A DNA stretch of 64,000 nucleotides, from assembly GCA_963788655.1 (NCBI GenBank), contig CAWBHS010000022.1:138463-202462 (forward strand). Direction: 5' to 3'. Within the stretch, counting starts at the first letter, position 1; each line of letters begins with the position of its first letter. The notes under the pieces were generated by a model. It saw only the letters and a program-made list of their open reading frames with translations. It ran no database searches and was not told the origin of the DNA. Shown piece by piece: positions 1 to 64,000 of this stretch. This stretch comes from an uncultured Verrucomicrobiae bacterium (GTDB lineage Bacteria; Verrucomicrobiota; Verrucomicrobiia; Limisphaerales; JAFGQR01). The position numbers and the translations under genes were made by a program.

Positions 1-148
1 CGCCATTTGCGGAACACCATCCTGGATCAGCGTGACTGGTTGTGCGGCCAACCAAATCGGAAGCGCCGCCAAACCGAATGCGCAAACACGGAGCGTTCGC
101 GCCATCCGGCCAGCCAGCGGTTTTCGGGAGGCAGAAGACATACGGTGA

Positions 149-592
149 TCAAAACGTGAGCACTTTCCAATTCTCCTTAAGGATGTCGGTCAGGGGCCGG
201 CCCATGCCTTTGACCTCCACACCCAGTTCGCGCAGACGTTGGGAAACGCCATAGGAATCCGCGCACGCCACACAGGCTTGGACCTTCACGCCATCCCGCA
301 TCATGGCTTTGACTTTGGCTTGCAGGTCCTTATCCGCGGCCAGCAATCGGGCGGACGGACCCCAGACAATCAAGACCACGCGGTCAAACCACTTCTGTTG
401 CTGCGCTGCGTGGCAATACATCAGGCAGACGCGGTGCGCCACGTCGGGATCGCCACTGCTCCAAACCACGGCCAGCCGGCTCGGCGCGATCTCCGGGTTT
501 CCGTTGGTGTTTACCGGTTGGGCCCAGAGCCACAACGCGCCGGTGAGCATGAGGGCAATGACGATCGACCAGGTCAGGGATATTTTTTTCAT
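149..592 (-). CDS. DsrE/DsrF-like family protein with N-terminal signal or TM segment
   Basis: MKKISLTW then a hydrophobic stretch; IVWGPS..LL and ACVACADSYGV...L...GV motifs typical of the DsrE family; start chosen at ATG 592. Confidence 0.7.
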   Translation of the reverse strand: MKKISLTWSIVIALMLTGALWLWAQPVNTNGNPEIAPSRLAVVWSSGDPDVAHRVCLMYCHAAQQQKWFDRVVLIVWGPSARLLAADKDLQAKVKAMMRDGVKVQACVACADSYGVSQRLRELGVEVKGMGRPLTDILKENWKVLTF

Positions 593-717
593 GACCATCA
601 TTTTGCGGATGTCAGTTCGATTTCCGCAACGTTTTCCGTTCGACACGGCTCATCTCATGGCCCTGGATCGGCGGGTCGTGACGGCAGAATGGATATCGGC
701 GCCGGTAACCTGGCCCT

Positions 718-748
718 CGAAGTTCGGATTTCGGCCTTCGAATTTCGC
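718..748. repeat. short degenerate TTCGGAT-type repeat, same family as 49131-49238
   Basis: TTCGGATTTCGGCCTTCGAATTTC resembles TTCGGTCTTCGGATTTCC at 49221. Confidence 0.4.
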
Positions 749-836
749 GATAGCTCCGGCGCCCGGAATCTGCCGGCTAACTTTGGGCTTTCCAGTTCCG
801 CCGCGAACCGCCAACATCTGAAGTGTGACGGTCGAG

Positions 837-1127
837 ATGTTTAAACAGGAAATAACCGCAGCCCTCCGGGCGTACGAGAAATACATTGTCTGCCTCGACA
901 AGACGCCGCCTGATTGTGAAGCCTCGCTGCGTTCGTTGATGGAAAAGGCCATCAAGGCCTACCAGAATCGGGGTGCCAATCTGCGCCACGGCATTGCTCT
1001 GGACCGGCAGGTGACGATCATTCTCAGTCAGACCGACGGCGACCGGCCCTTGTGCGGCATCTATTTCAACCTGCACTCGCCGTACCAAAGGAAAATCTCC
1101 CCACGCACCGCCAAAACGGCCGGTTGA
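837..1127 (+). CDS. hypothetical protein
   Basis: 96-aa ORF with protein-like composition filling the gap between neighbouring genes. Confidence 0.65.
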   Translation: MFKQEITAALRAYEKYIVCLDKTPPDCEASLRSLMEKAIKAYQNRGANLRHGIALDRQVTIILSQTDGDRPLCGIYFNLHSPYQRKISPRTAKTAG

Positions 1128-1157
1128 ACGGCGTTCCCATCCCCGAGAAACCGCCCG

Positions 1158-1529
1158 TCAATCCGGGCGCACTTCATCGTCCAATTGGCATTCGCCGGCG
1201 ACGATATCGCCCGCGATGTTTACGTCACGCTGCGGCCCGGTGATCTTGATTTCCCCGACTTTGAGGCCTTTCCGATAGACATTCAGCCGCGTCCCCACCT
1301 GCGGCAGGACTCCGACCGGATACGAAATGACCACGAAGGCAGCCTTGCGATTGACCGATGTTATCTTGCCCTTCACCACGTTGCTCGGGGTAATGATCAG
1401 CCCGGTTCCGTTCGTGGCGGCACTAGTCAGGTTGCCGGTGACACGGCCGGGTGGTATTTCCGTGGGCGCGCCTTGCGGTCGGGCGCATCCGGCAATCAAG
1501 GCCAAGAATAACAAGAGCAACCAATGCAT
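1158..1529 (-). CDS. hypothetical lipoprotein
   Basis: Signal peptide with lipobox LIAG-C; beta-rich C-terminal part. Confidence 0.7.
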   Translation of the reverse strand: MHWLLLLFLALIAGCARPQGAPTEIPPGRVTGNLTSAATNGTGLIITPSNVVKGKITSVNRKAAFVVISYPVGVLPQVGTRLNVYRKGLKVGEIKITGPQRDVNIAGDIVAGECQLDDEVRPD

Positions 1530-1718
1530 GGAATGCTCGTACCCGCGAATGGCCTCGCGTGCAACCTGGAAAATTCATTTGCCCGCGAGGGTGAATGCCA
1601 GCCGTGGGGTTTTGCTTCGAAACCGGAAAATTCAAAACCGTGTCTCCTTGTTACGTGTGGCTTCGGTGAGTTGCCCACAGGTCATCTAATCACTTGCTGA
1701 GAATTTCCTCGTTAGGCG

Positions 1719-4118
1719 GTGGAAATGCCGGCAAAAATGGCTAAAGGTAAAGGCGTCATGACCGCGCGACATTTTTTGCTCTACTTCACGTTCATGGGTG
1801 TGGTGGCTGGAGTTACGGCCGGGGCCGCCAGGGGCCCGGGCCAGGCTATTGCCCCAACCAGTGCTGCCACTGATGGCTTTCAAACACACGTGCGCCCGGT
1901 GCTCGAGGAGTTTTGTTTCCGCTGCCATGGGGAAACCAAACACAAAGCCGGACTCTCGTTTTCCCACTTCGCAACGGCGCAGCAGGCCCGCGCGGAACAC
2001 GAGGTGTGGTCGAAGGTATTGCGCGTTTTGCAGGAACACGAAATGCCGCCGGAAGGCAAGCCGCAGCCGTCGCCGGGCCAGCGCGACCAAATCATTGGCT
2101 GGGTTCACGCCGAAATGTTTCCGTTGGACTGCGATCATCCCGATCCTGGGCGCGTCACCATTCGCCGCTTGAACCGAGCCGAGTACAACAACACCATTCG
2201 CGACCTGGTGGGGGTGACGTTTCATCCGGCGGATGACTTTCCCCCGGACGATTCCGGTTACGGCTTTGACAACATCGGCGACGTGCTTTCGCTTTCGCCG
2301 ATCCTCCTCGAGAAATATCTCGCGGCCGCGGAGCGAATCCTGGACGCGGCCATCGTCACCCCCGAATCAATCAAACCGCCCGAACAAATTTTTGCTGCGA
2401 ACGCGTTCAAAGCCACGGGTGGCGGAGGTCTGTCCGGCACATGTTGTTTTCAACTCTTCAGTCAAGGCGAGGTCTATGTTCAATTCGCGCCGAGATCCAG
2501 CGGAGAGTTTCGTCTGCGCGTGCGCGCCTACGGTCAACAAGCCGGGCCGGATTCGGTGCGCATGACGGTCAAAGCGGATGGCAAGGAGTTGAAGACGTTC
2601 GAAGTCAAAGCCGTCGAGGAAACGCCCGGCGATTACGAAGTGCGCTGCCAACTCGCCGCCGGCAATCGGCGTCTGGCCGCTGGGTTCATCAACGACTATT
2701 ACAATCCCAACGATCCGAATCGCGCCAACCGCGACCGCAACCTGGTCGTGCAGTCGATCACGGTGGAAGGCCCGTTGGACGCGCCGCCGCCCTCGCTGCC
2801 GGAAACGCATCGGCGCATCTTTATCTGCGAACCCACGCCAGGAAATGAGCCGGCCTGCGCTCGCAAGATCATCCGCCATTTCGCGCGCCGGGCCTTTCGT
2901 CGTCCGGTGGCGGATGAGGAAGTGGCGCGCCTGGCCAAGTTGGCAGATTCGGCGCGCCGTGATGGGGAAAGCTTCGAGCAAAGCATCAAACTGGCGTTGG
3001 AAGCTGTGTTGGTCTCGCCGCACTTCTTGTTCCGCGGCGAACTGCAACCCGAACCGAACAATCCCGAAACCGTCCGCCCCATCGACGAGTTTGCGCTGGC
3101 GTCGCGGCTTTCATATTTTCTGTGGAGCAGCCTGCCCGACGACGAGTTGTTTCGGCTGGCCCAGGATAAGCAGCTTCGCGCCCACCTCGAACCCCAGGTT
3201 CGTCGTATGCTAAAGGATCAGCGCGCGCAAGCATTGGTGCAGAACTTCGGCGAGCAATGGCTGCAAACCCGCAACTTGGACTTGGTAAGTCCCGACGCCC
3301 ACATCTTCCCGGGGTTCAACGAGACCCTCCGCCGTTCCATGCGTCGCGAAACCGATTTGTTATTTGCCACGATCATTCGCGAAGATCGGAGCGTGCTCGA
3401 TTTTCTCACCGCGGATTTTACGTATGTCAATGGACCGTTGGCCCGGCTATACGGGATTGACGGGGTCAAAGGCGACAAGTTCCAGCGGGTGTCCTTGAAA
3501 GGCACCGGCCGGGGGGGGTTGCTCACGCATGCCAGCGTGCTTACCATCACGTCCAATCCCACGCGCACTTCGCCGGTCAAACGTGGTAAATGGGTTCTGG
3601 AGAATCTCCTCAACGCGCCCCCGCCGCCCCCGCCGCCCAACGTGCCGGCATTGAACGAATCCCAGGAAGCCGCCGCCAACACGACGTTGCGTCAGCGGAT
3701 GGAGCAGCATCGGGCCAATCCCTTGTGCGCTTCGTGTCACGCGCGCATGGACCCCATCGGCTTTGGACTGGAAAATTTCGACGGCATCGGCGCTTGGCGC
3801 CAAAAGGACGGTGGCTTGCCCATCGATCCTGCGGGGCAGTTGAACACGGGGGAAACTTTCGCCGGCGCCGCCGATCTGCGCCATCTGCTCGCCACGGCCA
3901 AACGCGACCAATTCGTCCGCTGCGTAGCGGAGAAATTGTTGACCTACGCGCTGGGACGCGGTCTGGAATATTACGACCGGTGCGCCGTGGACCGGATGGT
4001 GCAAAACGTGGCCAAACAGGACTACCGGTTCTCATCGTTCATTTTGGAAATCACGCGCAGCGCCCCTTTCCAAATGCGCCGCGGCGAAGGCGAACGGCTG
4101 GCGCAGGTGGACCGATGA
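1719..4118 (+). CDS. DUF1592-family (PSD1-5 domain) protein with cytochrome c-like motifs
   Basis: CFRCH and CASCH motifs, RRLNRAEYNNTIRDL, LASRLSYFLWSS, RTSPVKRGKW; exact start uncertain (1737 or 1758 possible). Confidence 0.9.
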   Translation: MEMPAKMAKGKGVMTARHFLLYFTFMGVVAGVTAGAARGPGQAIAPTSAATDGFQTHVRPVLEEFCFRCHGETKHKAGLSFSHFATAQQARAEHEVWSKVLRVLQEHEMPPEGKPQPSPGQRDQIIGWVHAEMFPLDCDHPDPGRVTIRRLNRAEYNNTIRDLVGVTFHPADDFPPDDSGYGFDNIGDVLSLSPILLEKYLAAAERILDAAIVTPESIKPPEQIFAANAFKATGGGGLSGTCCFQLFSQGEVYVQFAPRSSGEFRLRVRAYGQQAGPDSVRMTVKADGKELKTFEVKAVEETPGDYEVRCQLAAGNRRLAAGFINDYYNPNDPNRANRDRNLVVQSITVEGPLDAPPPSLPETHRRIFICEPTPGNEPACARKIIRHFARRAFRRPVADEEVARLAKLADSARRDGESFEQSIKLALEAVLVSPHFLFRGELQPEPNNPETVRPIDEFALASRLSYFLWSSLPDDELFRLAQDKQLRAHLEPQVRRMLKDQRAQALVQNFGEQWLQTRNLDLVSPDAHIFPGFNETLRRSMRRETDLLFATIIREDRSVLDFLTADFTYVNGPLARLYGIDGVKGDKFQRVSLKGTGRGGLLTHASVLTITSNPTRTSPVKRGKWVLENLLNAPPPPPPPNVPALNESQEAAANTTLRQRMEQHRANPLCASCHARMDPIGFGLENFDGIGAWRQKDGGLPIDPAGQLNTGETFAGAADLRHLLATAKRDQFVRCVAEKLLTYALGRGLEYYDRCAVDRMVQNVAKQDYRFSSFILEITRSAPFQMRRGEGERLAQVDR

Positions 4119-4129
4119 GATTTTGACCA

Positions 4130-4269
4130 GGAGCGCGCCCGCCTCGGGCGCTGTCAACGGCGCCTCGCCGTTGACTCCGCCCGCCAACGCCAGCCACCGA
4201 TCAGAAGCACGGTTCCATCCGCGGCCGGCGCGAGGCGCATCGACCGACAGGCGAGGCGCCTGTGCTCCC
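4130..4269. repeat. REPIN-like inverted pair, family B (GGAGCGCGCCCGCCTCGGGCG)
   Basis: Same motif at 35329, 41281-41321 (reverse) and 56120-56267. Confidence 0.75.
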
Positions 4270-4388
4270 TTTCAGAAACGCCACCATCCACACTTGTCGG
4301 CTTCAATGGAGACGCCGCAGAAAACCGAAATGTCCGCTTGCTTGCACCCATTCACGGCCTTACTGTCGCCTATTAGAAAACACATAGG

Positions 4389-5765
4389 ATGAAGCGTATG
4401 ACCCGAAAATGGCAGATTCCCCGACGGACCTTCCTGCGCGGCCTGGGCGCGACGATGGCGTTGCCCGCGCTCGAAGCCATGGTCGCCCCAATCGACTTGC
4501 TGGCCAAGAACACCAACCACACCCACAATGGCAGCCATCCGTTGCGCCTGGCGTTCGTGTATGTGCCCAATGGCGCGAACATGGCCGACTGGAAACCGAA
4601 AACGGAAGGCACCGATTTCGAATTGCCCTACATCCTCGAGCCGCTGAAACCGGTGCGGAACGAAGTGCAGGTGCTGACCGGACTGGCGCAGGACAAGGCG
4701 TTTCCGAACGGGGACGGCGCCGGAGACCACGCCCGGGCCAGCGCCACGTTCCTGACTGGCTGCCAGGCCCGCAAGACGGCCGGCGCGGACATTCACGTGG
4801 GCATCTCCGTCGATCAAGTCGCCGCGCAGCGGTTGGGCCGGTTGACACGGTTGCCGTCGTTGGAGTTGAGCACCGACCAGGCGCGGCAGGCCGGCGCCTG
4901 CGATTCGGGTTACAGTTGCGCCTATCAGTTCAACATTTCCTGGAGCGGCGAGAGCACGCCCTTGCCGCCCGAGGCCAATCCGCGACTGGTCTTCGAACGG
5001 TTGTTCGGCAACGATCGCCCGGCGGAAATGACCGAGAGCCGCGCCCGCCGGGAACACTATCGCCAAAGCATATTGGACCTGGTGCAGGAAGACGCCCGGC
5101 AGTTGAAGGCCCAACTGGGCCGCACGGACCAGCGCAAACTGGATGAATATCTTACCTCCGTTCGTGAATTGGAACGGCGCGTGGAACAAGCGGAGCAATT
5201 CACTGCCTCCTTGCCGAACGCCACCAAGCCTGCGGGCATCCCCCGCGAATACGAACGGCACCTCGAGCTGATGTTTGACCTACTGGCGCTGGGATTTCAA
5301 ACCGACACCACGCGCATTGCGTCATTCATGATGGCGCACGACGGCAGTAACAAGCCCTATCCGTTCATTGGCGTCTCTGAGGGGCACCACGACCTTTCCC
5401 ACCACCAGAACAAGGAGGAGAAGAAACACAAGATTGCCCGGATCAATCATTTTCACCTCACCCAGTTCGCCCGGTTTCTGACCAAACTCAAAAGCATTCC
5501 GGAAGGCAACGGCACGCTGCTGGACCATTGCATGATCGTTTACGGCAGCGGCCTGTCCGACGGTAATCGGCACAATCACGACGACCTGCCCGTCCTCGTG
5601 GCCGGTGGCGGCGCCGGCACCTTAACGCCCGGCCGGCACGTGAAGTTCAGCAAGACGCCGATGAACAATCTTTACCTGGCTCTGCTCGAACGGATGGGCG
5701 TCCCGACGCAACAATTGGGCGACAGCACTGGAATCTTGCGGGGTATTGGTCCGGAGCTGAGCTGA
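4389..5765 (+). CDS. DUF1552-family (HXXSHH) protein
   Basis: Tat-like RRTFLRG, HHDLSHH motif, standard partner of DUF1592. Confidence 0.9.
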   Translation: MKRMTRKWQIPRRTFLRGLGATMALPALEAMVAPIDLLAKNTNHTHNGSHPLRLAFVYVPNGANMADWKPKTEGTDFELPYILEPLKPVRNEVQVLTGLAQDKAFPNGDGAGDHARASATFLTGCQARKTAGADIHVGISVDQVAAQRLGRLTRLPSLELSTDQARQAGACDSGYSCAYQFNISWSGESTPLPPEANPRLVFERLFGNDRPAEMTESRARREHYRQSILDLVQEDARQLKAQLGRTDQRKLDEYLTSVRELERRVEQAEQFTASLPNATKPAGIPREYERHLELMFDLLALGFQTDTTRIASFMMAHDGSNKPYPFIGVSEGHHDLSHHQNKEEKKHKIARINHFHLTQFARFLTKLKSIPEGNGTLLDHCMIVYGSGLSDGNRHNHDDLPVLVAGGGAGTLTPGRHVKFSKTPMNNLYLALLERMGVPTQQLGDSTGILRGIGPELS

Positions 5766-5936
5766 GTTGCGTTGAGCAAGCCTTCGCTATTCGGCGGCGT
5801 TTGAAATGGCCGGGCCCGACCAGGAAGATGCAAATATCCTGAGTGTTTCTTTCGTAGGCGACGTAGTTAAAAGGAAAGCTGGCGTTCTGAAGAACGTTGT
5901 GGCTGATCGCGGAATGTAACGGAATCGGATTAAAAC

Positions 5937-6410
5937 ATGAAAAATAAGGCAAAGAAACACTTGAGCACTTGTCTGGCCTTGGGGCTGGCGGTGGGTATGA
6001 CGGGTATTGCTTTTGGCGCGGCTGACAACGGCAAAGCCACGACCAAACCCTATCCGCTGGACACCTGTGTGGTTTCGGGCAAGAAACTTGAACTGACCTC
6101 CTCGACGCTATACTCCTTCAATTATAAAGGGCAACAAATCACGATGTGCTGCCAAGGCTGTCGCGAGGACTTTCAGAAAGCCCCGGCCAAATACATGGCC
6201 AAAGTCACCGCGGCGGCCAAGCTCGTGAAACCGTATCCGCTCAAAACCTGTGTGGTCTCCGGCGAGACCTTGGGCGAAATGGGCAATCCGTACGTCTTTG
6301 TCTTTCACGGGCAAGAACTCAAGTTGTGTTGTAAAGGCTGTCTGAAGACCTTTAGCAAAGAGCCCGAGAAATATCTGGCCAAGATGCGGGAATCGAAGTC
6401 GTCCCATTGA
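5937..6410 (+). CDS. exported protein with two YHS/TRASH-like metal-binding repeats
   Basis: Signal peptide; two copies of KPYPL.TCVVSG..L...F...GQ....CC.GC...F.K.P.KY. Confidence 0.8.
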   Translation: MKNKAKKHLSTCLALGLAVGMTGIAFGAADNGKATTKPYPLDTCVVSGKKLELTSSTLYSFNYKGQQITMCCQGCREDFQKAPAKYMAKVTAAAKLVKPYPLKTCVVSGETLGEMGNPYVFVFHGQELKLCCKGCLKTFSKEPEKYLAKMRESKSSH

Positions 6411-6597
6411 CCAGTCTCCAAACCTCCGTCCCGACGCACTGAGGAACTTGGTTCAACTTCCTCTGCGCTTCGGTTTCTGCGCAGGCTGGAATTGATAAGT
6501 GCCGTTGGACTGCCGGCAGGCCCATTCGGTCCGCAATCCGCGTCGCCTTAGCCGTATCCATTCAGTAGCTGGAGCAGCGATGACGCGATTCGGCGCG

Positions 6598-6730
6598 GTA
6601 GGACAGGCGTCTCGCCTGTCTCGGATAACGAAGGGCGTTCTCACTTATGGGTGACCTTGGAAGAGTCCCAGCCCAGCGATGCAAGTCGGTGGCTTCGTTC
6701 CATTCGGGACAGGCGGGACGCCTGTCCTAC
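6598..6730. repeat. REPIN, family A (GTAGGACAGGCGTCYCGCCTGTC)
   Basis: GTAG plus palindrome at 6598-6620, inverted copy at 6708-6730; other copies at 10047, 47818 and 62840. Confidence 0.85.
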
Positions 6731-6784
6731 TGAATAGTCACGGCTTGGGGTGAATCTACATCCCCTCGTTCACTGCCTAACGAA

Positions 6785-8254
6785 TCATTTCACCGCCAGT
6801 TGCCGGGTAATTTGAAACTTCTCGATCCGTTTGCGCAGTGTCGCCCGGGTGATGCCCAGCAACCGGGCCGCCTGCACCTGATTGCCGTTGGTATCCATCA
6901 GGGCCTGAATGATCAGTTCCCGTTCGACTGCCGGTAGAATTTTGAGCGCCGGTTGCTGGCGCGCCCATTGAAACAGCCGTTGCGCCAGGGCGGGAATCTC
7001 TTCCGGAATCACGGGCAGCTCGTCCCCTCGGGAAGCCACTCCCGCGGACGAAGGAGTATTTGCGGTTGGCGCGCCCGCGGTTCGATGGGCCGTGATTTCC
7101 GCAGGCACATCGCTCAACAGGATGGCGTCGCCCTTGCAGACCACCAAGGCGCGTTGAATCACGTTCTCGAGTTCCCGCACGTTGCCCGGCCAATCGTAAT
7201 GGGCCAGGGCCTCGATTACCTCAGGGGTGACAGATTTCGGACGTTTCGAGCCTTGGCCGGTGAATTTCTTCAAGAAATAATTCACCAACAAGGGAATGTC
7301 ATCGCGCCGCTCGCGCAGTGCCGGCATGGCCAGGCGAACCACATTAAGGCGATAAAACAAATCCTCGCGGAACTCCCGGCGGGCAACGGCGGGTTCGAGG
7401 GATTTGTTGGTCGCGGCAATCACGCGCACATCGACCTGAATCGGTTGATTGCCGCCCACCCGTTCAAAGGTGCCCGATTGTAGGACGCGCAGAATCTTGG
7501 CCTGCGTGGCGAGCGGCATGTCGCCGATTTCATCGAGGAAGATCGTGCCGTGATTGCACTGCTCGAATTTGCCCACCCGCTGGTTGGTCGCCCCGGTGAA
7601 GGCGCCGCGTTCGTGCCCAAATAATTCGCTTTCGAGCAGGTTCTCCGGGATCGCCGCGCAATTGATGGCGAGGAACGGTTTCTCCGCGCGCTGGCTGTGA
7701 TGATAGATGGCGCGGGCCACCAATTCCTTGCCGGTGCCGCTCTCGCCCGTGATCAGCGCCGTCGCGTCCGCCGCGGACAACTGACCGATCAGCTTGAACA
7801 CGTTTTGCATCGCTTCGCTGCGGCCTACGATGCCCACGTCGTAATCCTCCGATTCCAACAATGGTTGGTAGGATACCACCCGCTTCATGTCCTGGGCCGC
7901 CTTCAAGGCCGACAACACGATCTGCTTGAGCTTGGGCACGTCGAACGGCTTGAGCAAATAATCATAGGCGCCTAATTTCATGGCCTCGATGGCGGTTTGC
8001 GTCGTGCCGTACGCAGTCATCATGATCACCGGCAGTCGCGCATCGGTTTGGCGCAAACGGCGCAAGGTTTCCAGGCCGCTCAGGCCACCCATCCGCACGT
8101 CCATGATCACCAAGTCGGGTTTGAGCCGGGGAATGACTTCCAGCCCTTCTTCGCCGCTGTTGCAGGTTGTGATGTCAAGCTCGGGCGAATCGAAAATGCG
8201 GCGGAAGGAATATTGGACATCCGCCTCATCGTCTATCAATAACAGTTTGTTCAT
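6785..8254 (-). CDS. sigma-54-dependent response regulator (NtrC/AtoC family)
   Basis: Receiver domain, GESGTGKE Walker A, GAFTGA, C-terminal Fis-type HTH. Confidence 0.95.
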   Translation of the reverse strand: MNKLLLIDDEADVQYSFRRIFDSPELDITTCNSGEEGLEVIPRLKPDLVIMDVRMGGLSGLETLRRLRQTDARLPVIMMTAYGTTQTAIEAMKLGAYDYLLKPFDVPKLKQIVLSALKAAQDMKRVVSYQPLLESEDYDVGIVGRSEAMQNVFKLIGQLSAADATALITGESGTGKELVARAIYHHSQRAEKPFLAINCAAIPENLLESELFGHERGAFTGATNQRVGKFEQCNHGTIFLDEIGDMPLATQAKILRVLQSGTFERVGGNQPIQVDVRVIAATNKSLEPAVARREFREDLFYRLNVVRLAMPALRERRDDIPLLVNYFLKKFTGQGSKRPKSVTPEVIEALAHYDWPGNVRELENVIQRALVVCKGDAILLSDVPAEITAHRTAGAPTANTPSSAGVASRGDELPVIPEEIPALAQRLFQWARQQPALKILPAVERELIIQALMDTNGNQVQAARLLGITRATLRKRIEKFQITRQLAVK

Positions 8255-8387
8255 CCAGATCGTGACTGTGGCCAAAGCCGGGAGATGAGTCAAGTCGGGC
8301 TCGGAAAAACGCGGCTCAAGGAATGGCGGCGATCGACAGATGGCGTGACCATCGGCCTGCCCGCATCAATTCTGCGCACGAAACCGT

Positions 8388-8415
8388 TTGACTTGGCGGA
8401 ACGGCTGAACATAAT
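8388..8415 (+). promoter_or_regulatory. possible sigma-70 promoter of the FHA gene
   Basis: TTGACT-N16-CATAAT, 20 nt upstream of ATG 8436. Confidence 0.4.
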
Positions 8416-8435
8416 CGATTTCAATTAGCGAAGAT

Positions 8436-8936
8436 ATGGCGAGACTTGTCCTCCTAAGCGAAGGCTTGACCGGGCGCACGTATGAACTGAAGGTCGAAAA
8501 GACCACGGTTGGACGGGTGTCGGATAATGCCTTCGAGATCTCCGAGGCGTCCGTGTCCAGTCATCACGCTGAAATCATTCTCAAAGGCAACGAGGTGTTG
8601 ATCCACGATTTGGACTCCACCAACGGAACCTTTATCAACGGCCAAAAAATCTCCGAAGCCGTGTTGAAGCCCGGTCAGATTCTTCGTCTGGGAATGGTGG
8701 AAATGCGTCTGGAAACTGGGGAAGCGGCGCCGTCCAAGCAAAACTTTGACCAGACGCGCGTCATTCCGCAGGGCGTCAAGCTGGACGAATTGAAAGGTGA
8801 CCGCGCGCCCTTGGACCTCAAGAACACCGCCTTTTCCAAGAAAAGCAACAAGTTCACCACCTACTTTATCATCGGCGCGGGCATCGTCGGCCTGATCCTG
8901 ATTGGCCTGCTGGTTTACGTAACCATGTTGCGGTAA
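8436..8936 (+). CDS. FHA domain protein with C-terminal membrane anchor
   Basis: VGR, VSSHHA and DLDSTNGTFING FHA motifs; C-terminal hydrophobic helix. Confidence 0.9.
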   Translation: MARLVLLSEGLTGRTYELKVEKTTVGRVSDNAFEISEASVSSHHAEIILKGNEVLIHDLDSTNGTFINGQKISEAVLKPGQILRLGMVEMRLETGEAAPSKQNFDQTRVIPQGVKLDELKGDRAPLDLKNTAFSKKSNKFTTYFIIGAGIVGLILIGLLVYVTMLR

Positions 8937-8949
8937 CCATGCTGCGCCA

Positions 8950-9954
8950 TTAACCCTTCAACCATTGGGCCGCCTCGCCCGCCGAATAGGTGATGATAAT
9001 GTCGGCGCCAGCCCGGCGAATGGCCAGGAGGGTTTCCAGAGTCGCCGCCCGTTCATCAATCCAGCCTTTCGCCGCAGCCGCCTTGATCATCGAATACTCC
9101 CCGCTGACCGCATACGCTGCCGTCGGATAGCCGAACTCGGTTTTGACGCGATAAACAATGTCCAGATACGCCAGCGCCGGCTTGACCATCACCATGTCCG
9201 CGCCTTCCTGAATGTCCTGCGCCACTTCGCGCAGCGCTTCGCGGGCGTTGGGCGGATCCATCTGATAACTTCGGCGGTCGCCGAATTTGGGCGCCGATTC
9301 CGCCGCTTCCCGAAACGGTCCATAATAAGCCGACGCAAACTTGGCCGCATACGACAGGATGGGCGCATCGGTGAATCCGGCCTGGTCCAACGCTTCGCGA
9401 ATGGCTCGCACCCGGCCATCCATCATGTCGCTGGGCGCCACCACATCCGCGCCGGCCTCGACGTGGCTGCGGGCCGTCTGCGCCAGCAGTTTCAGGCTCG
9501 GGTCGTTGAGAATGCGCGTCCCTTGCGCGTCGCGTTGGACGATGCCGCAATGGCCGTGGGTCATGTATTCGCACAAACAGACGTCGGTGATGACCAGCAA
9601 TTCGGGCAGTTCCTTTTTCAACAAGCGCACGGCCTGCTGCACGATGCCATTGCGCGCGTAAGCACCGCTGGCCTTCAGATCCTTGCGCTCCGGAATGCCA
9701 AACAGCAGGACCGCGGGCACGCCCTGTTCCTGCGCGCGTTTCGCTTCCTTGAGCATTTCATCCGGCGACAATTGAAACACCCCCGGCATGGCTGGCACCG
9801 GATGCCGGACCCGCCGGCCGGGCCGCACAAACAAGGGCAACACCAACTGGTCCGCACTGAGCCGCGTTTCGGCCACCCAATGGCGCAAGGCCGGCGTCTG
9901 CCGCAAGCGCCGGAGTCGTTGCGTGGGAAACGATGCCATCAAAGACTGGTTCAT
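8950..9954 (-). CDS. hemB: porphobilinogen synthase
   Basis: DVCLCEYMTHGHCG, APSDMMDGR, YGPFREAA, MVKPA. Confidence 0.97.
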   Translation of the reverse strand: MNQSLMASFPTQRLRRLRQTPALRHWVAETRLSADQLVLPLFVRPGRRVRHPVPAMPGVFQLSPDEMLKEAKRAQEQGVPAVLLFGIPERKDLKASGAYARNGIVQQAVRLLKKELPELLVITDVCLCEYMTHGHCGIVQRDAQGTRILNDPSLKLLAQTARSHVEAGADVVAPSDMMDGRVRAIREALDQAGFTDAPILSYAAKFASAYYGPFREAAESAPKFGDRRSYQMDPPNAREALREVAQDIQEGADMVMVKPALAYLDIVYRVKTEFGYPTAAYAVSGEYSMIKAAAAKGWIDERAATLETLLAIRRAGADIIITYSAGEAAQWLKG

Positions 9955-10015
9955 GCGCGCACCTTACCGAAGCCGCGCGTTTCCTGCAACGCTGCGGTTG
10001 GCGCAGACTGGGCTC

Positions 10016-10069
10016 CTCAGCCGATGGGCAGTTTGCGGTCATTCGGAACAGTCGAGACGGCTGTCCTAC
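10016..10069. repeat. single REP arm, family A
   Basis: ACAGTCGAGACGGCTGTCCTAC with upstream flank similar to 62903-62956. Confidence 0.7.
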
Positions 10070-10133
10070 TGAGAGCGCCAAACGAGAATCCATTGTCTTT
10101 CCATTTTCCCGAGAACTCGTTAGCCTTGGTGCC

Positions 10134-11437
10134 ATGAATCCATTGCTTGTTCGTTCCCGCTTAAGGCTCACCGGTATCTTGTTCCTGGGATTGTCCGTGC
10201 TGCCGGGTGTACGCGCGGCGAACTGGCCCCAGTTCCGCGGCCCCACGGGCCTGGGTTACACCGAGGCAACGAACCTGCCGTTACAATGGGGCGGACCAAC
10301 ACGTGAAAACGTGCTGTGGCAGTCGCCGCTCAAAGGGCAGGGGCATGCCAGTCCCATCGTGTGGAATGACACCGTGATCGTTTGCACCGCTTACTGGCCA
10401 CCGGACGCCGGCGCCCATGAGAAGGTCATTCCCGAACACCACGTCCTGGGCTATCGGGTCAGCGATGGGAAGCTGCAATGGGACACGAGCGTGCAGCCCG
10501 GTTCCTGGTTGCGGACGGATTTCCGGAGCGGCCCTGGAGGCGGTTACGCCGCGCCAACGCCGACCACGGATGGTGAACTGATTTTTTGCGCGTTTGGTTC
10601 CTCGGTGTTGGCGGCCCTCGATTTCCAAGGTCGCATTATTTGGCGGAAGGAAATCATTCCCCACACATTCGACGTCACCTTGGGCAGCAGTCCAGTGCTT
10701 TATCAGGACACGGTCATCCTGCTCTGCGCCATGGCCAAATCCAGTGATTCGCGAGTGGTCGCGTTCGACAAAGTCACGGGCGCGGTGAAATGGCAGCGGA
10801 GTTTTCCGGACATGGCTTTCGGGCACAGCACGCCGTTGATCATCGACGTGAATTCCCAACCGCAAATGCTGCTGTTGGCTTCGGGCGGTAGTCCGAAAGA
10901 CAACGCCCTGCGGAGCGTCGATCCCAACGACGGCAAACCCCTCTGGTGGTGCGGGGGCGCCGGCGACGCCGCATCGCCCGCATACGCCGCCGGGATGGTT
11001 TATTTCGACAGCGGACGCGGCGGTCCGGGCATTGCGGTGGATGCCACTGGAACGGGTGATGTCTCCGCCGCGCACATCCGTTGGACGATTCCCAAGTGCC
11101 TGAGGGAATCGGTTCGCCGATCATTGTCGGCTCGCGCGTGTATCGTCTTCACAATCCATCCATCCTCAAATGTTGGGATTTGGCGACCGGCAAAACCCTG
11201 TATGCCGAGCGACTGGAAGGGCTTTCCACCGCTTGGGCAAGTCCCATCGCCGATCCCGCGGGGCGAATCTATTTTGCCAATGCGGGCAAAAGTTACGTGC
11301 TCCAGGCCGGTCCGGAATTCCGGGTGCTGGCGGTGAACGACCTCGGCGATGGCAACCATCCTTCCCCGGCGGTTGCGGGAGACCGGCTTATTCTGGTCGG
11401 CCTGAAAAACCTCTATTGCATTGGCCGGCGGGAATGA
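10134..11437 (+). CDS. PQQ-like beta-propeller (BamB-like) exported protein, frameshift near 11090
   Basis: NWPQFRGP, GHASPIV, SSPVL; C-terminal part continues in ORF 11081-11437. Confidence 0.8.
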
Positions 11438-11507
11438 TGTGGGGCGGAAGAGCGCCGCAAATTTCCTTCGATCGAGATGGCGGCGGCTTACCGAGACGCC
11501 GCTACGG

Positions 11508-13031
11508 TTAGCGTTTTGCCATCTTGTCCAGTGCCGCCATGGGGAATTCCTTGGAAGGCGCGTGTTGTTCGCGCATGATCCGTTCGAGCTTGGCCACGAT
11601 GTCGGCGTGCTGGGCGGCAACATCCCGACTTTCACCCGGGTCCTGGTCGAGATCGTACAAGGCCAAGTGCAGTTGCGGCTTGGCGTTCTGGCCGGCCGGC
11701 TTGAGGTGTTGGCGGATGCCCTTCCAATTCCCGACCCGTACAAACTGCTGGCCTCCGTAACCGGGAAATTCGCGATACAGAAAAGGGCGCGGTTCCTGCC
11801 GTTGCCCAAGCAGTGTTGCGGCAAAGCTTAGGCCGTCAAGGTCGCGCGGGATGGCGCTTTTGCAGCCGGCCAGTTCCAGCAGCGTTGGCATCCAATCTTC
11901 GAAACCGGTGAGGCGATCCGACGTGGTGCCGGGCTGGATGTGCCCCGGCCAGCGGACGATCATTGGCACGCGAATACCACCTTCGTACAGGGAACCTTTC
12001 AGTCCGCGAAACGGTCCGGCCGACTTGAAGAACTCCGAGTCTGAACCGCCTAAACGGTTGTAGGTCGGGCCATTGTCGGACGTGAAAACAACAATGGTCT
12101 TTTCCTCCAGGCCGAGTTCTTTGACCAAAGCCATCAGCCGCCCCACTTCGCGATCCAGTCGGGTAACCATGGCCGCGTATGTCGCTCGCGGTGTCCGGTT
12201 GGGCAAGTAACCATGACCGCCGGGATAAGGCGGGTCGGACCAGCGATTGGTGTATTCGGCCAGGGAATCCGCCGGCACTTGCAGCGCCAGATGCGGGACC
12301 ACCGAGGGCACGTACAGAAAAAACGGCCGGTTCCAGTGTTCCCGGACAAATCGCAGCGCCTGTTTGTGAATCAAATCCGGCGCGTAATCTGTGCCGATGT
12401 AACCGGCGTAGGACGCGGGATCGTTCGGGTCGGCATCGGCCGGCAATTTAGCGTACGGAGAAAAGGGCTCGTTGTTCAGGCTGACGCGCCGGTCGTTGTC
12501 CCACAGGTAGGTAGGGTAGTAATTGTGCGCGTGGCGCTGGCAATTGTAGCCGTAGAAGCGATTGAAGCCTTGTTTCAACGGGTCGCCCGTGCTGCCCGGC
12601 CCGCCCAGGCCCCACTTGCCGAAGGCGCCGGTGACGTAACCCTGTTGTTGGAACGCTTCTCCCATCGTGACCGTGGCCTCCGGAATCGGGAACTGGCCCT
12701 CGGGTTTCATCTCGCGATTGTCCCGAACGAACGCGTGCCCCGGATGTTTGCCAGTCATCAGCACACAGCGCGATGGCGCACAAACGGCGTTGCCGGCGTA
12801 GTGCTGCGTGAACCGCATGCCTTCGGCCGCCAACCGATCAATGTTCGGCGTGCGAATCTTTTGCTGTCCATAGCACCCCAGTTCGGCGTACCCAAGGTCG
12901 TCAGCCATGATAAACATAATGTTGGGGTGGGCCGGGGCTGCGGCGGCCGACGCGGCAGGAACGCTGGGCAACGTAAGGGCGCCCAGCAACATGATGGCTT
13001 TGACAGCGGGATGCTTGATGAAGGTGGTCAT
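11508..13031 (-). CDS. arylsulfatase family protein
   Basis: ADDLGY, CAPSR formylglycine motif, GKW, KG.LYEGGIRVP; signal peptide. Confidence 0.95.
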   Translation of the reverse strand: MTTFIKHPAVKAIMLLGALTLPSVPAASAAAAPAHPNIMFIMADDLGYAELGCYGQQKIRTPNIDRLAAEGMRFTQHYAGNAVCAPSRCVLMTGKHPGHAFVRDNREMKPEGQFPIPEATVTMGEAFQQQGYVTGAFGKWGLGGPGSTGDPLKQGFNRFYGYNCQRHAHNYYPTYLWDNDRRVSLNNEPFSPYAKLPADADPNDPASYAGYIGTDYAPDLIHKQALRFVREHWNRPFFLYVPSVVPHLALQVPADSLAEYTNRWSDPPYPGGHGYLPNRTPRATYAAMVTRLDREVGRLMALVKELGLEEKTIVVFTSDNGPTYNRLGGSDSEFFKSAGPFRGLKGSLYEGGIRVPMIVRWPGHIQPGTTSDRLTGFEDWMPTLLELAGCKSAIPRDLDGLSFAATLLGQRQEPRPFLYREFPGYGGQQFVRVGNWKGIRQHLKPAGQNAKPQLHLALYDLDQDPGESRDVAAQHADIVAKLERIMREQHAPSKEFPMAALDKMAKR

Positions 13032-13085
13032 GACCGTGAAGTTCCCAAACGGTCTGCCCTTTGAACAGTCTGAATTTTCAAACCG

Positions 13086-16000
13086 CTATGGAAGCGTAAC
13101 CGACCGATAGAAGCAGGGGGAGAAATTGGTCGAGCCGGGGTGAACCAGGTCCAACATCCCCATGGGTGTGTTGGTGATGAGCCACGTGTTCCAGGTTTGC
13201 AGGTCGGTCGAATACTGAACTGCAAATTGTCCTTCGGGTTGACCGGTCAGCCGCAATTGGTTTTCTCCGGAAGGGCCGGCCCCCAGCGGAGTCAGTTGCG
13301 ACGGTGTAGCCAGGCGGTAGTTCAAATGCACCACACCGCTGGCGCCACCGACCCCGTCCACCGCGAAGTAATATACCGTGCCCGGCGTCACGTCGAACAT
13401 CACCGCGCTGTCGAAGCCATCCATTCCGCCGTCGTTATCGCAGGCGACGGGGATCAGGCTCTCAAAGGTGTCGCCGCCAGTGTACACAGCCAGCACGGTG
13501 TCGAAATCGCTGCCGTCGGTATTGAGATAGAGCGCCCCGTTGGCTTCGGCCAGATAGGCAAACCAGTGCGAGGCCCCGCCGGCTTCGCCACAGTGATTGG
13601 GTTCGCCCGGTTCCTTGCTTGCCCCGGCGGTGCTGAATACTTGCGATCCCGAATAACCGCGGCTGACCGTGAACCCTCTGGTGCCGCCTTTGCCGCTGGC
13701 AAGCGCTGGGGCAAAACCAAACAGCCCAGCGCCGCCCAGCCGCAGTGGTTTGCCTGAGCGAATTAGATGCACCAGCTTGTTGTAGGCGCGCACGTCCTCG
13801 ATTTCATCTCCGGTTTGGTTGAATTGCAAGTCGGCGACGGGGCTTTCGACGTAATAACTGCCCTGGCTAATCTTCACCGAGTATTTACCGACCTTGAGGG
13901 CGTCGGCGTTGGTGATGACCAGTCGATTGGTGATGGCATTCGGAATGGGCAAACCATTGAATAACCACTGGTAACTCAGCGCCGGGTCGGTGCTGTTCGC
14001 GAGTTCGACCTGGAAGACCACCAGGTTGCTGAGCACAATCGTCTGGCTGACCGGCTGGACCGTAATCTGGGGCAGGCGATTGGTGGTGGTGAGAAAATTC
14101 CATTGCAACACCACGTTCCCTGCGGCGCCGTTTAGGCCGTCCACCGCGATGCGATACCATTCCCCGGCCACGGTATTGAAGGACACGGCGCTGGTCAAAA
14201 AACCGCCGCGGTCTTCGTCGCTGGCGACTTCCGTCAGGGCGTCCACAGTGTCGCCGGTGTACACGGCCAGCAGGGTGTCAAAGTCGCTGCCGCGGGTGTT
14301 GAACGTGGCAATTCCGTTGCCGGGCGCCTGCCAGGTGAGCCACAAAATCTGCCGCCGGGCAGGCCGGCATGGTCGGGTTCGCCTGGTTCAACCGTGGCGC
14401 TTGTGTTGTTGGCTGTGCCCCGGCCGCTGGAATCGGTCAACAGCACTTGATCGATGAAATCGTCCATCAGCGGCAACTCGTCCAACCTCACCCGCACCCA
14501 GGCCGGTGGGCTTTCGAGGGCGTCCCAGGCACTTTGAACGGCCACCGTATAACGGCCACCATCACTCACCTGCACGGGATCGATAACCAGGGTGGCATTG
14601 GTGGCGCCGGGCAGGTTGACCCCGTTGCGCCGCCACTGGACGGACAATGGCTCGCTACCCACGTAGCCGACGTTCAGCACCAGCGCATCGCCTTCCATTA
14701 TGATCTGGCTCAACGGTGGCTGCGTGATGGCCAGTGGCTGCGGCGGCACAACGTCCAGCAGCGCTGCCGGACTGAGAACGGCGCCGGTGGCACTGCGAAC
14801 CAGAACCGAGTAGGCGCCAGCGTCGGCCAGTTGAACCGGGTCCAACAGAAGAATGGCATTGGTGGCGCGCGGAATGGGATTGCCATTGAACCACCATTGG
14901 TAGGTGACGGAACTGGCGCCCGTTACGGTAACCGCAAACTTTACGCGGCCGTCCACGTAACCCTGTTGGGTTTGCGGCGCCATCTCTATGGCCGGCATGC
15001 CGGGCTGCGTGTATTTCAGGACCAAATAATCCTCGTCGGACGTGCTCCCGCGCGACGTGCCGCCCACGACCACCTCGCCGGCGGCATTCACCGCGACGGC
15101 GCTCCCGCGATCCTCCATTCCGGCGTAGTCATAGTTTTCCTGCCATTGGAGCTGGCCGTGCGCGTCGTATTTGACCGTTAGCACGTCGCTGGTGGAACCA
15201 CTGTCGCTGGTGCCGGTGACATAGACGTTGCCCGCCAAATCCAGCGCCAGGGCGGTCGCGGCGTCCTTCCGCGGCAAGGAGTGGATGGCCACCCAAAGCA
15301 GGTTGCCGTCGCGATCATACTTGAGCGTGCCGAAGTTCTCGTTATTGGCGGCGGAAACGACGCCGGCAACGAACACATTGCCCTCGCGATCGACCGCCAG
15401 CGCGGCGGGGGCGTCGTCCTTCTGGTCCGGCCCATCGTAACGGCGCGCCCAGAGTTGGTGGCCGTTCGCGTCGTACTTGACGGTGGCGAAATCCTGTTTG
15501 GTGCTGTCGCCTTCGGAAGTCCCGGTCACAATCACATTGCCCTCACCGTCCAGCACCAGGGCGACGGCCAAGTCCGATTTGTTGCCGGGACTGGAATAGG
15601 TGGCCACCCAGAGCAGGTTGCCATCGGGATCATATTTGATCGTGGTAAAATCCTGGCCGTCGGTCAGGCCCACGGCCCCGCCGGTGACATAGACGTTGCC
15701 CAATGGGTCCACGGCCAAGGCGCGCGCCTGGTCCGGATGCTGGGCGGGACCGTCGTAACGCGTGGGCCAGAGACGAGCGCCGTTGGCCCCAAACTTGACG
15801 GTCGTGTAATCGCCGCCGGTGTTTCCCGTGACAATCACAGCGCCGGAATCATCCACGGCCACGCAGCACGCCGCGTCATCGACACTGTAGGAATAACGCG
15901 CCGTCCAGAGGGTGTTCCCGGTTGGACCGTATTTGAGCGTGGCAAAATCGGAATTGCCGCCGCGGGATTCGCCAGTGACATACACGTTGCCCGCGAGATC

Positions 16001-17702
16001 CACGGCGAGGCCGTTGGCTTGGTCGTAATCATTGCCGGGCCCATCGTAGCGATTGGTCCACAGGGCCGTTCCGTCCGAAGCATATTTCACTGTCAGATAG
16101 TCCAGGCTCGAAGCGTCGCCCTCGGAGGTGCCCGTGACGAGCGTGTTCCCGGCGGCATCGAGCACCATAGCCCGGAGTTCGTCAGCGCGGTTGGCGGGAC
16201 CGTTGTAGCGCGCGGTCCAGGCCAGCGTGGGCGAGGTGGCGTTGACGATAGGCTGGCTGGCGGCAAACTCCGAGGTGTTCCCAGCCGAATCCGTGGCCGT
16301 TGCCGAGACAACGCGAGCCTCGGGATCCGGGGCCGGTAAGGTGACCCTAAACGCCGCCTGGCCCGCGGCGTTGGCTACTACGTTGACCGCACCGAGGAAT
16401 GATTTGCCTTCGCCAAAGCCGGATGCATCCATCGCCGGGCTCGCAAAGAACTCGAGCCAGTAAGTGAGGTTGGGCAGGCTCTTGAGCGTGCCAGCGAGCT
16501 CGAGGGTGTTGCCCTGGTTCGTGGCCGAGTTGATGACCGGATAGTTTTGGAGGCTGTTGGCGCCGGAGTCGGTGTCGGTGGAATCGTTCGGTTCCACCCC
16601 GGCCGTTGCCAGATCGATGCCCAAACCGGCGTTTTCAAAAATGGAGTTGCCCAGCACGGTATTGGTGGCCCAGAGCACCCAAACACCCGGGCCGCCGTTG
16701 AAGGCGATGGTATTGCCGGCGCCCGCGTTTGTGCCGCCCACGGAACATCCGGGCGCGTTGGTTAGAAAGATTCCGCCCAGTGCATTGCCAAGGTGGCGTG
16801 AACCGGAGTAATCCGTGCCGATGAAGTTGCCTGCGATGGTGTTGTTGAAACAGTTGTTCAGGAACAGGCCGTAATCGTTGATGCCGGTGCCGTGGCTGCC
16901 CGCGATGATGTTGCCGGCTCCGGGATCCGAACCGCCAATCTGGTTGTTGGAGGCGTTGGGATTCGTCAGCAGGATCGCCGGGCCCATATTTCCGAGCGGT
17001 TGCGTGCCGCTGGCGTCCGTGCCGAGGTAATTGCCCTGGATGATCTGGCTCCCGGAGTTTTGCAGGTAAATCCCGCCCGTCTGATTGTCACTGATCACGT
17101 TTCGCTGGGCGGGGGCCGGGCCGCCGATGCGAGCGCCGCCGGCGGTGGACCGGATGCCATAGCCGCGATTGCCCGCCGGGGTGACGCCATCCACGTCCAC
17201 GCCGATGAAATTTCCCTCGATCTGGGTATCCGCAAACCCGAACAAATAAATACCGTCGGCATCGAAATTCAGAATTGCCAGGCCCTTGATGGCGCAGCCG
17301 GTATCGTTGATCGCGAGGCCCTTGGCGCCGTCACTGTTCCCGCTGCCGATCAGGCGGATCAGGATCACCGCATTGTTGCCGTTGGAAAGCGTGTTGGCGC
17401 TGGCGCCCGGTTGGGTATAGCCGTCAATGGCAACCGGCTTGGTGATGTTGGGCAAAGCGCCGCTGACCGCGCGGACGGTGTGAGGCCCCGCGCCGGGGAT
17501 GGCGAACTGGATGGTGTCCGCATCCGAGGATGCATTGGCGTCGGCGATGGCCTGGCGCAACGTGCCGGCACCGCTGTCATTCGTCGAGGTCACGGTAAAT
17601 ATTGCTGCCTGGCTCGCGTCGCAGAGCGGTCAATAATAGCAGGCCACCAACGGCCGCTTGGACCAGAGGCCACACTCGGTGGACAAAAAAGCAACGTTTC
17701 AT
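13086..17702 (-). CDS. large secreted multidomain protein (beta-helix region, 8 SBBP-type propeller repeats, Ig domains, two GSDFDT.LAVYTG domains); frameshifts near 14350 and 17625
   Basis: ORFs 14234-17593 and 13086-14345 join; signal peptide MKRCFFV...GGLLLLTA from 17702 in another frame. Confidence 0.75.
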
Positions 17703-18155
17703 AGGCCAGTTCGAAGGGATGGGGAAGGCACGGGAACGATTCGTGGACGGCATGAACCGTCGCCTCGCTCGAAATACTTGAGCGACTTTGACATAAAAGC
17801 TGGGTAAGGCACGGAAAGCACGTGGTGCCGGCGGAATTCACGGCCCGGGGCGGTTGCGCGCCACGAGCCCAAAAGCCGCCGCACCATTCTCAAGGAAAAT
17901 CCGGTGTGCTCTGATACTCACTGCTTTTTGGCGTCCAAACCGCGAAGCATTCGGACCACGTGGTTTAATTCAAAGCAGAGGGGGTGCCAGAGTGAGGCGC
18001 ATGAAGATTAGAACGGGTAGGGAACTGGTGCGGCCTGCGCCAATTCACCGCCCGCGGCATCCGCTCGGCTGGGCTCCACGGAGTCTCGCCCTGTGGAGTC
18101 GGCGTTGCGGGCAAAGAACGCCGAACGATTCGTGAGGCGCAGTTTATGGGGAAAC

Positions 18156-18191
18156 AAAAAAAAATCAGGGCGGTGCCGCAGCACCGCCCTG
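18156..18191 (-). terminator. rho-independent terminator of the FKBP gene
   Basis: 11-bp stem CAGGGCGGTGC/GCACCGCCCTG, 4-nt loop, followed by a T9 tract on the minus strand. Confidence 0.85.
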
Positions 18192-18223
18192 CCTTGAGCG
18201 AAATGAAATGATCGGTAGCGCCC

Positions 18224-18940
18224 TTACTTCTTCGCCGGTTCTTTCGGGGCGGCGGGCGGTTTGATGCCGAGCAGTTCGATGTCGAACAGCAAGACGGAGT
18301 TTCCCGGGATATTGGGCCGACCGTTGGGGCCGTACGCCAGATCGGGCGGGATGACGAGTTGCCATTTCGAACCGACCGGCATCATGAGCAGCGCTTCGGT
18401 CCAGCCCTTGATCACCCCGGTCACCGGGAACGTGGCCGGTTCGCCACGACGATAGGAACTGTCGAATTCGGTGCCGTTCGACAACGTGCCGCGGTAGTGG
18501 ACGATTACGGTGTCGTTGGTGGTCGGCTTGGGACCGGTGCCCATGGTGATGACCTTGTATTGGAGACCGCTCGGGGTGACTTGGACCCCTTCCTTTTTTT
18601 TGTTGGCGGCCAGGAAGGTTTCGGCCTCCTTGAGGTTTTCGGACGCCTCGGCTTTGCGTTTGGCCGTCTGTTTTTCGCGTAATTCGGTTTGGAAGGTGCG
18701 CATGGTGTTGCGGGCTTCTTCGTCGGTCATCAGGGTCTTGCCGCCGGAAAGGGCGTCCTTCAGCCCCTTCAGGTACATCTCGGGATTGACCTCGACGCCA
18801 CTTTGTTTCATGGAATGGCCCATGTTCATGCCCAGCATATAACTCACTTTATCTTCCGGAGTTTTGAAGGGGCTGTCCTCCGCGGCGACGAGGGTCAGGG
18901 TCAGGCTGGTTAGCAAAATAGTAGTCAATGATAATTTCAT
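18224..18940 (-). CDS. FKBP-type peptidyl-prolyl isomerase (FkpA/Mip-like)
   Basis: FKBP_N region SY.LG, SGLQY, HYRGTL.NGTEFDSS, VIKGW.EAL, LAYG. Confidence 0.95.
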   Translation of the reverse strand: MKLSLTTILLTSLTLTLVAAEDSPFKTPEDKVSYMLGMNMGHSMKQSGVEVNPEMYLKGLKDALSGGKTLMTDEEARNTMRTFQTELREKQTAKRKAEASENLKEAETFLAANKKKEGVQVTPSGLQYKVITMGTGPKPTTNDTVIVHYRGTLSNGTEFDSSYRRGEPATFPVTGVIKGWTEALLMMPVGSKWQLVIPPDLAYGPNGRPNIPGNSVLLFDIELLGIKPPAAPKEPAKK

Positions 18941-19400
18941 GTTAGCGATCTTCAACGGACTTGCCCGGGATCGGAAATGGCTTCGGCCCAGACAACCAAG
19001 TTAATTGTCAAGTTGCCAAACTAATCGGTATTACCCGCTCGTCAAGGCCAAGCTCCGGCTCGACAAGGATTTTCCTAGTGGCGAGCCAACCGTGGTTTGT
19101 GACAAAGTCAAATCACCGTTGCCTTGGCAAGCATTCCTAAATGCCCGAACAGCATACGAAGCGCCCAGTGCCGGCACCGGATTGGCCTGAAGGCGTGAAC
19201 ACCGGTGAGCTACGGGCTCAAGTGCGCGTGCGCAAGGCGTGACGGATTTTTGTTGATGACAATTTGATTCGGGTGGCGGAGCGTATCCTCAGCGGGGTTC
19301 CCCCCAACCCCCACCTCCCTGACGCCCGCTGCCCGAATCGTTTTTCTTCTATTGACATTGCCCGCTGACGCGGAAAGCTCAGCCGGTTGTCGCATTAGTC

Positions 19401-22262
19401 ATGATTGCCGAAAACAGAAGGCGAACCATTGTGAACCTGGCTGCTGTTTCCCGTGTCCTGGGGGGGGCGGTAATGGCGGCCGGAAGCCTGTTCGTGTTCG
19501 GCTGGCTTTTCCATCTGGAAGCGCTGCAAGGCGACTGGCTGGGACCGGCCCCGGTGGTTCCAACAGCGGCCGTGGCGTTTCTGCTGGCCGGCGCCGCTTT
19601 GGCTGGCTTAAGCTTTCCCTCGCTCGGAGCGGGTTCTCGTTGCGTAGTCAGAATAGTGGCCGGCGCGACCGTCACGGTGGGCGGGTTGGCCCTGGTTCTG
19701 CGTCTATTTAGTTTTTTCAATGATCACCAACCGTTGCTGCTCGAAAGCTCGATCCCAATGGGGCCCTGGAATCTGGGGAAAATGTCTGCCGAAACCGCTC
19801 TCAGTTTGGCCCTGATGGGAACCGCGTTGTTGCTCCTGGCGCGCCGGGATAATCGTGGATTTCGGCTGGCGCAGGGGCTGACGCTGGTGGCGTCGGGAAT
19901 ATCCCTGGTAGCCTTCCTGGGATACGCCTACGAAATCCGGGCCTTCAACCAGATTCATTTCCTGAAACCGATGCCGCTGCCAAGTTCGGTGCTGTTTCTG
20001 ATGCTTGGCGCGGGTATTCTATGTGCCCAGAGCGGCTCCGGACTGGGCCGATTGTTGGCGGCCAACAACGCCGGCGGAATTTTGGTGCGCCGGTTGTTGC
20101 CGGTGGCCGTTGTGTTGCCGTTGGTCCTGGATGGGCTGCGGTTGATGGCCCAACGCGCCGGTTGGTTTGATCCGGAGGTGGGCGTGGCCTTGTTCGCGGT
20201 TTCCGACGTGGTCATTTTGTTTGGGTTGATCTGGTGGAACGGCCACTGGCTGGACACCATGGATACCGATCGCCACCGGTTGGTTGCCGAACTGCACCGG
20301 TCCCATGAACGGTTCGCCCGCATGTTCCAATCCAATCCCCTGCCCATCAGCCTGGTGGCTTCGGAGGGAAGCCGTTTCCTCGATATCAACGACGCGTTCA
20401 CCCGCATGACCGGGTATAGCCGGGCGGAGACGCTGGGACGCACCGCCCTCGAACTGGGCCTATGGGTGCATCCGGAACGCCGGGCCGAATTGTTGCGTCT
20501 CATGGAACAACAAGGAGCGGTCGATGCGTTCGAATTCCAATACCGCACGAAAAAAGGTGAGGTGCGCGACGCGATGTCATTCACCGACCGTATCGAATTG
20601 GAAACCGGCCCGTGTTTCCTGTTCATTTCCAACGACATCACCGGTCGCAACCGGGCCGTCGAGGAACACGCGCGGCTGGCCGCCATCGTCAAGTCCGCCA
20701 ACGACGCGATTATTGGCAAGACGCTCGCCGGCGTCGTCGTCAGTTGGAATGAAGCCGCGGAACGCACTTATGGTTATACCGCACAAGAGATGGTGGGCCA
20801 ATCCATCAACCGGGTGGTACCGCCGGAACGGTTGCCGGAACTTGAGCAAATCAACCAAAGCATCCGGCGCGGTGAACGCGTGCGCATTCTCGAAACCTCC
20901 CGCATCCGCAAAGATGGCCGGCGCATCGTCGTGTCGCTGGCCGTCTCTCCGCTCAAGGATGTCACCGGCAAGGTGGTCGGCATTTCCACGATTGCTCGCG
21001 ACATCACCGAACGCAAACGCGCCGAGGAACAAATCCGCCAACTCAACACCGAACTGGAGGAGCGCGTCCGGCAACGCACCGCGGAACTCGAAACCGTCAA
21101 CCGCGAACTGCGTCAGGAAATCGTGCAACGTGAACAGACGCAGGAGGCGTTGCGCCAGAGTGAGGAACGGTTCCGTTTGCAGGTCGAACGGATGCCCATA
21201 GCCTGTGTGCTGCTCGATGCCGAGTTCCGCTTCCAGTATTGGAACCCGGCGGCCAACCGCATCTTTGGTTATTGTCCCAACGAAGTCCTCGGCAAGCATC
21301 CCGAGGAACTCATTATCCCGCCGGACACCCCCACCCAACTGAACGGCAGCCTGGCGCGGATGGCCGCCGAAAACACCACGATTCGCCGCGTGGGTGAGAA
21401 CCGGACGAAGGATGGGCGGCGGATTACCTGCGAATGGTCCAACACGCCCCTGAAAGATGCCTCCGGGCAGGTGCTGGGTCTGCTGGCCATGGCCCAGGAC
21501 ATTACCGAACGGCGTCAGAAGGAGGCGGAGATCCGCCGGTTAAACCAGGATCTCGCCGAGCAGGTCGCCCGGTTGGAAGCGGCCAACAAGGAACTGGAGG
21601 CCTTCTCGTATTCCGTCTCGCATGATTTGCGCGCGCCTTTGCGCGCCATCGATGGTTTTGCCGGAATTCTAACGGAGGATTACTCGACGCGGCTGGACGC
21701 GGAAGGCCAGCGCCTCCTGGGCGTGATTTGCGGCGAAGCCAAGCGCATGGGGCAACTGATTGACGACCTGCTCAACTTTTCGCGGCTGGGCCGCCGCCCG
21801 GTGCAGTTCACGGATATCGACATGACCGCCCTCGCCCGCGGTGTCTTCCTGGAACTGACCGCCCTGGCCCCGGACCGGACCATTCAATTCGACTTGCAAC
21901 CGCTGCCGCCAGTTTTTGGCGATCTTTCCTTGCTGCGTCAAGTGCTGGTGAATTTGCTCGGCAACGCCATCAAATTCACTCAGCCCCGCCACCCCGCTGT
22001 GATCACGGTCGGCGCCCATGCCGAACCCGGGAAAACGATTTATTACGTGCAAGACAACGGGGTGGGCTTTGACATGCATTACGCCCCGAAGCTGTTTGGC
22101 GTGTTCCAACGCTTGCACAGCTCCGACGAATTCGCCGGCACGGGGGTCGGGCTGGCGTTGGTGCAGCGCATTGTCCATCGCCACCACGGCCACGTCTGGG
22201 CCGAAGCGCAAGTCGATGTCGGGGCCACATTTTATTTTTCGCTGCCGACTCCCCCTGCTTAA
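19401..22262 (+). CDS. membrane sensor histidine kinase with three PAS domains
   Basis: Multiple TM helices, PAS/PAC repeats, [14 protein letters not shown]-box, DNGVG and GTGVGL. Confidence 0.95.
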
Positions 22263-22276
22263 CTCCGGGACTGACC

Positions 22277-22765
22277 ATGAATATTGAAAACGAAATTGAA
22301 ATTCTCCTGGTGGAAGATAACCCGCACGACGCCGAGTTGGCTCTCCGCTCCCTTAAGAAACGGCACCTGGCCAACCGGCTCCTGTGGGTTAAGGATGGCG
22401 CGGAGGCCCTCGCGGTATTGTTTCCGGAACAGACGGGCTCCAAGGGGCTTCGACGCCCGAGCCTCCGGGTGATTCTCCTGGATTTGAAGTTACCCAAGGT
22501 GGATGGTCTGGAAGTGTTGCGCCGCTTGAAAAGTGATGAGGAGACACGAAAGATTCCGGTCGTGGTGTTGACGTCCTCCCGCGAAGAACAGGACGTCGTG
22601 AAGAGCTATCGCCTGGGCGTCAACAGTTACATCGTCAAGCCGGTGGACTTTGAACAATTCTCCGCGGCCGTGGCGGAAATGGGCATGTACTGGATGCTCC
22701 TCAATGAGCTGCCCGCCCGTCCACTCCCGGGAGCCACGGCCAGCAACCAACCCCTGGCAACATGA
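22277..22765 (+). CDS. single-domain response regulator (Rcp1-like)
   Basis: [27 protein letters not shown]. Confidence 0.93.
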
Positions 22766-23649
22766 ACGATCGAAAACATGTTTGGTGGGTACTGCTGGTC
22801 ACGTTCGCCCTCGGCGCCAATGCCCTGGCGCAAGCCAAAGTCCTTTACGAAAAGACCTCCCCGTACAACACCATCGTGGTGACCGAAGACGAGCACGGGC
22901 TGCGCACGTTGCAGTTCGAAAAAAATGGCGCCCGGCAGAGCGTCGTCCAAGTGGGCGAGCCGGACCATCTCGAACTGCCTTATGTGCGGGCTTCGTTGCT
23001 GGGGTTGGTGTTGGTCGAAGAACCGCGCCGGATGCTGGTCGTCGGGGTGGGCGGCGGCACAATCCCAAGTTTTTTGCACCGGCACTATCCGCGGGCCACG
23101 GTGGACGCCGTGGACATTGATCCCGACGTGGTGGCGGTGGCCCGGCAATTCTTCGGCTTTCAGGAGGATGCCAATCTGCACGCCTACGTGGAAGATGGCC
23201 GGCGTTTCATCGAACAGCACACCAACCATTATGATCTGATTGTGCTCGACGCTTATGGCTCAGACAGCATCCCCTATCACTTGGCGACGCGCGAGTTTCT
23301 TCAGGCCGTGCGCCGCGCGCTGACACCGCGGGGCCTCGCCGTGGGCAATGTTTGGAGCCGGCCTTCGAACCGGCTCTATGATTCGATGGTGCGCACCTAC
23401 CAGGACGTCCTTGACCAACTGTACATTTTGGATGCCGCCGCCACCGGCAACAAAATCTTCTTCGCCATCCCCCGCCCGGAACGTATCCGCCGAAATGACT
23501 TGATGCGCCGGGCCAGCGCCGTGTCGCAAGCGAAGCAATTCCCGTTGGACCTGGGGGCCCTACTCCGTTACGGCTTCCGGCGCGTGGGGAAGAACAACTT
23601 GCGTGGGCATGTGCTGCTGGACAAACCGGCGGAGCCGAAAAGCGAGTGA
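22762..23649 (+). CDS. spermidine synthase-like SAM-dependent transferase
   Basis: [29 protein letters not shown] overlap with the regulator gene. Confidence 0.8.
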
Positions 23650-23778
23650 CACGGCGGCGGTGAACGCCGGGAAGGCGCGGCAATCCCACCGAACCGATGA
23701 GCGTGGTCTGGTTCCGATAGCGGCCGCGGACTGCTGCGCTGATTTCTTCTTTGCTTGAAAGTTCCCTTGATCGGCTGC

Positions 23779-24882
23779 TCACACGTGGAACTTGAACAGC
23801 AGCACATCGCCGTCCTGGACGACATAGTCCTTACCTTCGATGCGGTAGTGGCCTTGTTCCCGGGCGTGGGCAATTGAACCGCCTTCCACCAGATGCCGCC
23901 AGTTCACCGTCTCGGCTTTGATGAAGCCGTGCTCGAAGTCGGTGTGAATTTTGCCGGCGGCCTTGGGCGCCGTATCGCCGGCGGTGATGGTCCAGGCGCG
24001 CGTCTCCGTGTCGTTGAAGGTGAAGAATGTCCGCAACCCGAGCAGTTGGTATGTCCCGCGAATGAGGTTGCTGACGCCGGTTTCGGTGACGCCCAATTCC
24101 TGGAGGTACTCGGCGGCTTCAGCCGGCGCCAGGTCGGCCAGGTCGCTTTCCAATTGGGCACTGAAAACGACCGGGTCGCAACCGTGCTGCGTGCGGGCGT
24201 ATTCCTGCACGGCTTGCACGTGGGCATTGGCGTCGGCCGCCGCCAGTTCATTTTCCGTCACATTCGCCACGAACAGGGTGGGCTTGCTGGTCAACAAAAA
24301 GAAGCCTTGGGCCAGATGCTTTTCCTCCGGCGTGAAGTGGTAGGTAATAACCGGCTTGCCGGCGTTGAGATGCGGTTCCAATTTTCGGAGCAACGCTTCC
24401 TCGGCCAGGGCGGATTTGTCGCCGCGTTTGGCTTCCTTGGCAGTCTTCTCGAGGCGTTTATGTACCGCCTCCAGATCGGCAATGACCAGTTCGGTCATGA
24501 CAATGTCGATGTCGCGCACCGGTTCAACCGAGCCGGTGACGTGGTGAATTTCCGAATCTTCGAAGCACCGTACGACGTGGACCAACGCATCGACTTCGCG
24601 GATGTGGCTCAAAAACTTATTGCCCAAGCCCTCGCCTTGTGACGCGCCTTTGACCAGCCCGGCGATATCGACAAACTCCATGGTGGCCGCAATGGCCTGA
24701 GGCGTTTTCGTGACTTGCTGCAATTCTCCCAACCGAGGATCGGGCACAGTGACGACACCGAGATTGGGTTCAATCGTGCAAAAGGGATAGTTCTCCGTCG
24801 CCGCTTTGTGCGCGCGGATCACGGCATTGAACAGAGTGGACTTCCCCACATTGGGCAATCCCACGATGCCGGCTTTGAGCAT
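23779..24882 (-). CDS. ychF: redox-regulated ATPase YchF
   Basis: [52 protein letters not shown]. Confidence 0.97.
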
Positions 24883-25167
24883 GGGTAAGTTTAGCGGCAA
24901 GACCGCCGCCCGCGGCCAGGAAAAAATCCTCAAAGATGGACGATCCTTCGGGGCTGAAACCTGTCGCCGGTTCCGAATGGTGCCACTCAAATCCATTTTG
25001 CATCGGAGACGTGAACGCTTTCAAAAAACGACAGTCGCAAATCAATCAGCCTGTCAAAATCCATTCATTCGTGGGCGATACCACCGTCCGCACCGTGCCT
25101 GCGGCGTGGTTGCAAAATCTTTGTACAACAATGTCTTCCGTATCGGAACCTGACCGTTCCGTGGCTC

Positions 25168-25183
25168 TGGCAAATGCTTTGCT
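25168..25183 (+). promoter_or_regulatory. putative sigma-54 (-24/-12) promoter
   Basis: TGGCAAATGCTTTGCT has canonical GG-N10-GC spacing, 22 nt upstream of ATG 25206. Confidence 0.5.
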
Positions 25184-25205
25184 CTAGCCCGCCACCAGCG
25201 ACAAC

Positions 25206-25634
25206 ATGAAGAAAAGCAAATCAACTAAACCAGTTGGCCCAGCAACCAACCTTAAATCGAAGCCGGCGGTTTCAACCGCCCCGCAAAAAACAAAAACGAC
25301 GGCCGTCAAAGGGCCGGTAACTGCCGTTGCGGCCCAACCGCGGGCAACGACGACCGCCGCCAAGGCAATGACGCCGCCGGCGCGCACCCGGATCGAAGCG
25401 ATCATCGACGTGGGATTCGGCAACCATCTGCACATTCGCGGCCAAGGGCCGGGATTGAATTGGGATCAAGGAACCCCCATGCAATGTGTGGACGGCGTCA
25501 AATGGGTCTGGACCAGCCCCGGGGCCAACCAAGCCATCGCCTTCAAAGTGCTGCTCAACGATCAAGTTTGGGCCCATGGAGACAACGCCATGGCCTCGCC
25601 CGGCCAAACGTTGCAGATCACCCCGGTTTTCTAA
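25206..25634 (+). CDS. small protein: Lys/Thr/Ala-rich N-terminus plus CBM20-like domain
   Basis: DVGFGN.L.IRG.GPGLNW..G.PM....W.W......FK.LLND..W. Confidence 0.7.
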   Translation: MKKSKSTKPVGPATNLKSKPAVSTAPQKTKTTAVKGPVTAVAAQPRATTTAAKAMTPPARTRIEAIIDVGFGNHLHIRGQGPGLNWDQGTPMQCVDGVKWVWTSPGANQAIAFKVLLNDQVWAHGDNAMASPGQTLQITPVF

Positions 25635-26115
25635 TACCGGACCCGCCGCGTTCCGGCCGGCACGTGCCGAACTGTTACTCGGAAATTGTCGAATGCGTAC
25701 CGAAATTCCAGCCGCCACGGGTGGCTGGATGAGCGGGGCGTCCGACGGTTTCCGCGGCTTTCGGGGACGGGGTGCCCGCCTGGACGGGGCCGCGTTCGAA
25801 GGTCAACCACGCGAATCTGTCGCCGCCAAGTGGGCACGGCGATTGTGCCCTCAGTGGGCCGCCGGGCCGCGTTGATCGGTATTCTTCTGTAGAATTCAGT
25901 ATTCAGTTGCATAAGTCACGTGGGGACCGGGCGCTATTGCCGCGGAGGATTTACCCGTCTCGACGCATGCCCGCCCCGTGGACTGATCCCATTCCGGCAC
26001 CGAGAATGTTGGATTCCGGGCTGCGGCTCCGGTCCCCATTCGATACAGAAGAAAAACGGACGCACGATTACCGTAAACGTGCCGGATAACCCTTGGCCGT
26101 ATGTATGCATTGACT

Positions 26116-26262
26116 GTGGCTGCGTTCGTGAGAACGCGGCTGACTTTAAAGGGAGCCACTGCGCCAACGGCAGCACTGGTCACCGGCAAGTGACCGGATT
26201 GCCTTCGCCTGGAGCAGGCGTTTGACCGCGCTGGTCAGCCGCGTTCTCACGAACGCAGCTAC
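26116..26262. repeat. REPIN, family D (GTAGCTGCGTTCGTGAGAACGCGG)
   Basis: 29-bp inverted arms 26116-26144 and 26234-26262, one mismatch. Confidence 0.85.
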
Positions 26263-26303
26263 TCCAACTGAATCGTACGACTTAGCCGGAATGGTGGCGC
26301 GGA

Positions 26304-27743
26304 TTAGAAACTCAGCAGCAACTGCCAGATGTACATGTTGCCGAGGGCTTCAGTGTCCTCCCAGATCTTCTGCACGAGTTTCGGGTCGCCCGTGATCTCC
26401 GGCAACTCTTTGGCTTTCTCTTCCCATGGAAAACATACGCCCGGTCGGATGCGGGTTGCGGGATGGCCGGTGAGCCCCTTGAGCTGTTTCCGGTCGGACT
26501 CGGATGCCGGCACCGCGCACGGTGGCGTGCTGCCCAGGCTCGAACTGCCGGATGAATACACCCCGAACTCGCGCGTGGTTTCCGTCAGCGCGATCAAGTT
26601 CTCGGTGCTGGTGTCATTCTGCATGATGGCGGACGCATCCATGATGTAACCGCCGTCCCGGGCCACTTCTTCCATGACGCGCCGGCAAAACGCGCGGACT
26701 TCCTCCGGTTTGCCGTAGCTGAGCATCGCATTGGGAACGCCGCCGCTGAGGCAGAATTTGTCGCCGATTTTCCGATGCACATCGAACACGTCGTCGCGAT
26801 CCACATGATACACGATGCTGCGTTCGGGCAGTTCGTGAAACCGGTCCAAGTGATAATTCCAATTGCCCTCGGCATAGAACAACGTCTGATGCCCGTGCTT
26901 CCAGAATTCCTCGATGATGGGTTTCAACGTCGGCCAGTAATGCGAATCAAATTGTCGGGGATTGATGAACGGCACGCAGCCGCGGTGCATCCAGAAGCCG
27001 ATGGGCACCTGCCGGTTCGGATCGGCGGTGGTCAGCCCGACGTGACACAGGTGTGGCATCAAGGCTTCGCAAGCGCGCAGCACCTTGTCCGGCTGCGTGT
27101 GCATATCCATCGTCAGGCCAACGTAGCCGCGCAATTTGTCCGCCAGAATGTCGAACGGCGCTTTGAAGATGCCCGCGATGGAGGAAACCGTGCCGCACTC
27201 GGTCTTGAGGCGGTTGATCTGCGGTCCGAACGCGGTGAAATAACTCAGCATGGCCATGGCACTTTTTACCAAGGCCAGGTTGTTGCGGTACGTGGATGGC
27301 TGGCCAATCCGGCTGATTTCGGTCGAAACGCGCGGGAGCCAAACATTGTAAAGGAAGCCGGTGGGATCATCGATCAAGGCATCGTATTCGTCCTCGCGCA
27401 TGAACGCCTGGTCTTCCGGCGGCTCGATGTAATTGAAGCCCACGTCGTGGGGAATCCCAATGCCGGGAATACCGTAATAGCGCAGTCCCGCCGCCTGGGC
27501 CAGACCGGTCCACACATACACCATGTTGGGCACGACGGCGTCCCAGTCGAAGTCTTTGGCGCACTTGATCGCGGCTTCGAAAGCCTTCGTGTAATCGTGG
27601 GCCACTTCCTGGCAGGTATAACCCGCATACTTGGCGGTGAACTCCGCCACAAACGGCCGGATCGGTACGCGGTCCGGCTTTTCATTGCGCATGGCGGTGA
27701 CGTATCGGTTGAGGCGCTCCTGGTAAAGTTGCTCGGTGTTCAT
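26304..27743 (-). CDS. uroporphyrinogen decarboxylase / corrinoid methyltransferase family protein
   Basis: EKPDRVP N-terminus, F...YWPTLK, CLSGGVP..L..G..EEV, GGYIM. Confidence 0.85.
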   Translation of the reverse strand: MNTEQLYQERLNRYVTAMRNEKPDRVPIRPFVAEFTAKYAGYTCQEVAHDYTKAFEAAIKCAKDFDWDAVVPNMVYVWTGLAQAAGLRYYGIPGIGIPHDVGFNYIEPPEDQAFMREDEYDALIDDPTGFLYNVWLPRVSTEISRIGQPSTYRNNLALVKSAMAMLSYFTAFGPQINRLKTECGTVSSIAGIFKAPFDILADKLRGYVGLTMDMHTQPDKVLRACEALMPHLCHVGLTTADPNRQVPIGFWMHRGCVPFINPRQFDSHYWPTLKPIIEEFWKHGHQTLFYAEGNWNYHLDRFHELPERSIVYHVDRDDVFDVHRKIGDKFCLSGGVPNAMLSYGKPEEVRAFCRRVMEEVARDGGYIMDASAIMQNDTSTENLIALTETTREFGVYSSGSSSLGSTPPCAVPASESDRKQLKGLTGHPATRIRPGVCFPWEEKAKELPEITGDPKLVQKIWEDTEALGNMYIWQLLLSF

Positions 27744-27900
27744 AATCGTGCGATGTGCGGAGACTAGAAACCGTCCGCCGCCGAAGCGAGCAGAAAATCG
27801 GTTGTGCGCAGATTCCCGCCGTCAGGCGAACTGGGCAACGTTCCGCCTAATCGGCGAGCTCTGAACCGGAGTTTTCAAACCCGGTCGTAATGCGGCGTCG

Positions 27901-29682
27901 CTATTCCCACCCAATTCGGCGGCCCTGGTTTTGTGTCTGCAACCACGCCATGAGCGGTTGGTAATACTCGACCATGGCCCGGGTGGAGAGTTCTTCGCCG
28001 GTGGCATCCCGCAGGACTTGGCGCCAATCTTCCGTGGCGCCTTTCCGCATAATGCGGCGGAGGAAATCCCCGACCGCTGGGTGGTCCGCGTAGCTGCAAT
28101 GCTGCGGCGGTTGGTGAAGAATTTTGCGGGCGATATGCTCGTGCAGTTGGAACTTCAATACCGTGGCGATGGCGTAGGAATAATAGTAACAGGGATTGTC
28201 GTTGATGTGCGTCTTGGTCGCCGCATCACAATATTCTTCGCCGCGCGGCTCCGGCGGTTCAACGCCTTGAAACTGCCGCACATATTGCCACCAGCGCGCG
28301 TTCCATTGATCGGGCGAAAGCTGATGGGCATACACGTCCGCTTCCCAATGCGTCATGGTGCCGGAAGCCCAAAAAATAAAAGGCACCGTGGTCGTCAGCG
28401 CATTGTTCAACAGGAACGCAATATCGTCGGCCTGGAAGTCGGCCGGCAACACGCCCACCGCCTTGAGATACGGCACCTGCCCGCAGGCCAGCGCCGCCAG
28501 TTCGCCCATGCCTTCGTGAAACGCCGGATTGGCGCCGGTGCGCAACAAGGGCGGCACTTCCGGCCGGCTGTAGCTCAGATCATAGAAAGCGTGCCCCAAC
28601 TCGTGGTGTGCCGTTTCAAACCATTGCCAGTTCGGTTCGACACTCATCAGCGAGCGAATGTCATGCTCCAGGTCAAGGTGCCAGCAGGAGGCGTGCGTGT
28701 TCTTCTTGCGCGCCGATCCTGGCGGCACCGGGTACAGATCAGAGCGTTGCCAAAAACTGGCCGGCAACGGCGCAAAACCCAGGCCGGTCCAGAATTGTTC
28801 CGCCGTTTTCACGATCCATTCCGGGGAACGGCCTTGGAACCGGTCGTCCAGCTTGGCGGCGTCAATGATACCACTCCACTCCTGCGCCCAACGGTTGTTG
28901 AGCCAATGCGCCGGAATCCGGTTGGGCACCGGCTGACCGTAACGGCGGGCCAGTTCGTATTTCACCCAGGTGTGCAGTTGCAGGTAAAGCGGCCGCAGCT
29001 CGCGCATGAAACTGTCCTGCAACCGCACCATCTCCTCGGTGGACATGCCGAACCGCGCCACCTGCAAGGCGAAATAATCCGGATAGCCGAGTTCCTTGGC
29101 GACGCCGTTCCGCAACCCGCGCAACTTCACGAGCCCGGGCTTCAACGCCGGGCCGGATTGTTTGGACGTTTCCCAAACCGACCGGCGCAGGGTGAGGTCG
29201 CGGTTGGTCAACAGCAGATTATCGATCTCATTCGGCGTGATCGGCTGGTCGTTGAGCCGGAAGACAAATGAATTGAGCGTCGAAGATTGTTTCGTTTCCG
29301 CGGCGATGCGAGCCGCCACGAGTTCGGGATTGGTCATCGGACCTTCGGCGGCGTTGAGCAGGGCCTGTTCGAGTTGGCGAACGGTGAGCGGCTTGAGTTC
29401 CGACCGGTGTTGCAGGAGGGTCCTGGCTTCCTGGATCAGCGCGGGATTGCCGGTGAACGCCGCGCGCGCCTTGCCGGCCACTTCCGCCGCGGCATCGTGA
29501 ACCGGCGTGACGTCCGTGGCCGCATCCCATTGCGCCTCGTTCTCGACGCGACTCAATGCCTGGTAGCCCGCGTTGGCCAATTTAAGGAAACTGTCCGCGC
29601 GGTCCTGGAAGGCTTCCGCTCCGCGAACCGGAGTGCCGCCAGCCAGTATCGCTAGTAAGATCGTAGGCACGACTTGTTTCAT
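27901..29682 (-). CDS. peptidase M2 (ACE-like peptidyl-dipeptidase)
   Basis: HASCW, HHELGH zinc motif, GANPAFHEG; signal peptide. Confidence 0.9.
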   Translation of the reverse strand: MKQVVPTILLAILAGGTPVRGAEAFQDRADSFLKLANAGYQALSRVENEAQWDAATDVTPVHDAAAEVAGKARAAFTGNPALIQEARTLLQHRSELKPLTVRQLEQALLNAAEGPMTNPELVAARIAAETKQSSTLNSFVFRLNDQPITPNEIDNLLLTNRDLTLRRSVWETSKQSGPALKPGLVKLRGLRNGVAKELGYPDYFALQVARFGMSTEEMVRLQDSFMRELRPLYLQLHTWVKYELARRYGQPVPNRIPAHWLNNRWAQEWSGIIDAAKLDDRFQGRSPEWIVKTAEQFWTGLGFAPLPASFWQRSDLYPVPPGSARKKNTHASCWHLDLEHDIRSLMSVEPNWQWFETAHHELGHAFYDLSYSRPEVPPLLRTGANPAFHEGMGELAALACGQVPYLKAVGVLPADFQADDIAFLLNNALTTTVPFIFWASGTMTHWEADVYAHQLSPDQWNARWWQYVRQFQGVEPPEPRGEEYCDAATKTHINDNPCYYYSYAIATVLKFQLHEHIARKILHQPPQHCSYADHPAVGDFLRRIMRKGATEDWRQVLRDATGEELSTRAMVEYYQPLMAWLQTQNQGRRIGWE

Positions 29683-29745
29683 GCCGTCGAAATTAACGGT
29701 GGTCGTTTTAAACACCAATCTTAAAGCCAATGGCGTTGGCGGGTT

Positions 29746-32700
29746 TTACGGGTAAACGATTCGCTCGCTTACACAATCCGCATACCCGTTCGGTGCCAAG
29801 TAGTGGCCTTGAATCGAAACCGGCGTGGCGATTACCGAAACCGTCGCGCTGAATTGCCCGTTCTCGTTCACTGTTGCCTCGAAGTATTGTTCGTCTCCCT
29901 CCGTAGCCAGAACGACCAGGACCTTACCCCCGGGCACCGGTTGCGCATTGTTCACCCGAATGATTTGCCCGCTCACCGTGGTCAGCGGATCAAAGGCGAA
30001 CGTGTTGAAGCGGGTGGAGTAGCCGGTCACAATGCGCGCGGAAACGCCTCCCAGGTCGGTGAACTCTTCGTCCGGTTCATCGGCCAGCCGTTTAACAACG
30101 GCATTGATGGACACGTCGTTGGGCAGGGAAATGTAACGCTCCAAACTCGGATCCCATACCGGATCTTCTTCATAGGCATATTCAAACATCACTTGAATGT
30201 TACGGCTTTCGCCCGCTTGCAACTGCACCCAGGTGTGTTCGAGAAAGGTCCGGAACAACGGCGTCGTGCTCTTCGCCACGCGCACTTGCGCGCGGACGGG
30301 TTCGTTGAAAGGGTTTTGAATCTTGATGGAAGTGATCTCGCGGGACGGTGGTGACGCCTTCTCGGAGTTGAAATAGTCGTAATTGGACTGGGCCCGGTTG
30401 TTGTATTCGGTCACCTCGATTTTGGAGTTGGGGCCGGGCGTCTGGTAATGCCGGATGCGCGCTTCAATGCAATAGTGCCCGGTCGCACCTGGCATCCAGA
30501 TCGTGTTGAATTCGACGGTCTGATTGGCGGGCACATCGTGCTGGTCCGAACCAATGCGGACGGGTTGCGTGCCGGAACTGTTCACGGTGTAATCAATCAC
30601 GTAAAAGTCCACCCAGACGCCGGGCGCATTGAGGTCGCCGCGGTTGGTGATTCTGGCAATCAGGGTATTGTGGTGGTTGACCCACGGCACATTCCGCCAT
30701 TTGGGATCGGCCTGGTTTTTGGCGTTTCGCACCTCAATGTCCGGACTTTGGTAAACCGGCGGATTCCACGGTCGAATCGAGGGATCGGGCTGACTATCCA
30801 CACCATAGCGAATGCGAACTTCCGCTTTTGTCCCATCAATCGAGATCACTTCCGCGGAGAAGTCCGTGGGAAAGTTCGGCGTCGAAATGTCCTGTTCGGA
30901 ATAATCCTGCCCCGCTCCGAGAATGGGCCCGTCGCCATCGCTGTCCTTGGCCAATCCCATGACGGGCTTGCGACGCATGCTGTCTTCGAAGTTCTGGGCG
31001 AACGTGACTTCGGTTCCCAAGACGCGATCATTGGTGGGAATCGGCGGATTGCCATACCAGAGGTTTTGGTCGCCGATTTGGGTGGGTTGCGCGGTGCGGT
31101 ATTCAAAATAGTAGTTCCAGTCGGGCGCGATCCGGATTTCGATTCCGGAATAACGACCCGCGGGCGGATTGGCGAGTTCAACCGGGTGCAGGGTCACAAT
31201 CTCATCCACGAACCCGCCGATTGCCTGGAAGTTAAACAGTCGAAGCGCCGACTGGGGCACCCAACCCAAGAGCATTCGATGGACGAGTGCGGGATGGGGC
31301 AACTCACCTTGGCGGGCCATGAGGTCCATGCCCCAGAGTTCGCGGTCCCGAATCTCTTGGGGATGGCCATCCCATTGATAGAGATCACCCAAGCCGAGAT
31401 TGTGTCCCAGTTCATGCGCGAGCGTCGCGCTCAACCAAAGGGGAGCGCCATCGGCCGGCAGATCCACCGTTCCCAACGCAATGTCGCCCTCGGCCACTTT
31501 GGCGACTATGGAGTCCGCGTGCGCCCACACACTGTTGCTCGAAGTGGATTTGATGATGCAAGCCAGCGATTGAAATTGCGAATAATCAATCAGGGAATCC
31601 CCGGCCGCGGCGCACGCATCCCAAAGACTGCTTTTGTACTCGCCATCGTCTTCGAGATAATCGCTCCAGGTCCCGGGCAGGCTGACGGGGCCAAACACCT
31701 GACCGGTGACGCTGAACTTGTCATAAGAGGCTTCGCGATAATAGTGCGCGGTGCTGACCAGCCGCCCATTATGCAACCGGCCGTTAAAGGCCACATCCTC
31801 CCAGAGATTGGTCAAGGTGGAGATTTCGCTTTGACTAAATCGCTGGGAACTGGTGTCCAGCAGCAAAACGGCAACGTGCTGGGTTCCCATCGCCGGAATG
31901 ACGTTGAAGTTTTCCGGGAGCGGTGGGGGAGCCGCCGCCCCAAGTGGCGCCGCGCACGCCGGGGAGCACGAAATCGCCCGCCACCCAGCGCGAGGGGCCG
32001 TCCCGTTCGTTGGGCCACCGGGTGGTAATTGAATATTGGGCTTGTCCCCGGATCAGGCCGGTCGCCTTTTCCACTGCCTGCAATTGATACGTGCCGGGTT
32101 CATATCCTGCCAGCAGCATGATGTCCGGGTGCGCCGGATCGAACTCATCATCGCGGGACAAAGAAACCGTTCCTCCGCGAGCCCCCGCCGGCACCACAAA
32201 TTCCAAATCGTCCAGCGTCAAGCCGCTGCTCGGTGCCATTTGCACGGGTACCTTGACGTAGGAGCCAAGATACAGCGGGGTCTGCGTAAGCCCCACCAAA
32301 GTCACTTCCGATTTGGCAATGAGAACGGTGTACATCCCATTGTTTCCTTCGCCGGTAACATAGTTGCCACCCAACGTAACCACACCAGGAGGAAAGGATT
32401 TGCGGTAGAGACTGTGCGTCGTCGGCCCAATCATCAGATCCAATCCCGAATCCTGGAAATCCGCCAACCAAGCCGGCCGGTTTAGGTAACGATCATCGTA
32501 AACGACATAGACGGTCACTGGTTGCGAGACCTGGAAACTGAGAAACGTGGCCGAGGTGTCGAACTTATCATCATTAGCCGTCACGAGATAGGTGGCCCCT
32601 TGCACCTCGGGCGGGACGTTCGCATACAGAAATTCCCGGTCGCTGTAAGCCGGAATGCCGGTCTGCAAACCGGTGATGACGGGGTAATCACGGCCTGATT

Positions 32701-33409
32701 CCACACTGACACCGGTAACGAGCGGTTGGAGCACGGCCTGGTAAAAGCTGGTTGGCCCGGAAGCATCCAACTCCACGTAATTGGTGTTGTTCAATTGCAC
32801 GACGGGCACATCCATCCGCGCCCAATTCACCAGGTCCGTCGCCGTGTTGAGCACCACATCGGCAAACGAATCCGGCCAACTGAGTTCGAGTCGCCCTTCG
32901 GGCAGGGGACGGAGGCGTATCGCCGGCAACGCTTCCGTGCGAACAAACGTGAGTTGGTCAACCCAGGCCCGATCCAGGTTATGGCTTTGAGAAACATCCT
33001 TGGTATAGCGCCAACGTAGCAAATGCGTTCCGGCTGCGATGGAAAACGACTCCGGGGCCCAATCCATTTCTCCCGAAATTCGCGTCGCCAATTGGCCATC
33101 CAACCAAAACTCCAGAAAGTCAAACGTGGGCTCGGAAGACACTTTCCACCAAAAGCCCACCTCCCCCGGCCCGACCAGCGTGGTTTGAAGCCAGGATTCC
33201 TCGAGGTCACCAACAGCACCGCTCTCGGCGGCATCGCCGTCGAAATGGGTGACCAACGCCTGGCCGAACCAAAGATTACTCCCGCCCGTGGACCAATTCA
33301 GCGCCGGCGCATCGAGCGCGTCACCCAAACTCAGGGCCGCGGCTTGAGGGTTGAGGGCGAAGACGGTACATGACACTACCGCGCCGAATAACGATGCTAT
33401 TGATTTCAT
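29746..33409 (-). CDS. secreted multidomain M6-family metalloprotease, frameshift near 31915
   Basis: Signal peptide at 33409; HELGHNLGLGDLY (HExxHxxGxxD); CARDB-like domain; two ORFs join at PTAP/ENFNVIPAMG. Confidence 0.75.
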
Positions 33410-33554
33410 AAGTAATTTTGACCGCTCAATTCATGGACTCTCCCGGATTCGTTTTCTGCACTTGCCCATTTATCCGAACACATTTTGACCATGGTAAAAA
33501 TGCCTTCCGGACGAAAGCATGGATACCAAGTTTCGCAACGACTCAACACTTCGA

Positions 33555-34416
33555 TCAGCCCGGAGGCTGTCCGAGCGTTTCGGCGGCAATCAGCTCCCAG
33601 TATGCCTGACGAAGCTTGTCCACCAACGGCGATTCGGCCAACGGCACGCCATCCAGACTTACCGCCGTCACCAGACCCAAGGTGCTTAAGGTCAGAAACA
33701 CTCCCATAGCCTTGGGCAAGGATGCGCGGTCAATGTTCGTTTCTTGAAAGGGCACTCCCGAGAGATCGGCAGAGCTCAATCACCGCCGCTCGCGTCACTC
33801 CTGCCAGCAATCCGGCGCCCAGCGGTGGCGTGCAAACCGTTTCCCCTTCCAGCCAAAACAAATTGCTGCTTGCCGCTTCGGTCACGGCACCGTCGGTGTT
33901 GAGCAGCAACGCTTCATCAGCGCCTTGGTCCTCGGCCTCCAGGCGCGCGAGGATTTGGGGCAGTTTGTTGGCGGACTTGACTCTGGCCATGGGATCGTTG
34001 ACCGGAACTCGAAGGGAGGACGTGATCAGCCGCCAACGGGGCGCTGGCGCAGGTCCTGCGGGGGGCGGTTCGTGCAAAGTCATCACCAGGGTCGGCGCGC
34101 TCGCTGACCGGGTCGAGTAACCTCGCGCGCCCACGCCACGAGACAATGTCAGACGCAAGACCGCCTCCGGCATCTGATTTCGCCGAATCAACTCGGCCGC
34201 GTAATGACCCAGCGCGGCGCGCGCGAACGGCATTTGCAGGCGCAACAATTCGGCTCCTTCGTGAAGACGATCAATGTGCTGGTCCCAACGAAACACCTTC
34301 CCTTGGCGGACCAACATCGTTTCGAACAGCCCATCGCCGTACAGAAAGCCTCGGTCCAAAACCGAAACCACCGCCCGGTCTTCCGGCACGAACTGGCCGT
34401 TGAGGAAAACAATCAT
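33555..34416 (-). CDS. pabC: aminotransferase class IV / aminodeoxychorismate lyase, frameshift near 33755
   Basis: DRGFLYGDGLFET, KSAN, E...SNLF, LAGVTR; coupled to pabB; C-terminus in ORF 33555-33779. Confidence 0.75.
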
Positions 34417-35936
34417 GGCTCCGTGGCGAGCCGATTGGCCCGCGTTAAACTGGCGCTGGGATTGATGCTCAGCCGGTGAATTGATTCCATGGCTGCCAGG
34501 AATCCTTGCGCTTTGGCCAACGTCTCCTCGTATTCGGCTTCGGGACTCGAATCAGCGACGATGCCGGCACCCACGTGGAAATGTGCCGTGTGATTCCGCC
34601 ACAACGCGGTGCGAATGATGATGCTCAATTGGCTCTCGCGATTGAATCCGAGGTAGCCGAGGCAGCCGGTGTAGGGCCCGCGGATGACCGGCTCCATTTC
34701 GTCAATGATCTCCATCGCGCGAATTTTCGGTGCGCCGGTAATGCTGCCGCCAGGAAAACCGGCGGCCAGCGCCTCGAGGTGCGTCAAACCCGACCGCAAC
34801 TGTCCGGTCACAGTGGATACCAAATGCTGCACGTGCGCGTATCGTTCCAGGCGGACCAACTCGGGGACGCGCACCGAGCCGTATTCGCAGACCTTGCCCA
34901 GATCGTTCCGGAGCAGGTCGGTGATCATCACCAGCTCGGCCATTTCCTTGGGGCTGGTTTGCAGTTCATAAGTCAACTGTGCGTCCCGATCCGGATCGGC
35001 CGAACGCGGGCGGGTGCCTTTGATGGGCCGCGTCTGTATGTGGGCACCGCTCATTTGAAGGAACAACTCCGGCGAAGAGGATGCCAATTCAAAATCTCCG
35101 CAGTTCAGGTAGGCGGCGAACGGTGCCGGCGAAACGTCACTCAAGCAACGAAACAAATCCCAACCGCTGCCGTGACAGGCGGTGGTCAACCGCTGGGCCA
35201 GGTTCACTTGGTAAATGTCCCCGGCCCGAATGTAACGTTGAGCCCGTTCCACCGCCGCGACAAATTGCTCGCGGCTGAAAGTGGAAGAACAGGCCAGTTG
35301 ATTTGGCCGGAACGCATCAGTTGCAAAGGGGAGCGCGCCCGCCTCGGGCGCCGTGGTTGGCGCCTCGCCAACCACCTTCGAGCACCCAAGTGGCTCACGA
35401 TTCAGTAATCGGTGTCTCCAAAACTCCAATTGCTCGCGCGTGCGCCGTTCGCTACGGGCCCCGTCCGGCTGCAATCCGGTGGACACGATCCAGCTCTTGC
35501 CAAGGGCGTGATCGAACACCACGAGGCTGTCATAGAATCCCAGATGACAATCAGGCGATTGCACGTCGTTGGCCGCGCCGCGGGGCAAACGAGGTTCGAG
35601 GAAACTTTTCAAATCGTAGCCCCAATATCCAAAGCACCCACCCAAGGGAAACGGCACATCGACTTCGTCCAGCAACTCAAAACGCCCCAGCAAGCCCTGC
35701 AGGATGGACCACGGATTGCCAAATTGAACGCTGCGTTCGCCTTCGAACGCCAACTCGCAACGCGCTCCAAAAGAGCGGAACATGAGCATCGGCCGCGCGA
35801 CGACGAACGAATAGCGACCCTGCCCGGCATCTAGCCGCCCACTGCGCAACAAAACGATGCCCGGCTCACCTTGGAGCCGTTCCACCAGACTTTCAGGCGA
35901 CAATGCACCCGACGCTTCCTGGATTATCGGCGGCAT
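34413..35936 (-). CDS. pabB: aminodeoxychorismate synthase component I
   Basis: GDIYQVNL, SSSPELFL, TRPIKGTRPR, MITDLLRNDLG, PGGSITGAPK. Confidence 0.9.
   Translation of the reverse strand: MPPIIQEASGALSPESLVERLQGEPGIVLLRSGRLDAGQGRYSFVVARPMLMFRSFGARCELAFEGERSVQFGNPWSILQGLLGRFELLDEVDVPFPLGGCFGYWGYDLKSFLEPRLPRGAANDVQSPDCHLGFYDSLVVFDHALGKSWIVSTGLQPDGARSERRTREQLEFWRHRLLNREPLGCSKVVGEAPTTAPEAGALPFATDAFRPNQLACSSTFSREQFVAAVERAQRYIRAGDIYQVNLAQRLTTACHGSGWDLFRCLSDVSPAPFAAYLNCGDFELASSSPELFLQMSGAHIQTRPIKGTRPRSADPDRDAQLTYELQTSPKEMAELVMITDLLRNDLGKVCEYGSVRVPELVRLERYAHVQHLVSTVTGQLRSGLTHLEALAAGFPGGSITGAPKIRAMEIIDEMEPVIRGPYTGCLGYLGFNRESQLSIIIRTALWRNHTAHFHVGAGIVADSSPEAEYEETLAKAQGFLAAMESIHRLSINPSASLTRANRLATEP
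35328..35406. repeat. family B repeat arm located inside pabB
   Basis: Reverse complement nearly identical to 56211-56267. Confidence 0.85.
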
Positions 35937-36084
35937 ATTTGCATTCGTTGGTTGACCATCAGTGTTTCAACTCTCAATGCTCCGCGACAACGTGCCAGCG
36001 TTCGTCGAGAGGCACAAGGAACCAGTGATGGAACGGGACTTAGTCCCGACCTGGTCGAGCCGCAAACATTTCGGAAGGCTCCAT

Positions 36085-36420
36085 TGCACCGCAAAGACAC
36101 GAAGAACTTGGCGCGGCAAAGCCGCAACCAATCGCGGGGTAGGGCGAGACTCCGTCGAGTCCATACTTCCCCGCATCGCTGCCGATAACCCGAGGACCAT
36201 AACGCGGGAAGCCTACGGCGTTACGAACCCCAAGGAGTTCCCCTCGTTCATCACCCAGTCTGCGGAAGTGCTTCGGGGAGGTTAGGGCTCGACGGAGTCT
36301 CGCCCTACCTAACCGCTGCTGTTGGCAGGAATTTTCGTCGCCGCTCGCGATTAATTTGCACTGGTGCAGTGCAAAGACGCTCAGCTAAATCCTTTGCGCG
36401 CTTCGTGTCTTTGCGGTGCA
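36085..36420. repeat. nested palindromic element: perfect 20-bp outer inverted repeat enclosing a family C REPIN (36139-36308)
   Basis: TGCACCGCAAAGACACGAAG at 36085-36104, reverse complement at 36401-36420; GTAGGGCGAGACTCCGTCGAG arms inside. Confidence 0.85.
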
Positions 36421-36747
36421 TCAGGCCGTTCGCCCGCCACCGTGGCTTTTGAAGTCGATATTTGCGTTACTTGGGTTGCCGCTCGCTACGCTGCAACCGC
36501 CGAACTTGTACGCAAACCACCCCCATATTTCACCGCTTTGCCCCATCACCGCTTCAGCCTTTCCACGCTTCCACATTTAACCCTGTCAATCCGGCAACGA
36601 ATTCACAGCACCTCCAGACTACGTTCTTCACGCGCTTGACGGGGATCTATCGGTAGAAAATCTTTCGAGCCGCCAGTATCCCTGCCATTTTCCACGGCGA
36701 ACCAAATGAACCTTGAACTTTGATGCGACTGTCTTAGGCTTCGAGTC

Positions 36748-39382
36748 ATGGCTCGGAAGGACTCCGGAAACCGCGCTCATCCTCGTGGCATGAGCGATAT
36801 TATCGGCATCGTGCTGATCGCCCTGGCATTATTGCTTTTGGTGGCGCAACTGTCATTTGACCGTTACGACCTCGAAGCGAACCGTGTGCCGGTGAATCAG
36901 GCCGTGCACAATTGGATCGGCAGCGCCGGCGCGTTGGGCGCCAACCTGCTGTTCCAATTCTTTGGCGCCGCCGCATTTGTGCTGCCCTTGCTGCTGCTGC
37001 TGTTTGGCATCGGCTACCTGTTTGAATTCTTCGCCTACTTGAAACGCCGCTGGTTCTGGGCGGCGGTGTTGCTGTTCTGTTCCCTGGGATTCTTTGACCT
37101 GTATTCGCACTTGCTGGAAGGGTTGCGCTACAATTTGAACGCGCCCAGCGCCGGCGGTTACATCGGCAAGGCGATGAACGATTGGGTGTTTGGCCGATTT
37201 GGCAAGCCCGGCGCCACCATCATTTATGGCACGCTCTACTTGATCAGCGTCATTTACCTGACCAACTTCCACCTCGGCGACTGGCTTCGAAGTTTGTTCC
37301 ATCGGGAAACGAAACTGCCGGGCGAAGAACACTGGACGCCGGAGGAAAAAGTCCTTGCCCGCCGCGCCCGGGATTTGCAACGGAAGGCCTTGAAGTTGCA
37401 GGAAGAAATGGAGCGTTCAGGGTTGGGCGCGGATCTCCAACCCGTGCCGGTGCCCACCGTGCGCGATCTGAGCGTGCCCCAGCCGCGTTCCGATCGGAAA
37501 TCGCGCGCGAAAACTCCCGAACCTGATTCCGAAACAGACGGGGTTGAAGGGGAAATAATCCCCGCCGGCGAAGTCCGGGCCGCCTCGACCAAGGACATTC
37601 TGGGCGACCACGCAAAAACCAAACCGGACGCTCACGAAACCAGCCCGGAAACCGAGCCCGAGGCCGAGCCCGCCGCGGCCGAATCCAAACCCACGCCGGC
37701 GGTGCCGATCAAGATCACCGACCAATCGATGGGCCGGCGCAGGCCGAAGAAGCCCAAGCCGATCACCGTCGCCGCGCACGCCGATGATCGGCAACTACCA
37801 GTTGCCGCCGATGGATTTCTTTCAATACCCGGACCAGAACGTCAAACCGACCGAGTCCAAGGAGGAATTGATGGCCAACGCGCGGCTGATGCAGCAGACG
37901 CTGGCGCAGTTCGGCATCGAAGTTGCCCTGGGCGACATCACCAAAGGCCCGACGATCACCCGCTACGAATTGCATCCCGGCGCCGGGCGTGAAGCTGGAA
38001 AAGATCACCGCGCTGAGCAACAACATCGCCGCCGCGCTCAAGGCCGAGCGCATTCACATCCTCGCGCCGGTGCCCGGCAAGAGTTCGGTCGGCATCGAGG
38101 TGCCCAACGCCGTCAAGACCAAGGTCATCATGCGCGACCTGCTCGAGTCGGACGAATGGCGCAACACCAAGGCCCGCATTCCGCTGGCGCTGGGCAAGGA
38201 CGTCTACGGCCATCCGATCATCGCCGACCTCGCGGACATGCCGCACCTGCTGATTGCCGGCAGCACCGGCTCCGGCAAGTCGGTTTGCATCAATTCCATC
38301 ATCGCCTCGCTGCTCTACCGGTTCTCCGCCCGACCAACTCCGGTTCGTGATGATTGATCCGAAGGTCGTCGAGCTTGCAGCAATACAACCCCCTGCCGCA
38401 CCTGGTCGTGCCGGTCGTCACCGATCCCAAGAAAGTCATTCTCGCGCTGCGCTGGGTGGTGAACGAGATGGAGAAGCGCTACCAGATCTTCGCGCGAGTC
38501 GGCGTGCGCAACATCAAATCGTTCAACGACCGCCCGAAGAACAAACCCGCTGCCGCAGACCGGAACCGGAACTGCCGCTGACGCGCCAAGAAGGAAAAAG
38601 TGCGAACCCGGCGCCGAAGGCTTCGCGGTGGAAGTGGACGAGGAAATCGTCGTGCCGCGCGAGGAAGACATCGTCATTCCCGAGAAGCTCAGCTACATCG
38701 TGGTCATCATCGACGAGCTGGCCGACCTGATGCTCGTGGCGCCGGCGGACGTCGAAATGGCCATCGCGCGCATCACGCAGATGGCGCGCGCGGCCGGCAT
38801 CCATTGCATCGTCGCCACCCAGCGGCCGAGCGTGGACGTCATCACCGGCGTCATCAAGGCCAACATCCCGGCGCGCATCGCGTTCCAGGTGGCCGCCACG
38901 GTGGATTCGCGCACCATTCTCGATGCGATGGGCGCCGACAAACTGCTGGGCAAGGGCGACATGCTTTACCTGCCGCCGGGCTCGGCCAAGCTGATCCGCG
39001 CGCAGGGCGCGCTCGATCACCGACCAGGAAATCCAGAAGCATCGTGGACTTCATCGCCAAGCAGGGCAAGCCCAGCTACGAGATGGAAATCCACCAGCAA
39101 CTCTCCAAGCCGGCGCACGAGCTTCGAGAACGAGAGCGGCATCGACGAGGACGAGGACCTGATCCAGCAGTGCATCGAAGTCATTCGCAGCGAGCAAAAG
39201 GCCAGCGTCTCGCTGATGCAGCGCCGCTGCGCCTCGGCTACACCCGCGCCGCGCGCATCATGGATGAACTGGAGAACCGCGGCATTGTCGGCCCCAGCAA
39301 AGGCGCCGAGCCGCGCGACATCCTCATTGACCTCGACGGCACCGGCGCCGACGGCCTGCCTGCCAGCCAATCGCCGGCCTGA
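36748..39382 (+). pseudogene. ftsK: DNA translocase FtsK, many frameshifts in the 3' half (probably sequence errors)
   Basis: 4TM N-terminus; [43 protein letters not shown] and gamma domain spread over at least 7 ORF fragments. Confidence 0.9.
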
Positions 39383-39715
39383 CGAGGGCGCTATCCGGTT
39401 TTGGGTGCTCACAACTGGTACGGGCCGTGGGATCTCACACCGCTGCCGCCAAGATGGCCTTGACCGAGTGGAAGGAAAAGCACGCCCAAAACAGGAGAGA
39501 TATCGCATTCTTCCAATCTGCGAACCATTGGCCATGGATGGGCGATCTGAACAGGCGCGAGTATTGCAGCGAAGCTCAGGTGGAATTCTCATGGGTTGAC
39601 GCCGCGCTGCCATTTGACGTAATCTGTTGACGTGAATGGGATTACCGATGGAGTTTCAATGGTTCACTATACGAACCGATGGTTCGTTGAATAATTGTAG
39701 GCTCGGAGAGTACGC

Positions 39716-40030
39716 ATGCTCATAGTCTTCTCCATTACGGTCGTCGTTTTGCCCGCGCTCCTCACCGTTGCAGCGTGCGCATTCGCGGAGCGGCAGCATC
39801 GCAAAGCTGCTTGGTACGTGGCGTTATTCGCCTGCATTGTGACTGGCTTTATTGGCGCCATTTTGATTTTTCAGGGAGACGTATTTTATTTAGATTCTTG
39901 GCTGGACAACGGCAAAGGTTCGCCAGTTCGGAATTGCTTCTTGATAGGGAGTGGGGTCGGCTTGCTCCCTGGATTGTTCGTTGTCCGATTTTACCGTGAG
40001 AGATTCAAGGGCCATAAAAAACTTGCCTAA
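39716..40030 (+). CDS. hypothetical membrane protein (gene cassette 1)
   Basis: Three hydrophobic segments; stop codon lies in the R'' box GCCTAAC. Confidence 0.7.
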   Translation: MLIVFSITVVVLPALLTVAACAFAERQHRKAAWYVALFACIVTGFIGAILIFQGDVFYLDSWLDNGKGSPVRNCFLIGSGVGLLPGLFVVRFYRERFKGHKKLA

Positions 40031-40120
40031 CAAATCGAGTCACCGAATGACCGGCAAGCACGTCAGTTTTGAATTTGGAAGGCACCGGGATGCCGCTCAT
40101 CGGCGCTCTCCGCGTTAGCC
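40025..40120 (+). mobile_element. integron attC site 1
   Basis: GCCTAAC ... GTTAGCC; inner arms GAG(T)CACCG(A)ATGA / TCATCGGCGCTC with two unpaired bases. Confidence 0.8.
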
Positions 40121-40136
40121 TGCATCGCACACGCCT

Positions 40137-40481
40137 ATGAACAAGATTGCGCCCATACTCGGAGAATCGCTGGCGGCTACACTCGTCATCGTCCTTTGTC
40201 TCTCGCTTCCCTCTTTCTTGGGCTTGCCTTTGTGGTCGCTGCCCTTGTTCGGCGTTCCGGCGATGCTTTATTTGGACTGGCGGCTCGGAGAGCGCCACTG
40301 GGCGCGCTGGAAGATTGTGCGCTGGGTGGTGGGCATGAGTTTGATCATGTTCCTTTGGTCTCGGTTTTCGCCGACGGACTACGGCTGGTGGATTGTGCTG
40401 TTGCTGCTGATCATCTTCCCGCCGAGTTCATGGCTGTTTTGGCGGAAGACGAAGAGAGAGGATTCACACCATGCAGGCTAA
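40137..40481 (+). CDS. hypothetical membrane protein (gene cassette 2)
   Basis: About four TM segments; starts 16 nt after attC1; stop codon inside GGCTAAC. Confidence 0.7.
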   Translation: MNKIAPILGESLAATLVIVLCLSLPSFLGLPLWSLPLFGVPAMLYLDWRLGERHWARWKIVRWVVGMSLIMFLWSRFSPTDYGWWIVLLLLIIFPPSSWLFWRKTKREDSHHAG

Positions 40482-40598
40482 CGAAGAGCGCTGCAGCGAA
40501 CCGCCGCCCCGCTTTGCAGTCGGGCGGTTCGGATAATTTGTCATCGATTGTTGCAGCCGACCGGGCGTTTCCGGCGCCGGTCGCTGAGTTCGTTGGCC
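40476..40598 (+). mobile_element. integron attC site 2
   Basis: GGCTAAC ... GTTGGCC; arms CT(G)CAGCG(A)ACCG / CGGTCGCTGAG with two unpaired bases. Confidence 0.8.
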
Positions 40599-40674
40599 TG
40601 CTCCGGGCGGAACCCTGCTGTCCCTTCTCTTTTACGCATCTTGACCCCCAACCTGGAAGAAACAGGCTTTGTGC

Positions 40675-40881
40675 ATGAGACAAGTATTGATCCATGCGGG
40701 TGAAGACGGTTACTGGGTTGCCGAGTGTCCGAGCTTGCCGGGCTGCGTGTCCCAAGGGACCACCCGCGAAGAAGCAATCCGCAACATCAAAGAGGCCATC
40801 GAGGGGTATGTCCTGGTGCTCAAGGAGGATGGACCTCCAGTGCCTGAGGACAAACTGGATGCACTTTTTTTGGCGGTATGA
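40675..40881 (+). CDS. hicB: HicB family antitoxin (short form)
   Basis: EDGYWVAECPSLPGCVSQG.T.EEA..NIKEAI. Confidence 0.9.
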   Translation: MRQVLIHAGEDGYWVAECPSLPGCVSQGTTREEAIRNIKEAIEGYVLVLKEDGPPVPEDKLDALFLAV

Positions 40882-41100
40882 GCACGCTGCCGCGTGTTTC
40901 AGGGCAGCAGGTGGTCGCGGCGCTGCCGAGCATAAGGCTTCCGGGTTCGCCGCCAACATGGAAGCCACATCATCATGCGGCGGGATGATCCCTTCGCCCA
41001 GACAGTAGTGCCCGCGCACCGCGAACTGGATCGGGGAATGTTGAGAGCCATTCTCCGTCAGATCGAAATAAGTGTGGAAGAGTTTGTTCGCTTACTTTGA
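40878..41100 (+). CDS. hicA: HicA family toxin, frameshift near 40935
   Basis: MSTLPRVSGQQVVAAL, then after a shift GF...RQHGSHIIM...VVPAHRELDRGMLRAIL; ATGA overlap with hicB. Confidence 0.8.
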
Positions 41101-41177
41101 AATCTGGCCAACCAGGGCGATGGAACGTTGCGGCTTGTGGCTTTCACGAACTCAATCGCGGCAATTGCAGTGAAAAG

Positions 41178-41321
41178 GAGAGCACGCACACCCAGAGCGA
41201 TGATAATCCGAGACTGCGCCGGTTGGCCCGCGACTGGAGCGTCACGTAACAGCGAGTGAAACCAATGCTCGAAAACTTGTGGGCGAGGCGCCAACCGTAG
41301 CGCCTGAGGCGGGCGCGCTCC
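41178..41321. repeat. REPIN, family B (left arm degenerate)
   Basis: GCCGGTTGGCCC.CGACTG and GGCGAGGCGCCAACC...GGCGGGCGCGCTCC match 56120-56267. Confidence 0.7.
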
Positions 41322-41327
41322 GCAGGC

Positions 41328-42071
41328 TTAGTCCGACGGACCGGCATATCTTTGGCGCGCGGCTTCGAGGGACTGCGGGGTGCCGATGTCCAGAATCGTC
41401 CCCTGGATTCGATGGGCATAGACCGGCTCCCGCTGAAACAGCCATTCGATGAAATGGCCGGGCGCCTCCGCGGAACCGCCCTGGGCCAGGTACTCGGATA
41501 CGCGCGGCAATGTGCGTTGGGGAAACAGGTAAATCGGCGGCACGGCCAATTGGGTTTTTGGCTCACGCGGCTTCTCAGCGAATTCCAAGACGCGGTTGCG
41601 CTCGTCCAGCACGACCACTCCCGTGCGCCGAAGCCGTTCCGTGTCCGAGACAACGTGGACACACAGATGGCTGGTGGGGCAGGCACGAAAAGCGGAGGCC
41701 AATTCCATCAGCGGAAACTCGAGGATATTGTCCGCGGCCGTGACCAACAAATCGTCGTCAATCCTCGCCTGTCGCACGGCAAATTGTAGATCGCCGATGG
41801 CGCCGAGCCGGTCCTCGTTGCTGGTGGTGCCGTCATCGATGAGCGTGATTTTCCGGGTGCCAACCCACCGCCGCCGCCAAGCTTCAAAGTGCGGCAAGAA
41901 CCGGTGGTTGGTGATAAGAAAGACGTGATCGAGGGCGGGGATCGTTTCCAGTTGGCCCATCAAATGATCCAGGATGGTTTGTCCGCCCGCCTCGAGCAAC
42001 GGCTTGGGAAAGTCCTTCGTCAACGGGTATAGCCTCGTCGCATAACCGGCTGCGAGAATAAGCGCTTTCAT
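41328..42071 (-). CDS. sugar-phosphate nucleotidyltransferase
   Basis: MKALILAAGYATRLYPLT...PKPLL, DIGT; ATGA overlap with the kinase stop. Confidence 0.92.
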   Translation of the reverse strand: MKALILAAGYATRLYPLTKDFPKPLLEAGGQTILDHLMGQLETIPALDHVFLITNHRFLPHFEAWRRRWVGTRKITLIDDGTTSNEDRLGAIGDLQFAVRQARIDDDLLVTAADNILEFPLMELASAFRACPTSHLCVHVVSDTERLRRTGVVVLDERNRVLEFAEKPREPKTQLAVPPIYLFPQRTLPRVSEYLAQGGSAEAPGHFIEWLFQREPVYAHRIQGTILDIGTPQSLEAARQRYAGPSD

Positions 42072-43447
42072 AAGCGTCGCGCTCCATCCGCCGATTGGCA
42101 CAGAAGAAAGCGGGCCCGCGCCGCGAGCTGGGGCTGGCGCCGGGCGTAGGCCGCTTGCAGTTCCGGCAGCGCGTGTCGGGCGGCGTCCGGTTCGGCCAAG
42201 GCCACGCAACACCCCCGAAAACCGGCCCCGCTAAATCGCGCACCGTAAATGCCCGGCGTATGGACCAGTAAGTTGTAAAGATCGAGCAAGGGCTGACTGC
42301 CACATTCGTAATTGTCGATCGAACTCTGCCCCGACTCGGTCATCAACTTTCCAAACCGGATCCAATCGCCCCCGCGCCAGGCGTCAATCCCGTCGTGAAC
42401 ACGCTGCATTTCCGTGAAGAAATGTTGGGCGCGCCGGGCCGGGGCGCCGCTCAGGCGTGAACGGTGCGCGGCGTATTCCTCAGGCCGCACGTTGCCCAGA
42501 TAAGCGGATTCATCGGTGCGCCCGACGGCGTCGAGCAGAATCCGGGCAGCCGCAGCACATTCGGCAACGCGCTGGTTGTAGTCGGTGGCAATGACGGCCT
42601 GGGTCAATCCGGAAACCGCCAGCAAAATAGTAAACGGCGGCGCCTGGCCTTTCTCAATCCAACGGATGCCACGGTTGTCGCGCGACGCGAGGTCATCAGT
42701 TTCATTCGTTGGCGCCTCTGAACGTGTTTTGAACGTCTGTAAACCGGTAGCCACCGACGTAAGGAGGTGGATCTGTTGGTCGCTTGGCGTTGGCGAATTC
42801 GCCTCCTCATGTTGGCGGTTACCCTTTTGAAACGCGCTCTCAGCGAATGCGTGGCAATTGATCACTGTGAGTTGGTCGTGTCTGGACAGCAGGATGGCGG
42901 ATTGATCCAGGATACCGTTCTTCAGACCGAGATACTCGTTTTCGACGGCTTGGTCCAAAACGATGTTATGCGCCGCGGACACTTCAAGCTGATTGAGATC
43001 TTCCAGCGCCAGCAGGTACGCCACGCCAACGCTTGCCGAAGAACTTAGCCCAACCTCGGGCAATCCACCGCTGGTGACACCGACCATGCCCTGCCTCAGT
43101 CGATTCCCGCGGCTCAGTACCTTGATCGCACCGCGCGCATAATCTCCCCAATCGCCGAGCGGAGCGGTGGGGACGTGCGCGAGGGGAATGGTGATTTCGT
43201 TGGAATACGCCAGGCTGCTCAGTCGCACTTCGTCGGAACCGGACGGGGCGTAAGCGAGATATGTCCCTCGATCGATGGCCATCGCGGTGACGGTTCCCAA
43301 TTGATGATCGATGTGCGCACCCAACGGGCAAATCCGATACGGCGACCAGACCACCCGAACCAGTGCCGGCGCGATGCCGTATCGGTCGTGCATCGCCTGG
43401 CGAAGCTGGCTCAAAGTGTCCGGTTGATCCATCGCGCTGTCTCTCAT
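42068..43447 (-). CDS. GHMP sugar kinase, galacturonokinase-like
   Basis: SPYRICPLGAHIDHQ, GLSSSA, GL.NGILDQ, NYECG, GARFSGAGFRGC. Confidence 0.85.
   Translation of the reverse strand: MRDSAMDQPDTLSQLRQAMHDRYGIAPALVRVVWSPYRICPLGAHIDHQLGTVTAMAIDRGTYLAYAPSGSDEVRLSSLAYSNEITIPLAHVPTAPLGDWGDYARGAIKVLSRGNRLRQGMVGVTSGGLPEVGLSSSASVGVAYLLALEDLNQLEVSAAHNIVLDQAVENEYLGLKNGILDQSAILLSRHDQLTVINCHAFAESAFQKGNRQHEEANSPTPSDQQIHLLTSVATGLQTFKTRSEAPTNETDDLASRDNRGIRWIEKGQAPPFTILLAVSGLTQAVIATDYNQRVAECAAAARILLDAVGRTDESAYLGNVRPEEYAAHRSRLSGAPARRAQHFFTEMQRVHDGIDAWRGGDWIRFGKLMTESGQSSIDNYECGSQPLLDLYNLLVHTPGIYGARFSGAGFRGCCVALAEPDAARHALPELQAAYARRQPQLAARARFLLCQSADGARRL
42747..42822. repeat. REPIN, family E, inside the kinase gene
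   Basis: GTAGCCACCGACGTAAGGAGGTG and inverted arm CGCCTCCTCATGTTGGCGGTTAC. Confidence 0.7.
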
Positions 43448-44382
43448 TTCCGCCGCCGCATGTCCACGTAAACCGCGCCCAGGATCACGCCGCCCTTGAC
43501 GATGTATTGCAGCGAATAATGGACGCCGGCCTGGTTTAAACCCTTGTCCAGAATGCCAATGATGATGGCCCCCAGCAACGTGCCGTAAATCGTGCCGCGC
43601 CCGCCGGTGAAACTGGTGCCGCCCACCACCGCCGCGGCAATGGCGTGCAATTCGAACATCACTCCGGAGGCCGGCTCAGCGGAATACAACTGCGAGGCGT
43701 TGATCATGCCGGCCACGCCGGTCAGCAGCGAGCAAATCACATAGACCAGGATTTCAATGCGGGCGACGGGAATGCCCGTGAATCGCGCGGCTTCGCGGTT
43801 GCCGCCGATGGCATACAGGTGTTGCCCGAACCGCGTCCGGTGCAGGAGCACAGCCGTCAAGGCAAACAGGCCAAGCATCACCACCACCGGCACGGGTATC
43901 ACTCCGAATAACCGGCCATTGCCCAATGCCAGGAACACCGCCTGGCTATCGGGAATGTGCATGGGCCGGCCCTCGTTGTACCGCAACGCGGCCCCGCGCG
44001 CGATCAGCATGGTGGCCAGCGTGATGATGAAGGGTGGCATGGGGGTCCTCGCGGCGCACACGCCGTTCATCAACCCCAGCAATGCGGCCACTGCCAATCC
44101 CGCCGGCACGGCCAGCCACAGGCCGAGCCCCGTGAGACCGGTCGTCAGGAAATAGACAGTTGACGTGCCCACCAACGCCAGCAATGCCCCCACCGATAAG
44201 TCAATTCCCCCGCTCAGAATCACCAACGTCATGCCGTACGCCAGGATGGCGTTGATCGAGATTTGTTGGGCCAGGTCCAGCAAATTGATGGGATGCAGGA
44301 AATTGGGCACCCACAGCCGGAACAGTCCCAGCAGTACCGCCACTGCAATCAGCAGCGGCAACATTCGTTTATACGTTCTCAT
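43444..44382 (-). CDS. monosaccharide ABC transporter permease (RbsC-like)
   Basis: GGIDLSVG, PPFIITL, GGN.EAA...GI, IAAAVVGGTSF.GG.G. Confidence 0.95.
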   Translation of the reverse strand: MRTYKRMLPLLIAVAVLLGLFRLWVPNFLHPINLLDLAQQISINAILAYGMTLVILSGGIDLSVGALLALVGTSTVYFLTTGLTGLGLWLAVPAGLAVAALLGLMNGVCAARTPMPPFIITLATMLIARGAALRYNEGRPMHIPDSQAVFLALGNGRLFGVIPVPVVVMLGLFALTAVLLHRTRFGQHLYAIGGNREAARFTGIPVARIEILVYVICSLLTGVAGMINASQLYSAEPASGVMFELHAIAAAVVGGTSFTGGRGTIYGTLLGAIIIGILDKGLNQAGVHYSLQYIVKGGVILGAVYVDMRRRK

Positions 44383-45903
44383 CCAGGGATGCTCCGGTCA
44401 GTTGTTCCATGACGCGTTCGGGCGTGTACTCAGTCGCCTTGCCCAGCTTGAGGATTCGGCCTTCCCGATAAACGGCGATCCGATGTGACAAGTTCAGGAC
44501 TTCGTTCAAATCCGAAGAAATCAGAATTACCGCGATCCCCGACGCCACCAGTTTGGCGATGAAGGAAAAGATTTCTTCCCGCGCGCCAACATCGACGCCG
44601 CGCGTGGGTTCATCGAGAATCAGCACACGTGGCGGATGTTCCATCCAACGGCCGACCAAAACTTTTTGCTGGTTGCCGCCCGAGAGGCTGTCCACCGGTT
44701 GCTCGGGATCGGCCAACCGAATGGCAAAATTCCGCACCGCCCGGTCCACGATGGCGGCGCGTCTTTTGTGATTCGGCGTGCCAGCCGGCGATCCAGTCCC
44801 GCACCCAGGGCAAAGCGATGTTAAAGGCCACCGACTGGCAGACGACCAGGCCCTGCAGTTTTCGGTCCTCCGGGATCAAGACGATGCCGGCCTGCAACGC
44901 CTCCGCCGGCGAGGCAATCTTGACGGCCTTGTCCTGATCGCAGGATTTCGCCGCTCTCCAAGCGGTCGATGCCGAAAATGGCCCGGGCCAATTCGCTGCG
45001 TCCGGACCCGACCAAGCCGGCAAAGCCAAGAATTTCCCCGGCGCGCAATTGGAAACTGACGTTGCGCACTTTTGCATTGGTCAGGTTCTTCACCTCCAGA
45101 ACGATGTCTCCCGAAGCCCCGGCGGGGCGATGGAAATGGTCGGCGATTTCGCGTCCCACCATCCAGCGTACGAGCTCCTGTTGGTGCAATTGGCTGGTCG
45201 GTTGGGTGCCGATGGATTCCCCATCCCGCAATACCGTGATGCGGTTAGCCAGGCGGATGATTTCTTCGAGGCGGTGCGAGATGTAAATGATGCCCACGCC
45301 CTGTTCTCGCAACCGTGAAAGCGTGGCGAACAGGATTTCGGTCTCCGTCTCGGACAGCGAGGACGTGGGTTCGTCCAGCACGAGAATGCGCGCCTGGCAG
45401 GACAATGCCCGAGCAATTTCGACCAGTTGCTGGTGAGCCACGCTCAGGGTGGAGACGTCGGCCCGCACATCGCGGATTTCGGTCAGGCCGAGCCGATTGA
45501 CCAGTTGGCCGGCCTCCGCAAATATTTGACGCCGATCCAGAAACCCAAAGCGTCCCGGTTCGCGACCCAGATAAATGTTTTCCGCCACGGAGAGATTCGG
45601 GGCCAGGGACAATTCCTGGTGAATGATGCGGATGCCGTAGCGGTCCGCATCGCCGACGCCGTAAATGGACGCCGGTTGGCCATTGATAACGATCGCACCT
45701 GCGTCGGGCCGATGAATGCCGCCGAGCACTTTGATGAGGGTGGACTTGCCGGCGCCGTTCTCACCGAGCAATGCGTGGATTTCCCCAGCCTGCAACTCGA
45801 AGTCCACGCCCTTCAGAGCCTGCACACCGCCGAAGTATTTTTTGACGCCCCGCAAGCGGAGCAGAGTGTCGGGTGCCGTTCGAGTGCAGTCGAATTGGGG
45901 CAT
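44369..45903 (-). CDS. monosaccharide ABC transporter ATP-binding protein (RbsA-like), frameshifts near 44940 and 44770; start uncertain, frame open up to 46815
   Basis: GENGAGKST, LDEPT, PEDRK, LSGGNQQK, DEPTRGVDVGA across three ORF fragments. Confidence 0.88.
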
Positions 45904-45968
45904 GCTGATTGGTGGTCTAGGATTGGCCATCAGCAATCGTGCTCCCGGCAGCAAATGGAGCACTGGAA

Positions 45969-46453
45969 CGTGCTGCCGGCATCCTGCCGGCAGAGCGAAC
46001 GGAGCAAGCCAAGGCGAAGGGTATTGTTTGAGTTCGAGCGCACCTTTCGTGATCCGTTTCTGCCGGCGGGACGCCGGCAGCACGTTGCTCCAGCGTGCTG
46101 CCGGCATCTTGCCGGCAGGTCGGACGGCGCCAGCCCAATCGAAGGGTATTGTTTGGTTCGAGCGCACCCTTCGTGATCGTTTCTGCCGGCGGGACGCCGG
46201 CAGCACGTTGCTCCAGCGTGCTGCCGGCATCTTGCCGGCAGGTCGGACGGAGCCAGCCCAATTGAAGGGTATTGTTTGGTTCGAGCGCACCCTTCGTGAT
46301 CGTTTCTGCCGGCGAGACGCCAGCAGCACGTTGCTCCAGCGTGCTGCCGGCATCTTGCCGGCAGAGCGAACGGCGCCAGCCCAATCGAAGGGTATTGTTT
46401 GGTTCGAGCGCACCCTTCGTGATTGTTTCTGCCGGCGGGACGCCCGCAGCACG
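45969..46453. repeat. tandem array of four ~123-bp REPIN units (family G)
   Basis: Units start at 45969, 46094, 46217 and 46340; each CGTGCTGCCGGCATCYTGCCGGCAG ... CTGCCGGCGRGACGCCRGCAGCACG with near-identical interiors. Confidence 0.95.
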
Positions 46454-46577
46454 TCGCCCCAGCGAATGGAGCAAACCATATCCAAAGTTAATACTCGGTC
46501 GTTCGCATACACCGACTCGGTCCCTGCCAAGTTCCGTAAAGTATTACCGTGCGCAACGCACTGCAGGTCGTCGATCC

Positions 46578-46728
46578 TCGCGAAGCGTTTGGAGTGCGTG
46601 GAGCTTGCTCCCGCTTTTGGTTTGGTACGACAAAACAACTTGCTGCCGTGCCGCGCGAGAAAAACTCGACCCTTGCGGTTTCGTTCGAAAGCGCCGGCAA
46701 GCCGGGCGCACTCCAAACGCTGGCGCGA
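46578..46728. repeat. REPIN, family F (GCGTTTGGAGTGCG)
   Basis: Inverted arms 46578-46617 and 46688-46728; related copy at 59143-59294. Confidence 0.85.
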
Positions 46729-46811
46729 CTTAGCTTCCGCGGTTGCAATATCGGCGCCAGCCACGTGTCGGAATGTAACAAACCAACTTCTGCCCGTTTT
46801 CCCATCGCAGC

Positions 46812-47762
46812 TCATTGCTTGAGGAATTCGTCGGCATTCGTTGCAGTGATCAGTTTGACGGGCACCTTGACGTTTTTGGGAATCGTTTTGCCGGCCAGGT
46901 GCCCATAAAATTTCTCGGCGGCGATGCGCCCAATTTCCTTCGGGAATTGGGCCGAGGTCGAATACAGCTTGCCGGCCTTGATGGCCGCGATGCCTTCCTG
47001 CGAACCATCGACCGTCACCACGGTAACGTCCTTCAGCTTGCCCGCCGATTCCAAGGCGGAGATGGCTCCCAATGCACTGGGATCGTTGATCGGAAACACG
47101 GCATCAAGGTCGGGAAACCGGCCCAACAAATCCCGCATGACCGGCCGCGCGCCTTCAGTGGTGCCTTTGCCTTCCTGGATGTCCTGGATCTTGAGTCCGG
47201 GATGCTTGGCAGCTTCCTCCTTGAATCCGGCGACGCGGTCAATGCATGCTTTGTTCACGGACAAGTGCAGGATCACCACTTTGGCGTTCGGCTTGACGGT
47301 GGCCAGCGCCCGCGCGGCTAATCGACCCGCCTCGAGATTGTCGGAAGCCACCTGGCACAGCACGAGATCTTCCTCCTTAACTGGCGCGTCCACAATGATG
47401 CACGGTACGTGCTGGTTCTTCGCCTGGAGCAACGTGCCTTTAATGCCTTCCCAGTTCACCGGGTTGATAAACACGGCGGCGGCGCCTTGCATGATCACGT
47501 CGGAAATGTCGTTCTTCTGTTTGAGACTGTTGAATTGCGCATCGAGGGTGACCAACCGATCACCGTGGGCCTCGACCACTTCCTTGAGCCCCTGGTTCAA
47601 GTCGATGAAGAACGGATTATTCATCGTCTGGTATGACACCGCCAGGAGACGACTTTGGGTTTTCGTGTCGCTGGAAGCGGCAGAATTGGTTTCCGTTTTG
47701 CCGCAACCGAAAGCAAGAGCCAGCAGACCCATGGCGGCGAAGTTTAGAATGTTGTGCTTCAT
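46812..47762 (-). CDS. sugar ABC transporter substrate-binding lipoprotein (RbsB-like)
   Basis: Lipobox LAFG-C, NNPFF, SDN..AG, ND..ALGA, VDG. Confidence 0.93.
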   Translation of the reverse strand: MKHNILNFAAMGLLALAFGCGKTETNSAASSDTKTQSRLLAVSYQTMNNPFFIDLNQGLKEVVEAHGDRLVTLDAQFNSLKQKNDISDVIMQGAAAVFINPVNWEGIKGTLLQAKNQHVPCIIVDAPVKEEDLVLCQVASDNLEAGRLAARALATVKPNAKVVILHLSVNKACIDRVAGFKEEAAKHPGLKIQDIQEGKGTTEGARPVMRDLLGRFPDLDAVFPINDPSALGAISALESAGKLKDVTVVTVDGSQEGIAAIKAGKLYSTSAQFPKEIGRIAAEKFYGHLAGKTIPKNVKVPVKLITATNADEFLKQ

Positions 47763-47817
47763 TGGTTGGTTATCTCACCGTGCTTTCTCCGTTGTTTCAA
47801 TCGGAAACCGTGGTTTC

Positions 47818-47933
47818 GTAGGACAGGCGTCCCGCCTGTCCCGGACTTTCCGACAACTCTGAATTGTTGCGAGATGTTTGCTGGCGCAAGGTGCGGTTCT
47901 GGTCATTCGGGACAGCCGGGACGGCTATCCTAC
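47818..47933. repeat. REPIN, family A
   Basis: GTAGGACAGGCGTCCCGCCTGTC ... GACAGCCGGGACGGCTATCCTAC. Confidence 0.85.
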
Positions 47934-47946
47934 TCGCCCTCGGCGC

Positions 47947-49068
47947 TCAGTTCTCAGCTTCCAGTATCGGCTCCAGCAGCCGCAGAAACGCCCGCGCCTG
48001 GCGCATGAATCCCAGGTCGGTCGGGTGCGATCCGTCCACGGTGTCCTCCCCATCGCGGCCCAGCAGCAGTTCACCGGGCAGGTAGTAGAGTCCTTTCACG
48101 CCGTTGGCTTCGAGACGTCCAAAGGCGGCTTTCAACGCCACGCGGTCCTCGAGGTTGCGTTGCGCGCGAGCCGGTTTGAAAAACGCGTCACCATAAGTCC
48201 GGTCTTCGACCAACAAGATCGGCGTGTCAGGATGCGCCGCACGCAATCGCTGCACAAACGGTTCGACCCGTTCCGTCACCATCGCGCCGTCCATATTGGG
48301 CAAGCAATCGAGGATGAAGACCGCCGGATCCAATTCCGCCAGCAGATCGGCCAGGGGCATTTCCATTTTGCCATTGCCCGAAAAACCCAGGTTGATGACG
48401 GGTCGGTTCAAGGCCCGTCCCACAATAGCGGTATGCACCATTCCCGGACGACTGGCGCAGCCGCCTTGAGTAATCGAGGTGCCATAAAACACCAGGGGAC
48501 GCCGATAGCCGGGCGGCCGCGCCGGGGCTTTGGACATGGTGGCGTCGGACGGGATGCCAAGCTCGACTTGCGAAACGCCGTTATACAGCGGGAGGTAAAG
48601 CCAGAATTCCCGCGGCTCGCGGGCGACACCCTCGAATAACCGAACGGTGTTCGTTTGGCCGGTGGGTTTGCCATTGGCCACCCAACGCCACGAACCATCC
48701 GGTTGATGTACGTAAAGATCGACGCCGCTGACGCCGGTGGCTGGCATGTGCGTCATGGCCAGGTTCTTCGAAGTCAACACCCAGTGGGCCGTCAACTCAG
48801 GCGTATCCGTCACAAACCGCGCGCTCAACCCAGCGCTGTGATGACTCAAACTCCACACAGCGGGAGGGACATTGGTGGCGGCTTTGCTGGGCAGCCGGTC
48901 GTACGGTCCCGGTGTGTCGGTCCAGCCTTTGCCTTCGAGGTCCAGCAAGGTCAAATCGTAATAACGAAGTTTCCCGTCCTGTCTGGCCTTTTCCACCGGC
49001 AACGGTTCGGCAGCCGGAAGTTGGGCGACGACGAAAAGAACGGTGACGAACAAGATCAGCTTGTGCAT
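47947..49068 (-). CDS. SGNH/GDSL hydrolase with GxDLY N-terminal domain (putative carbohydrate esterase)
   Basis: Signal peptide, SGVDLY, YGTSITQG, NLGFSGNG, DGSHP. Confidence 0.9.
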   Translation of the reverse strand: MHKLILFVTVLFVVAQLPAAEPLPVEKARQDGKLRYYDLTLLDLEGKGWTDTPGPYDRLPSKAATNVPPAVWSLSHHSAGLSARFVTDTPELTAHWVLTSKNLAMTHMPATGVSGVDLYVHQPDGSWRWVANGKPTGQTNTVRLFEGVAREPREFWLYLPLYNGVSQVELGIPSDATMSKAPARPPGYRRPLVFYGTSITQGGCASRPGMVHTAIVGRALNRPVINLGFSGNGKMEMPLADLLAELDPAVFILDCLPNMDGAMVTERVEPFVQRLRAAHPDTPILLVEDRTYGDAFFKPARAQRNLEDRVALKAAFGRLEANGVKGLYYLPGELLLGRDGEDTVDGSHPTDLGFMRQARAFLRLLEPILEAEN

Positions 49069-49130
49069 GGCGCGAATTTACGAACATACCGGCGCGCGCG
49101 GAAGGCTATTCTTGCCAGCATGACGCCATG

Positions 49131-49238
49131 GGAAATCCGAAGGCCGAAACCCGAGATCCGAATTGATCTGGCTCGGCGGAGACGTTTTCCGCGTTCCCTC
49201 GCAATAGGAACTCCATCGGCTTCGGTCTTCGGATTTCC
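49131..49238. repeat. 18-bp inverted repeat pair built from short TTCGGAT-like units
   Basis: GGAAATCCGAAGGCCGAA / TTCGGTCTTCGGATTTCC, 17 of 18 match. Confidence 0.7.
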
Positions 49239-49322
49239 TTTCGCTTGCGCTGGCCGCTTGCTCACCATACCATCCCGCCTCCTTTGAATTGAAATTGGTT
49301 TATTGAGCAAAAGTTACGAAAT

Positions 49323-50543
49323 ATGGCTAGTTTGAAAGGCAAAGCTTTAGTGGCGCAGGGTGGTGGTCCGACCGCGGTGATCAATCAATCGATGGTGGGC
49401 GTGGTCCTCGAAGCGCGGCGTTATGCGCAGGTAACCGGGGTGTATGGCGCGCTGAATGGCGTCAGCGGTATTCTCAAGGAAGAATTCGCCGACCTCAGTC
49501 AAGAGACGCTGAACAATCTCGAACACGTGGCCAGCACGCCGTCATCGGCCCTGCTGAGCACGCGCGACAAGCCGGACGCGGAATATTGCGCCAAGATTTT
49601 CAAAGTCCTGAAAGCGCACGACGTCCGTTATTTCTTTTACATCGGTGGCAACGACAGTTCCGACACTGTGCGAATCGTCAACGAGCACGCGCACCAGGAC
49701 GGGTATGAGATGCGCTGTGTCCACATTCCCAAAACCATTGACAACGACTTGGTCGAGAACGATCACACTCCCGGCTATCCGTCCGCCGCGCGCTTTGTAG
49801 CCCAAGCCTTCATGGGGGCCAACCTCGACAATCGCTCACTGCCGGGCGTTTATTTGGGCATCGTCATGGGACGGCACGCCGGCTTTTTGACCGCCGCCAG
49901 CGCGTTGGGACGCACGTACCCGGACGATGGTCCGCATCTCATTTATGTGCCGGAACGGCCGTTTGATACCGATCAATTCGTGGCGGATGTCGATGCCACC
50001 TACCAGAAATATGGCCGTTGCATTATCGCCGCGAGCGAAGGCGTGACCGATGCCAAGGGAACGCCGATCATAACCAAGCTCATGGAGAACGTGGAAAAGG
50101 ATGCCCACGGCAACGTGCAGCTCTCGGGCACCGGCGCGCTGGGCGATTTGCTGGCCGAAGAAGTGAAAAAGAAGCTGAAGATCAAGCGCGTGCGGGCGGA
50201 CACGCTGGGCTATCTCCAACGCAGCTTCATGGGCGTGGTTTCCGACGTGGACCAAAGCGAAGCGCGCGAAGTCGGCGAGCGCGCCGTACACTTCGCCGTG
50301 ACGAAGGACGTGGACGGTTCGGTGGCCATCAAGCGCACTGGCAATTATTCGGTGGATTACGAATTGGTCGAGCTCACGAAAATCGCCGGCAAGACCCGTC
50401 ACATGCCCACCGAGTTCATCAACGAAAAAGGCAACGACGTCACCGACGCTTTCGTGACTTACGCTCGGCCGTTGCTCGGCAGTGATCTGCCGCGGCCCTA
50501 CATCATCCGGGCGCCACGCGTGGCCAAAGTGTTGAACCAGTAG
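49323..50543 (+). CDS. pfkA: 6-phosphofructokinase, probably pyrophosphate-dependent
   Basis: GGPTAVIN, GGNDS (Asp at the donor-specificity position), PKTIDND, MGR. Confidence 0.9.
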   Translation: MASLKGKALVAQGGGPTAVINQSMVGVVLEARRYAQVTGVYGALNGVSGILKEEFADLSQETLNNLEHVASTPSSALLSTRDKPDAEYCAKIFKVLKAHDVRYFFYIGGNDSSDTVRIVNEHAHQDGYEMRCVHIPKTIDNDLVENDHTPGYPSAARFVAQAFMGANLDNRSLPGVYLGIVMGRHAGFLTAASALGRTYPDDGPHLIYVPERPFDTDQFVADVDATYQKYGRCIIAASEGVTDAKGTPIITKLMENVEKDAHGNVQLSGTGALGDLLAEEVKKKLKIKRVRADTLGYLQRSFMGVVSDVDQSEAREVGERAVHFAVTKDVDGSVAIKRTGNYSVDYELVELTKIAGKTRHMPTEFINEKGNDVTDAFVTYARPLLGSDLPRPYIIRAPRVAKVLNQ

Positions 50544-50568
50544 ACCAAGCCGTATCAATTCAGTTGGG

Positions 50569-50738
50569 GTAGGGCGAGACTCCGTCGAGCCCTGACTTCT
50601 TCACGTCGCGTTCGAAGACACGAACCCGATCAAGGGGAAATCCCTGACATTCGAACCGCCAAAGGCTTTCCGCGTTTGCGGTTTAGGGCATTCGAAAACA
50701 CCTCAGGGAAATCAGGGCTCGACTGAGTCTCGCCCTAC
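50569..50738. repeat. REPIN, family C (GTAGGGCGAGACTCCGTCGAGCCCT)
   Basis: Inverted arms; same 170-bp span as the copy at 36139-36308. Confidence 0.88.
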
Positions 50739-50778
50739 CGGGGATGGGTGACCGTGTCCGCCGCCCACTTCCCAATCG

Positions 50779-52588
50779 TTACTTCTTGGTGCGGTTGAGC
50801 AAACCGTTCAAGAGGCTCTTGCCTTGTTCGCCGGCTTTATTGCCGAGTTCCTTCTCGAGCAATTCGCCAGCTTTGCCTTTCAGTTCGCCCACCGCTTGAT
50901 TGACGCCGGCTTTGACGAGCGCGTCGGTCAGTTGTTTGGCATCCACCTTGATGCGGGGATTGTCGAGTGGGCCGGTCAAGCCGATGGGCAAGATGAATTG
51001 TTGAACCTGGGTGGCTTTGCCGCCGGGAATGGTGATCGTGGCATTGTGCAGCGTAGCCTGCATCGGCAAATCAATGGTGACTCCTTTGAGGGTGTCCAGC
51101 GTTCCTTTGGCGGCCACATCAATCGTGCCTCCTTGCACTGGCTGCGTGCCGTCGATGACCAGATCCTTGGCGATCACGTCGGTGGGCAGGCCGCGATAAT
51201 CCAATTGGACCGTGCTCGGGCGAGCGGCGGTCTCGTAGGCACCCAGCCAGGTTTCAAAGTCCAGCGTGTCCTTGCTGGACTTGATTTTCACGTAAGGCGC
51301 TTTGCCCAATAGCGCCGGCTGTGTGGAAAGATTGCTGGCCGTGATGCTGAGGGTTTCGTTGGGGAGTTCCGGCGTGCGCACGCCGTCCGCCAACAATTCG
51401 GAAACCGTCAAGGTTGGACTGCCCTCGATGAGGTGGTTTGCCTTCACACGCGCGTAACCCAATTCGCTGACCTGCCGCGCCAGGCGTTCTCTCAGCGTCT
51501 CGTTCTTCTGCTCCGGAGTGGCCGTTTTCTCCTCCTTGGGGCCGGAGAGTTTTTCGATCCATCGGCGCACCTGCGCCAGGCGTTCTTTCCACACCTTGGC
51601 GTTCTTGATGTAGTCTTCGATGCCTTTGGTGTTGGGTGGCTTGGGTTCCTCGGTCGGCTGCGGTGGGGGCCCAACGAGTTTGCCCGGGGTGGATCGCTTT
51701 TCGCCGTGGGACGCGTCGGAGATGACGACGCGGTTTAATTGCAGCCGCTTGCGGAGCAGGTTGACGCCGCTGACCTCAGCTTCGAGTTTCTTGGCGCGGA
51801 ACAAGTCAGTATCGAGGGCGTTCGGATCCGCCATGGCCAAGCCTTCGATGGTCAATCGTTGGTTCTTGAGATCCAAATCCGCGTTGGCCAGATCGACGGT
51901 CGCCCCGTTGGCCCGTTCGAGACCACTTTGCAATTCCGACGTTACTATCGGACCGCTGGCAAACAGATACACAATGACGAGCAGCACTCCCACGAGCACG
52001 GCAAAGACGACGCCCAATGGCCGGATCGGATTGCCGATCTTTTTGGTCAGCAAATCTTCGTAAGTCAGTTTGCCTTTGCCGCCGCCGATCAAGACGAACT
52101 TGAGCGCCTTCACCCACTTCTTGCTGTTGTATTTTTGAAACCGCTCGGAGTTCTTTTCCAAGCCGGCCATTTTCTTGCGGTAAGCAGTCATGGCCCGCAC
52201 CACGCCCCAACCGCTGAGCAGGCCCAGAATCACTCCCAACAACAGGCCACCGGTCACCACGTAATACTCGAAGCCGAACAGGGCGAGCACGGGGGCGTTG
52301 ATCATCCATTGAAACAAGCCGCTGAACGGGCCGTCCAGCAGCCAGCGTCCGCAGGCAAAGCTGACCGGCATCAGCGCCAGCGAAAGGAGCTTGGCCGCGG
52401 CGCCGGTCAGCGCCGCCAGCGCCAGATTTGCGTTAAGAATAATGAGCAACAGGACCAATGCAATGATCAGTCCCGCAGCCTGGCTGAACCCCGGCATGAA
52501 TCCGATCATGGCGCCCAGCACGCCGGCGGAAAAGAGTTGGAACGGTGTCGCTTTGCCGCGTAACAATTTGCCAATCGTACCGAATCAT
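50779..52588 (-). CDS. membrane protein, TIGR03546-like N-terminus fused to a TIGR03545/AsmA-like region; possible frameshift at the extreme 5' end
   Basis: LRGKATPFQL...LG..IGFMP and TM helices, then GLERANGATVDL...LTIEGLAMADP and a C-terminal I.L.G.L.NP.I motif. Confidence 0.6.
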
Positions 52589-52823
52589 GGTTGCTCTTAT
52601 AGTTCGGGCGCCATCGCCGGTCAACATGTTCAATCGCCGCCCACCAGCCGAAACAAGTTCCCTCAAAGATGAAGGCCGCGGTCATCCGGATACTTCATCA
52701 ATCCTCGCCGCCCGAACCCGGGGCGCACTGGAGTTGCCCTCCGCCCGCCTGCGGATCTATTATCTGCCTGGACTGACGTGCATTGCAGCCAATGCAGTGC
52801 GGGATAAGTGTTAAAACAAAATC

Positions 52824-54299
52824 ATGAGTATCATTCCGTGTTGCGCAATGCTGGTCTGCGGCCTCCACCTGACTTCGGTCAACGCAGTCGTCGGCCAGGA
52901 TCAATCCAATTCTGGAGGGACTGACGGCCTGGACATTGGCTCCCAGCGGCAGCTCTTTGTTGATCGTCTGGTGCTGGATCGCCTGCAAAACGTCCGGCTG
53001 CAACTCCATTCCCCGCAGCCTCAGGAGGTGGTGTTCAAGTTCGACGCGCCCTGGGAAGGAGCGATGTGCGCCTACGTCACGGTGATGCGCGATGACGATG
53101 TCTATCGGTTGTATTACCGGGCGGGTGGCGAAACGACGCAGGAATTCACCGCCATGGCTTTGAGCTCGGACGGCATTCACTGGACGCGCCCGAAACTTGG
53201 GCTGTTTGAATTCCAAGGCAGCCAAGAGAACAACATCATCTACCGCGGCCGTCGAAAGGCCTATTGGGAATCACACAATTTCACCCCGTTCAAAGATCTC
53301 AATCCTGCCACGCTGCCGTCGCATAAATACAAAGCAGTGGCGCTTGGCCGCTACGTCCGCCCGGATGGTGAAGATGTGAAAGCCCTTGTGGCGCTGGCGT
53401 CGTCGGATGGCGTGCATTGGCAACGAATGCAGGAGGAAGCAATCATCACTCAAGGTTCGTTTGACTCGCAGAACGTGGCGTTTAGGGACACCGTCCGCGG
53501 CGAATACGTCTGTTACTTGCGCGACGGACGAGAGGTGCCTGGCGGGGGGCGCGTCCGGAGCATCAAACGAACCACTTCGAAAGACTTTCTTCATTGGACC
53601 AAACCCGAATGGCTCGATTTCGGCGAGGGTCCGTTCGAGCAGTTCTACGTCAACACGATTGCGCCCTACGACCGCGAGCCGTCGCTGTATTTGGGATTTC
53701 CCATGCGGTTCGTCCCGGAGCGCAAGACCATTGGCGCCGACGCGCGTCCGGTGGATGGTCTTTCCGACGCGGTGTTGATCAGCAGCCGCGACGGCCTGCA
53801 CTTCGCGCGCACCTTCCGGGAAGCGTTCATCCGGCCCGGGCTTGATCCGCAAAACTGGGGTCATGCCCATGGCAACAATACACCCGCCTGGGGACTGTTG
53901 CCCGCGGCGCCCGGCGAACTCTCGATCTACTGGACTGAGCATTATGGCAGCGTACCCCAACTCCGACGCGGCGTGCTGCGGGTGGATGGTTTTGTGTCCG
54001 TGCAGGCACCCTACACCGGCGGTGAATTCGTGACGAAACCCATCCGCTTTCACGGGCAAAAGCTCGTTCTGAATTACTCAACTTCAGCCGTGGGCGGCAT
54101 TCGGGTGGAAGTGCTGGATGCGTCGGGAAAGGTCATTCCAGGATTTGAGATATCGATCTGCCCGGAGATTTACGGCGACGAATTGGAACGGCCCGTTTCA
54201 TGGAACTCCGCTACCAGCCTCGCCGACCTTCAAAGGAAACCCATCCGCCTTCGCGTATCGATGCGGGATGCGGATTTGTATTCGTTTCAGTTCCAATGA
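52824..54299 (+). CDS. exported beta-propeller glycoside hydrolase-like protein
   Basis: QLFVD, repeated S.DG.HW Asp-box-like motifs, LR.DGF.S, DADLYSF C-terminus. Confidence 0.7.
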   Translation: MSIIPCCAMLVCGLHLTSVNAVVGQDQSNSGGTDGLDIGSQRQLFVDRLVLDRLQNVRLQLHSPQPQEVVFKFDAPWEGAMCAYVTVMRDDDVYRLYYRAGGETTQEFTAMALSSDGIHWTRPKLGLFEFQGSQENNIIYRGRRKAYWESHNFTPFKDLNPATLPSHKYKAVALGRYVRPDGEDVKALVALASSDGVHWQRMQEEAIITQGSFDSQNVAFRDTVRGEYVCYLRDGREVPGGGRVRSIKRTTSKDFLHWTKPEWLDFGEGPFEQFYVNTIAPYDREPSLYLGFPMRFVPERKTIGADARPVDGLSDAVLISSRDGLHFARTFREAFIRPGLDPQNWGHAHGNNTPAWGLLPAAPGELSIYWTEHYGSVPQLRRGVLRVDGFVSVQAPYTGGEFVTKPIRFHGQKLVLNYSTSAVGGIRVEVLDASGKVIPGFEISICPEIYGDELERPVSWNSATSLADLQRKPIRLRVSMRDADLYSFQFQ

Positions 54300-54411
54300 A
54301 AGAGCTGTTAAGCATCGGAATACCAAGCCCTTGTCGTTGGTGGGAATCAAATCCATTGGTTATCATTTTCTTGCTCGCTTCCGCTTGGCCGAGTCGCTAG
54401 CTTGGCAGCGT

Positions 54412-54648
54412 ATGACCGTGTTGACCGCCCATTTCGACGGAAAGGCAATCATCCCGGATGAACCGGTGGAGTTGCCGGTGAATTGTGCCTTGAAGGTGCA
54501 AGTTGAGCCGCTGCGGGAAACGGTGCCTACCGCCACCCATTTGCATCGCTTGGTTCAGATAGCCAAAAAGTATCCGGTAACCGGCGGTCCAGCGGATGGC
54601 GCGGCACAGCACGATCACTACCTCTACGGCCTGCCCAAGAAACCATGA
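54412..54648 (+). CDS. putative antitoxin (DUF104/AF2212-like)
   Basis: AHFDGK.I.P.EPVELP and P.D.A.QHDHYLYG; directly upstream of a PIN gene. Confidence 0.75.
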   Translation: MTVLTAHFDGKAIIPDEPVELPVNCALKVQVEPLRETVPTATHLHRLVQIAKKYPVTGGPADGAAQHDHYLYGLPKKP

Positions 54649-54652
54649 CCTC

Positions 54653-55063
54653 ATGATCTTCTTGGACACCGGCTACTTCATCGCGCTTTTTACCACCGAT
54701 GACAATCTTCACGACCGAGCGGTTGCTTGGTCGATGCAGATCAACGAGCCATCACTCGCCACCGAATACGTCCTCTGGGAATGCGTGAATACTTTCTCCA
54801 AACCGAAGGATCGTCCGTCGGCTCACGCGCTGATCGACCATGTGGAATCTGATCCATCGTGTGAGTTGATCCACGCCTCTCCTGAACTGTTTACTGTCGG
54901 CGTTGGACTTCACCGTAATCGTCCGGATAAGGAGTGGTCCCTGACCGATTGCATCTCATTCCACCTGATGCATGAACGTGGCTTGACTCGTGCCCTGGCT
55001 TACGACGCCCATTTCGAACAGGCTGGATTTCAAGCGCTACTTCGCCAAGATCCAGTGGCATAG
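54653..55063 (+). CDS. vapC: VapC/PIN domain toxin
   Basis: IFLDTGYFIAL, E, WSLTDCISF, D.HFEQAGF. Confidence 0.9.
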   Translation: MIFLDTGYFIALFTTDDNLHDRAVAWSMQINEPSLATEYVLWECVNTFSKPKDRPSAHALIDHVESDPSCELIHASPELFTVGVGLHRNRPDKEWSLTDCISFHLMHERGLTRALAYDAHFEQAGFQALLRQDPVA

Positions 55064-56082
55064 TGGCAGTGAATGCAATGAGAGACCTGTTGACTATGCC
55101 TCGCGAAGCTCTTTCTCCTGCTCACAGAAAATGGTACCCGGCGTTTGTCATAATGGTCGCCGCGCTGGAACTGGCCTCGGCTGCCGAGGTGATGCAGCCT
55201 CGCATCCAGGGCGAATGGTGGACGATTGCCGGTGATCCGGATCTCGCCGCATTCACCTCTGCGAATCAGCAACCGGTGGACTTCGGCGTATGGCCGGCCG
55301 CGGATGGCACGTGGCAGTTGTGGTCCTGCATCCGCAAAACCCGCTGCGGCGGCAACACCCGATTGTTCTATCGCTGGGAAGGCGCTGCATTGACGAACAC
55401 GAATTGGACGCCCAAGGGCATCGCCATGCAGGCCAAACCGGAACTGGGCGAAACGCCCGGTGGCCTGCAGGCGCCGCACGTCGTCCAAACGGATGGCGAA
55501 TACCTCATGTTCTATGGTGACTGGGAGCATATCTGCGCTGCCACCAGCTCGGACGGGAAGACCTTCGCGCGGCGTCTCCAAACGGACGGAAAAACGGGGA
55601 TGTTCAGCGAAGGTCCCGGCACCAACACGCGCGATCCGATGGTCATCCGCATCAACGGACTTTGGCACTGCTATTACACGGCATATCCGAATCGCCAGGG
55701 GGCGGTCTATTGCCGCACCTCCACCGATACGCGCCATTGGAGCGACGTCCACCGGGTGGCGTTTGGTGGGGAGGCGGACACCAATCCGTATTCCGCGGAA
55801 TGCCCGCACGTCGTGGAATTGAGCCCCGGCGAGTTTTACTTGTTTCGCACGCAGCGTTATGGCCAGCGCGCCATCTCCCGAATCTACCATTCGACCAATC
55901 CGCTGGATTTTGGCATCGACAATGATGCCGCGCATCTGGTCGGTAGTTTGCCGGTGGCGGCTCCGGAGATTATCCGGCACCAGGGCCAGTGGTACATCGC
56001 GAGCCTGCGTCCGGATTTGAAAGGCATCCGCCTGGCGCGGCTGGAGTGGGTTCCCGTTACACCCGCCAAGTCCAAGCAATGA
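55063..56082 (+). CDS. five-bladed beta-propeller glycoside hydrolase-like protein (GH32/GH43-like fold)
   Basis: APHV, RDPMV, ECPHV, APEI motifs; start uncertain (55063, 55078 or 55096). Confidence 0.7.
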   Translation: MAVNAMRDLLTMPREALSPAHRKWYPAFVIMVAALELASAAEVMQPRIQGEWWTIAGDPDLAAFTSANQQPVDFGVWPAADGTWQLWSCIRKTRCGGNTRLFYRWEGAALTNTNWTPKGIAMQAKPELGETPGGLQAPHVVQTDGEYLMFYGDWEHICAATSSDGKTFARRLQTDGKTGMFSEGPGTNTRDPMVIRINGLWHCYYTAYPNRQGAVYCRTSTDTRHWSDVHRVAFGGEADTNPYSAECPHVVELSPGEFYLFRTQRYGQRAISRIYHSTNPLDFGIDNDAAHLVGSLPVAAPEIIRHQGQWYIASLRPDLKGIRLARLEWVPVTPAKSKQ

Positions 56083-56119
56083 CGGGGAAAACTTAGGCCG
56101 AATCGGTGTCATTGATTGC

Positions 56120-56267
56120 GGGGAGCACCCCCTCCTCGGGCGCTGCCAACCGGCGCCCTCGCCGGTTGGCCCGGCGACTGAATCGCCACCGAATAGTGGC
56201 TCCCTCCATATGCTCGAAAATGGTTGGCGAGGCGCCAACCACGGCGCCCGGGGCGGGCGCGCTCCCC
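56120..56267. repeat. REPIN, family B
   Basis: GGGAGCACCCCCTCCTCGGGCG ... CGCCCGGGGCGGGCGCGCTCCCC. Confidence 0.85.
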
Positions 56268-56330
56268 AGCCCAAATCGTCACTGTTCAAAGGTCTTTGGC
56301 AACCCGCGCCCCCTGCGCTACCCTACGCCG

Positions 56331-56816
56331 ATGAAGACAATTCCGATCGAACAGGTCGATGCCGTGTGGGAACGGATGAGTGAAGTGACGGAAGCGGAAG
56401 CCCGCCGTCTTGCCCAGCGTACCCAGGATCAGCAGCCGTATATCATGATTTATCTGCTGGCCATGGACGAAAATATCATGGACGAAAAAGATCGCGGCCG
56501 GCTCATGGAATTGGGGGCAATCATTATGGAGATCATGCATGCGGCCAACCCGAATTTGCGCCAGGTCACCGACAAGGATCTGGAGGCGGCTGAAGCGGCC
56601 AATACCCGTTTCCTCGAAGAGGCGGACGAAGGTTCGGAGATGGATTACACGTCCCTGGTGGAAGGCATGGTGGCCAACTATAACCAGATGCCGTTGCTGG
56701 GCGCCGTGATCGAAGCGCTGATGTGCGAACATGAGGAGAATCCGGAACTGGCCCCCGACAACGTCGGCGCGGCCCTGTTGCACTTGAAGACCGTCATTGA
56801 TTGTCTCGACCAGTAA
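56331..56816 (+). CDS. acidic hypothetical protein
   Basis: Helical acidic ORF from MKTIPIEQ; the longer upstream frame is repeat-derived. Confidence 0.7.
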   Translation: MKTIPIEQVDAVWERMSEVTEAEARRLAQRTQDQQPYIMIYLLAMDENIMDEKDRGRLMELGAIIMEIMHAANPNLRQVTDKDLEAAEAANTRFLEEADEGSEMDYTSLVEGMVANYNQMPLLGAVIEALMCEHEENPELAPDNVGAALLHLKTVIDCLDQ

Positions 56817-56889
56817 ACGCGCAAAATCGTGCTGGCCAAACCAGCGGATTTTCCCGAACGTAACCGGGCAACTGACTGATTAACGACTC

Positions 56890-57768
56890 ATGTTTACTGG
56901 AACCTATACCGCCCTGGTCACCCCGTTCGCCAAGGGCCAATTGGACCTCACAGCCCTGCGCAACCTGATCAAGGCGCAAATCAAAGCCGGCGTGGACGGC
57001 CTCGTGCCCGTGGGCACGACCGGCGAATCGCCCACCCTCGATTACAAGGAACACATCGAGGTCGTGCAACGCACTGTCGAATTCGCCGCCGGCAAGGTCA
57101 AGGTGCTCGCCGGCACCGGCGCCAATTCCACCGAAGAAGCCATTTACCTGACGCGGCTCGCCGAAGAAGCCGGCGCAGACGGTTCGTTGCAGGTGGCGCC
57201 TTATTACAACAAGCCCTCACCGGAAGGACTGTTTCAACACTTCAAAGCGGTGGCCAAATCCACGCGGCTGCCGATCGTGCTGTACAGCATTCCGGGCCGG
57301 TGCGGGATTGAGATTGGGGTGAGCACGGTCAAGCGGTTGGCCGCCGCCTGCAAGAATATCGTGGGCATCAAAGAAGCCGGTGGCAGCGCGGATCGCGTCA
57401 GCCAATTGCGCGGGGCGCTGGGGCCCAAGTTCAACATCCTGTCCGGCGACGATTCGCTGACGCTGCCGTTCATGGCGGTAGGCGCGGAAGGCGTCATCAG
57501 CGTCGCGTCGAATGTCATTCCGCGTGAAGTGGCGCAGATGGTCCGGGCCTTTGGCTCTGGTCGCGTGGCAGCGGCGCAGACGTTGCACGCCCGGTTTTAT
57601 TCGTTGTTCAAAGATCTGTTCCTCGAAACCAATCCGGTGCCCGTCAAAGCCGCGTTGGCGATGCTGGGCCATATCGAAGAGGAATACCGCCTGCCGCTGG
57701 TGCCGATGGCCAAGGCGAACCGCGACCAGTTGCGGAAGACGATGAAGGTTTGCGGTGTGCTGAAATAG
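56890..57768 (+). CDS. dapA: 4-hydroxy-tetrahydrodipicolinate synthase
   Basis: ALVTPF, GTTGESPTL, PYYNKP, GIKEA, LSGDD, NPVPVK. Confidence 0.97.
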   Translation: MFTGTYTALVTPFAKGQLDLTALRNLIKAQIKAGVDGLVPVGTTGESPTLDYKEHIEVVQRTVEFAAGKVKVLAGTGANSTEEAIYLTRLAEEAGADGSLQVAPYYNKPSPEGLFQHFKAVAKSTRLPIVLYSIPGRCGIEIGVSTVKRLAAACKNIVGIKEAGGSADRVSQLRGALGPKFNILSGDDSLTLPFMAVGAEGVISVASNVIPREVAQMVRAFGSGRVAAAQTLHARFYSLFKDLFLETNPVPVKAALAMLGHIEEEYRLPLVPMAKANRDQLRKTMKVCGVLK

Positions 57769-57805
57769 CTGGCGAACCGGCCGCCAATTTCGAAAGACAG
57801 CGATC

Positions 57806-58540
57806 ATGACCAAAATCATTATCAACGGTGCCAAAGGCCGAATGGGGCAGATCTTGGTGACTTGTGCCCAACGCAATCCGGAACTGCAAATCGTCGGCGC
57901 CATCGATCAAGGCGACGACTTGAGCACCATCATCGACCAAGGCGACGTGGTAATTGATTTCAGTTTTCACGAAATCACGCCCGGTACGGCGGGGCTGTGT
58001 GCCAGTCATCAGAAAGCGCTGGTCATTGGCACCACGGGACATTCCGATACGGAGAAAGCCAACATCACCAAACACCAGTCCCAAATCCCCATCGTGTGGG
58101 CGGCTAATTACTCCACCGGCGTCAACACCTTGTTCTGGCTGACGCGCAAGGCGGCGGAAATCCTGGGGCCCGGTTTTGACCTGGAAATTGTCGAGATGCA
58201 CCATCGGCACAAGCAGGACGCCCCCAGTGGCACGGCGATGACTCTGGCGGAAATCCTGACGGCGGTGCGCCAGCAACAATTGGGCGAAGTGCTGCGGCAC
58301 GGGCGTTCCGGCATCGTGGGCGAACGCAGCGCCAATGAGATCGGCATGCATTCGGTGCGCGGGGGCGACGTGGTGGGGGACCACACGGTAATTTTCGCGG
58401 CCAACGGTGAACGCGTCGAGCTCACGCACAAAGCCTCCAGCCGGGAGACGTTCGCGAACGGCGCCCTCCGCGCCGCCCAGTGGGTGGTGAGCCGATCGCC
58501 CGGCCTTTACAACATGCAGGACGTGCTCGGGCTCAAGTAA
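57806..58540 (+). CDS. dapB: 4-hydroxy-tetrahydrodipicolinate reductase
   Basis: GAKGRMG, GTTG, EMHHRHKQDAPSGTA. Confidence 0.97.
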   Translation: MTKIIINGAKGRMGQILVTCAQRNPELQIVGAIDQGDDLSTIIDQGDVVIDFSFHEITPGTAGLCASHQKALVIGTTGHSDTEKANITKHQSQIPIVWAANYSTGVNTLFWLTRKAAEILGPGFDLEIVEMHHRHKQDAPSGTAMTLAEILTAVRQQQLGEVLRHGRSGIVGERSANEIGMHSVRGGDVVGDHTVIFAANGERVELTHKASSRETFANGALRAAQWVVSRSPGLYNMQDVLGLK

Positions 58541-58583
58541 CGCCGGCAGCCTCGAGGCGATCGGCATCGTAATCCGACCAAAT

Positions 58584-59312
58584 ATGGCAACGTTGCGTTT
58601 GGCCTTTGTTGCCCTTGGTTCCAACGAGGGGGATTCCCGCAATAACCTCCTTGAGGCGATGGAACGTTTGCAGGCGTTATCCTCGGAGCCGTTACGTCGA
58701 TCCTCACTCTGGCGCACCACGCCGGTGGATTGTCCGCCCGGATCGCCGGATTTTCTCAATGCCGTCGTAGGCATGGTGCCTCGACCGGACGAAACTCCAG
58801 AAAGCCTGCAACTCAAGCTGCAAGCTCTCGAACTGGAATTCGGCCGCCGCCCCCGGCAAGTGCGCAACGAACCACGTCCGCTTGACCTGGACTTGATCGC
58901 CTTTGGCAGTGAAACCCGGACCAGGGTGGAACTGACGTTGCCGCATCCGCGGGCGCATCTGCGCAAATTCGTGCTGGCTCCGTTGAGTGAAATTGCGTCT
59001 GAATTGGTGCTGCCGGGGCAGACGCACACGGTCGGGCAATTACTGGTCGCGTGTCCAACTGAGGAGAAGGTTGAACGGGTGCAGAGCGACAGTAGTTGGA
59101 GTATTCAAATGCTGCGTGTGGCTTGGCAAGACTGGTCAAATGTCGCGCCAGCGTTTGGAAGTGCGTCCGGCTTGCCGGCGCTTCGGGATCGAATGATGCC
59201 GTTGAATTGCCGCGTTAGGGGCCGATTGCTTTTTGTGCACCCCGCATCGAAACGAAAGCGCGAGCAAGCTCCACGCACTCCAGACGTTTCGCGAGTTTCG
59301 CAAACCCATTGA
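58584..59312 (+). CDS. folK: 2-amino-4-hydroxy-6-hydroxymethyldihydropteridine diphosphokinase with repeat-derived C-terminal extension
   Basis: ALGSN.G, FLNAV, PR.LDLDL, LPHPR...R.FVL.PL.EI. Confidence 0.92.
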   Translation: MATLRLAFVALGSNEGDSRNNLLEAMERLQALSSEPLRRSSLWRTTPVDCPPGSPDFLNAVVGMVPRPDETPESLQLKLQALELEFGRRPRQVRNEPRPLDLDLIAFGSETRTRVELTLPHPRAHLRKFVLAPLSEIASELVLPGQTHTVGQLLVACPTEEKVERVQSDSSWSIQMLRVAWQDWSNVAPAFGSASGLPALRDRMMPLNCRVRGRLLFVHPASKRKREQAPRTPDVSRVSQTH

Positions 59313-59357
59313 AAAAGCGCACCAGTGTTTGGATTGCGCCCAACTTGCCGGTGCTGT
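59143..59357. repeat. family F REPIN plus a third degenerate arm
   Basis: Arms 59143-59183 and 59255-59294 match 46578-46728; weaker arm from about 59317. Confidence 0.8.
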
Positions 59358-59499
59358 CGCTTGCAGGACGAGCGTCGTCATTTCTGCAGGGCTTCGGGTG
59401 CTTTCGCCAGGCCTCCTTTCTTTTTCTCAATTTTCCTTCTAAGAAAATCCGGGCTGGCGCGTTATCCCAGTAGCAGAGCAAATTGAACACGGTGACCGG

Positions 59500-60048
59500 A
59501 TGGGATCGAACCATACAACCAAGGCGGAGTGGCTGCGCGCGGCGATGGAGGAACATGCCGGCCCGTTGACCCGTTACACGGCGCTGATTACCGGCGATCT
59601 TGACCGGGCCCGGGACGTGGTGCAGGACGCATTCATCCGGCTCTGCTCCGAGGACCGTGAACGCGTGGAAGATCACCTGGCCGAGTGGCTGTTTACCGTG
59701 TGCCGCCACCGCGCCCTGGATGTGCTGCGAAAGGAACAACGTATGGAACCCTTGACCGATACCGAACTGGTCGGACGCGCCAGTCCGGAGCCGTCGCCGG
59801 CGGTGGTCGTCGAGCGCCGGGACACCCACAGCCGCGTGCTCGACCTGCTTGCGACATTGCCTCGCAACCAGCAGGAGGTCGTCCGCCTCAAATTCCAGAA
59901 CGGCCTCAGCTACGCCGAAATCAGCCGCGTCACCCAGCTCACCGTCAGCAACGTCGGTTTCCTGATCCACACCGCCATCAAGACCCTGCGCCAGCGGTTG
60001 CACACTGAACCCAATTTGGTCCCCACCCCGATACGGAGGACGCTATGA
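59500..60048 (+). CDS. ECF RNA polymerase sigma factor
   Basis: A.DVVQD.F, WLF.VCR.RALD..R, LP..QQEV..L....GLSY.EI. Confidence 0.93.
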   Translation: MGSNHTTKAEWLRAAMEEHAGPLTRYTALITGDLDRARDVVQDAFIRLCSEDRERVEDHLAEWLFTVCRHRALDVLRKEQRMEPLTDTELVGRASPEPSPAVVVERRDTHSRVLDLLATLPRNQQEVVRLKFQNGLSYAEISRVTQLTVSNVGFLIHTAIKTLRQRLHTEPNLVPTPIRRTL

Positions 60049-62843
60049 AATTTACTCCTGATGATCCGAAATTAACCGCGTATGCCTTGGGTGAATTGCC
60101 CGAATCAGAACGGGCCGTCGTGGAAGCCGAGTTGGCCAAGTCGCCGGAAGGCCAGCAGGTCTTGAACGAAATCCGCGAAACCATCGGCGTGCTGCAACAG
60201 GAACTGGCCGCCGAGCCGTGCCCGGAGTTGACCCCCGCCCAGGAGCGCGCCATTGCCGTCAGCGTGGAACCGGCGGCGGCCAAGACCGTGGCTTTCCCCT
60301 GGTGGAAAGTGATCGTTTACGGCGGCTTGTCGGCGGCGGCTTGTCTCGTTTTGGCGGGTTTGCTGTTGCCCTCGTTGGCCAAGAGCAAGGCTAAGGCGCA
60401 ACGGATCGCCCAGAGACTCAATGCGGCTCAATATGCGAATGGGAATGCCCCAGCCTCGCCGGCTTTGGCGCAAGGACAGGTGGTTGCATGGGCCGACAGC
60501 GATGTCACAGCCAGGGTGCGCAAGGGGGATGAGAGTGTCCTGACAGCAATTCACTCCGCCCGACCTCCGTTCAACACCGAAGCCTACGACCGGGTGGTGG
60601 ATAACGCCTTCCTGGCAGTCTCGCAAAATCCATTGTCCACGTTCTCCATCGACGTTGATACCGCTGCCTACGCCAACGTCCGGCGGTTCTTGAACCAGGG
60701 CCAGTTGCCGCCCAAGGATGCAGTGCGGATCGAGGAGTTGATCAATTACTTCACCTACACATATCCGGCTCCAGACCGCGGAGAGCCGTTTTCCGTTACC
60801 GTCGAACTGGCCGGGTGCCCGTGGAATCCGGCCCACCGACTGGCGCGCATCGGGCTCAAGGGCAAGGAAGTCGCTGCCGCCGAACGGCCGCAAAGCAACC
60901 TCGTGTTCCTGATCGATGTGTCCGGCTCAATGCGGCCGCCCAACAAGCTGCCCTTGCTCAAGCAGGCGCTGGTGTTGCTCGTGCAACAACTGAACGCCAG
61001 CGACCGCGTTTCGCTCGTCGTTTATGCCGGGGCGTCCGGACTGGTGCTGTCCGCCACTCCGGGCGACCACCAGGAGACCATCCGCGAGGCCCTGGGCCAA
61101 CTCGAAGCCGGTGGCTCGACCCATGGCAGCGCCGGCATCCAATTGGCTTACGAAACGGCCATGAAGAACTTCATCAAGAACGGCGTCAATCGCGTGATCC
61201 TTTGCACTGACGGCGACTTCAACGTGGGCATCACCAGTCGGGGCGATCTGATTCGATTCATCGAGGCCAAGGCCAAGAGCGGCGTGTTCTTGAGCGTGTT
61301 CGGGTTCGGGCGAGGCAATTACAAGGACGCCACACTGGAACGCCTCGCCGACAAAGGCAACGGCAACTGCGGCTACATCGATACCTTCGCGGAAGCGCGC
61401 AAGCTGTTCGTCGAGCAGATGAGCGGCACCTTGATCACGATCGCCAAGGACGTAAAAATCCAGGTCGAGTTCAATCCCGCGCAAGCCAGCGCTTATCGGT
61501 TGATCGGTTACGAGAATCGTTTGTTGCGCAAAGAAGATTTTAATGACGACACCAAGGATGCCGGGGAGATTGGCGCCGGTCACACCGTCACGGCACTTTA
61601 CGAAATCGTGCCGGTCGGCCAGGAGCTAAAGCTGCCCGGCGTGGACCCCCTGAAATATCAGCCGGCCACCCCGCCGCCGGTGAACGCCAGCCGCGAACTA
61701 ATGACGGTGAAACTGCGCTACAAGCAACCCGACGGCGACACCAGCCAGTTGCTCGAGGTGCCCGTGACGGACGCGGGACGGAGCTACGCCAAGGCTTCGG
61801 GTGACTTCAAGTTTGCCGCCTCGGTGGCCGCGTTTGGCATGGTCTTGCGCGACTCCGAATACAAAGGCAACGCTACGCTCGGCGCTGTGCTCGAGTTGGC
61901 TGAGGAAGGCAAAGGAGCGGATGCAGCCGGTCATCGCGCCGAGTTCCTGCAACTGGTGCGCGAAGCCCAGGCCTTGATGCCGGTTAAGCCCAGCCCGGCG
62001 ACGCCCATTGCACAACGGGAAAGCCATGCACCACAACTCGCCCCAACACCGCACATAGAGAACACGCCCCCTTCCAATCTGGCGGTTCAGCCGACGAACC
62101 CAGAATTAGCAGGCAACGACATCCAAGTAGCGCAGAACCCCGTTCCAGCTCTCCAGTCCAATTTGGCGCCATTGCCAATCCACATGCCGATGCCCACCTT
62201 GAAAGGTACCCCGGACGAGTTACCCAAGGGTCCGCACATTGAGAAAATTCCCGAACGTCCGCCCCCGCCATTCCTGGCGCCGCCGGGCGTGAAGAATGTT
62301 GCCCTGCACAAGCCGGTCACGACGAGTGACAGGAATCCGATTACCGGGACCGCCGCGCAGATTACCGACGGCGACAAGGAGGCGTTTGACGATCAAGTGG
62401 TCGAGATGCGCAAGAACCTTCAATGGGTGCAGGTCGATCTCGGCCAGCCCTTCCGAATCTATGCGATTGCCCTTTGGCACGACCACCGTTGGGTCCAACT
62501 CTATCGCGACGTGGTGGTGCAGGTGGCGGACGATCCCGACTTTACGCAAAACGTGCGCACCCTCTTCAACAACGACTACGACAACTCGGCTGGACTCGGT
62601 CTGGGGACGGACAAGGAGTATTTCGAAACCCAGTATGGCAAGGTCGTGGACGCCAAAGGCGCCGTGGCCCGTTACGTACGGTCTTACACGCGCGGCAGCA
62701 ACTTGAGCGCCTTGAACTGTTGGGCGGAAATCGAAGTTTATGCCCTGCCAGCCGACAACGCTTCTGCTGCGTCAACCCAGGGTTCGGCGCCCACCAATTT
62801 GGCGCCCGTGCGCATGAAGTTGCCCATGCCGACGTTGAAGTAG
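60045..62843 (+). CDS. anti-sigma-like N-terminus + TM + YfbK-type vWA/DUF3520 region + C-terminal discoidin-like domain
   Basis: LTAYALGEL, STFSIDVDTA.Y, DVSGS MIDAS, TDGDFNVG, YRLIGYENR, WVQVDLG; ATGA overlap with the ECF gene. Confidence 0.88.
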   Translation: MKFTPDDPKLTAYALGELPESERAVVEAELAKSPEGQQVLNEIRETIGVLQQELAAEPCPELTPAQERAIAVSVEPAAAKTVAFPWWKVIVYGGLSAAACLVLAGLLLPSLAKSKAKAQRIAQRLNAAQYANGNAPASPALAQGQVVAWADSDVTARVRKGDESVLTAIHSARPPFNTEAYDRVVDNAFLAVSQNPLSTFSIDVDTAAYANVRRFLNQGQLPPKDAVRIEELINYFTYTYPAPDRGEPFSVTVELAGCPWNPAHRLARIGLKGKEVAAAERPQSNLVFLIDVSGSMRPPNKLPLLKQALVLLVQQLNASDRVSLVVYAGASGLVLSATPGDHQETIREALGQLEAGGSTHGSAGIQLAYETAMKNFIKNGVNRVILCTDGDFNVGITSRGDLIRFIEAKAKSGVFLSVFGFGRGNYKDATLERLADKGNGNCGYIDTFAEARKLFVEQMSGTLITIAKDVKIQVEFNPAQASAYRLIGYENRLLRKEDFNDDTKDAGEIGAGHTVTALYEIVPVGQELKLPGVDPLKYQPATPPPVNASRELMTVKLRYKQPDGDTSQLLEVPVTDAGRSYAKASGDFKFAASVAAFGMVLRDSEYKGNATLGAVLELAEEGKGADAAGHRAEFLQLVREAQALMPVKPSPATPIAQRESHAPQLAPTPHIENTPPSNLAVQPTNPELAGNDIQVAQNPVPALQSNLAPLPIHMPMPTLKGTPDELPKGPHIEKIPERPPPPFLAPPGVKNVALHKPVTTSDRNPITGTAAQITDGDKEAFDDQVVEMRKNLQWVQVDLGQPFRIYAIALWHDHRWVQLYRDVVVQVADDPDFTQNVRTLFNNDYDNSAGLGLGTDKEYFETQYGKVVDAKGAVARYVRSYTRGSNLSALNCWAEIEVYALPADNASAASTQGSAPTNLAPVRMKLPMPTLK

Positions 62844-62956
62844 GACGGGCGTCCTGCCGTTTCTGAATTCGGCCAGGACGCTCAATCCGCCAAAGACCGC
62901 TCCTCAGCCCATGAACAGTTTGCGACTATTCGGGACAGCCGAGATGGCTGTCCTAC
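62840..62956. repeat. REPIN, family A
   Basis: GTAGGACGGGCGTCC... and GACAGCCGAGATGGCTGTCCTAC. Confidence 0.8.
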
Positions 62957-62973
62957 CTTAAACGTAAACGTAG

Positions 62974-63998
62974 ACGGGTCAGTCCTCACTTTTGACACTC
63001 AAGTCCTCCTTCATTGGCGACTATTCCGATCGCAGCAGATTCGACACGTGCGTCCACACCCCCATCTGCAGGCGCCGCGCGATCCAAGCCAGCGTCATGG
63101 TCGTCTCCTGCCGCAACCGCCGGGCGATGCGCACCTTGCCGGGGTCGCCCTTGCGCCGCTGCGCCAGGTCCGCTTCCGTCCAACGCCGCTTGGCCAACTC
63201 CGCCCGCACCAACCGCTCTGCCTTCGCCTCGCCACTCTCCTGCCTTTCCGCCCCGTAATGCTGCGCTCCCACCCGCTCCGAGGCGTGGGCCAGCAACTCC
63301 TCCTTCAACGTATCCGCGCCGAAGAACCACCCCCGCTGGATTGCCGCCCACTCCTCGCCCCCGCCCTCCGGTTGCCGCCGCGTCTCCATCTGCCGCTCGA
63401 ATTCCCGCCGCCCCGCCGCACTGTCCTTGGGCAACCGCATCTCCCCGAACAACCGCTCCACCCGCAGCCACGGCCAACGGCGCCCCGGCGGCTTCAGATA
63501 TTCCGGGAAACTGCTCCACGCGTATTCCCGCAGCGGTTGCTCCGGCGCCAGCAACTTCGCCCGTACCGGATTCAGATGCACATACTCGCCGACCGTGCGG
63601 AAGTAGCCCGGCGATGCCGCATCCACCACCAACGCCTTGTAGCGCCCGCTGAACAAATGTCCAAATAGCTTGTGCCGCCGGTTGAACCGCGCCGTATAGG
63701 TGCCCATAAACCACTTCATGCCCGCGACCAGGTTCCCCTTGGGCGTTTCGACCAGCAGATGAAAATGATTCCCCATCAGGCACAGGGCGTGAACCCGCCA
63801 ATCGGTCTTGGTGCAAGCCTCGCCCAGCGTCTCGAGGAACCGGTTCCGATCCGCGTCATCCCGGAAGATGGGTTCGCGCCGGTCGCCGCGATTCAGGACG
63901 TGATAAATCGCCCCTTCGTATTCAATGCGCAACGGTCGTGGCATGGCGGGAAACTGCCCGAAAACAAGCCGCTGTGTCAATAGTGAGGACTGACCCGT
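62974..63998 (-). mobile_element. Y1 transposase element bounded by 25-bp inverted repeats
   Basis: ACGGGTCAGTCCTCACTTTTGACAC (62974-62998) and GTGTCAATAGTGAGGACTGACCCGT (63974-63998), 24 of 25 match. Confidence 0.8.
63021..63944 (-). CDS. RAYT-like / IS200-superfamily Y1 HUH transposase with C-terminal HTH
   Basis: YHV.NRG..R..IF, NHFHLL (HUH), YVHLNPVRA (catalytic Tyr), WSS, IARRL HTH. Confidence 0.92.
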   Translation of the reverse strand: MPRPLRIEYEGAIYHVLNRGDRREPIFRDDADRNRFLETLGEACTKTDWRVHALCLMGNHFHLLVETPKGNLVAGMKWFMGTYTARFNRRHKLFGHLFSGRYKALVVDAASPGYFRTVGEYVHLNPVRAKLLAPEQPLREYAWSSFPEYLKPPGRRWPWLRVERLFGEMRLPKDSAAGRREFERQMETRRQPEGGGEEWAAIQRGWFFGADTLKEELLAHASERVGAQHYGAERQESGEAKAERLVRAELAKRRWTEADLAQRRKGDPGKVRIARRLRQETTMTLAWIARRLQMGVWTHVSNLLRSE

Positions 63999-64000
63999 TT

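Follow-up and report, generated by a model that had tools for sequence, protein, structure and literature searches.

We found that the interval between ftsK and a nucleotidyltransferase gene in the DNA analyzed here (a stretch of 64,000 nt, which we call the window) is probably an integron-derived mini-array without a nearby integrase. It would be either a small CALIN (an integrase-less cassette array) or a single-attC SALIN, possibly decayed, and in any case an ordinary member of a well-known kind of element. About 1.5 kb separates ftsK from the convergent nucleotidyltransferase gene, and this space holds small genes arranged like integron gene cassettes, co-oriented with ftsK and packed tightly among box motifs. 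The features are these:

36748..39382, + strand: ftsK, the upstream flank, with Pfam FtsK_4TM, FtsK_alpha, FtsK_SpoIIIE and FtsK_gamma on separate ORFs
39427..39630, + strand: ORF0, 67 aa, a doubtful gene without a Pfam family, in a low-GC stretch between ftsK and ORF1
39697..39702, + strand: left boundary of candidate cassette 1, GTAGGC, one base short of GTTAGGC (the complement of GCCTAAC at 40025)
39716..40030, + strand: ORF1, 104 aa, gene of candidate cassette 1, with three hydrophobic segments and its stop codon inside the R'' box
40025..40120, - strand (the bottom, folding strand): attC1, a canonical attC of 96 nt, with R'' GCCTAAC and R' GTTAGCC
40137..40481, + strand: ORF2, 114 aa, gene of candidate cassette 2, with 2-3 hydrophobic segments and its stop codon inside GGCTAAC
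40476..40598, - strand: site 2, 123 nt, at the place expected for attC2 but non-canonical, GGCTAAC to GTTGGCC
40675..40881, + strand: hicB antitoxin, 68 aa, Pfam HicB_lk_antitox (PF15919), E 1.1e-9
40878..41100, + strand: hicA toxin, Pfam HicA_toxin (PF07927), positions 12-58 of 58, E 1.7e-14, in the downstream frame
41106..41228, - strand: site 3, 123 nt, a box pair only, GGCCAAC to GTTGGCC
41328..42212, - strand: nucleotidyltransferase gene, the convergent downstream flank, Pfam NTP_transferase, E 3.4e-26

As assembled, the ftsK reading frame shifts five times or more, which makes assembly indels likely; a tblastn search with E. coli FtsK as the query gave HSPs in frames 2, 3, 1, 2, 3 and 2 across 37802-39292. 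Because the assembly has many indels, the T missing at 39697 is ambiguous, and an assembly indel and a real deletion cannot be told apart there. GC content falls to 0.50 over 39450-40050, compared with 0.60-0.67 in the flanks. We found no sigma-70-like promoter in 39200-41500. Rfam at gathering thresholds returned 0 matches and no attC family over the whole window, and there were only three chance-level matches in 39300-41500. ORF1, ORF2 and the whole 1.9-kb region had no match among 72,556 plasmid records. Upstream of cassette 1 there is no canonical attC, and an attC-like fold is absent throughout 39383-39720. We also considered ORF0 as a fourth cassette and rejected it, given that absence and its protein matches, of which a search of 1.84 billion representatives yielded only two, both weak (E 3e-6 and 3e-5) and to repeats inside longer proteins without a family.

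The box consensus of attC sites is RYYYAAC / GTTRRRY. A strict RYYYAAC...GTTRRRY scan misses all three sites, as each set of boxes deviates from it at one position. We dropped this consensus as a filter because real attC sites deviate likewise; the GTTAGCC of attC1, for example, departs from GTTRRRY at one position, yet serves as R' box in the arr-2 attC. For a candidate attC we looked for inverse R'' (nnnnAAC) and R' (GTTnnnn) boxes that were 50-150 nt apart and largely complementary. As the basis of our covariance model we used 12 class 1 attC sites from plasmid records. Refining the model brought no gain, with realignment to model R1 simply repeating the MAFFT register, and R1 was used alone. 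RNAalifold gave no consensus structure, and a first hand-written geometry scan was dropped after recovering 7 of the 14 known sites. The positive controls were all class 1 integrons of Proteobacteria, used here for a Verrucomicrobia-like locus.

Of the three sites, only attC1 holds up as an attC. Its boxes, 96 nt apart, are 6/7 complementary. Searching both strands with filters off, we found that attC1 was the best match in the window to the class-1-derived covariance model (15.3 bits, E 0.075) and in the expected orientation. The alignment is local and extends no more than two bases to each side of the boxes, and the same model gave a false match of 17.6 bits inside the intI1 match of control record L025. 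Probable attC sites that had been left out of the model scored about the same as attC1 (dfrA14 with 16.5 bits and L029:4770-4830 with 15.4 bits). The 18 nt adjacent to R'', on which the preliminary description did not draw, scored 4.9 bits on the matrix of known sites (p 0.004), and the known sites themselves ranged over 2.8-20.5. Arm complementarity anchored at the R box had a p of 0.017, and the inner score of the R'-side arm was -4.6 bits (p 0.21).

Folding the bottom strand of attC1 gave the canonical form. In the minimum free energy structure the R box is paired and is followed by a 4x4 spacer. The R'' arm then carries two single extrahelical bases, A and T, with a spacing of 6 bp; they follow arm positions 15 and 21. 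We wrote a strict geometry rule after attC1 and the controls had been seen, and under this rule attC1 was the sole pass among 1797 candidate box pairs in the window. Among the known sites, 5 of 14 pass the strict rule and 13 of 14 a relaxed one; of 3000 shuffles, 0, 1 and 0 pass (0/3000 for attC1). In 202,887 bp of control DNA the strict rule passed 5 of 4632 pairs, all at attC positions in cassette arrays. Four of these are annotated attC sites, and the fifth (L029:4770-4829) was taken as attC from its place in the array. With attC1 passing the tests of sequence, fold geometry and specificity, an integron origin of the ORF1 cassette is supported.

A reader might still suspect that nothing here is related to integrons, and that the DNA downstream of ftsK is a small variable island, made up of orphan genes for membrane proteins and a mobile hicBA module, with a coincidental resemblance to attC. 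The covariance-model match has an E no better than 0.075 and depends on the boxes, and the whole-site matrix score of attC1 (20.6 bits, which we kept solely for comparison with known sites) is reached in 24% of Markov-shuffled windows. Such a reader could add that an integrase is absent from the window and that a second confirmed attC is absent as well. The flanks gave no comparative DNA to consult: a scan of genome contigs with the nucleotidyltransferase as the query found 19 loci, and the best of them, from the closest relative in the genome collection (a Verrucomicrobiia MAG), was 58% identical and had no adjoining ftsK. We nevertheless consider coincidence highly improbable. It would have to account for a geometry that appeared in none of the attC1 shuffles and in no other candidate of the window, for a rule that in 203 kb of control DNA matches cassette-array positions only, and for an inner-arm matrix score that is independent of the boxes. 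It would also have to account for in-box stop codons and a 12-bp boundary complement, which we describe now.

Integron crossover takes place between G and TT, so that the R' box preceding a cassette complements the cassette's own R'' box. In the control cassettes this held at 7/7 positions in 8 of 8 cases. The preliminary description had reported self-complementary cassette ends, and every motif that it listed is present at its coordinates. In the window, the match is 7/7 for cassette 2 (GTTAGCC at 40114 with GGCTAAC at 40476) and for cassette 3 (GTTGGCC at 40592 with GGCCAAC at 41106), and a degenerate 6/7 with a one-base gap for cassette 1 (GTAGGC at 39697 with GCCTAAC at 40025). It had also placed the gene stop codons within the R'' boxes, and this was confirmed for ORF1 (TAA at 40028-40030, in GCCTAAC) and ORF2 (TAA at 40479-40481, in GGCTAAC). 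ORF1 starts 13 nt past the left boundary and ORF2 starts 16 nt past the R' box of attC1. For cassette 2, a further 5/5 outer bases are complementary, which has a random frequency of 0.002 and was seen likewise in one control cassette, aac(6')-Ib4. Together these make a perfect 12-bp complement across the ends of ORF2 (GTTAGCCTGCAT / ATGCAGGCTAAC). We infer that two consecutive in-box stop codons together with this complement are unexpected by chance, with a rough estimate of <1e-4 when allowing for about 50 gene junctions. The 7/7 and 5/5 boundary complementarity makes an integron origin of ORF2 likely.

The ends of ORF2 can also be written as a 21-nt inverted repeat, which we considered as a sign of a transposon-like element and rejected. 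The inner 9 nt match at 6/9, which is near chance, ORF2 is not a transposase, and the left arm of the repeat belongs to the attC1 hairpin.

There is a narrower reading in which only ORF1 and attC1 derive from an integron, as a single isolated cassette (SALIN) that an integrase placed into a secondary site of the genome downstream of ftsK, with ORF2 and hicBA being resident or separately acquired and their flanking 7-mers being chance. We think that this is possible but rather unlikely. It has the attraction that attC1 alone passes the attC tests, and that a box pair by itself is at chance level: of the 2138 nnnnAAC boxes in the window, 288 are matched 45-150 nt away by a GTTnnnn box with complementarity of at least 6/7. 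Two of the 7-mers in question are common on the + strand of the window, with 21 copies of GGCCAAC and 18 of GTTGGCC. In 21,105 genomes Loot et al. count 3400 SALINs and 2961 CALINs, and their experiments show insertion of cassettes at non-att sites (bioRxiv 10.1101/2022.09.11.507474). Single sites are also unreported by IntegronFinder 2 under its default (10.1101/2022.02.28.482270). What speaks against this reading is the junction between attC1 and ORF2, where the TTAGCC after the crossover G of attC1 and the next 5 nt perfectly complement the end of ORF2, including its stop codon, over 12 bp. A SALIN requires this to be a chance match between 7-mers that are rare on the + strand (GGCTAAC with 2 copies and GTTAGCC with 3; GCCTAAC also has 2), in addition to the infrequent 5/5 match of the outer bases. 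Both GGCTAAC and GTTAGCC are box variants of real attC sites (dfrA22 and arr-2).

The other two sites behaved differently from attC1 and have nothing in common with attC sites except R-box-like 7-mers. A second GTTGGCC at 41222, which the preliminary description had overlooked, closes a third box pair with the GGCCAAC that lies 5 nt past the hicA stop. Neither site 2 nor site 3 had a covariance-model match at E<=10, even in a 2.2-kb search. Their position-weight-matrix totals were -7.2 bits and -13.5 bits, compared with 19.8-55 for left-out known sites, and their inner-arm matrix scores were those of background. For arm complementarity the p was 0.25 for site 2 and 0.09 for site 3, and 12 of 14 known sites had p<0.06. 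Site 2 forms a three-way junction that contains two internal hairpins, and the fold of site 3 is branched too. A relaxed fold test, in which the canonical structure may lie up to 2 kcal/mol above the constrained optimum, is passed by 13 of 14 known sites and 10 of the 1797 window pairs but by neither site 2 nor site 3. We searched the intergenic regions of both sites for alternative AAC/GTT pairs and found none that was better. Between their boxes the three sites do not resemble one another in sequence, which is uninformative either way given how heterogeneous attC sites are in mobile-type arrays.

The claim of two complete attC-like sites was therefore not established, as it holds for site 1 only and site 2 fails the model, matrix, arm and fold tests. 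The related claim of two unpaired bases in the arms is right for site 1, where an A and a T bulge out singly from the R'' arm, and wrong for site 2 with its three-way junction. Sites 2 and 3 look degenerate or non-canonical, with a presumed loss of activity.

These failures weigh on the trans-serviced option of the preliminary description, taken here as a fully functional CALIN of three cassettes in which all three sites would be active but divergent attC, serviced by an integrase elsewhere in the genome. Neither site 2 nor site 3 passes any of the tests by model, matrix, arm or geometry, the 64 kb have no intI, and hicA is frame-shifted as assembled. We consider a fully working array to be quite unlikely, although there is something to be said for it. 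The boundary rule is followed by cassettes 2 and 3 and, with its gap, by cassette 1; sites 2 and 3 are equal in length; and site 2 beats shuffles in folding (z -2.2 for the bottom strand and -3.2 for the top, compared with -0.6 for site 3). Weak fold z-scores are also found in 4 of 14 known attC sites, and the controls are all proteobacterial. Toxin-antitoxin cassettes are known integron cargo, which we also counted in its favor.

A further idea is that sites 2 and 3 are not decayed at all, and belong to a non-canonical attC class of PVC (Planctomycetes-Verrucomicrobia-Chlamydiae) integrons. Such sites would be exactly 123 nt long, with R boxes that match perfectly over 7 bp and follow the crossover rule, and with a branched three-way junction body instead of a single hairpin with extrahelical bases. 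We regard this as a very doubtful proposal. If it were true, current attC models would largely overlook cassette arrays in these phyla.

We searched for an integron integrase over all 64 kb, which is 39.7 kb upstream and 22.8 kb downstream of the array, and found none. This bears out the preliminary observation that the window has no intI. There was no match to PF00589 among 50 ORFs covering the window. The best tblastn match with IntI1 had an E of 0.088 and lies 14 kb away, and we rejected the idea of an intI pseudogene at 25624-25800 since the translation is Arg-rich and has no Pfam match.

The cargo was said to include two unknown membrane proteins, and this description fits, as ORF1 and ORF2 have hydrophobic segments and no family assignment. 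For ORF1 we found 5 homologues at 67-87% identity besides its own record, but no Pfam family above the cut-off and no Atlas family. For ORF2 there were 9 homologues at 55-89% identity, all of them metagenomic, and again no Pfam or Atlas family. Atlas look-alikes that fell below the threshold were left unused (YijD/DUF1422 at 0.87 for ORF2 and unnamed clusters at 0.90 for ORF1). Complete homologues end in A, S or G in 5 of 5 cases for ORF1 and in 7 of 8 for ORF2, which fits a conserved NNC-TAA-C end, although this is weak evidence because the homologous proteins are related to each other.

Both genes of the reported hicBA pair were found by Pfam, with the qualification that the frame of hicA shifts once between 40926 and 40935, perhaps through misassembly, as the condition of ftsK suggests. 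The start of hicA overlaps the stop of hicB. There are 6962 relatives of hicB at E<=1e-10, and the best 119 of them (its own record aside) are 48-97% identical, all but one at 78% or more, with several named Verrucomicrobia HicB. The one ORF1 homologue that is borne on a genome lies on a contig of 122,644 nt, and none of the 120 HicB relatives listed is on a contig of that size, which hints that ORF1 and hicBA are not always linked. The hicBA pair may be the third cassette. That the cargo includes defence or stress genes is speculation, and nothing supports its being a defence system.

Returning to the integron-derived mini-array, we propose the following history. Cassette 1 would consist of ORF1 followed by the canonical attC1, and cassette 2 would carry ORF2, with ends that appear to bear the signature of integron crossover. 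An integrase encoded elsewhere, or in a past host, would have inserted circular cassettes one after another, in an order that is our reconstruction. In each insertion the folded bottom strand of the attC would have recombined at the G|TT of the target site. The incoming cassette would then contribute the six bases that follow the G of the R' box ahead of it, so that these complement its own R'' box. Because there is no intI and no Pc promoter nearby, expression would come only by read-through from ftsK or from signals of the genes' own; for hicBA, signals of its own are probable because of its 76 nt of leader. Renewed movement of cassettes would need an integrase supplied in trans. Only attC1 looks competent for recombination, and the array is probably largely fixed because sites 2 and 3 look degenerate or non-canonical.

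If we are right, this is one more small integrase-less cassette cluster among the thousands already catalogued (the CALINs and SALINs of Loot et al. counted above). Its value is modest, as an example from a poorly sampled phylum, and it opens no long-standing question. It would label two small and almost exclusively metagenomic membrane-protein families as cassette cargo, and it would show that boundary complementarity can flag cassettes whose attC is unrecognisable.

We compared the locus with known systems, beginning with the cargo. The hicBA pair resembles HicAB type II toxin-antitoxin systems in its HicB_lk_antitox and HicA_toxin domains, in having the antitoxin gene first, in the overlap of stop and start, and in having very close relatives widespread in Verrucomicrobia. 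It differs in the frame change of hicA as assembled and in being a candidate cassette.

For attC1 the comparison was with class 1 attC sites from plasmid records (aadA1, dfrA14, catB2 and others). It differs from them in its R'-side arm, which has no sequence likeness to the controls, in its extrahelical bases (A and T, against G and T in aadA1), and in its unconstrained fold z-score of only -1.15, compared with a control median near -4.7. The likenesses are its R'' box followed by AAATCG, as in the blaVIM-1 attC, the GC before the GTT of R', the R stem of 7-8 bp with an unpaired spacer, and the extrahelical positions, which are those of the dfrA14 attC and run parallel to positions 16 and 22 in aadA1.

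As a SALIN, the locus has one convincing attC right after one small ORF, in a chromosomal intergenic place with no upstream att partner, no integrase, and a left junction that is not attC. The difference is ORF2, whose ends form a 12-bp complement in which the R' box of attC1 takes part, and this points to at least one more cassette. A CALIN is defined by Cury et al. 2016 by at least two attC sites within 4 kb, with 4 kb used for clustering and 10 kb searched for integrase pseudogenes; the same authors give fewer than six attC sites for 83% of CALINs and already know integrons in Verrucomicrobia (PMC4889954). That definition wants at least two covariance-model attC, whereas here a single canonical attC is accompanied by two box pairs that lack an attC hairpin and did not pass the attC tests. 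In other respects the locus is much like a CALIN: it has promoterless genes running one way, each followed by an AAC...GTT box pair, with no nearby integrase, a small size, cargo of unknown function, and boundary complementarity as in real arrays.

Between ftsK and a convergent NTP_transferase gene there are three AAC...GTT box pairs (sites 1 to 3; R'' is the AAC box and R' the GTT box) and three putative cassettes, namely ORF1, ORF2 and hicBA (cassettes 1 to 3).

36748-39382, + strand: ftsK, left neighbour of the putative cassettes
39716-40030: ORF1, 104 aa, TAA stop within GCCTAAC (40025)
40025-40120: site 1, box pair, 96 nt
40137-40481: ORF2, 114 aa, TAA stop within GGCTAAC (40476)
40476-40598: site 2, box pair, 123 nt
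40675-40881: hicB, Pfam HicB_lk_antitox
40878-41100: hicA, Pfam HicA_toxin, one frame change between 40926 and 40935
41106-41228: site 3, box pair, 123 nt
41328-42212, - strand: NTP_transferase gene, right neighbour, convergent

The window has a GC of 59.7%, its genes carry the Planctomycete/Verrucomicrobia-type domains PSD and PSCyt (Pfam), and the nearest relatives of hicB and of the neighbouring nucleotidyltransferase carry Verrucomicrobia or Verrucomicrobiia names. GC is ~0.50 across 39450-40050, compared with 0.60-0.67 in the flanks. The preliminary description had proposed a cluster of attC sites without an integrase (CALIN) 3' of ftsK. We found all of its motifs in place, with the stops of ORF1 and ORF2 inside R'' boxes as it had said, and its hicBA cargo agrees with Pfam. 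The GTT boxes lie at 40114, 40592 and 41222, the last of which it had not listed, and GGCCAAC (41106) is 5 nt 3' of the hicA stop. ORF1 and ORF2 start 13 nt and 16 nt past the boxes and there is no promoter-like site in 39200-41500, which fits with cassettes.

Just 3' of site 3 is a GC-rich 35-nt element (41287-41321, a single copy at up to 3 mismatches) that may be a REP-like repeat; a related inverted copy at ~35328-35361 is translated in frame (GEAPTTAPEAGALP) inside a pabB-like ORF (34413-35936). A 319-aa ORF with an IS200-like Y1_Tnp domain (63021-63980, E 1.8e-13) may be a REP-associated tyrosine transposase, which could relate to these short repeats. At 45969-46464, upstream of and read into an ABC ATPase ORF (44821-46815), a 123-nt unit occurs in 4.0 tandem copies with 93% identity, each with an inverted CGTGCTGCCGGC...GCCGGCAGCACG motif. 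Sites 2 and 3 are as long as one such unit, probably by coincidence.

Because an Rfam scan found nothing at the locus or window level, we assembled our own positive controls from class 1 integrons in plasmid records. Twelve attC sites were delimited 3' of annotated cassette genes and two more came from a model search (L026:5520-5613 and the dfrA14 site in L030), and these 14 sites calibrate every attC test, with the limitation that all come from Proteobacterial mobile integrons. The covariance model R1 was built from the twelve sites with a 15-pair R/L structure; refinement was unsuccessful. On the plasmid loci R1 recovered its training sites and gave two probable attC sites outside training 16.5 and 15.4 bits, with a false match of 17.6 bits within the intI1 region of L025. 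On both strands of the window with filters off, site 1 was the top of 8 matches at E<=10 (15.3 bits, E 0.075, runner-up 11.3 bits), in the expected orientation, in a local alignment covering only the boxes and two bases each side. Sites 2 and 3 had no match at E<=10, even with a search space of 2.2 kb.

A box pair by itself is not meaningful. In the window, 288 of 2138 nnnnAAC boxes have a GTTnnnn box with at least 6/7 complementarity 45-150 nt downstream. Matrices of the arm sequences gave left-out known sites 19.8-55 bits, site 1 20.6, site 2 -7.2 and site 3 -13.5. The site 1 total ranks first of 127,912 positions and is not significant window-wide, since 24% of Markov-shuffled windows attain it. 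Outside the boxes, at positions that the original observation had not used, the 18 nt on the R'' side of site 1 scored 4.9 bits (p 0.004; known sites 2.8-20.5) and the R' side -4.6 (p 0.21), with sites 2 and 3 at background level.

Unconstrained bottom-strand DNA folding gave z of -1.15, -2.2 and -0.6 for sites 1, 2 and 3. This is not decisive because 4 of the 14 known sites (range -7.7 to +0.09) also lie above -2.3. Arm complementarity anchored at the R box, which reached p<0.06 in 12/14 known sites, was z 2.45 (p 0.017) for site 1, with p 0.25 for site 2 and 0.09 for site 3. In the minimum free energy structure of site 1, the paired R box leads into a 4x4 unpaired spacer and then into stems of 3, 6 and 3 bp, separated by single bulged bases, first an A and then a T. 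Both bulges belong to the R''-L'' arm and follow its positions 15 and 21; the dfrA14 attC has them at 15 and 21 too, and aadA1 at 16 and 22.

We then required that the R box be paired, that the 3' arm carry two single bulges, one after position 14-17 and the other 5-7 bp beyond it, and that the fold have neither a 5'-arm bulge nor a branch. In plain minimum-energy folds 5/14 known sites pass this strict rule, as do 0, 1 and 0 of 3000 inner-sequence shuffles of sites 1, 2 and 3; the resulting p-values are somewhat optimistic because the rule was written after the data were seen. Of the 1797 candidate pairs that the window offers, site 1 alone passes. The control DNA (202,887 bp) has 4632 pairs, 5 of which pass; each of them occupies an attC position of a cassette array, four being annotated and the fifth taken for an attC because of where it lies in its array. 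With the R box forced and suboptimal structures within 2 kcal/mol allowed, 13/14 known sites and site 1 pass, as do 10 of the 1797 window pairs; sites 2 and 3 do not, nor does any other AAC/GTT pair within 39383-39720, 40440-40700 or 41080-41335. We conclude that site 1 makes a convincing attC and that neither site 2 nor site 3 is a canonical one. Of the two complete attC-like sites described earlier, the first holds on arms and geometry, but site 2 fails on R1, matrix, arms and geometry; likewise, the two unpaired arm bases are real in site 1 (the bulged A and T), while site 2 has no canonical fold within 2 kcal/mol. The rival reading originally proposed is a divergent CALIN that is fully active. 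Given how sites 2 and 3 scored, we judge it quite unlikely.

In integrons the crossover splits the G of R' from its TT, so the R' box before a cassette is predicted to be complementary to that cassette's own R'' box. This held at 7/7 in 8/8 control cassettes. Their next five outer bases matched at 5, 3, 1, 4, 3, 1, 2 and 1 positions (mean 2.5/5, compared with ~1.3 at random), so that in real class 1 cassettes the complementarity of cassette start and ORF end can exceed the 7-bp boxes, as in aac(6')-Ib4 (5/5) and aac(6')-IIa (4/5) (L028:4306-4382 and 4940-5025; L021:4351-4415 and 4974-5105). The self-complementary cassette ends noted earlier were confirmed at 7/7 for cassettes 2 and 3, with cassette 1 degenerate (GT-AGGC against GCCTAAC, short by one base). 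Cassette 2 adds 5/5 outer bases (GTTAGCCTGCAT / ATGCAGGCTAAC), which has a random frequency of 0.002, and cassette 3 adds 2/5. A chance origin of the ORF2 match is very unlikely because its boxes are rare in the window (GGCTAAC 2 copies, GTTAGCC 3; GCCTAAC also has 2), and the hicBA match is weaker because it is made of common 7-mers (+ strand, GGCCAAC 21, GTTGGCC 18). Chance resemblance for the whole locus could draw on the R1 E-value and on the shuffled windows; set against site 1 and the ORF2 boundary, we regard it as very improbable.

Sequence errors may have touched the locus. With E. coli FtsK, tblastn runs through frames 2, 3, 1, 2, 3, 2 between 37802 and 39292, with 34-55% residue conservation across the changes. 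An essential gene that is well conserved apart from this, yet shifts frame at least five times, points to assembly indels, and the breaks look like assembly error rather than a pseudogene. The same cause may lie behind the frame change in hicA and the T missing at 39697, which would then be artefacts. There may be an indel within sites 2 and 3 as well; a single indel would not erase arm complementarity. Elsewhere, a sugar-transport operon has an ABC ATPase gene with two domains (44369-46815) that appears split, likely by a frame error: 44369-44749 holds an ABC_tran C-terminal piece and 44821-46815 the remainder. Long same-strand ORF pairs overlapping by 50-200 nt (8965-11336, 13086-17593, 29746-33409) may be single genes split in the same way.

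ORF1 has three hydrophobic segments and ORF2 two or three. We found 5 homologues of ORF1 (67-87% identity, one on a 122,644-nt genome contig) and 9 of ORF2 (55-89%, all metagenomic), and conservation over the full length of both families shows that these are real genes. Neither has a Pfam family above cut-off, a usable Atlas family or a plasmid match, and nothing indicates a defence role for either. The last residue is A, S or G in 5/5 complete homologues of ORF1 and 7/8 of ORF2, which would fit a conserved NNC-TAA-C end, although this is weak evidence as the proteins are related to each other. Among the best 120 of 6962 hicB relatives (E<=1e-10), none is on a contig of 122,644 nt, the length of the one bearing an ORF1 homologue, a hint that hicBA does not always accompany ORF1.

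Upstream, ORF0 (39427-39630, 67 aa) has two weak matches only among 1.84 billion representatives. Over residues 31-63 it matches a unit of which two proteins without a Pfam family (312 and 552 aa) contain 3-6 copies, and it may be a gene fragment. At 54596-55063 a PIN-domain protein (E 1.9e-9) is encoded opposite an overlapping 90-aa ORF, and this may be a second toxin-antitoxin locus in the window.

The window lacks intI, as had been reported. Over its extent of 39.7 kb upstream of the array and 22.8 kb beyond it, none of 50 ORFs matched PF00589 and the best IntI1 tblastn match had E 0.088 (25624-25800). We rejected that segment as an intI remnant; its translation is Arg-rich and has no Pfam match.

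We believe that the locus is probably a mini-array that derives from an integron and comprises two or three cassettes; one attC would be intact, and the sites following ORF2 and hicBA non-canonical or degenerate. A single isolated cassette would suit the one convincing site, and the boundary match of cassette 2 lies beyond it; we find that reading doubtful, though not implausible. Sites 1, 2 and 3 share no inner similarity, which is also the case for sites in mobile-type arrays. Cury et al. reserve the term CALIN for two or more attC sites that lack an integrase, drop single sites as possible false positives, and mention integrons in Verrucomicrobia (Cury et al. 2016, PMC4889954). IntegronFinder 2 likewise counts CALIN from two sites up and states that single sites can be real (10.1101/2022.02.28.482270), and Loot et al. 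name these SALIN and demonstrate cassette insertion at non-att genomic sites (10.1101/2022.09.11.507474). Given these definitions and the Verrucomicrobia integrons already reported, the locus falls within known categories.

Follow-up and report, generated by a model that had tools for sequence, protein, structure and literature searches.

A GalAK-type sugar kinase paired with a short nucleotidyltransferase behind a CUT2-type importer in a Verrucomicrobiae bacterium: a candidate galacturonate-salvage module

Salvage of free sugars by an anomeric kinase and a nucleotidyltransferase is known from FKP-type L-fucokinase/GDP-fucose pyrophosphorylase and from pairs of the AmgK–MurU type. In plants, galacturonokinase (GalAK) forms galacturonic acid-1-phosphate (GalA-1-P), which the Sloppy pyrophosphorylase converts into UDP-GalA (PMC8636097). 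No paper on a bacterial GalAK was found in our literature searches, and in this respect the novelty claimed by an earlier note on this DNA holds; it was nevertheless overstated, given that 31 of the 120 homologues listed already carry the automatic JGI name galacturonokinase.

The locus described here lies in a window of 64,000 nucleotides, the whole stretch of DNA analysed, from an uncultured Verrucomicrobiae bacterium described as soil- or water-type. The assembly comprises 115 contigs and is 86% complete. The features are the following:

47947..49068, minus strand: SGNH/GxDLY-type esterase, predicted secreted (373 aa; PF14606, E 1.3e-61; PF14607, E 4.2e-45)
46812..47762, minus strand: CUT2-type periplasmic sugar-binding protein, RbsB-like (316 aa; PF13407, E 4.5e-47)
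45969..46464, no strand: 123-bp repeat, four tandem copies (TRF)
44369..45930, minus strand: two-domain sugar ABC ATPase, RbsA/AraG-like (frame changes at about 44930 and 44770)
43444..44382, minus strand: CUT2 ABC permease, RbsC-like (312 aa; PF02653, E 6.5e-46)
42068..43447, minus strand: GalAK-type GHMP sugar-1-kinase, predicted D-galacturonate 1-kinase (459 aa; PF10509, PF00288, PF08544)
42713..42846, minus strand: MITE-like palindromic element, full copy, in the kinase ORF (about 126-130 bp, residues about 201-245)
41328..42071, minus strand: sugar-1-phosphate nucleotidyltransferase, predicted GalA-1-P uridylyltransferase (247 aa; PF00483, E 1.8e-26)

The six genes are co-oriented, as had been claimed, and both ATGA overlaps are present in the DNA, one between the permease stop and the kinase start (43444-43447) and the other between the kinase stop and the transferase start (42068-42071). 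The esterase and binding-protein genes are separated by 184 bp.

The kinase is a GHMP protein with a GalK-type N-terminal sugar-binding signature (PF10509, E 1.9e-10; PF00288, E 8.5e-10; PF08544, E 6.8e-9), and the four motifs that had been read in it are found at residues 35, 169, 379 and 402. Judged by its sequence, it is a member of the plant GalAK family and not of GalK, as the earlier note had proposed; search rank, trees and missed GalK cut-offs agree on this. A phmmer search of 1.84 billion cluster representatives (E<=1e-30) matched 349 clusters, the second rank being held by the streptophyte alga Spirogloea muscicola (E 7e-105) and the third by a Camellia sinensis protein named 'Galacturonokinase' (E 9e-99, 53% identity). 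The best 120 relatives of the Camellia protein are angiosperm, many of them labelled galacturonokinase or galacturonic acid kinase. The plant side of these comparisons consists of other streptophyte members, the characterised Arabidopsis GalAK being absent from the sequences compared. In the trees, the kinase falls outside GalK: the GalAK-like family (49 rows, 8 of them plant or algal) stands apart from the GalK-type rows, namely P0256 and a paralogue on contig C109 of the same genome, with support of 100/100, and a second tree recovered the same split (SH-aLRT 99). A GalK identity (EC 2.7.1.6) was rejected on all five GalK NCBIfam equivalog cut-offs (175.2, 170.6, 156.2, 154.2 and 128 bits against 385, 226.65, 443, 499 and 509, respectively). 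The GalK signature GEHTDY reads GAHIDH in this protein.

When the kinase is aligned to human GALK1, the sugar-contact residues R37, H44, D46, D186 and Y236 are kept, and E43 is replaced by Ala44. We take the GalK glutamate at this position to contact the C6 hydroxyl of the sugar. Alanine occupies it in 207 of 215 family rows and in 27 of 27 rows of a smaller alignment, and was reportedly linked by Yang et al. in 2009 to GalA specificity. Arg411, in the GAGFRG motif, is found in 165 of the 215 rows, plant rows included. For the specificity of the kinase we rely on a single characterised enzyme, from plants, and an identity of about 50% would not by itself fix the substrate. The pair might salvage another sugar, if bacterial specificity has diverged from that of plants; candidates include D-glucuronate, L-arabinose, D-galactose and acidic sugars from the polysaccharides of algae or bacteria. 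L-arabinose has the same ring stereochemistry and no C6. The exchange of the GalK glutamate for alanine would also suit a sugar without a C6 hydroxyl, Arg411 is Gly in 34 of the 215 rows, in subclades of the family, and the sole characterised member is the plant enzyme. The binding protein of this locus is ribose-like, and elsewhere the kinase lies beside diverse genes (sulfatases, GH127, GH116 and GHL6), GH28 being present only in locus L016. We nonetheless consider another substrate unlikely: the kinase is 48-53% identical to its streptophyte relatives, which is high, and both the GAGFRGC motif and the alanine are common to the clade of the window kinase (Verrucomicrobiota, Sumerlaeota and Latescibacteria) and the streptophyte clade, which fall within one 32-row subgroup (88/90). 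Moreover, the own genome has four GH28 matches, a possible source of GalA.

The second enzyme is covered by PF00483 from residue 2 to 242 of 247, and the N-terminal loop G-x-G/A-T-R-L-x-P-x-T is present in its translation. All NCBIfam equivalogs remain far under their cut-offs, the best being the AglF UDP-glucose pyrophosphorylase (76 against 400 bits). A plant-type USP/'Sloppy' enzyme, whose UDPGP-family fold is presumably that of Pfam PF01704, was rejected because the only Pfam matches at E<=0.001 are PF00483, PF12804 and PF01128. The conserved unit is the kinase–nucleotidyltransferase pair, which is widespread in bacteria, and the coupling of the two genes claimed in the earlier note is thus supported. 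Of 64 metagenome loci with at least 500 bp downstream of the kinase (flanks up to 9 kb), 24 have an NTP_transferase gene immediately after it in the same orientation, none has one ahead of it, and 40 have no adjacent one. Elsewhere in the flanks such a match was seen at a single locus (L086, two weak matches). The same order, kinase then transferase, is found in all three kinase-bearing Verrucomicrobiota genomes (G000, G001 and G404), and the transferase orthologues that are linked to a kinase group in a clade apart (SH-aLRT 99). The transferase also has long relatives at 35-46% identity; 47 of 86 matches carry a fused SDR epimerase domain, two of which bear the JGI name UDP-glucuronate 4-epimerase, and two further relatives are fused to UDP-glucose 6-dehydrogenase (UGDH). 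These epimerase- or UGDH-fused proteins group together (SH-aLRT 99), outside the clade of window-type, kinase-linked transferases, and therefore support UDP-hexose or UDP-uronate chemistry at the family level only; judged from sequence, such fusions would fit a Glc-1-P uridylyltransferase equally well. A convincing full-length fusion of this kinase was not found (in P0225 the C-terminal part of the kinase is missing, and P0470 was left out). Contig C60 of the own genome encodes an 887-aa NTP_transferase–GHMP fusion.

Upstream of the pair, the esterase has a signal-like N-terminus and its best solved relative is 4lhs, an 'uncharacterized protein' (E 6e-64), while the N-terminus of the binding protein is lipoprotein-like. 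The importer has the CUT2 architecture. Its identification as the ribose importer RbsABC was rejected, the equivalog cut-offs of all three components being missed: RbsB by the binding protein (149.9 against 337 bits), RbsC by the permease (265.1 against 398) and RbsA by the ATPase (331.7 against 745, first frame only). The earlier note had read the cluster as a uronate salvage operon; as a conserved system this fails, only the pair recurring. Homologues of the binding protein, permease and esterase were found near the kinase in none of 79 metagenome loci, and the link of importer and esterase to the kinase is therefore specific to the own genome. They are likewise absent from the 1.7 kb upstream of the kinase in G404. 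In G001, a genome of the same genus, a close orthologue of the permease is lacking; the best match there is 45% identical and lies on other contigs. These absences suit a reading in which two unrelated modules merely abut, the esterase and a CUT2 transporter for ribose-like or neutral sugars on one side and the pair on the other, so that the importer would not carry the kinase substrate. The best solved relatives of the binding protein are indeed ribose-binding proteins (2ioy, E 5e-42), and 8 of the 10 pocket residues of the E. coli protein (PMC2630998, Table 3) are kept. However, the two exchanged residues alter the pocket (R90 to Ala, and the aromatic F164 to Lys), the RbsB cut-off is missed, and the cluster contains neither a ribokinase nor a further sugar kinase. 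The 4-bp overlap of permease and kinase, in turn, implies co-transcription and translational coupling. On balance, two independent modules appear somewhat improbable, and an importer serving the pair in this genome is the reading retained below.

The locus also bears several marks of disruption. The ATPase is not one open frame; in three-frame translation its frame changes twice, at about 44930 and 44770. Its candidate starts are 45930 and 45903, its first frame matches positions 5-318 of the 504 of the AraG model (E 2e-103), and a C-terminal ABC_tran piece lies in the ORF 44369-44749. A 664-aa ORF (44821-46815) has an artificially long 5′ end that reads through the spacer of about 0.9 kb between the binding-protein and ATPase genes. 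This spacer holds the four repeats (period 123, 4.0 copies, 93% matches by TRF), whose unit is predicted to form a long hairpin as RNA of the operon strand (-67.2 kcal/mol, z -6.1, none of 200 shuffles as good). BLAST of the own genome gives 1055 HSPs for this repeat family, and contigs C26 and C98 carry arrays of it. The kinase, in turn, exceeds the usual length of its family by about 57 residues, owing to an insertion of which a dispersed repeat forms part. This MITE lies in frame in the ORF and, like the frame breaks and the hairpin repeats, was overlooked in the earlier note. It has 21 further BLASTN matches in the own genome (74-87% identity), as well as matches at the peptide level; terminal and internal inverted repeats are seen in an alignment of 16 copies, that of the kinase included, and its RNA fold is modest (-42.3 kcal/mol, z -2.5).

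Such features could mean that the locus is decaying, with an ATPase pseudogene, a kinase disrupted by a mobile element, an operon invaded by repeats and nothing functional left; the sporadic occurrence of the kinase gene in the phylum, where it is present in 1 of 400 further genomes sampled and in 1 of 40 relatives, would agree with this. We regard decay as very improbable. The nearby FtsK gene (36748-39599) is also split, over at least four frames, so the breaks in the ATPase are probably assembly indels; a GalK paralogue on contig C49 is frame-broken as well, which points to indel errors in this assembly. The kinase ORF is fully open and keeps all family-invariant residues. In its AF2 model (mean pLDDT 83.9, pTM 0.85) the insert is flanked by strands E192-197 and E261-265, and the core surrounding it is modelled with confidence; the only residues with pLDDT below 50 are those of the insert (217-256), 1-6 and 130-135. 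In 215 family members the loop at this site is 19 to 99 residues long, and here the kinase of G001 carries an insert unrelated to that of the window. The MITE thus sits in a loop tolerant of insertions across the family and, therefore, probably does not inactivate the enzyme.

Taken together, we assign a probability of roughly 55% to the reading that kinase and transferase make up a sugar-salvage module of two steps, corresponding in bacteria to the plant GalA route, with the importer plausibly delivering the substrate. By analogy with the plant enzyme, the kinase would phosphorylate free D-galacturonic acid at C1 at the expense of ATP, and the transferase would join GalA-1-P to a nucleoside triphosphate, for which UTP is the likeliest candidate, and so yield UDP-GalA. 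This product could go into the envelope or into exopolysaccharide, or join the UDP-GlcA/UDP-Xyl pool. In the own genome the module would have been placed, translationally coupled, behind a ribose-type (CUT2) importer with an altered pocket; this lineage-specific coupling is the least certain step. What the sequences establish is the family of the kinase, the recurrence of the gene pair and the layout of the locus, whereas sugar, nucleotide, importer ligand and co-transcription are inferred. More tentatively, and short of even odds, several phyla (Verrucomicrobiota, Sumerlaeota, Latescibacteria and others) may activate scavenged galacturonate directly to UDP-GalA by a GalAK-type kinase and a dedicated short uridylyltransferase. 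The streptophyte GalAK would be of shared origin and probably acquired from the bacterial family, since environmental and bacterial sequences surround its clade. If true, the direct conversion of GalA to UDP-GalA is an anabolic shortcut around both of the uronate routes known in bacteria.

Compared with the plant GalAK (EC 2.7.1.44, of the Arabidopsis At3g10700 type), the window kinase has the motifs PYRICPLGAHxD, NYECG and GARFSGAGFRGC in common; it differs in its bacterial, Verrucomicrobiota-type host, in the MITE-derived loop insertion and in the coupling of its module to an ABC importer in the own genome. The order of the two steps, with a sugar-1-kinase first and then a pyrophosphorylase that yields an NDP-sugar, is that of plant GalAK with USP, but the second enzyme is a short RmlA/GalU-like PF00483 protein encoded beside the kinase and not the broad-range USP/'Sloppy'. 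With GalK, the kinase shares the fold and, except for one, the catalytic and sugar-contact residues, human GALK1 being its best solved relative (E 3e-34); unlike in the Leloir pathway, the cluster has no GalT or GalE partner. The importer resembles RbsABC in its three-component CUT2 architecture and closest sequence models, whereas its gene order is binding protein, ATPase and permease with a repeat-filled spacer, and a GalAK-type kinase, not a ribokinase, follows. Finally, the salvage logic of FKP and AmgK–MurU, an anomeric kinase and a nucleotidyltransferase encoded together, is also found here, with the difference that those systems involve other kinase subfamilies and sugars, and that in the window the two activities are separate genes.

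The minus strand between 41328 and 49068 carries six genes, all in the same orientation, as the earlier note on this DNA had claimed:

47947-49068, minus strand, SGNH/GxDLY esterase (PF14606, PF14607)
46812-47762, minus strand, binding protein (PF13407)
about 45930/45903 to 44369, minus strand, ABC ATPase (PF00005)
43444-44382, minus strand, permease (PF02653)
42068-43447, minus strand, GHMP kinase (PF10509, PF00288, PF08544)
41328-42071, minus strand, nucleotidyltransferase (PF00483)

Both of the ATGA overlaps reported there (43444-43447 and 42068-42071) and the four motifs quoted from the kinase were found in their places. The esterase and binding-protein genes are separated by a gap of 184 bp, and a scan for promoters and terminators returned sites no more numerous than in shuffled sequences. 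Elsewhere in the window, at 1719-5765 and 63021-63980, there are PSD/PSCyt (DUF1585-1595) and DUF1552 genes of the Planctomycete/Verrucomicrobia type and, close to the end of the window, an IS200-like Y1 transposase.

The kinase very probably belongs to the family of the plant-type galacturonokinases (GalAK, EC 2.7.1.44) rather than to the galactokinases (GalK), as had been claimed from the sequence motifs; the probability given to this assignment, based on sequence comparison, is about 0.9. All the NCBIfam galactokinase equivalogs were missed widely (e.g., 175 bits vs 385), and among solved structures the best match is human GALK1 (E 3e-34). A search of 5.8 billion proteins with the kinase gave 2970 matches; among the 120 listed, the best are 43-66% identical and come from metagenome-assembled genomes labelled Verrucomicrobia, Latescibacteria, Sumerlaeia/BRC1, and Gemmatimonadota, and the JGI names are galacturonokinase in 31 of these 120 and galactokinase in four. 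The exhaustive phmmer search of 1.84 billion cluster representatives retrieved 349 clusters at E<=1e-30, with a protein of the alga Spirogloea muscicola at rank 2 (P0121; E 7e-105, 48% identity) and a Camellia sinensis 'Galacturonokinase' at rank 3 (P0122; E 9e-99, 53% identity); proteins of Mesotaenium (P0174), Closterium (P0215), Tetracentron (P0133), Wolffia (P0258), and Micromonas (P0193) are also among the matches. The Camellia protein has angiosperm proteins as its 120 top-ranked relatives, many of them called galacturonokinase or galacturonic acid kinase, and Arabidopsis GalAK is absent among those 120.

In a careful tree of 51 rows (IQ-TREE), the GalK-type rows are set apart from the whole GalAK-like family (100/100). 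Within this family, the window kinase groups with that of a same-genus relative, G001 (97/80), inside a Verrucomicrobiota clade (99/93) which is itself part of a larger clade with rows from Sumerlaeota and Latescibacteria (99/97). The streptophyte sequences form a clade with two unnamed rows (86/91), and a 32-row subgroup (88/90) is common to this clade and to the Verrucomicrobiota-Sumerlaeota-Latescibacteria clade. The two appear as sisters in a quick tree of 106 rows (SH-aLRT 85), a sisterhood not settled by the 51-row analysis. The streptophyte GalAK sequences, from land plants and from Spirogloea, Mesotaenium, and Closterium, are nested within an otherwise environmental and bacterial family; Micromonas is placed elsewhere in the tree. 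This placement hints that a transfer between bacteria and the plant lineage took place long ago.

In the alignment with human GALK1, the positions R37, H44, D46, D186, and Y236 are kept in the kinase, and E43 is replaced by Ala44; we take these six to be the sugar-contact positions of GALK1. Alanine occupies the E43-equivalent position in 207 of the 215 family rows, and Yang et al. in 2009 reportedly linked it to specificity for galacturonate (GalA). The arginine of the motif GAGFRG is found in 165 of the 215, with glycine in its place in 34. Taken together, the family searches, the trees and the residues give good support to membership of the GalAK sequence family; we infer that GalA is the substrate, which is rather probable. 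In plants, GalAK yields GalA-1-P, from which Sloppy then yields UDP-GalA, and Arabidopsis has one GalAK gene, At3g10700 (PMC8636097). GalAK and glucuronokinase are described as unrelated in sequence (PMC2823444).

The kinase has 459 amino acids vs about 395-410 in its relatives. The additional residues are placed, by alignment, between residues 214 and 223 of human GALK1, that is, in a hairpin loop. The span from the invariant Cys198 to Ser279 measures 23 residues in 137 of the 215 family members (the mode; range 19-99), 80 in the window kinase, and 52 in that of G001, which carries there an unrelated Pro/Ala-rich repeat. This loop, which lies between the two kinase domains, is a site of frequent unrelated insertions. 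In the window kinase, a MITE-like palindromic element of 126-130 bp (42713-42846) codes for residues about 201-245. It has terminal inverted repeats of roughly 17 bp and a long internal inverted repeat, and is present as a full copy, in frame, and without a stop codon. BLASTN gave 21 other matches in the genome (74-87% identity), and an alignment was made of 16 copies, among them the one in the kinase; further copies (e.g., C62:14210-14337, C81:29121-29251, and C72:344681-344801, on other contigs of the same genome) lie mostly at the ends of open reading frames or within short frames. The AF2 model of the kinase (mean pLDDT 83.9, pTM 0.85) is confident in both strands flanking the insert, with pLDDT below 50 only at residues 217-256, 1-6, and 130-135. 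Since the loop tolerates insertions, loss of enzyme activity through the element is improbable.

The earlier note had proposed conservation of the operon as a check, and the outcome is divided: the kinase-transferase pair recurs, but the esterase, the binding protein and the permease do not accompany it in the loci compared. Among 79 metagenome loci retrieved by family alignment, 64 have at least 500 bp downstream of the kinase, and in 24 of these an NTP_transferase gene follows directly on the same strand; none of the 64 has it upstream, and only one locus, L086, has such matches (two, both weak) elsewhere in flanks of up to 9 kb. One further locus, L001, which a scan of genome contigs with a single protein gave at 32% identity, was left out of the comparison. 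The pair is also present in all three Verrucomicrobiota genomes with the kinase, namely the window's own, G001, and G404. Homologues of the esterase, the binding protein or the permease at E<1e-8 were found in none of the 79 loci, and ABC ATPase matches near the kinase are only generic, in four loci and 4-7 kb off. The other neighbours of the kinase vary (99 of the 194 listed neighbour ORFs were scanned) and include GH28 (in locus L016), GH127, GH116, sulfatases, and TonB receptors. In G001, the contig ends 230 bp upstream of the kinase, and the best permease match, 45% identical, is located elsewhere. The kinase itself is rare in relatives: one of 40 genomes sampled from the order has it, and one of 400 others sampled from the phylum.

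Five database proteins were considered as Rosetta-stone fusions, P0225 (kinase and transferase), P0260 (kinase and UDP-glucose dehydrogenase), P0263 (TRAP DctM permease and kinase), P0239, and P0154, and were rejected; the GalAK-like kinase is truncated in each, and they are likely merged or chimeric gene calls. Though likely artefacts, P0263 and P0260 are a hint of uronate-related neighbours in other organisms.

The transferase is a generic PF00483 enzyme which reaches no equivalog cut-off. The transferases linked to the kinase have two forms, the short one of the window and a longer one with a hexapeptide-repeat tail. Among 86 long relatives of the transferase (P0407-P0473 are among these fused or long proteins), 47 contain an SDR epimerase domain, two of which are called UDP-glucuronate 4-epimerase by JGI; two contain UDP-glucose 6-dehydrogenase domains (in P0430, 318.9 bits vs the cut-off of 189.8 of TIGR03026), and one, P0470, contains GHMP kinase domains and forms a long branch in the transferase tree. 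For the SDR part of P0417 the best match is 5u4q, followed by the 6zl6/6zla series with the title 'Epimerase domain-containing protein', presumably the UDP-GlcA 4-epimerase of Bacillus cereus. To our knowledge, this recurrent bifunctional architecture of transferase and SDR or UDP-glucose dehydrogenase has not been described. In a quick tree, the kinase-linked transferases of the window type cluster by themselves (11 rows, SH-aLRT 99) and are distinct from the fused clade (27 rows, 99), nearer to which lie four other kinase-linked rows. For the transferase family at large, the fusions speak in favour of UDP-hexose or UDP-uronate chemistry, and not for GalA-1-P specifically. A paralogue of the transferase on another contig of the genome (C59:93669-94403; 37% identity, E 2e-54) is not part of the kinase-linked clade in the transferase tree.

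The nearest matches of the binding protein are ribose-binding proteins (2ioy, E 5e-42; E. coli RBP, about 1e-35). Of the ten pocket residues of E. coli RBP listed in Table 3 of PMC2630998, eight are kept; in the same alignment R90 becomes Ala126 and F164 becomes Lys199, the latter in a stretch without an aromatic residue. It may be speculated that the lost arginine and the gained lysine could suit a larger acidic ligand. Transport by this importer of the sugar that the kinase uses is a tentative proposal, somewhat less probable than its opposite. The ABC ATPase gene, which likely starts at 45930 or 45903, occupies more than one frame: the first covers the AraG/RbsA models no further than position 318 of about 504, and the remainder lies in two other frames, with frame changes near 44930 and near 44770. 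The essential gene ftsK (36748-39599) is similarly spread over at least four ORFs or reading frames, with FtsK_4TM in the first, FtsK_alpha and the beginning of FtsK_SpoIIIE in the next, the last part of FtsK_SpoIIIE after that, and FtsK_gamma in the final one. Contig C49 has a GalK paralogue that is split as well. These breaks suggest frequent indel errors in the assembly (115 contigs, 86% complete, 5.6% contamination), and those of the ATPase are therefore probably artefacts.

Between the binding-protein and ATPase genes there is a spacer of ~0.9 kb with four tandem repeats of 123 bp (45969-46464), through which a 664-aa ORF runs. Each unit folds into a hairpin of very high stability (-67 kcal/mol, z -6.1), and tandem arrays of the repeat occur throughout the genome (1055 BLAST HSPs; e.g., C26:14823-15302 and C98:17734-18458). 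The Rfam scan of 39500-50000 gave only two sub-threshold matches to microRNA models, both on the hairpin repeats. REP elements stabilise upstream mRNA, and by analogy this array may act like those found inside operons.

With regard to the rest of the genome, UxaC was not found in the 86% that the assembly represents, which contains one gene of the altronate/galactarate-dehydratase family and four GH28 matches. At least five nucleotide-sugar dehydrogenase matches above cut-off and stand-alone homologues of the fused epimerase (best 43% identity) make a de novo route to UDP-uronates plausible, beside which the kinase-transferase pair would be a salvage route. On contig C60 (263098-265761), an open frame of 887 amino acids, read by eye, joins an NTP_transferase-like region at its N-terminus to a GHMP sugar kinase at its C-terminus, an arrangement like that of FKP; this fusion may represent a second salvage system based on an anomeric kinase.

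The mechanism proposed for the sugar is as follows. The GalAK-type kinase would phosphorylate free GalA at C1; the adjacent transferase would convert the product to NDP-GalA, probably UDP-GalA; and the CUT2 (ribose-type) ABC importer with its altered pocket, translationally coupled upstream in this genome, may supply the sugar. Bacterial routes for GalA, as described, proceed by isomerase (Uxa) or by oxidation (Udh), and UDP-GalA is obtained by epimerisation of UDP-GlcA. No study of a bacterial GalAK was found in the literature searched, whose coverage leaves out most subscription journals; the name galacturonokinase is already given to such bacterial proteins by automatic pipelines. If the proposal is true, salvage by kinase and uridylyltransferase would be a third fate for GalA, the main pectin sugar, and would change the reading of carbon flow and envelope glycan synthesis in polysaccharide-degrading bacteria, as well as provide a compact two-enzyme tool for UDP-GalA production. 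It also bears on the origin of the plant salvage enzyme. Both enzymes are small, soluble and widespread, and thus easy to test. The logic would be the same as that of plant salvage, from which the pair in the window differs in its different, dedicated pyrophosphorylase family, its bacterial host, and the ABC importer joined to it.
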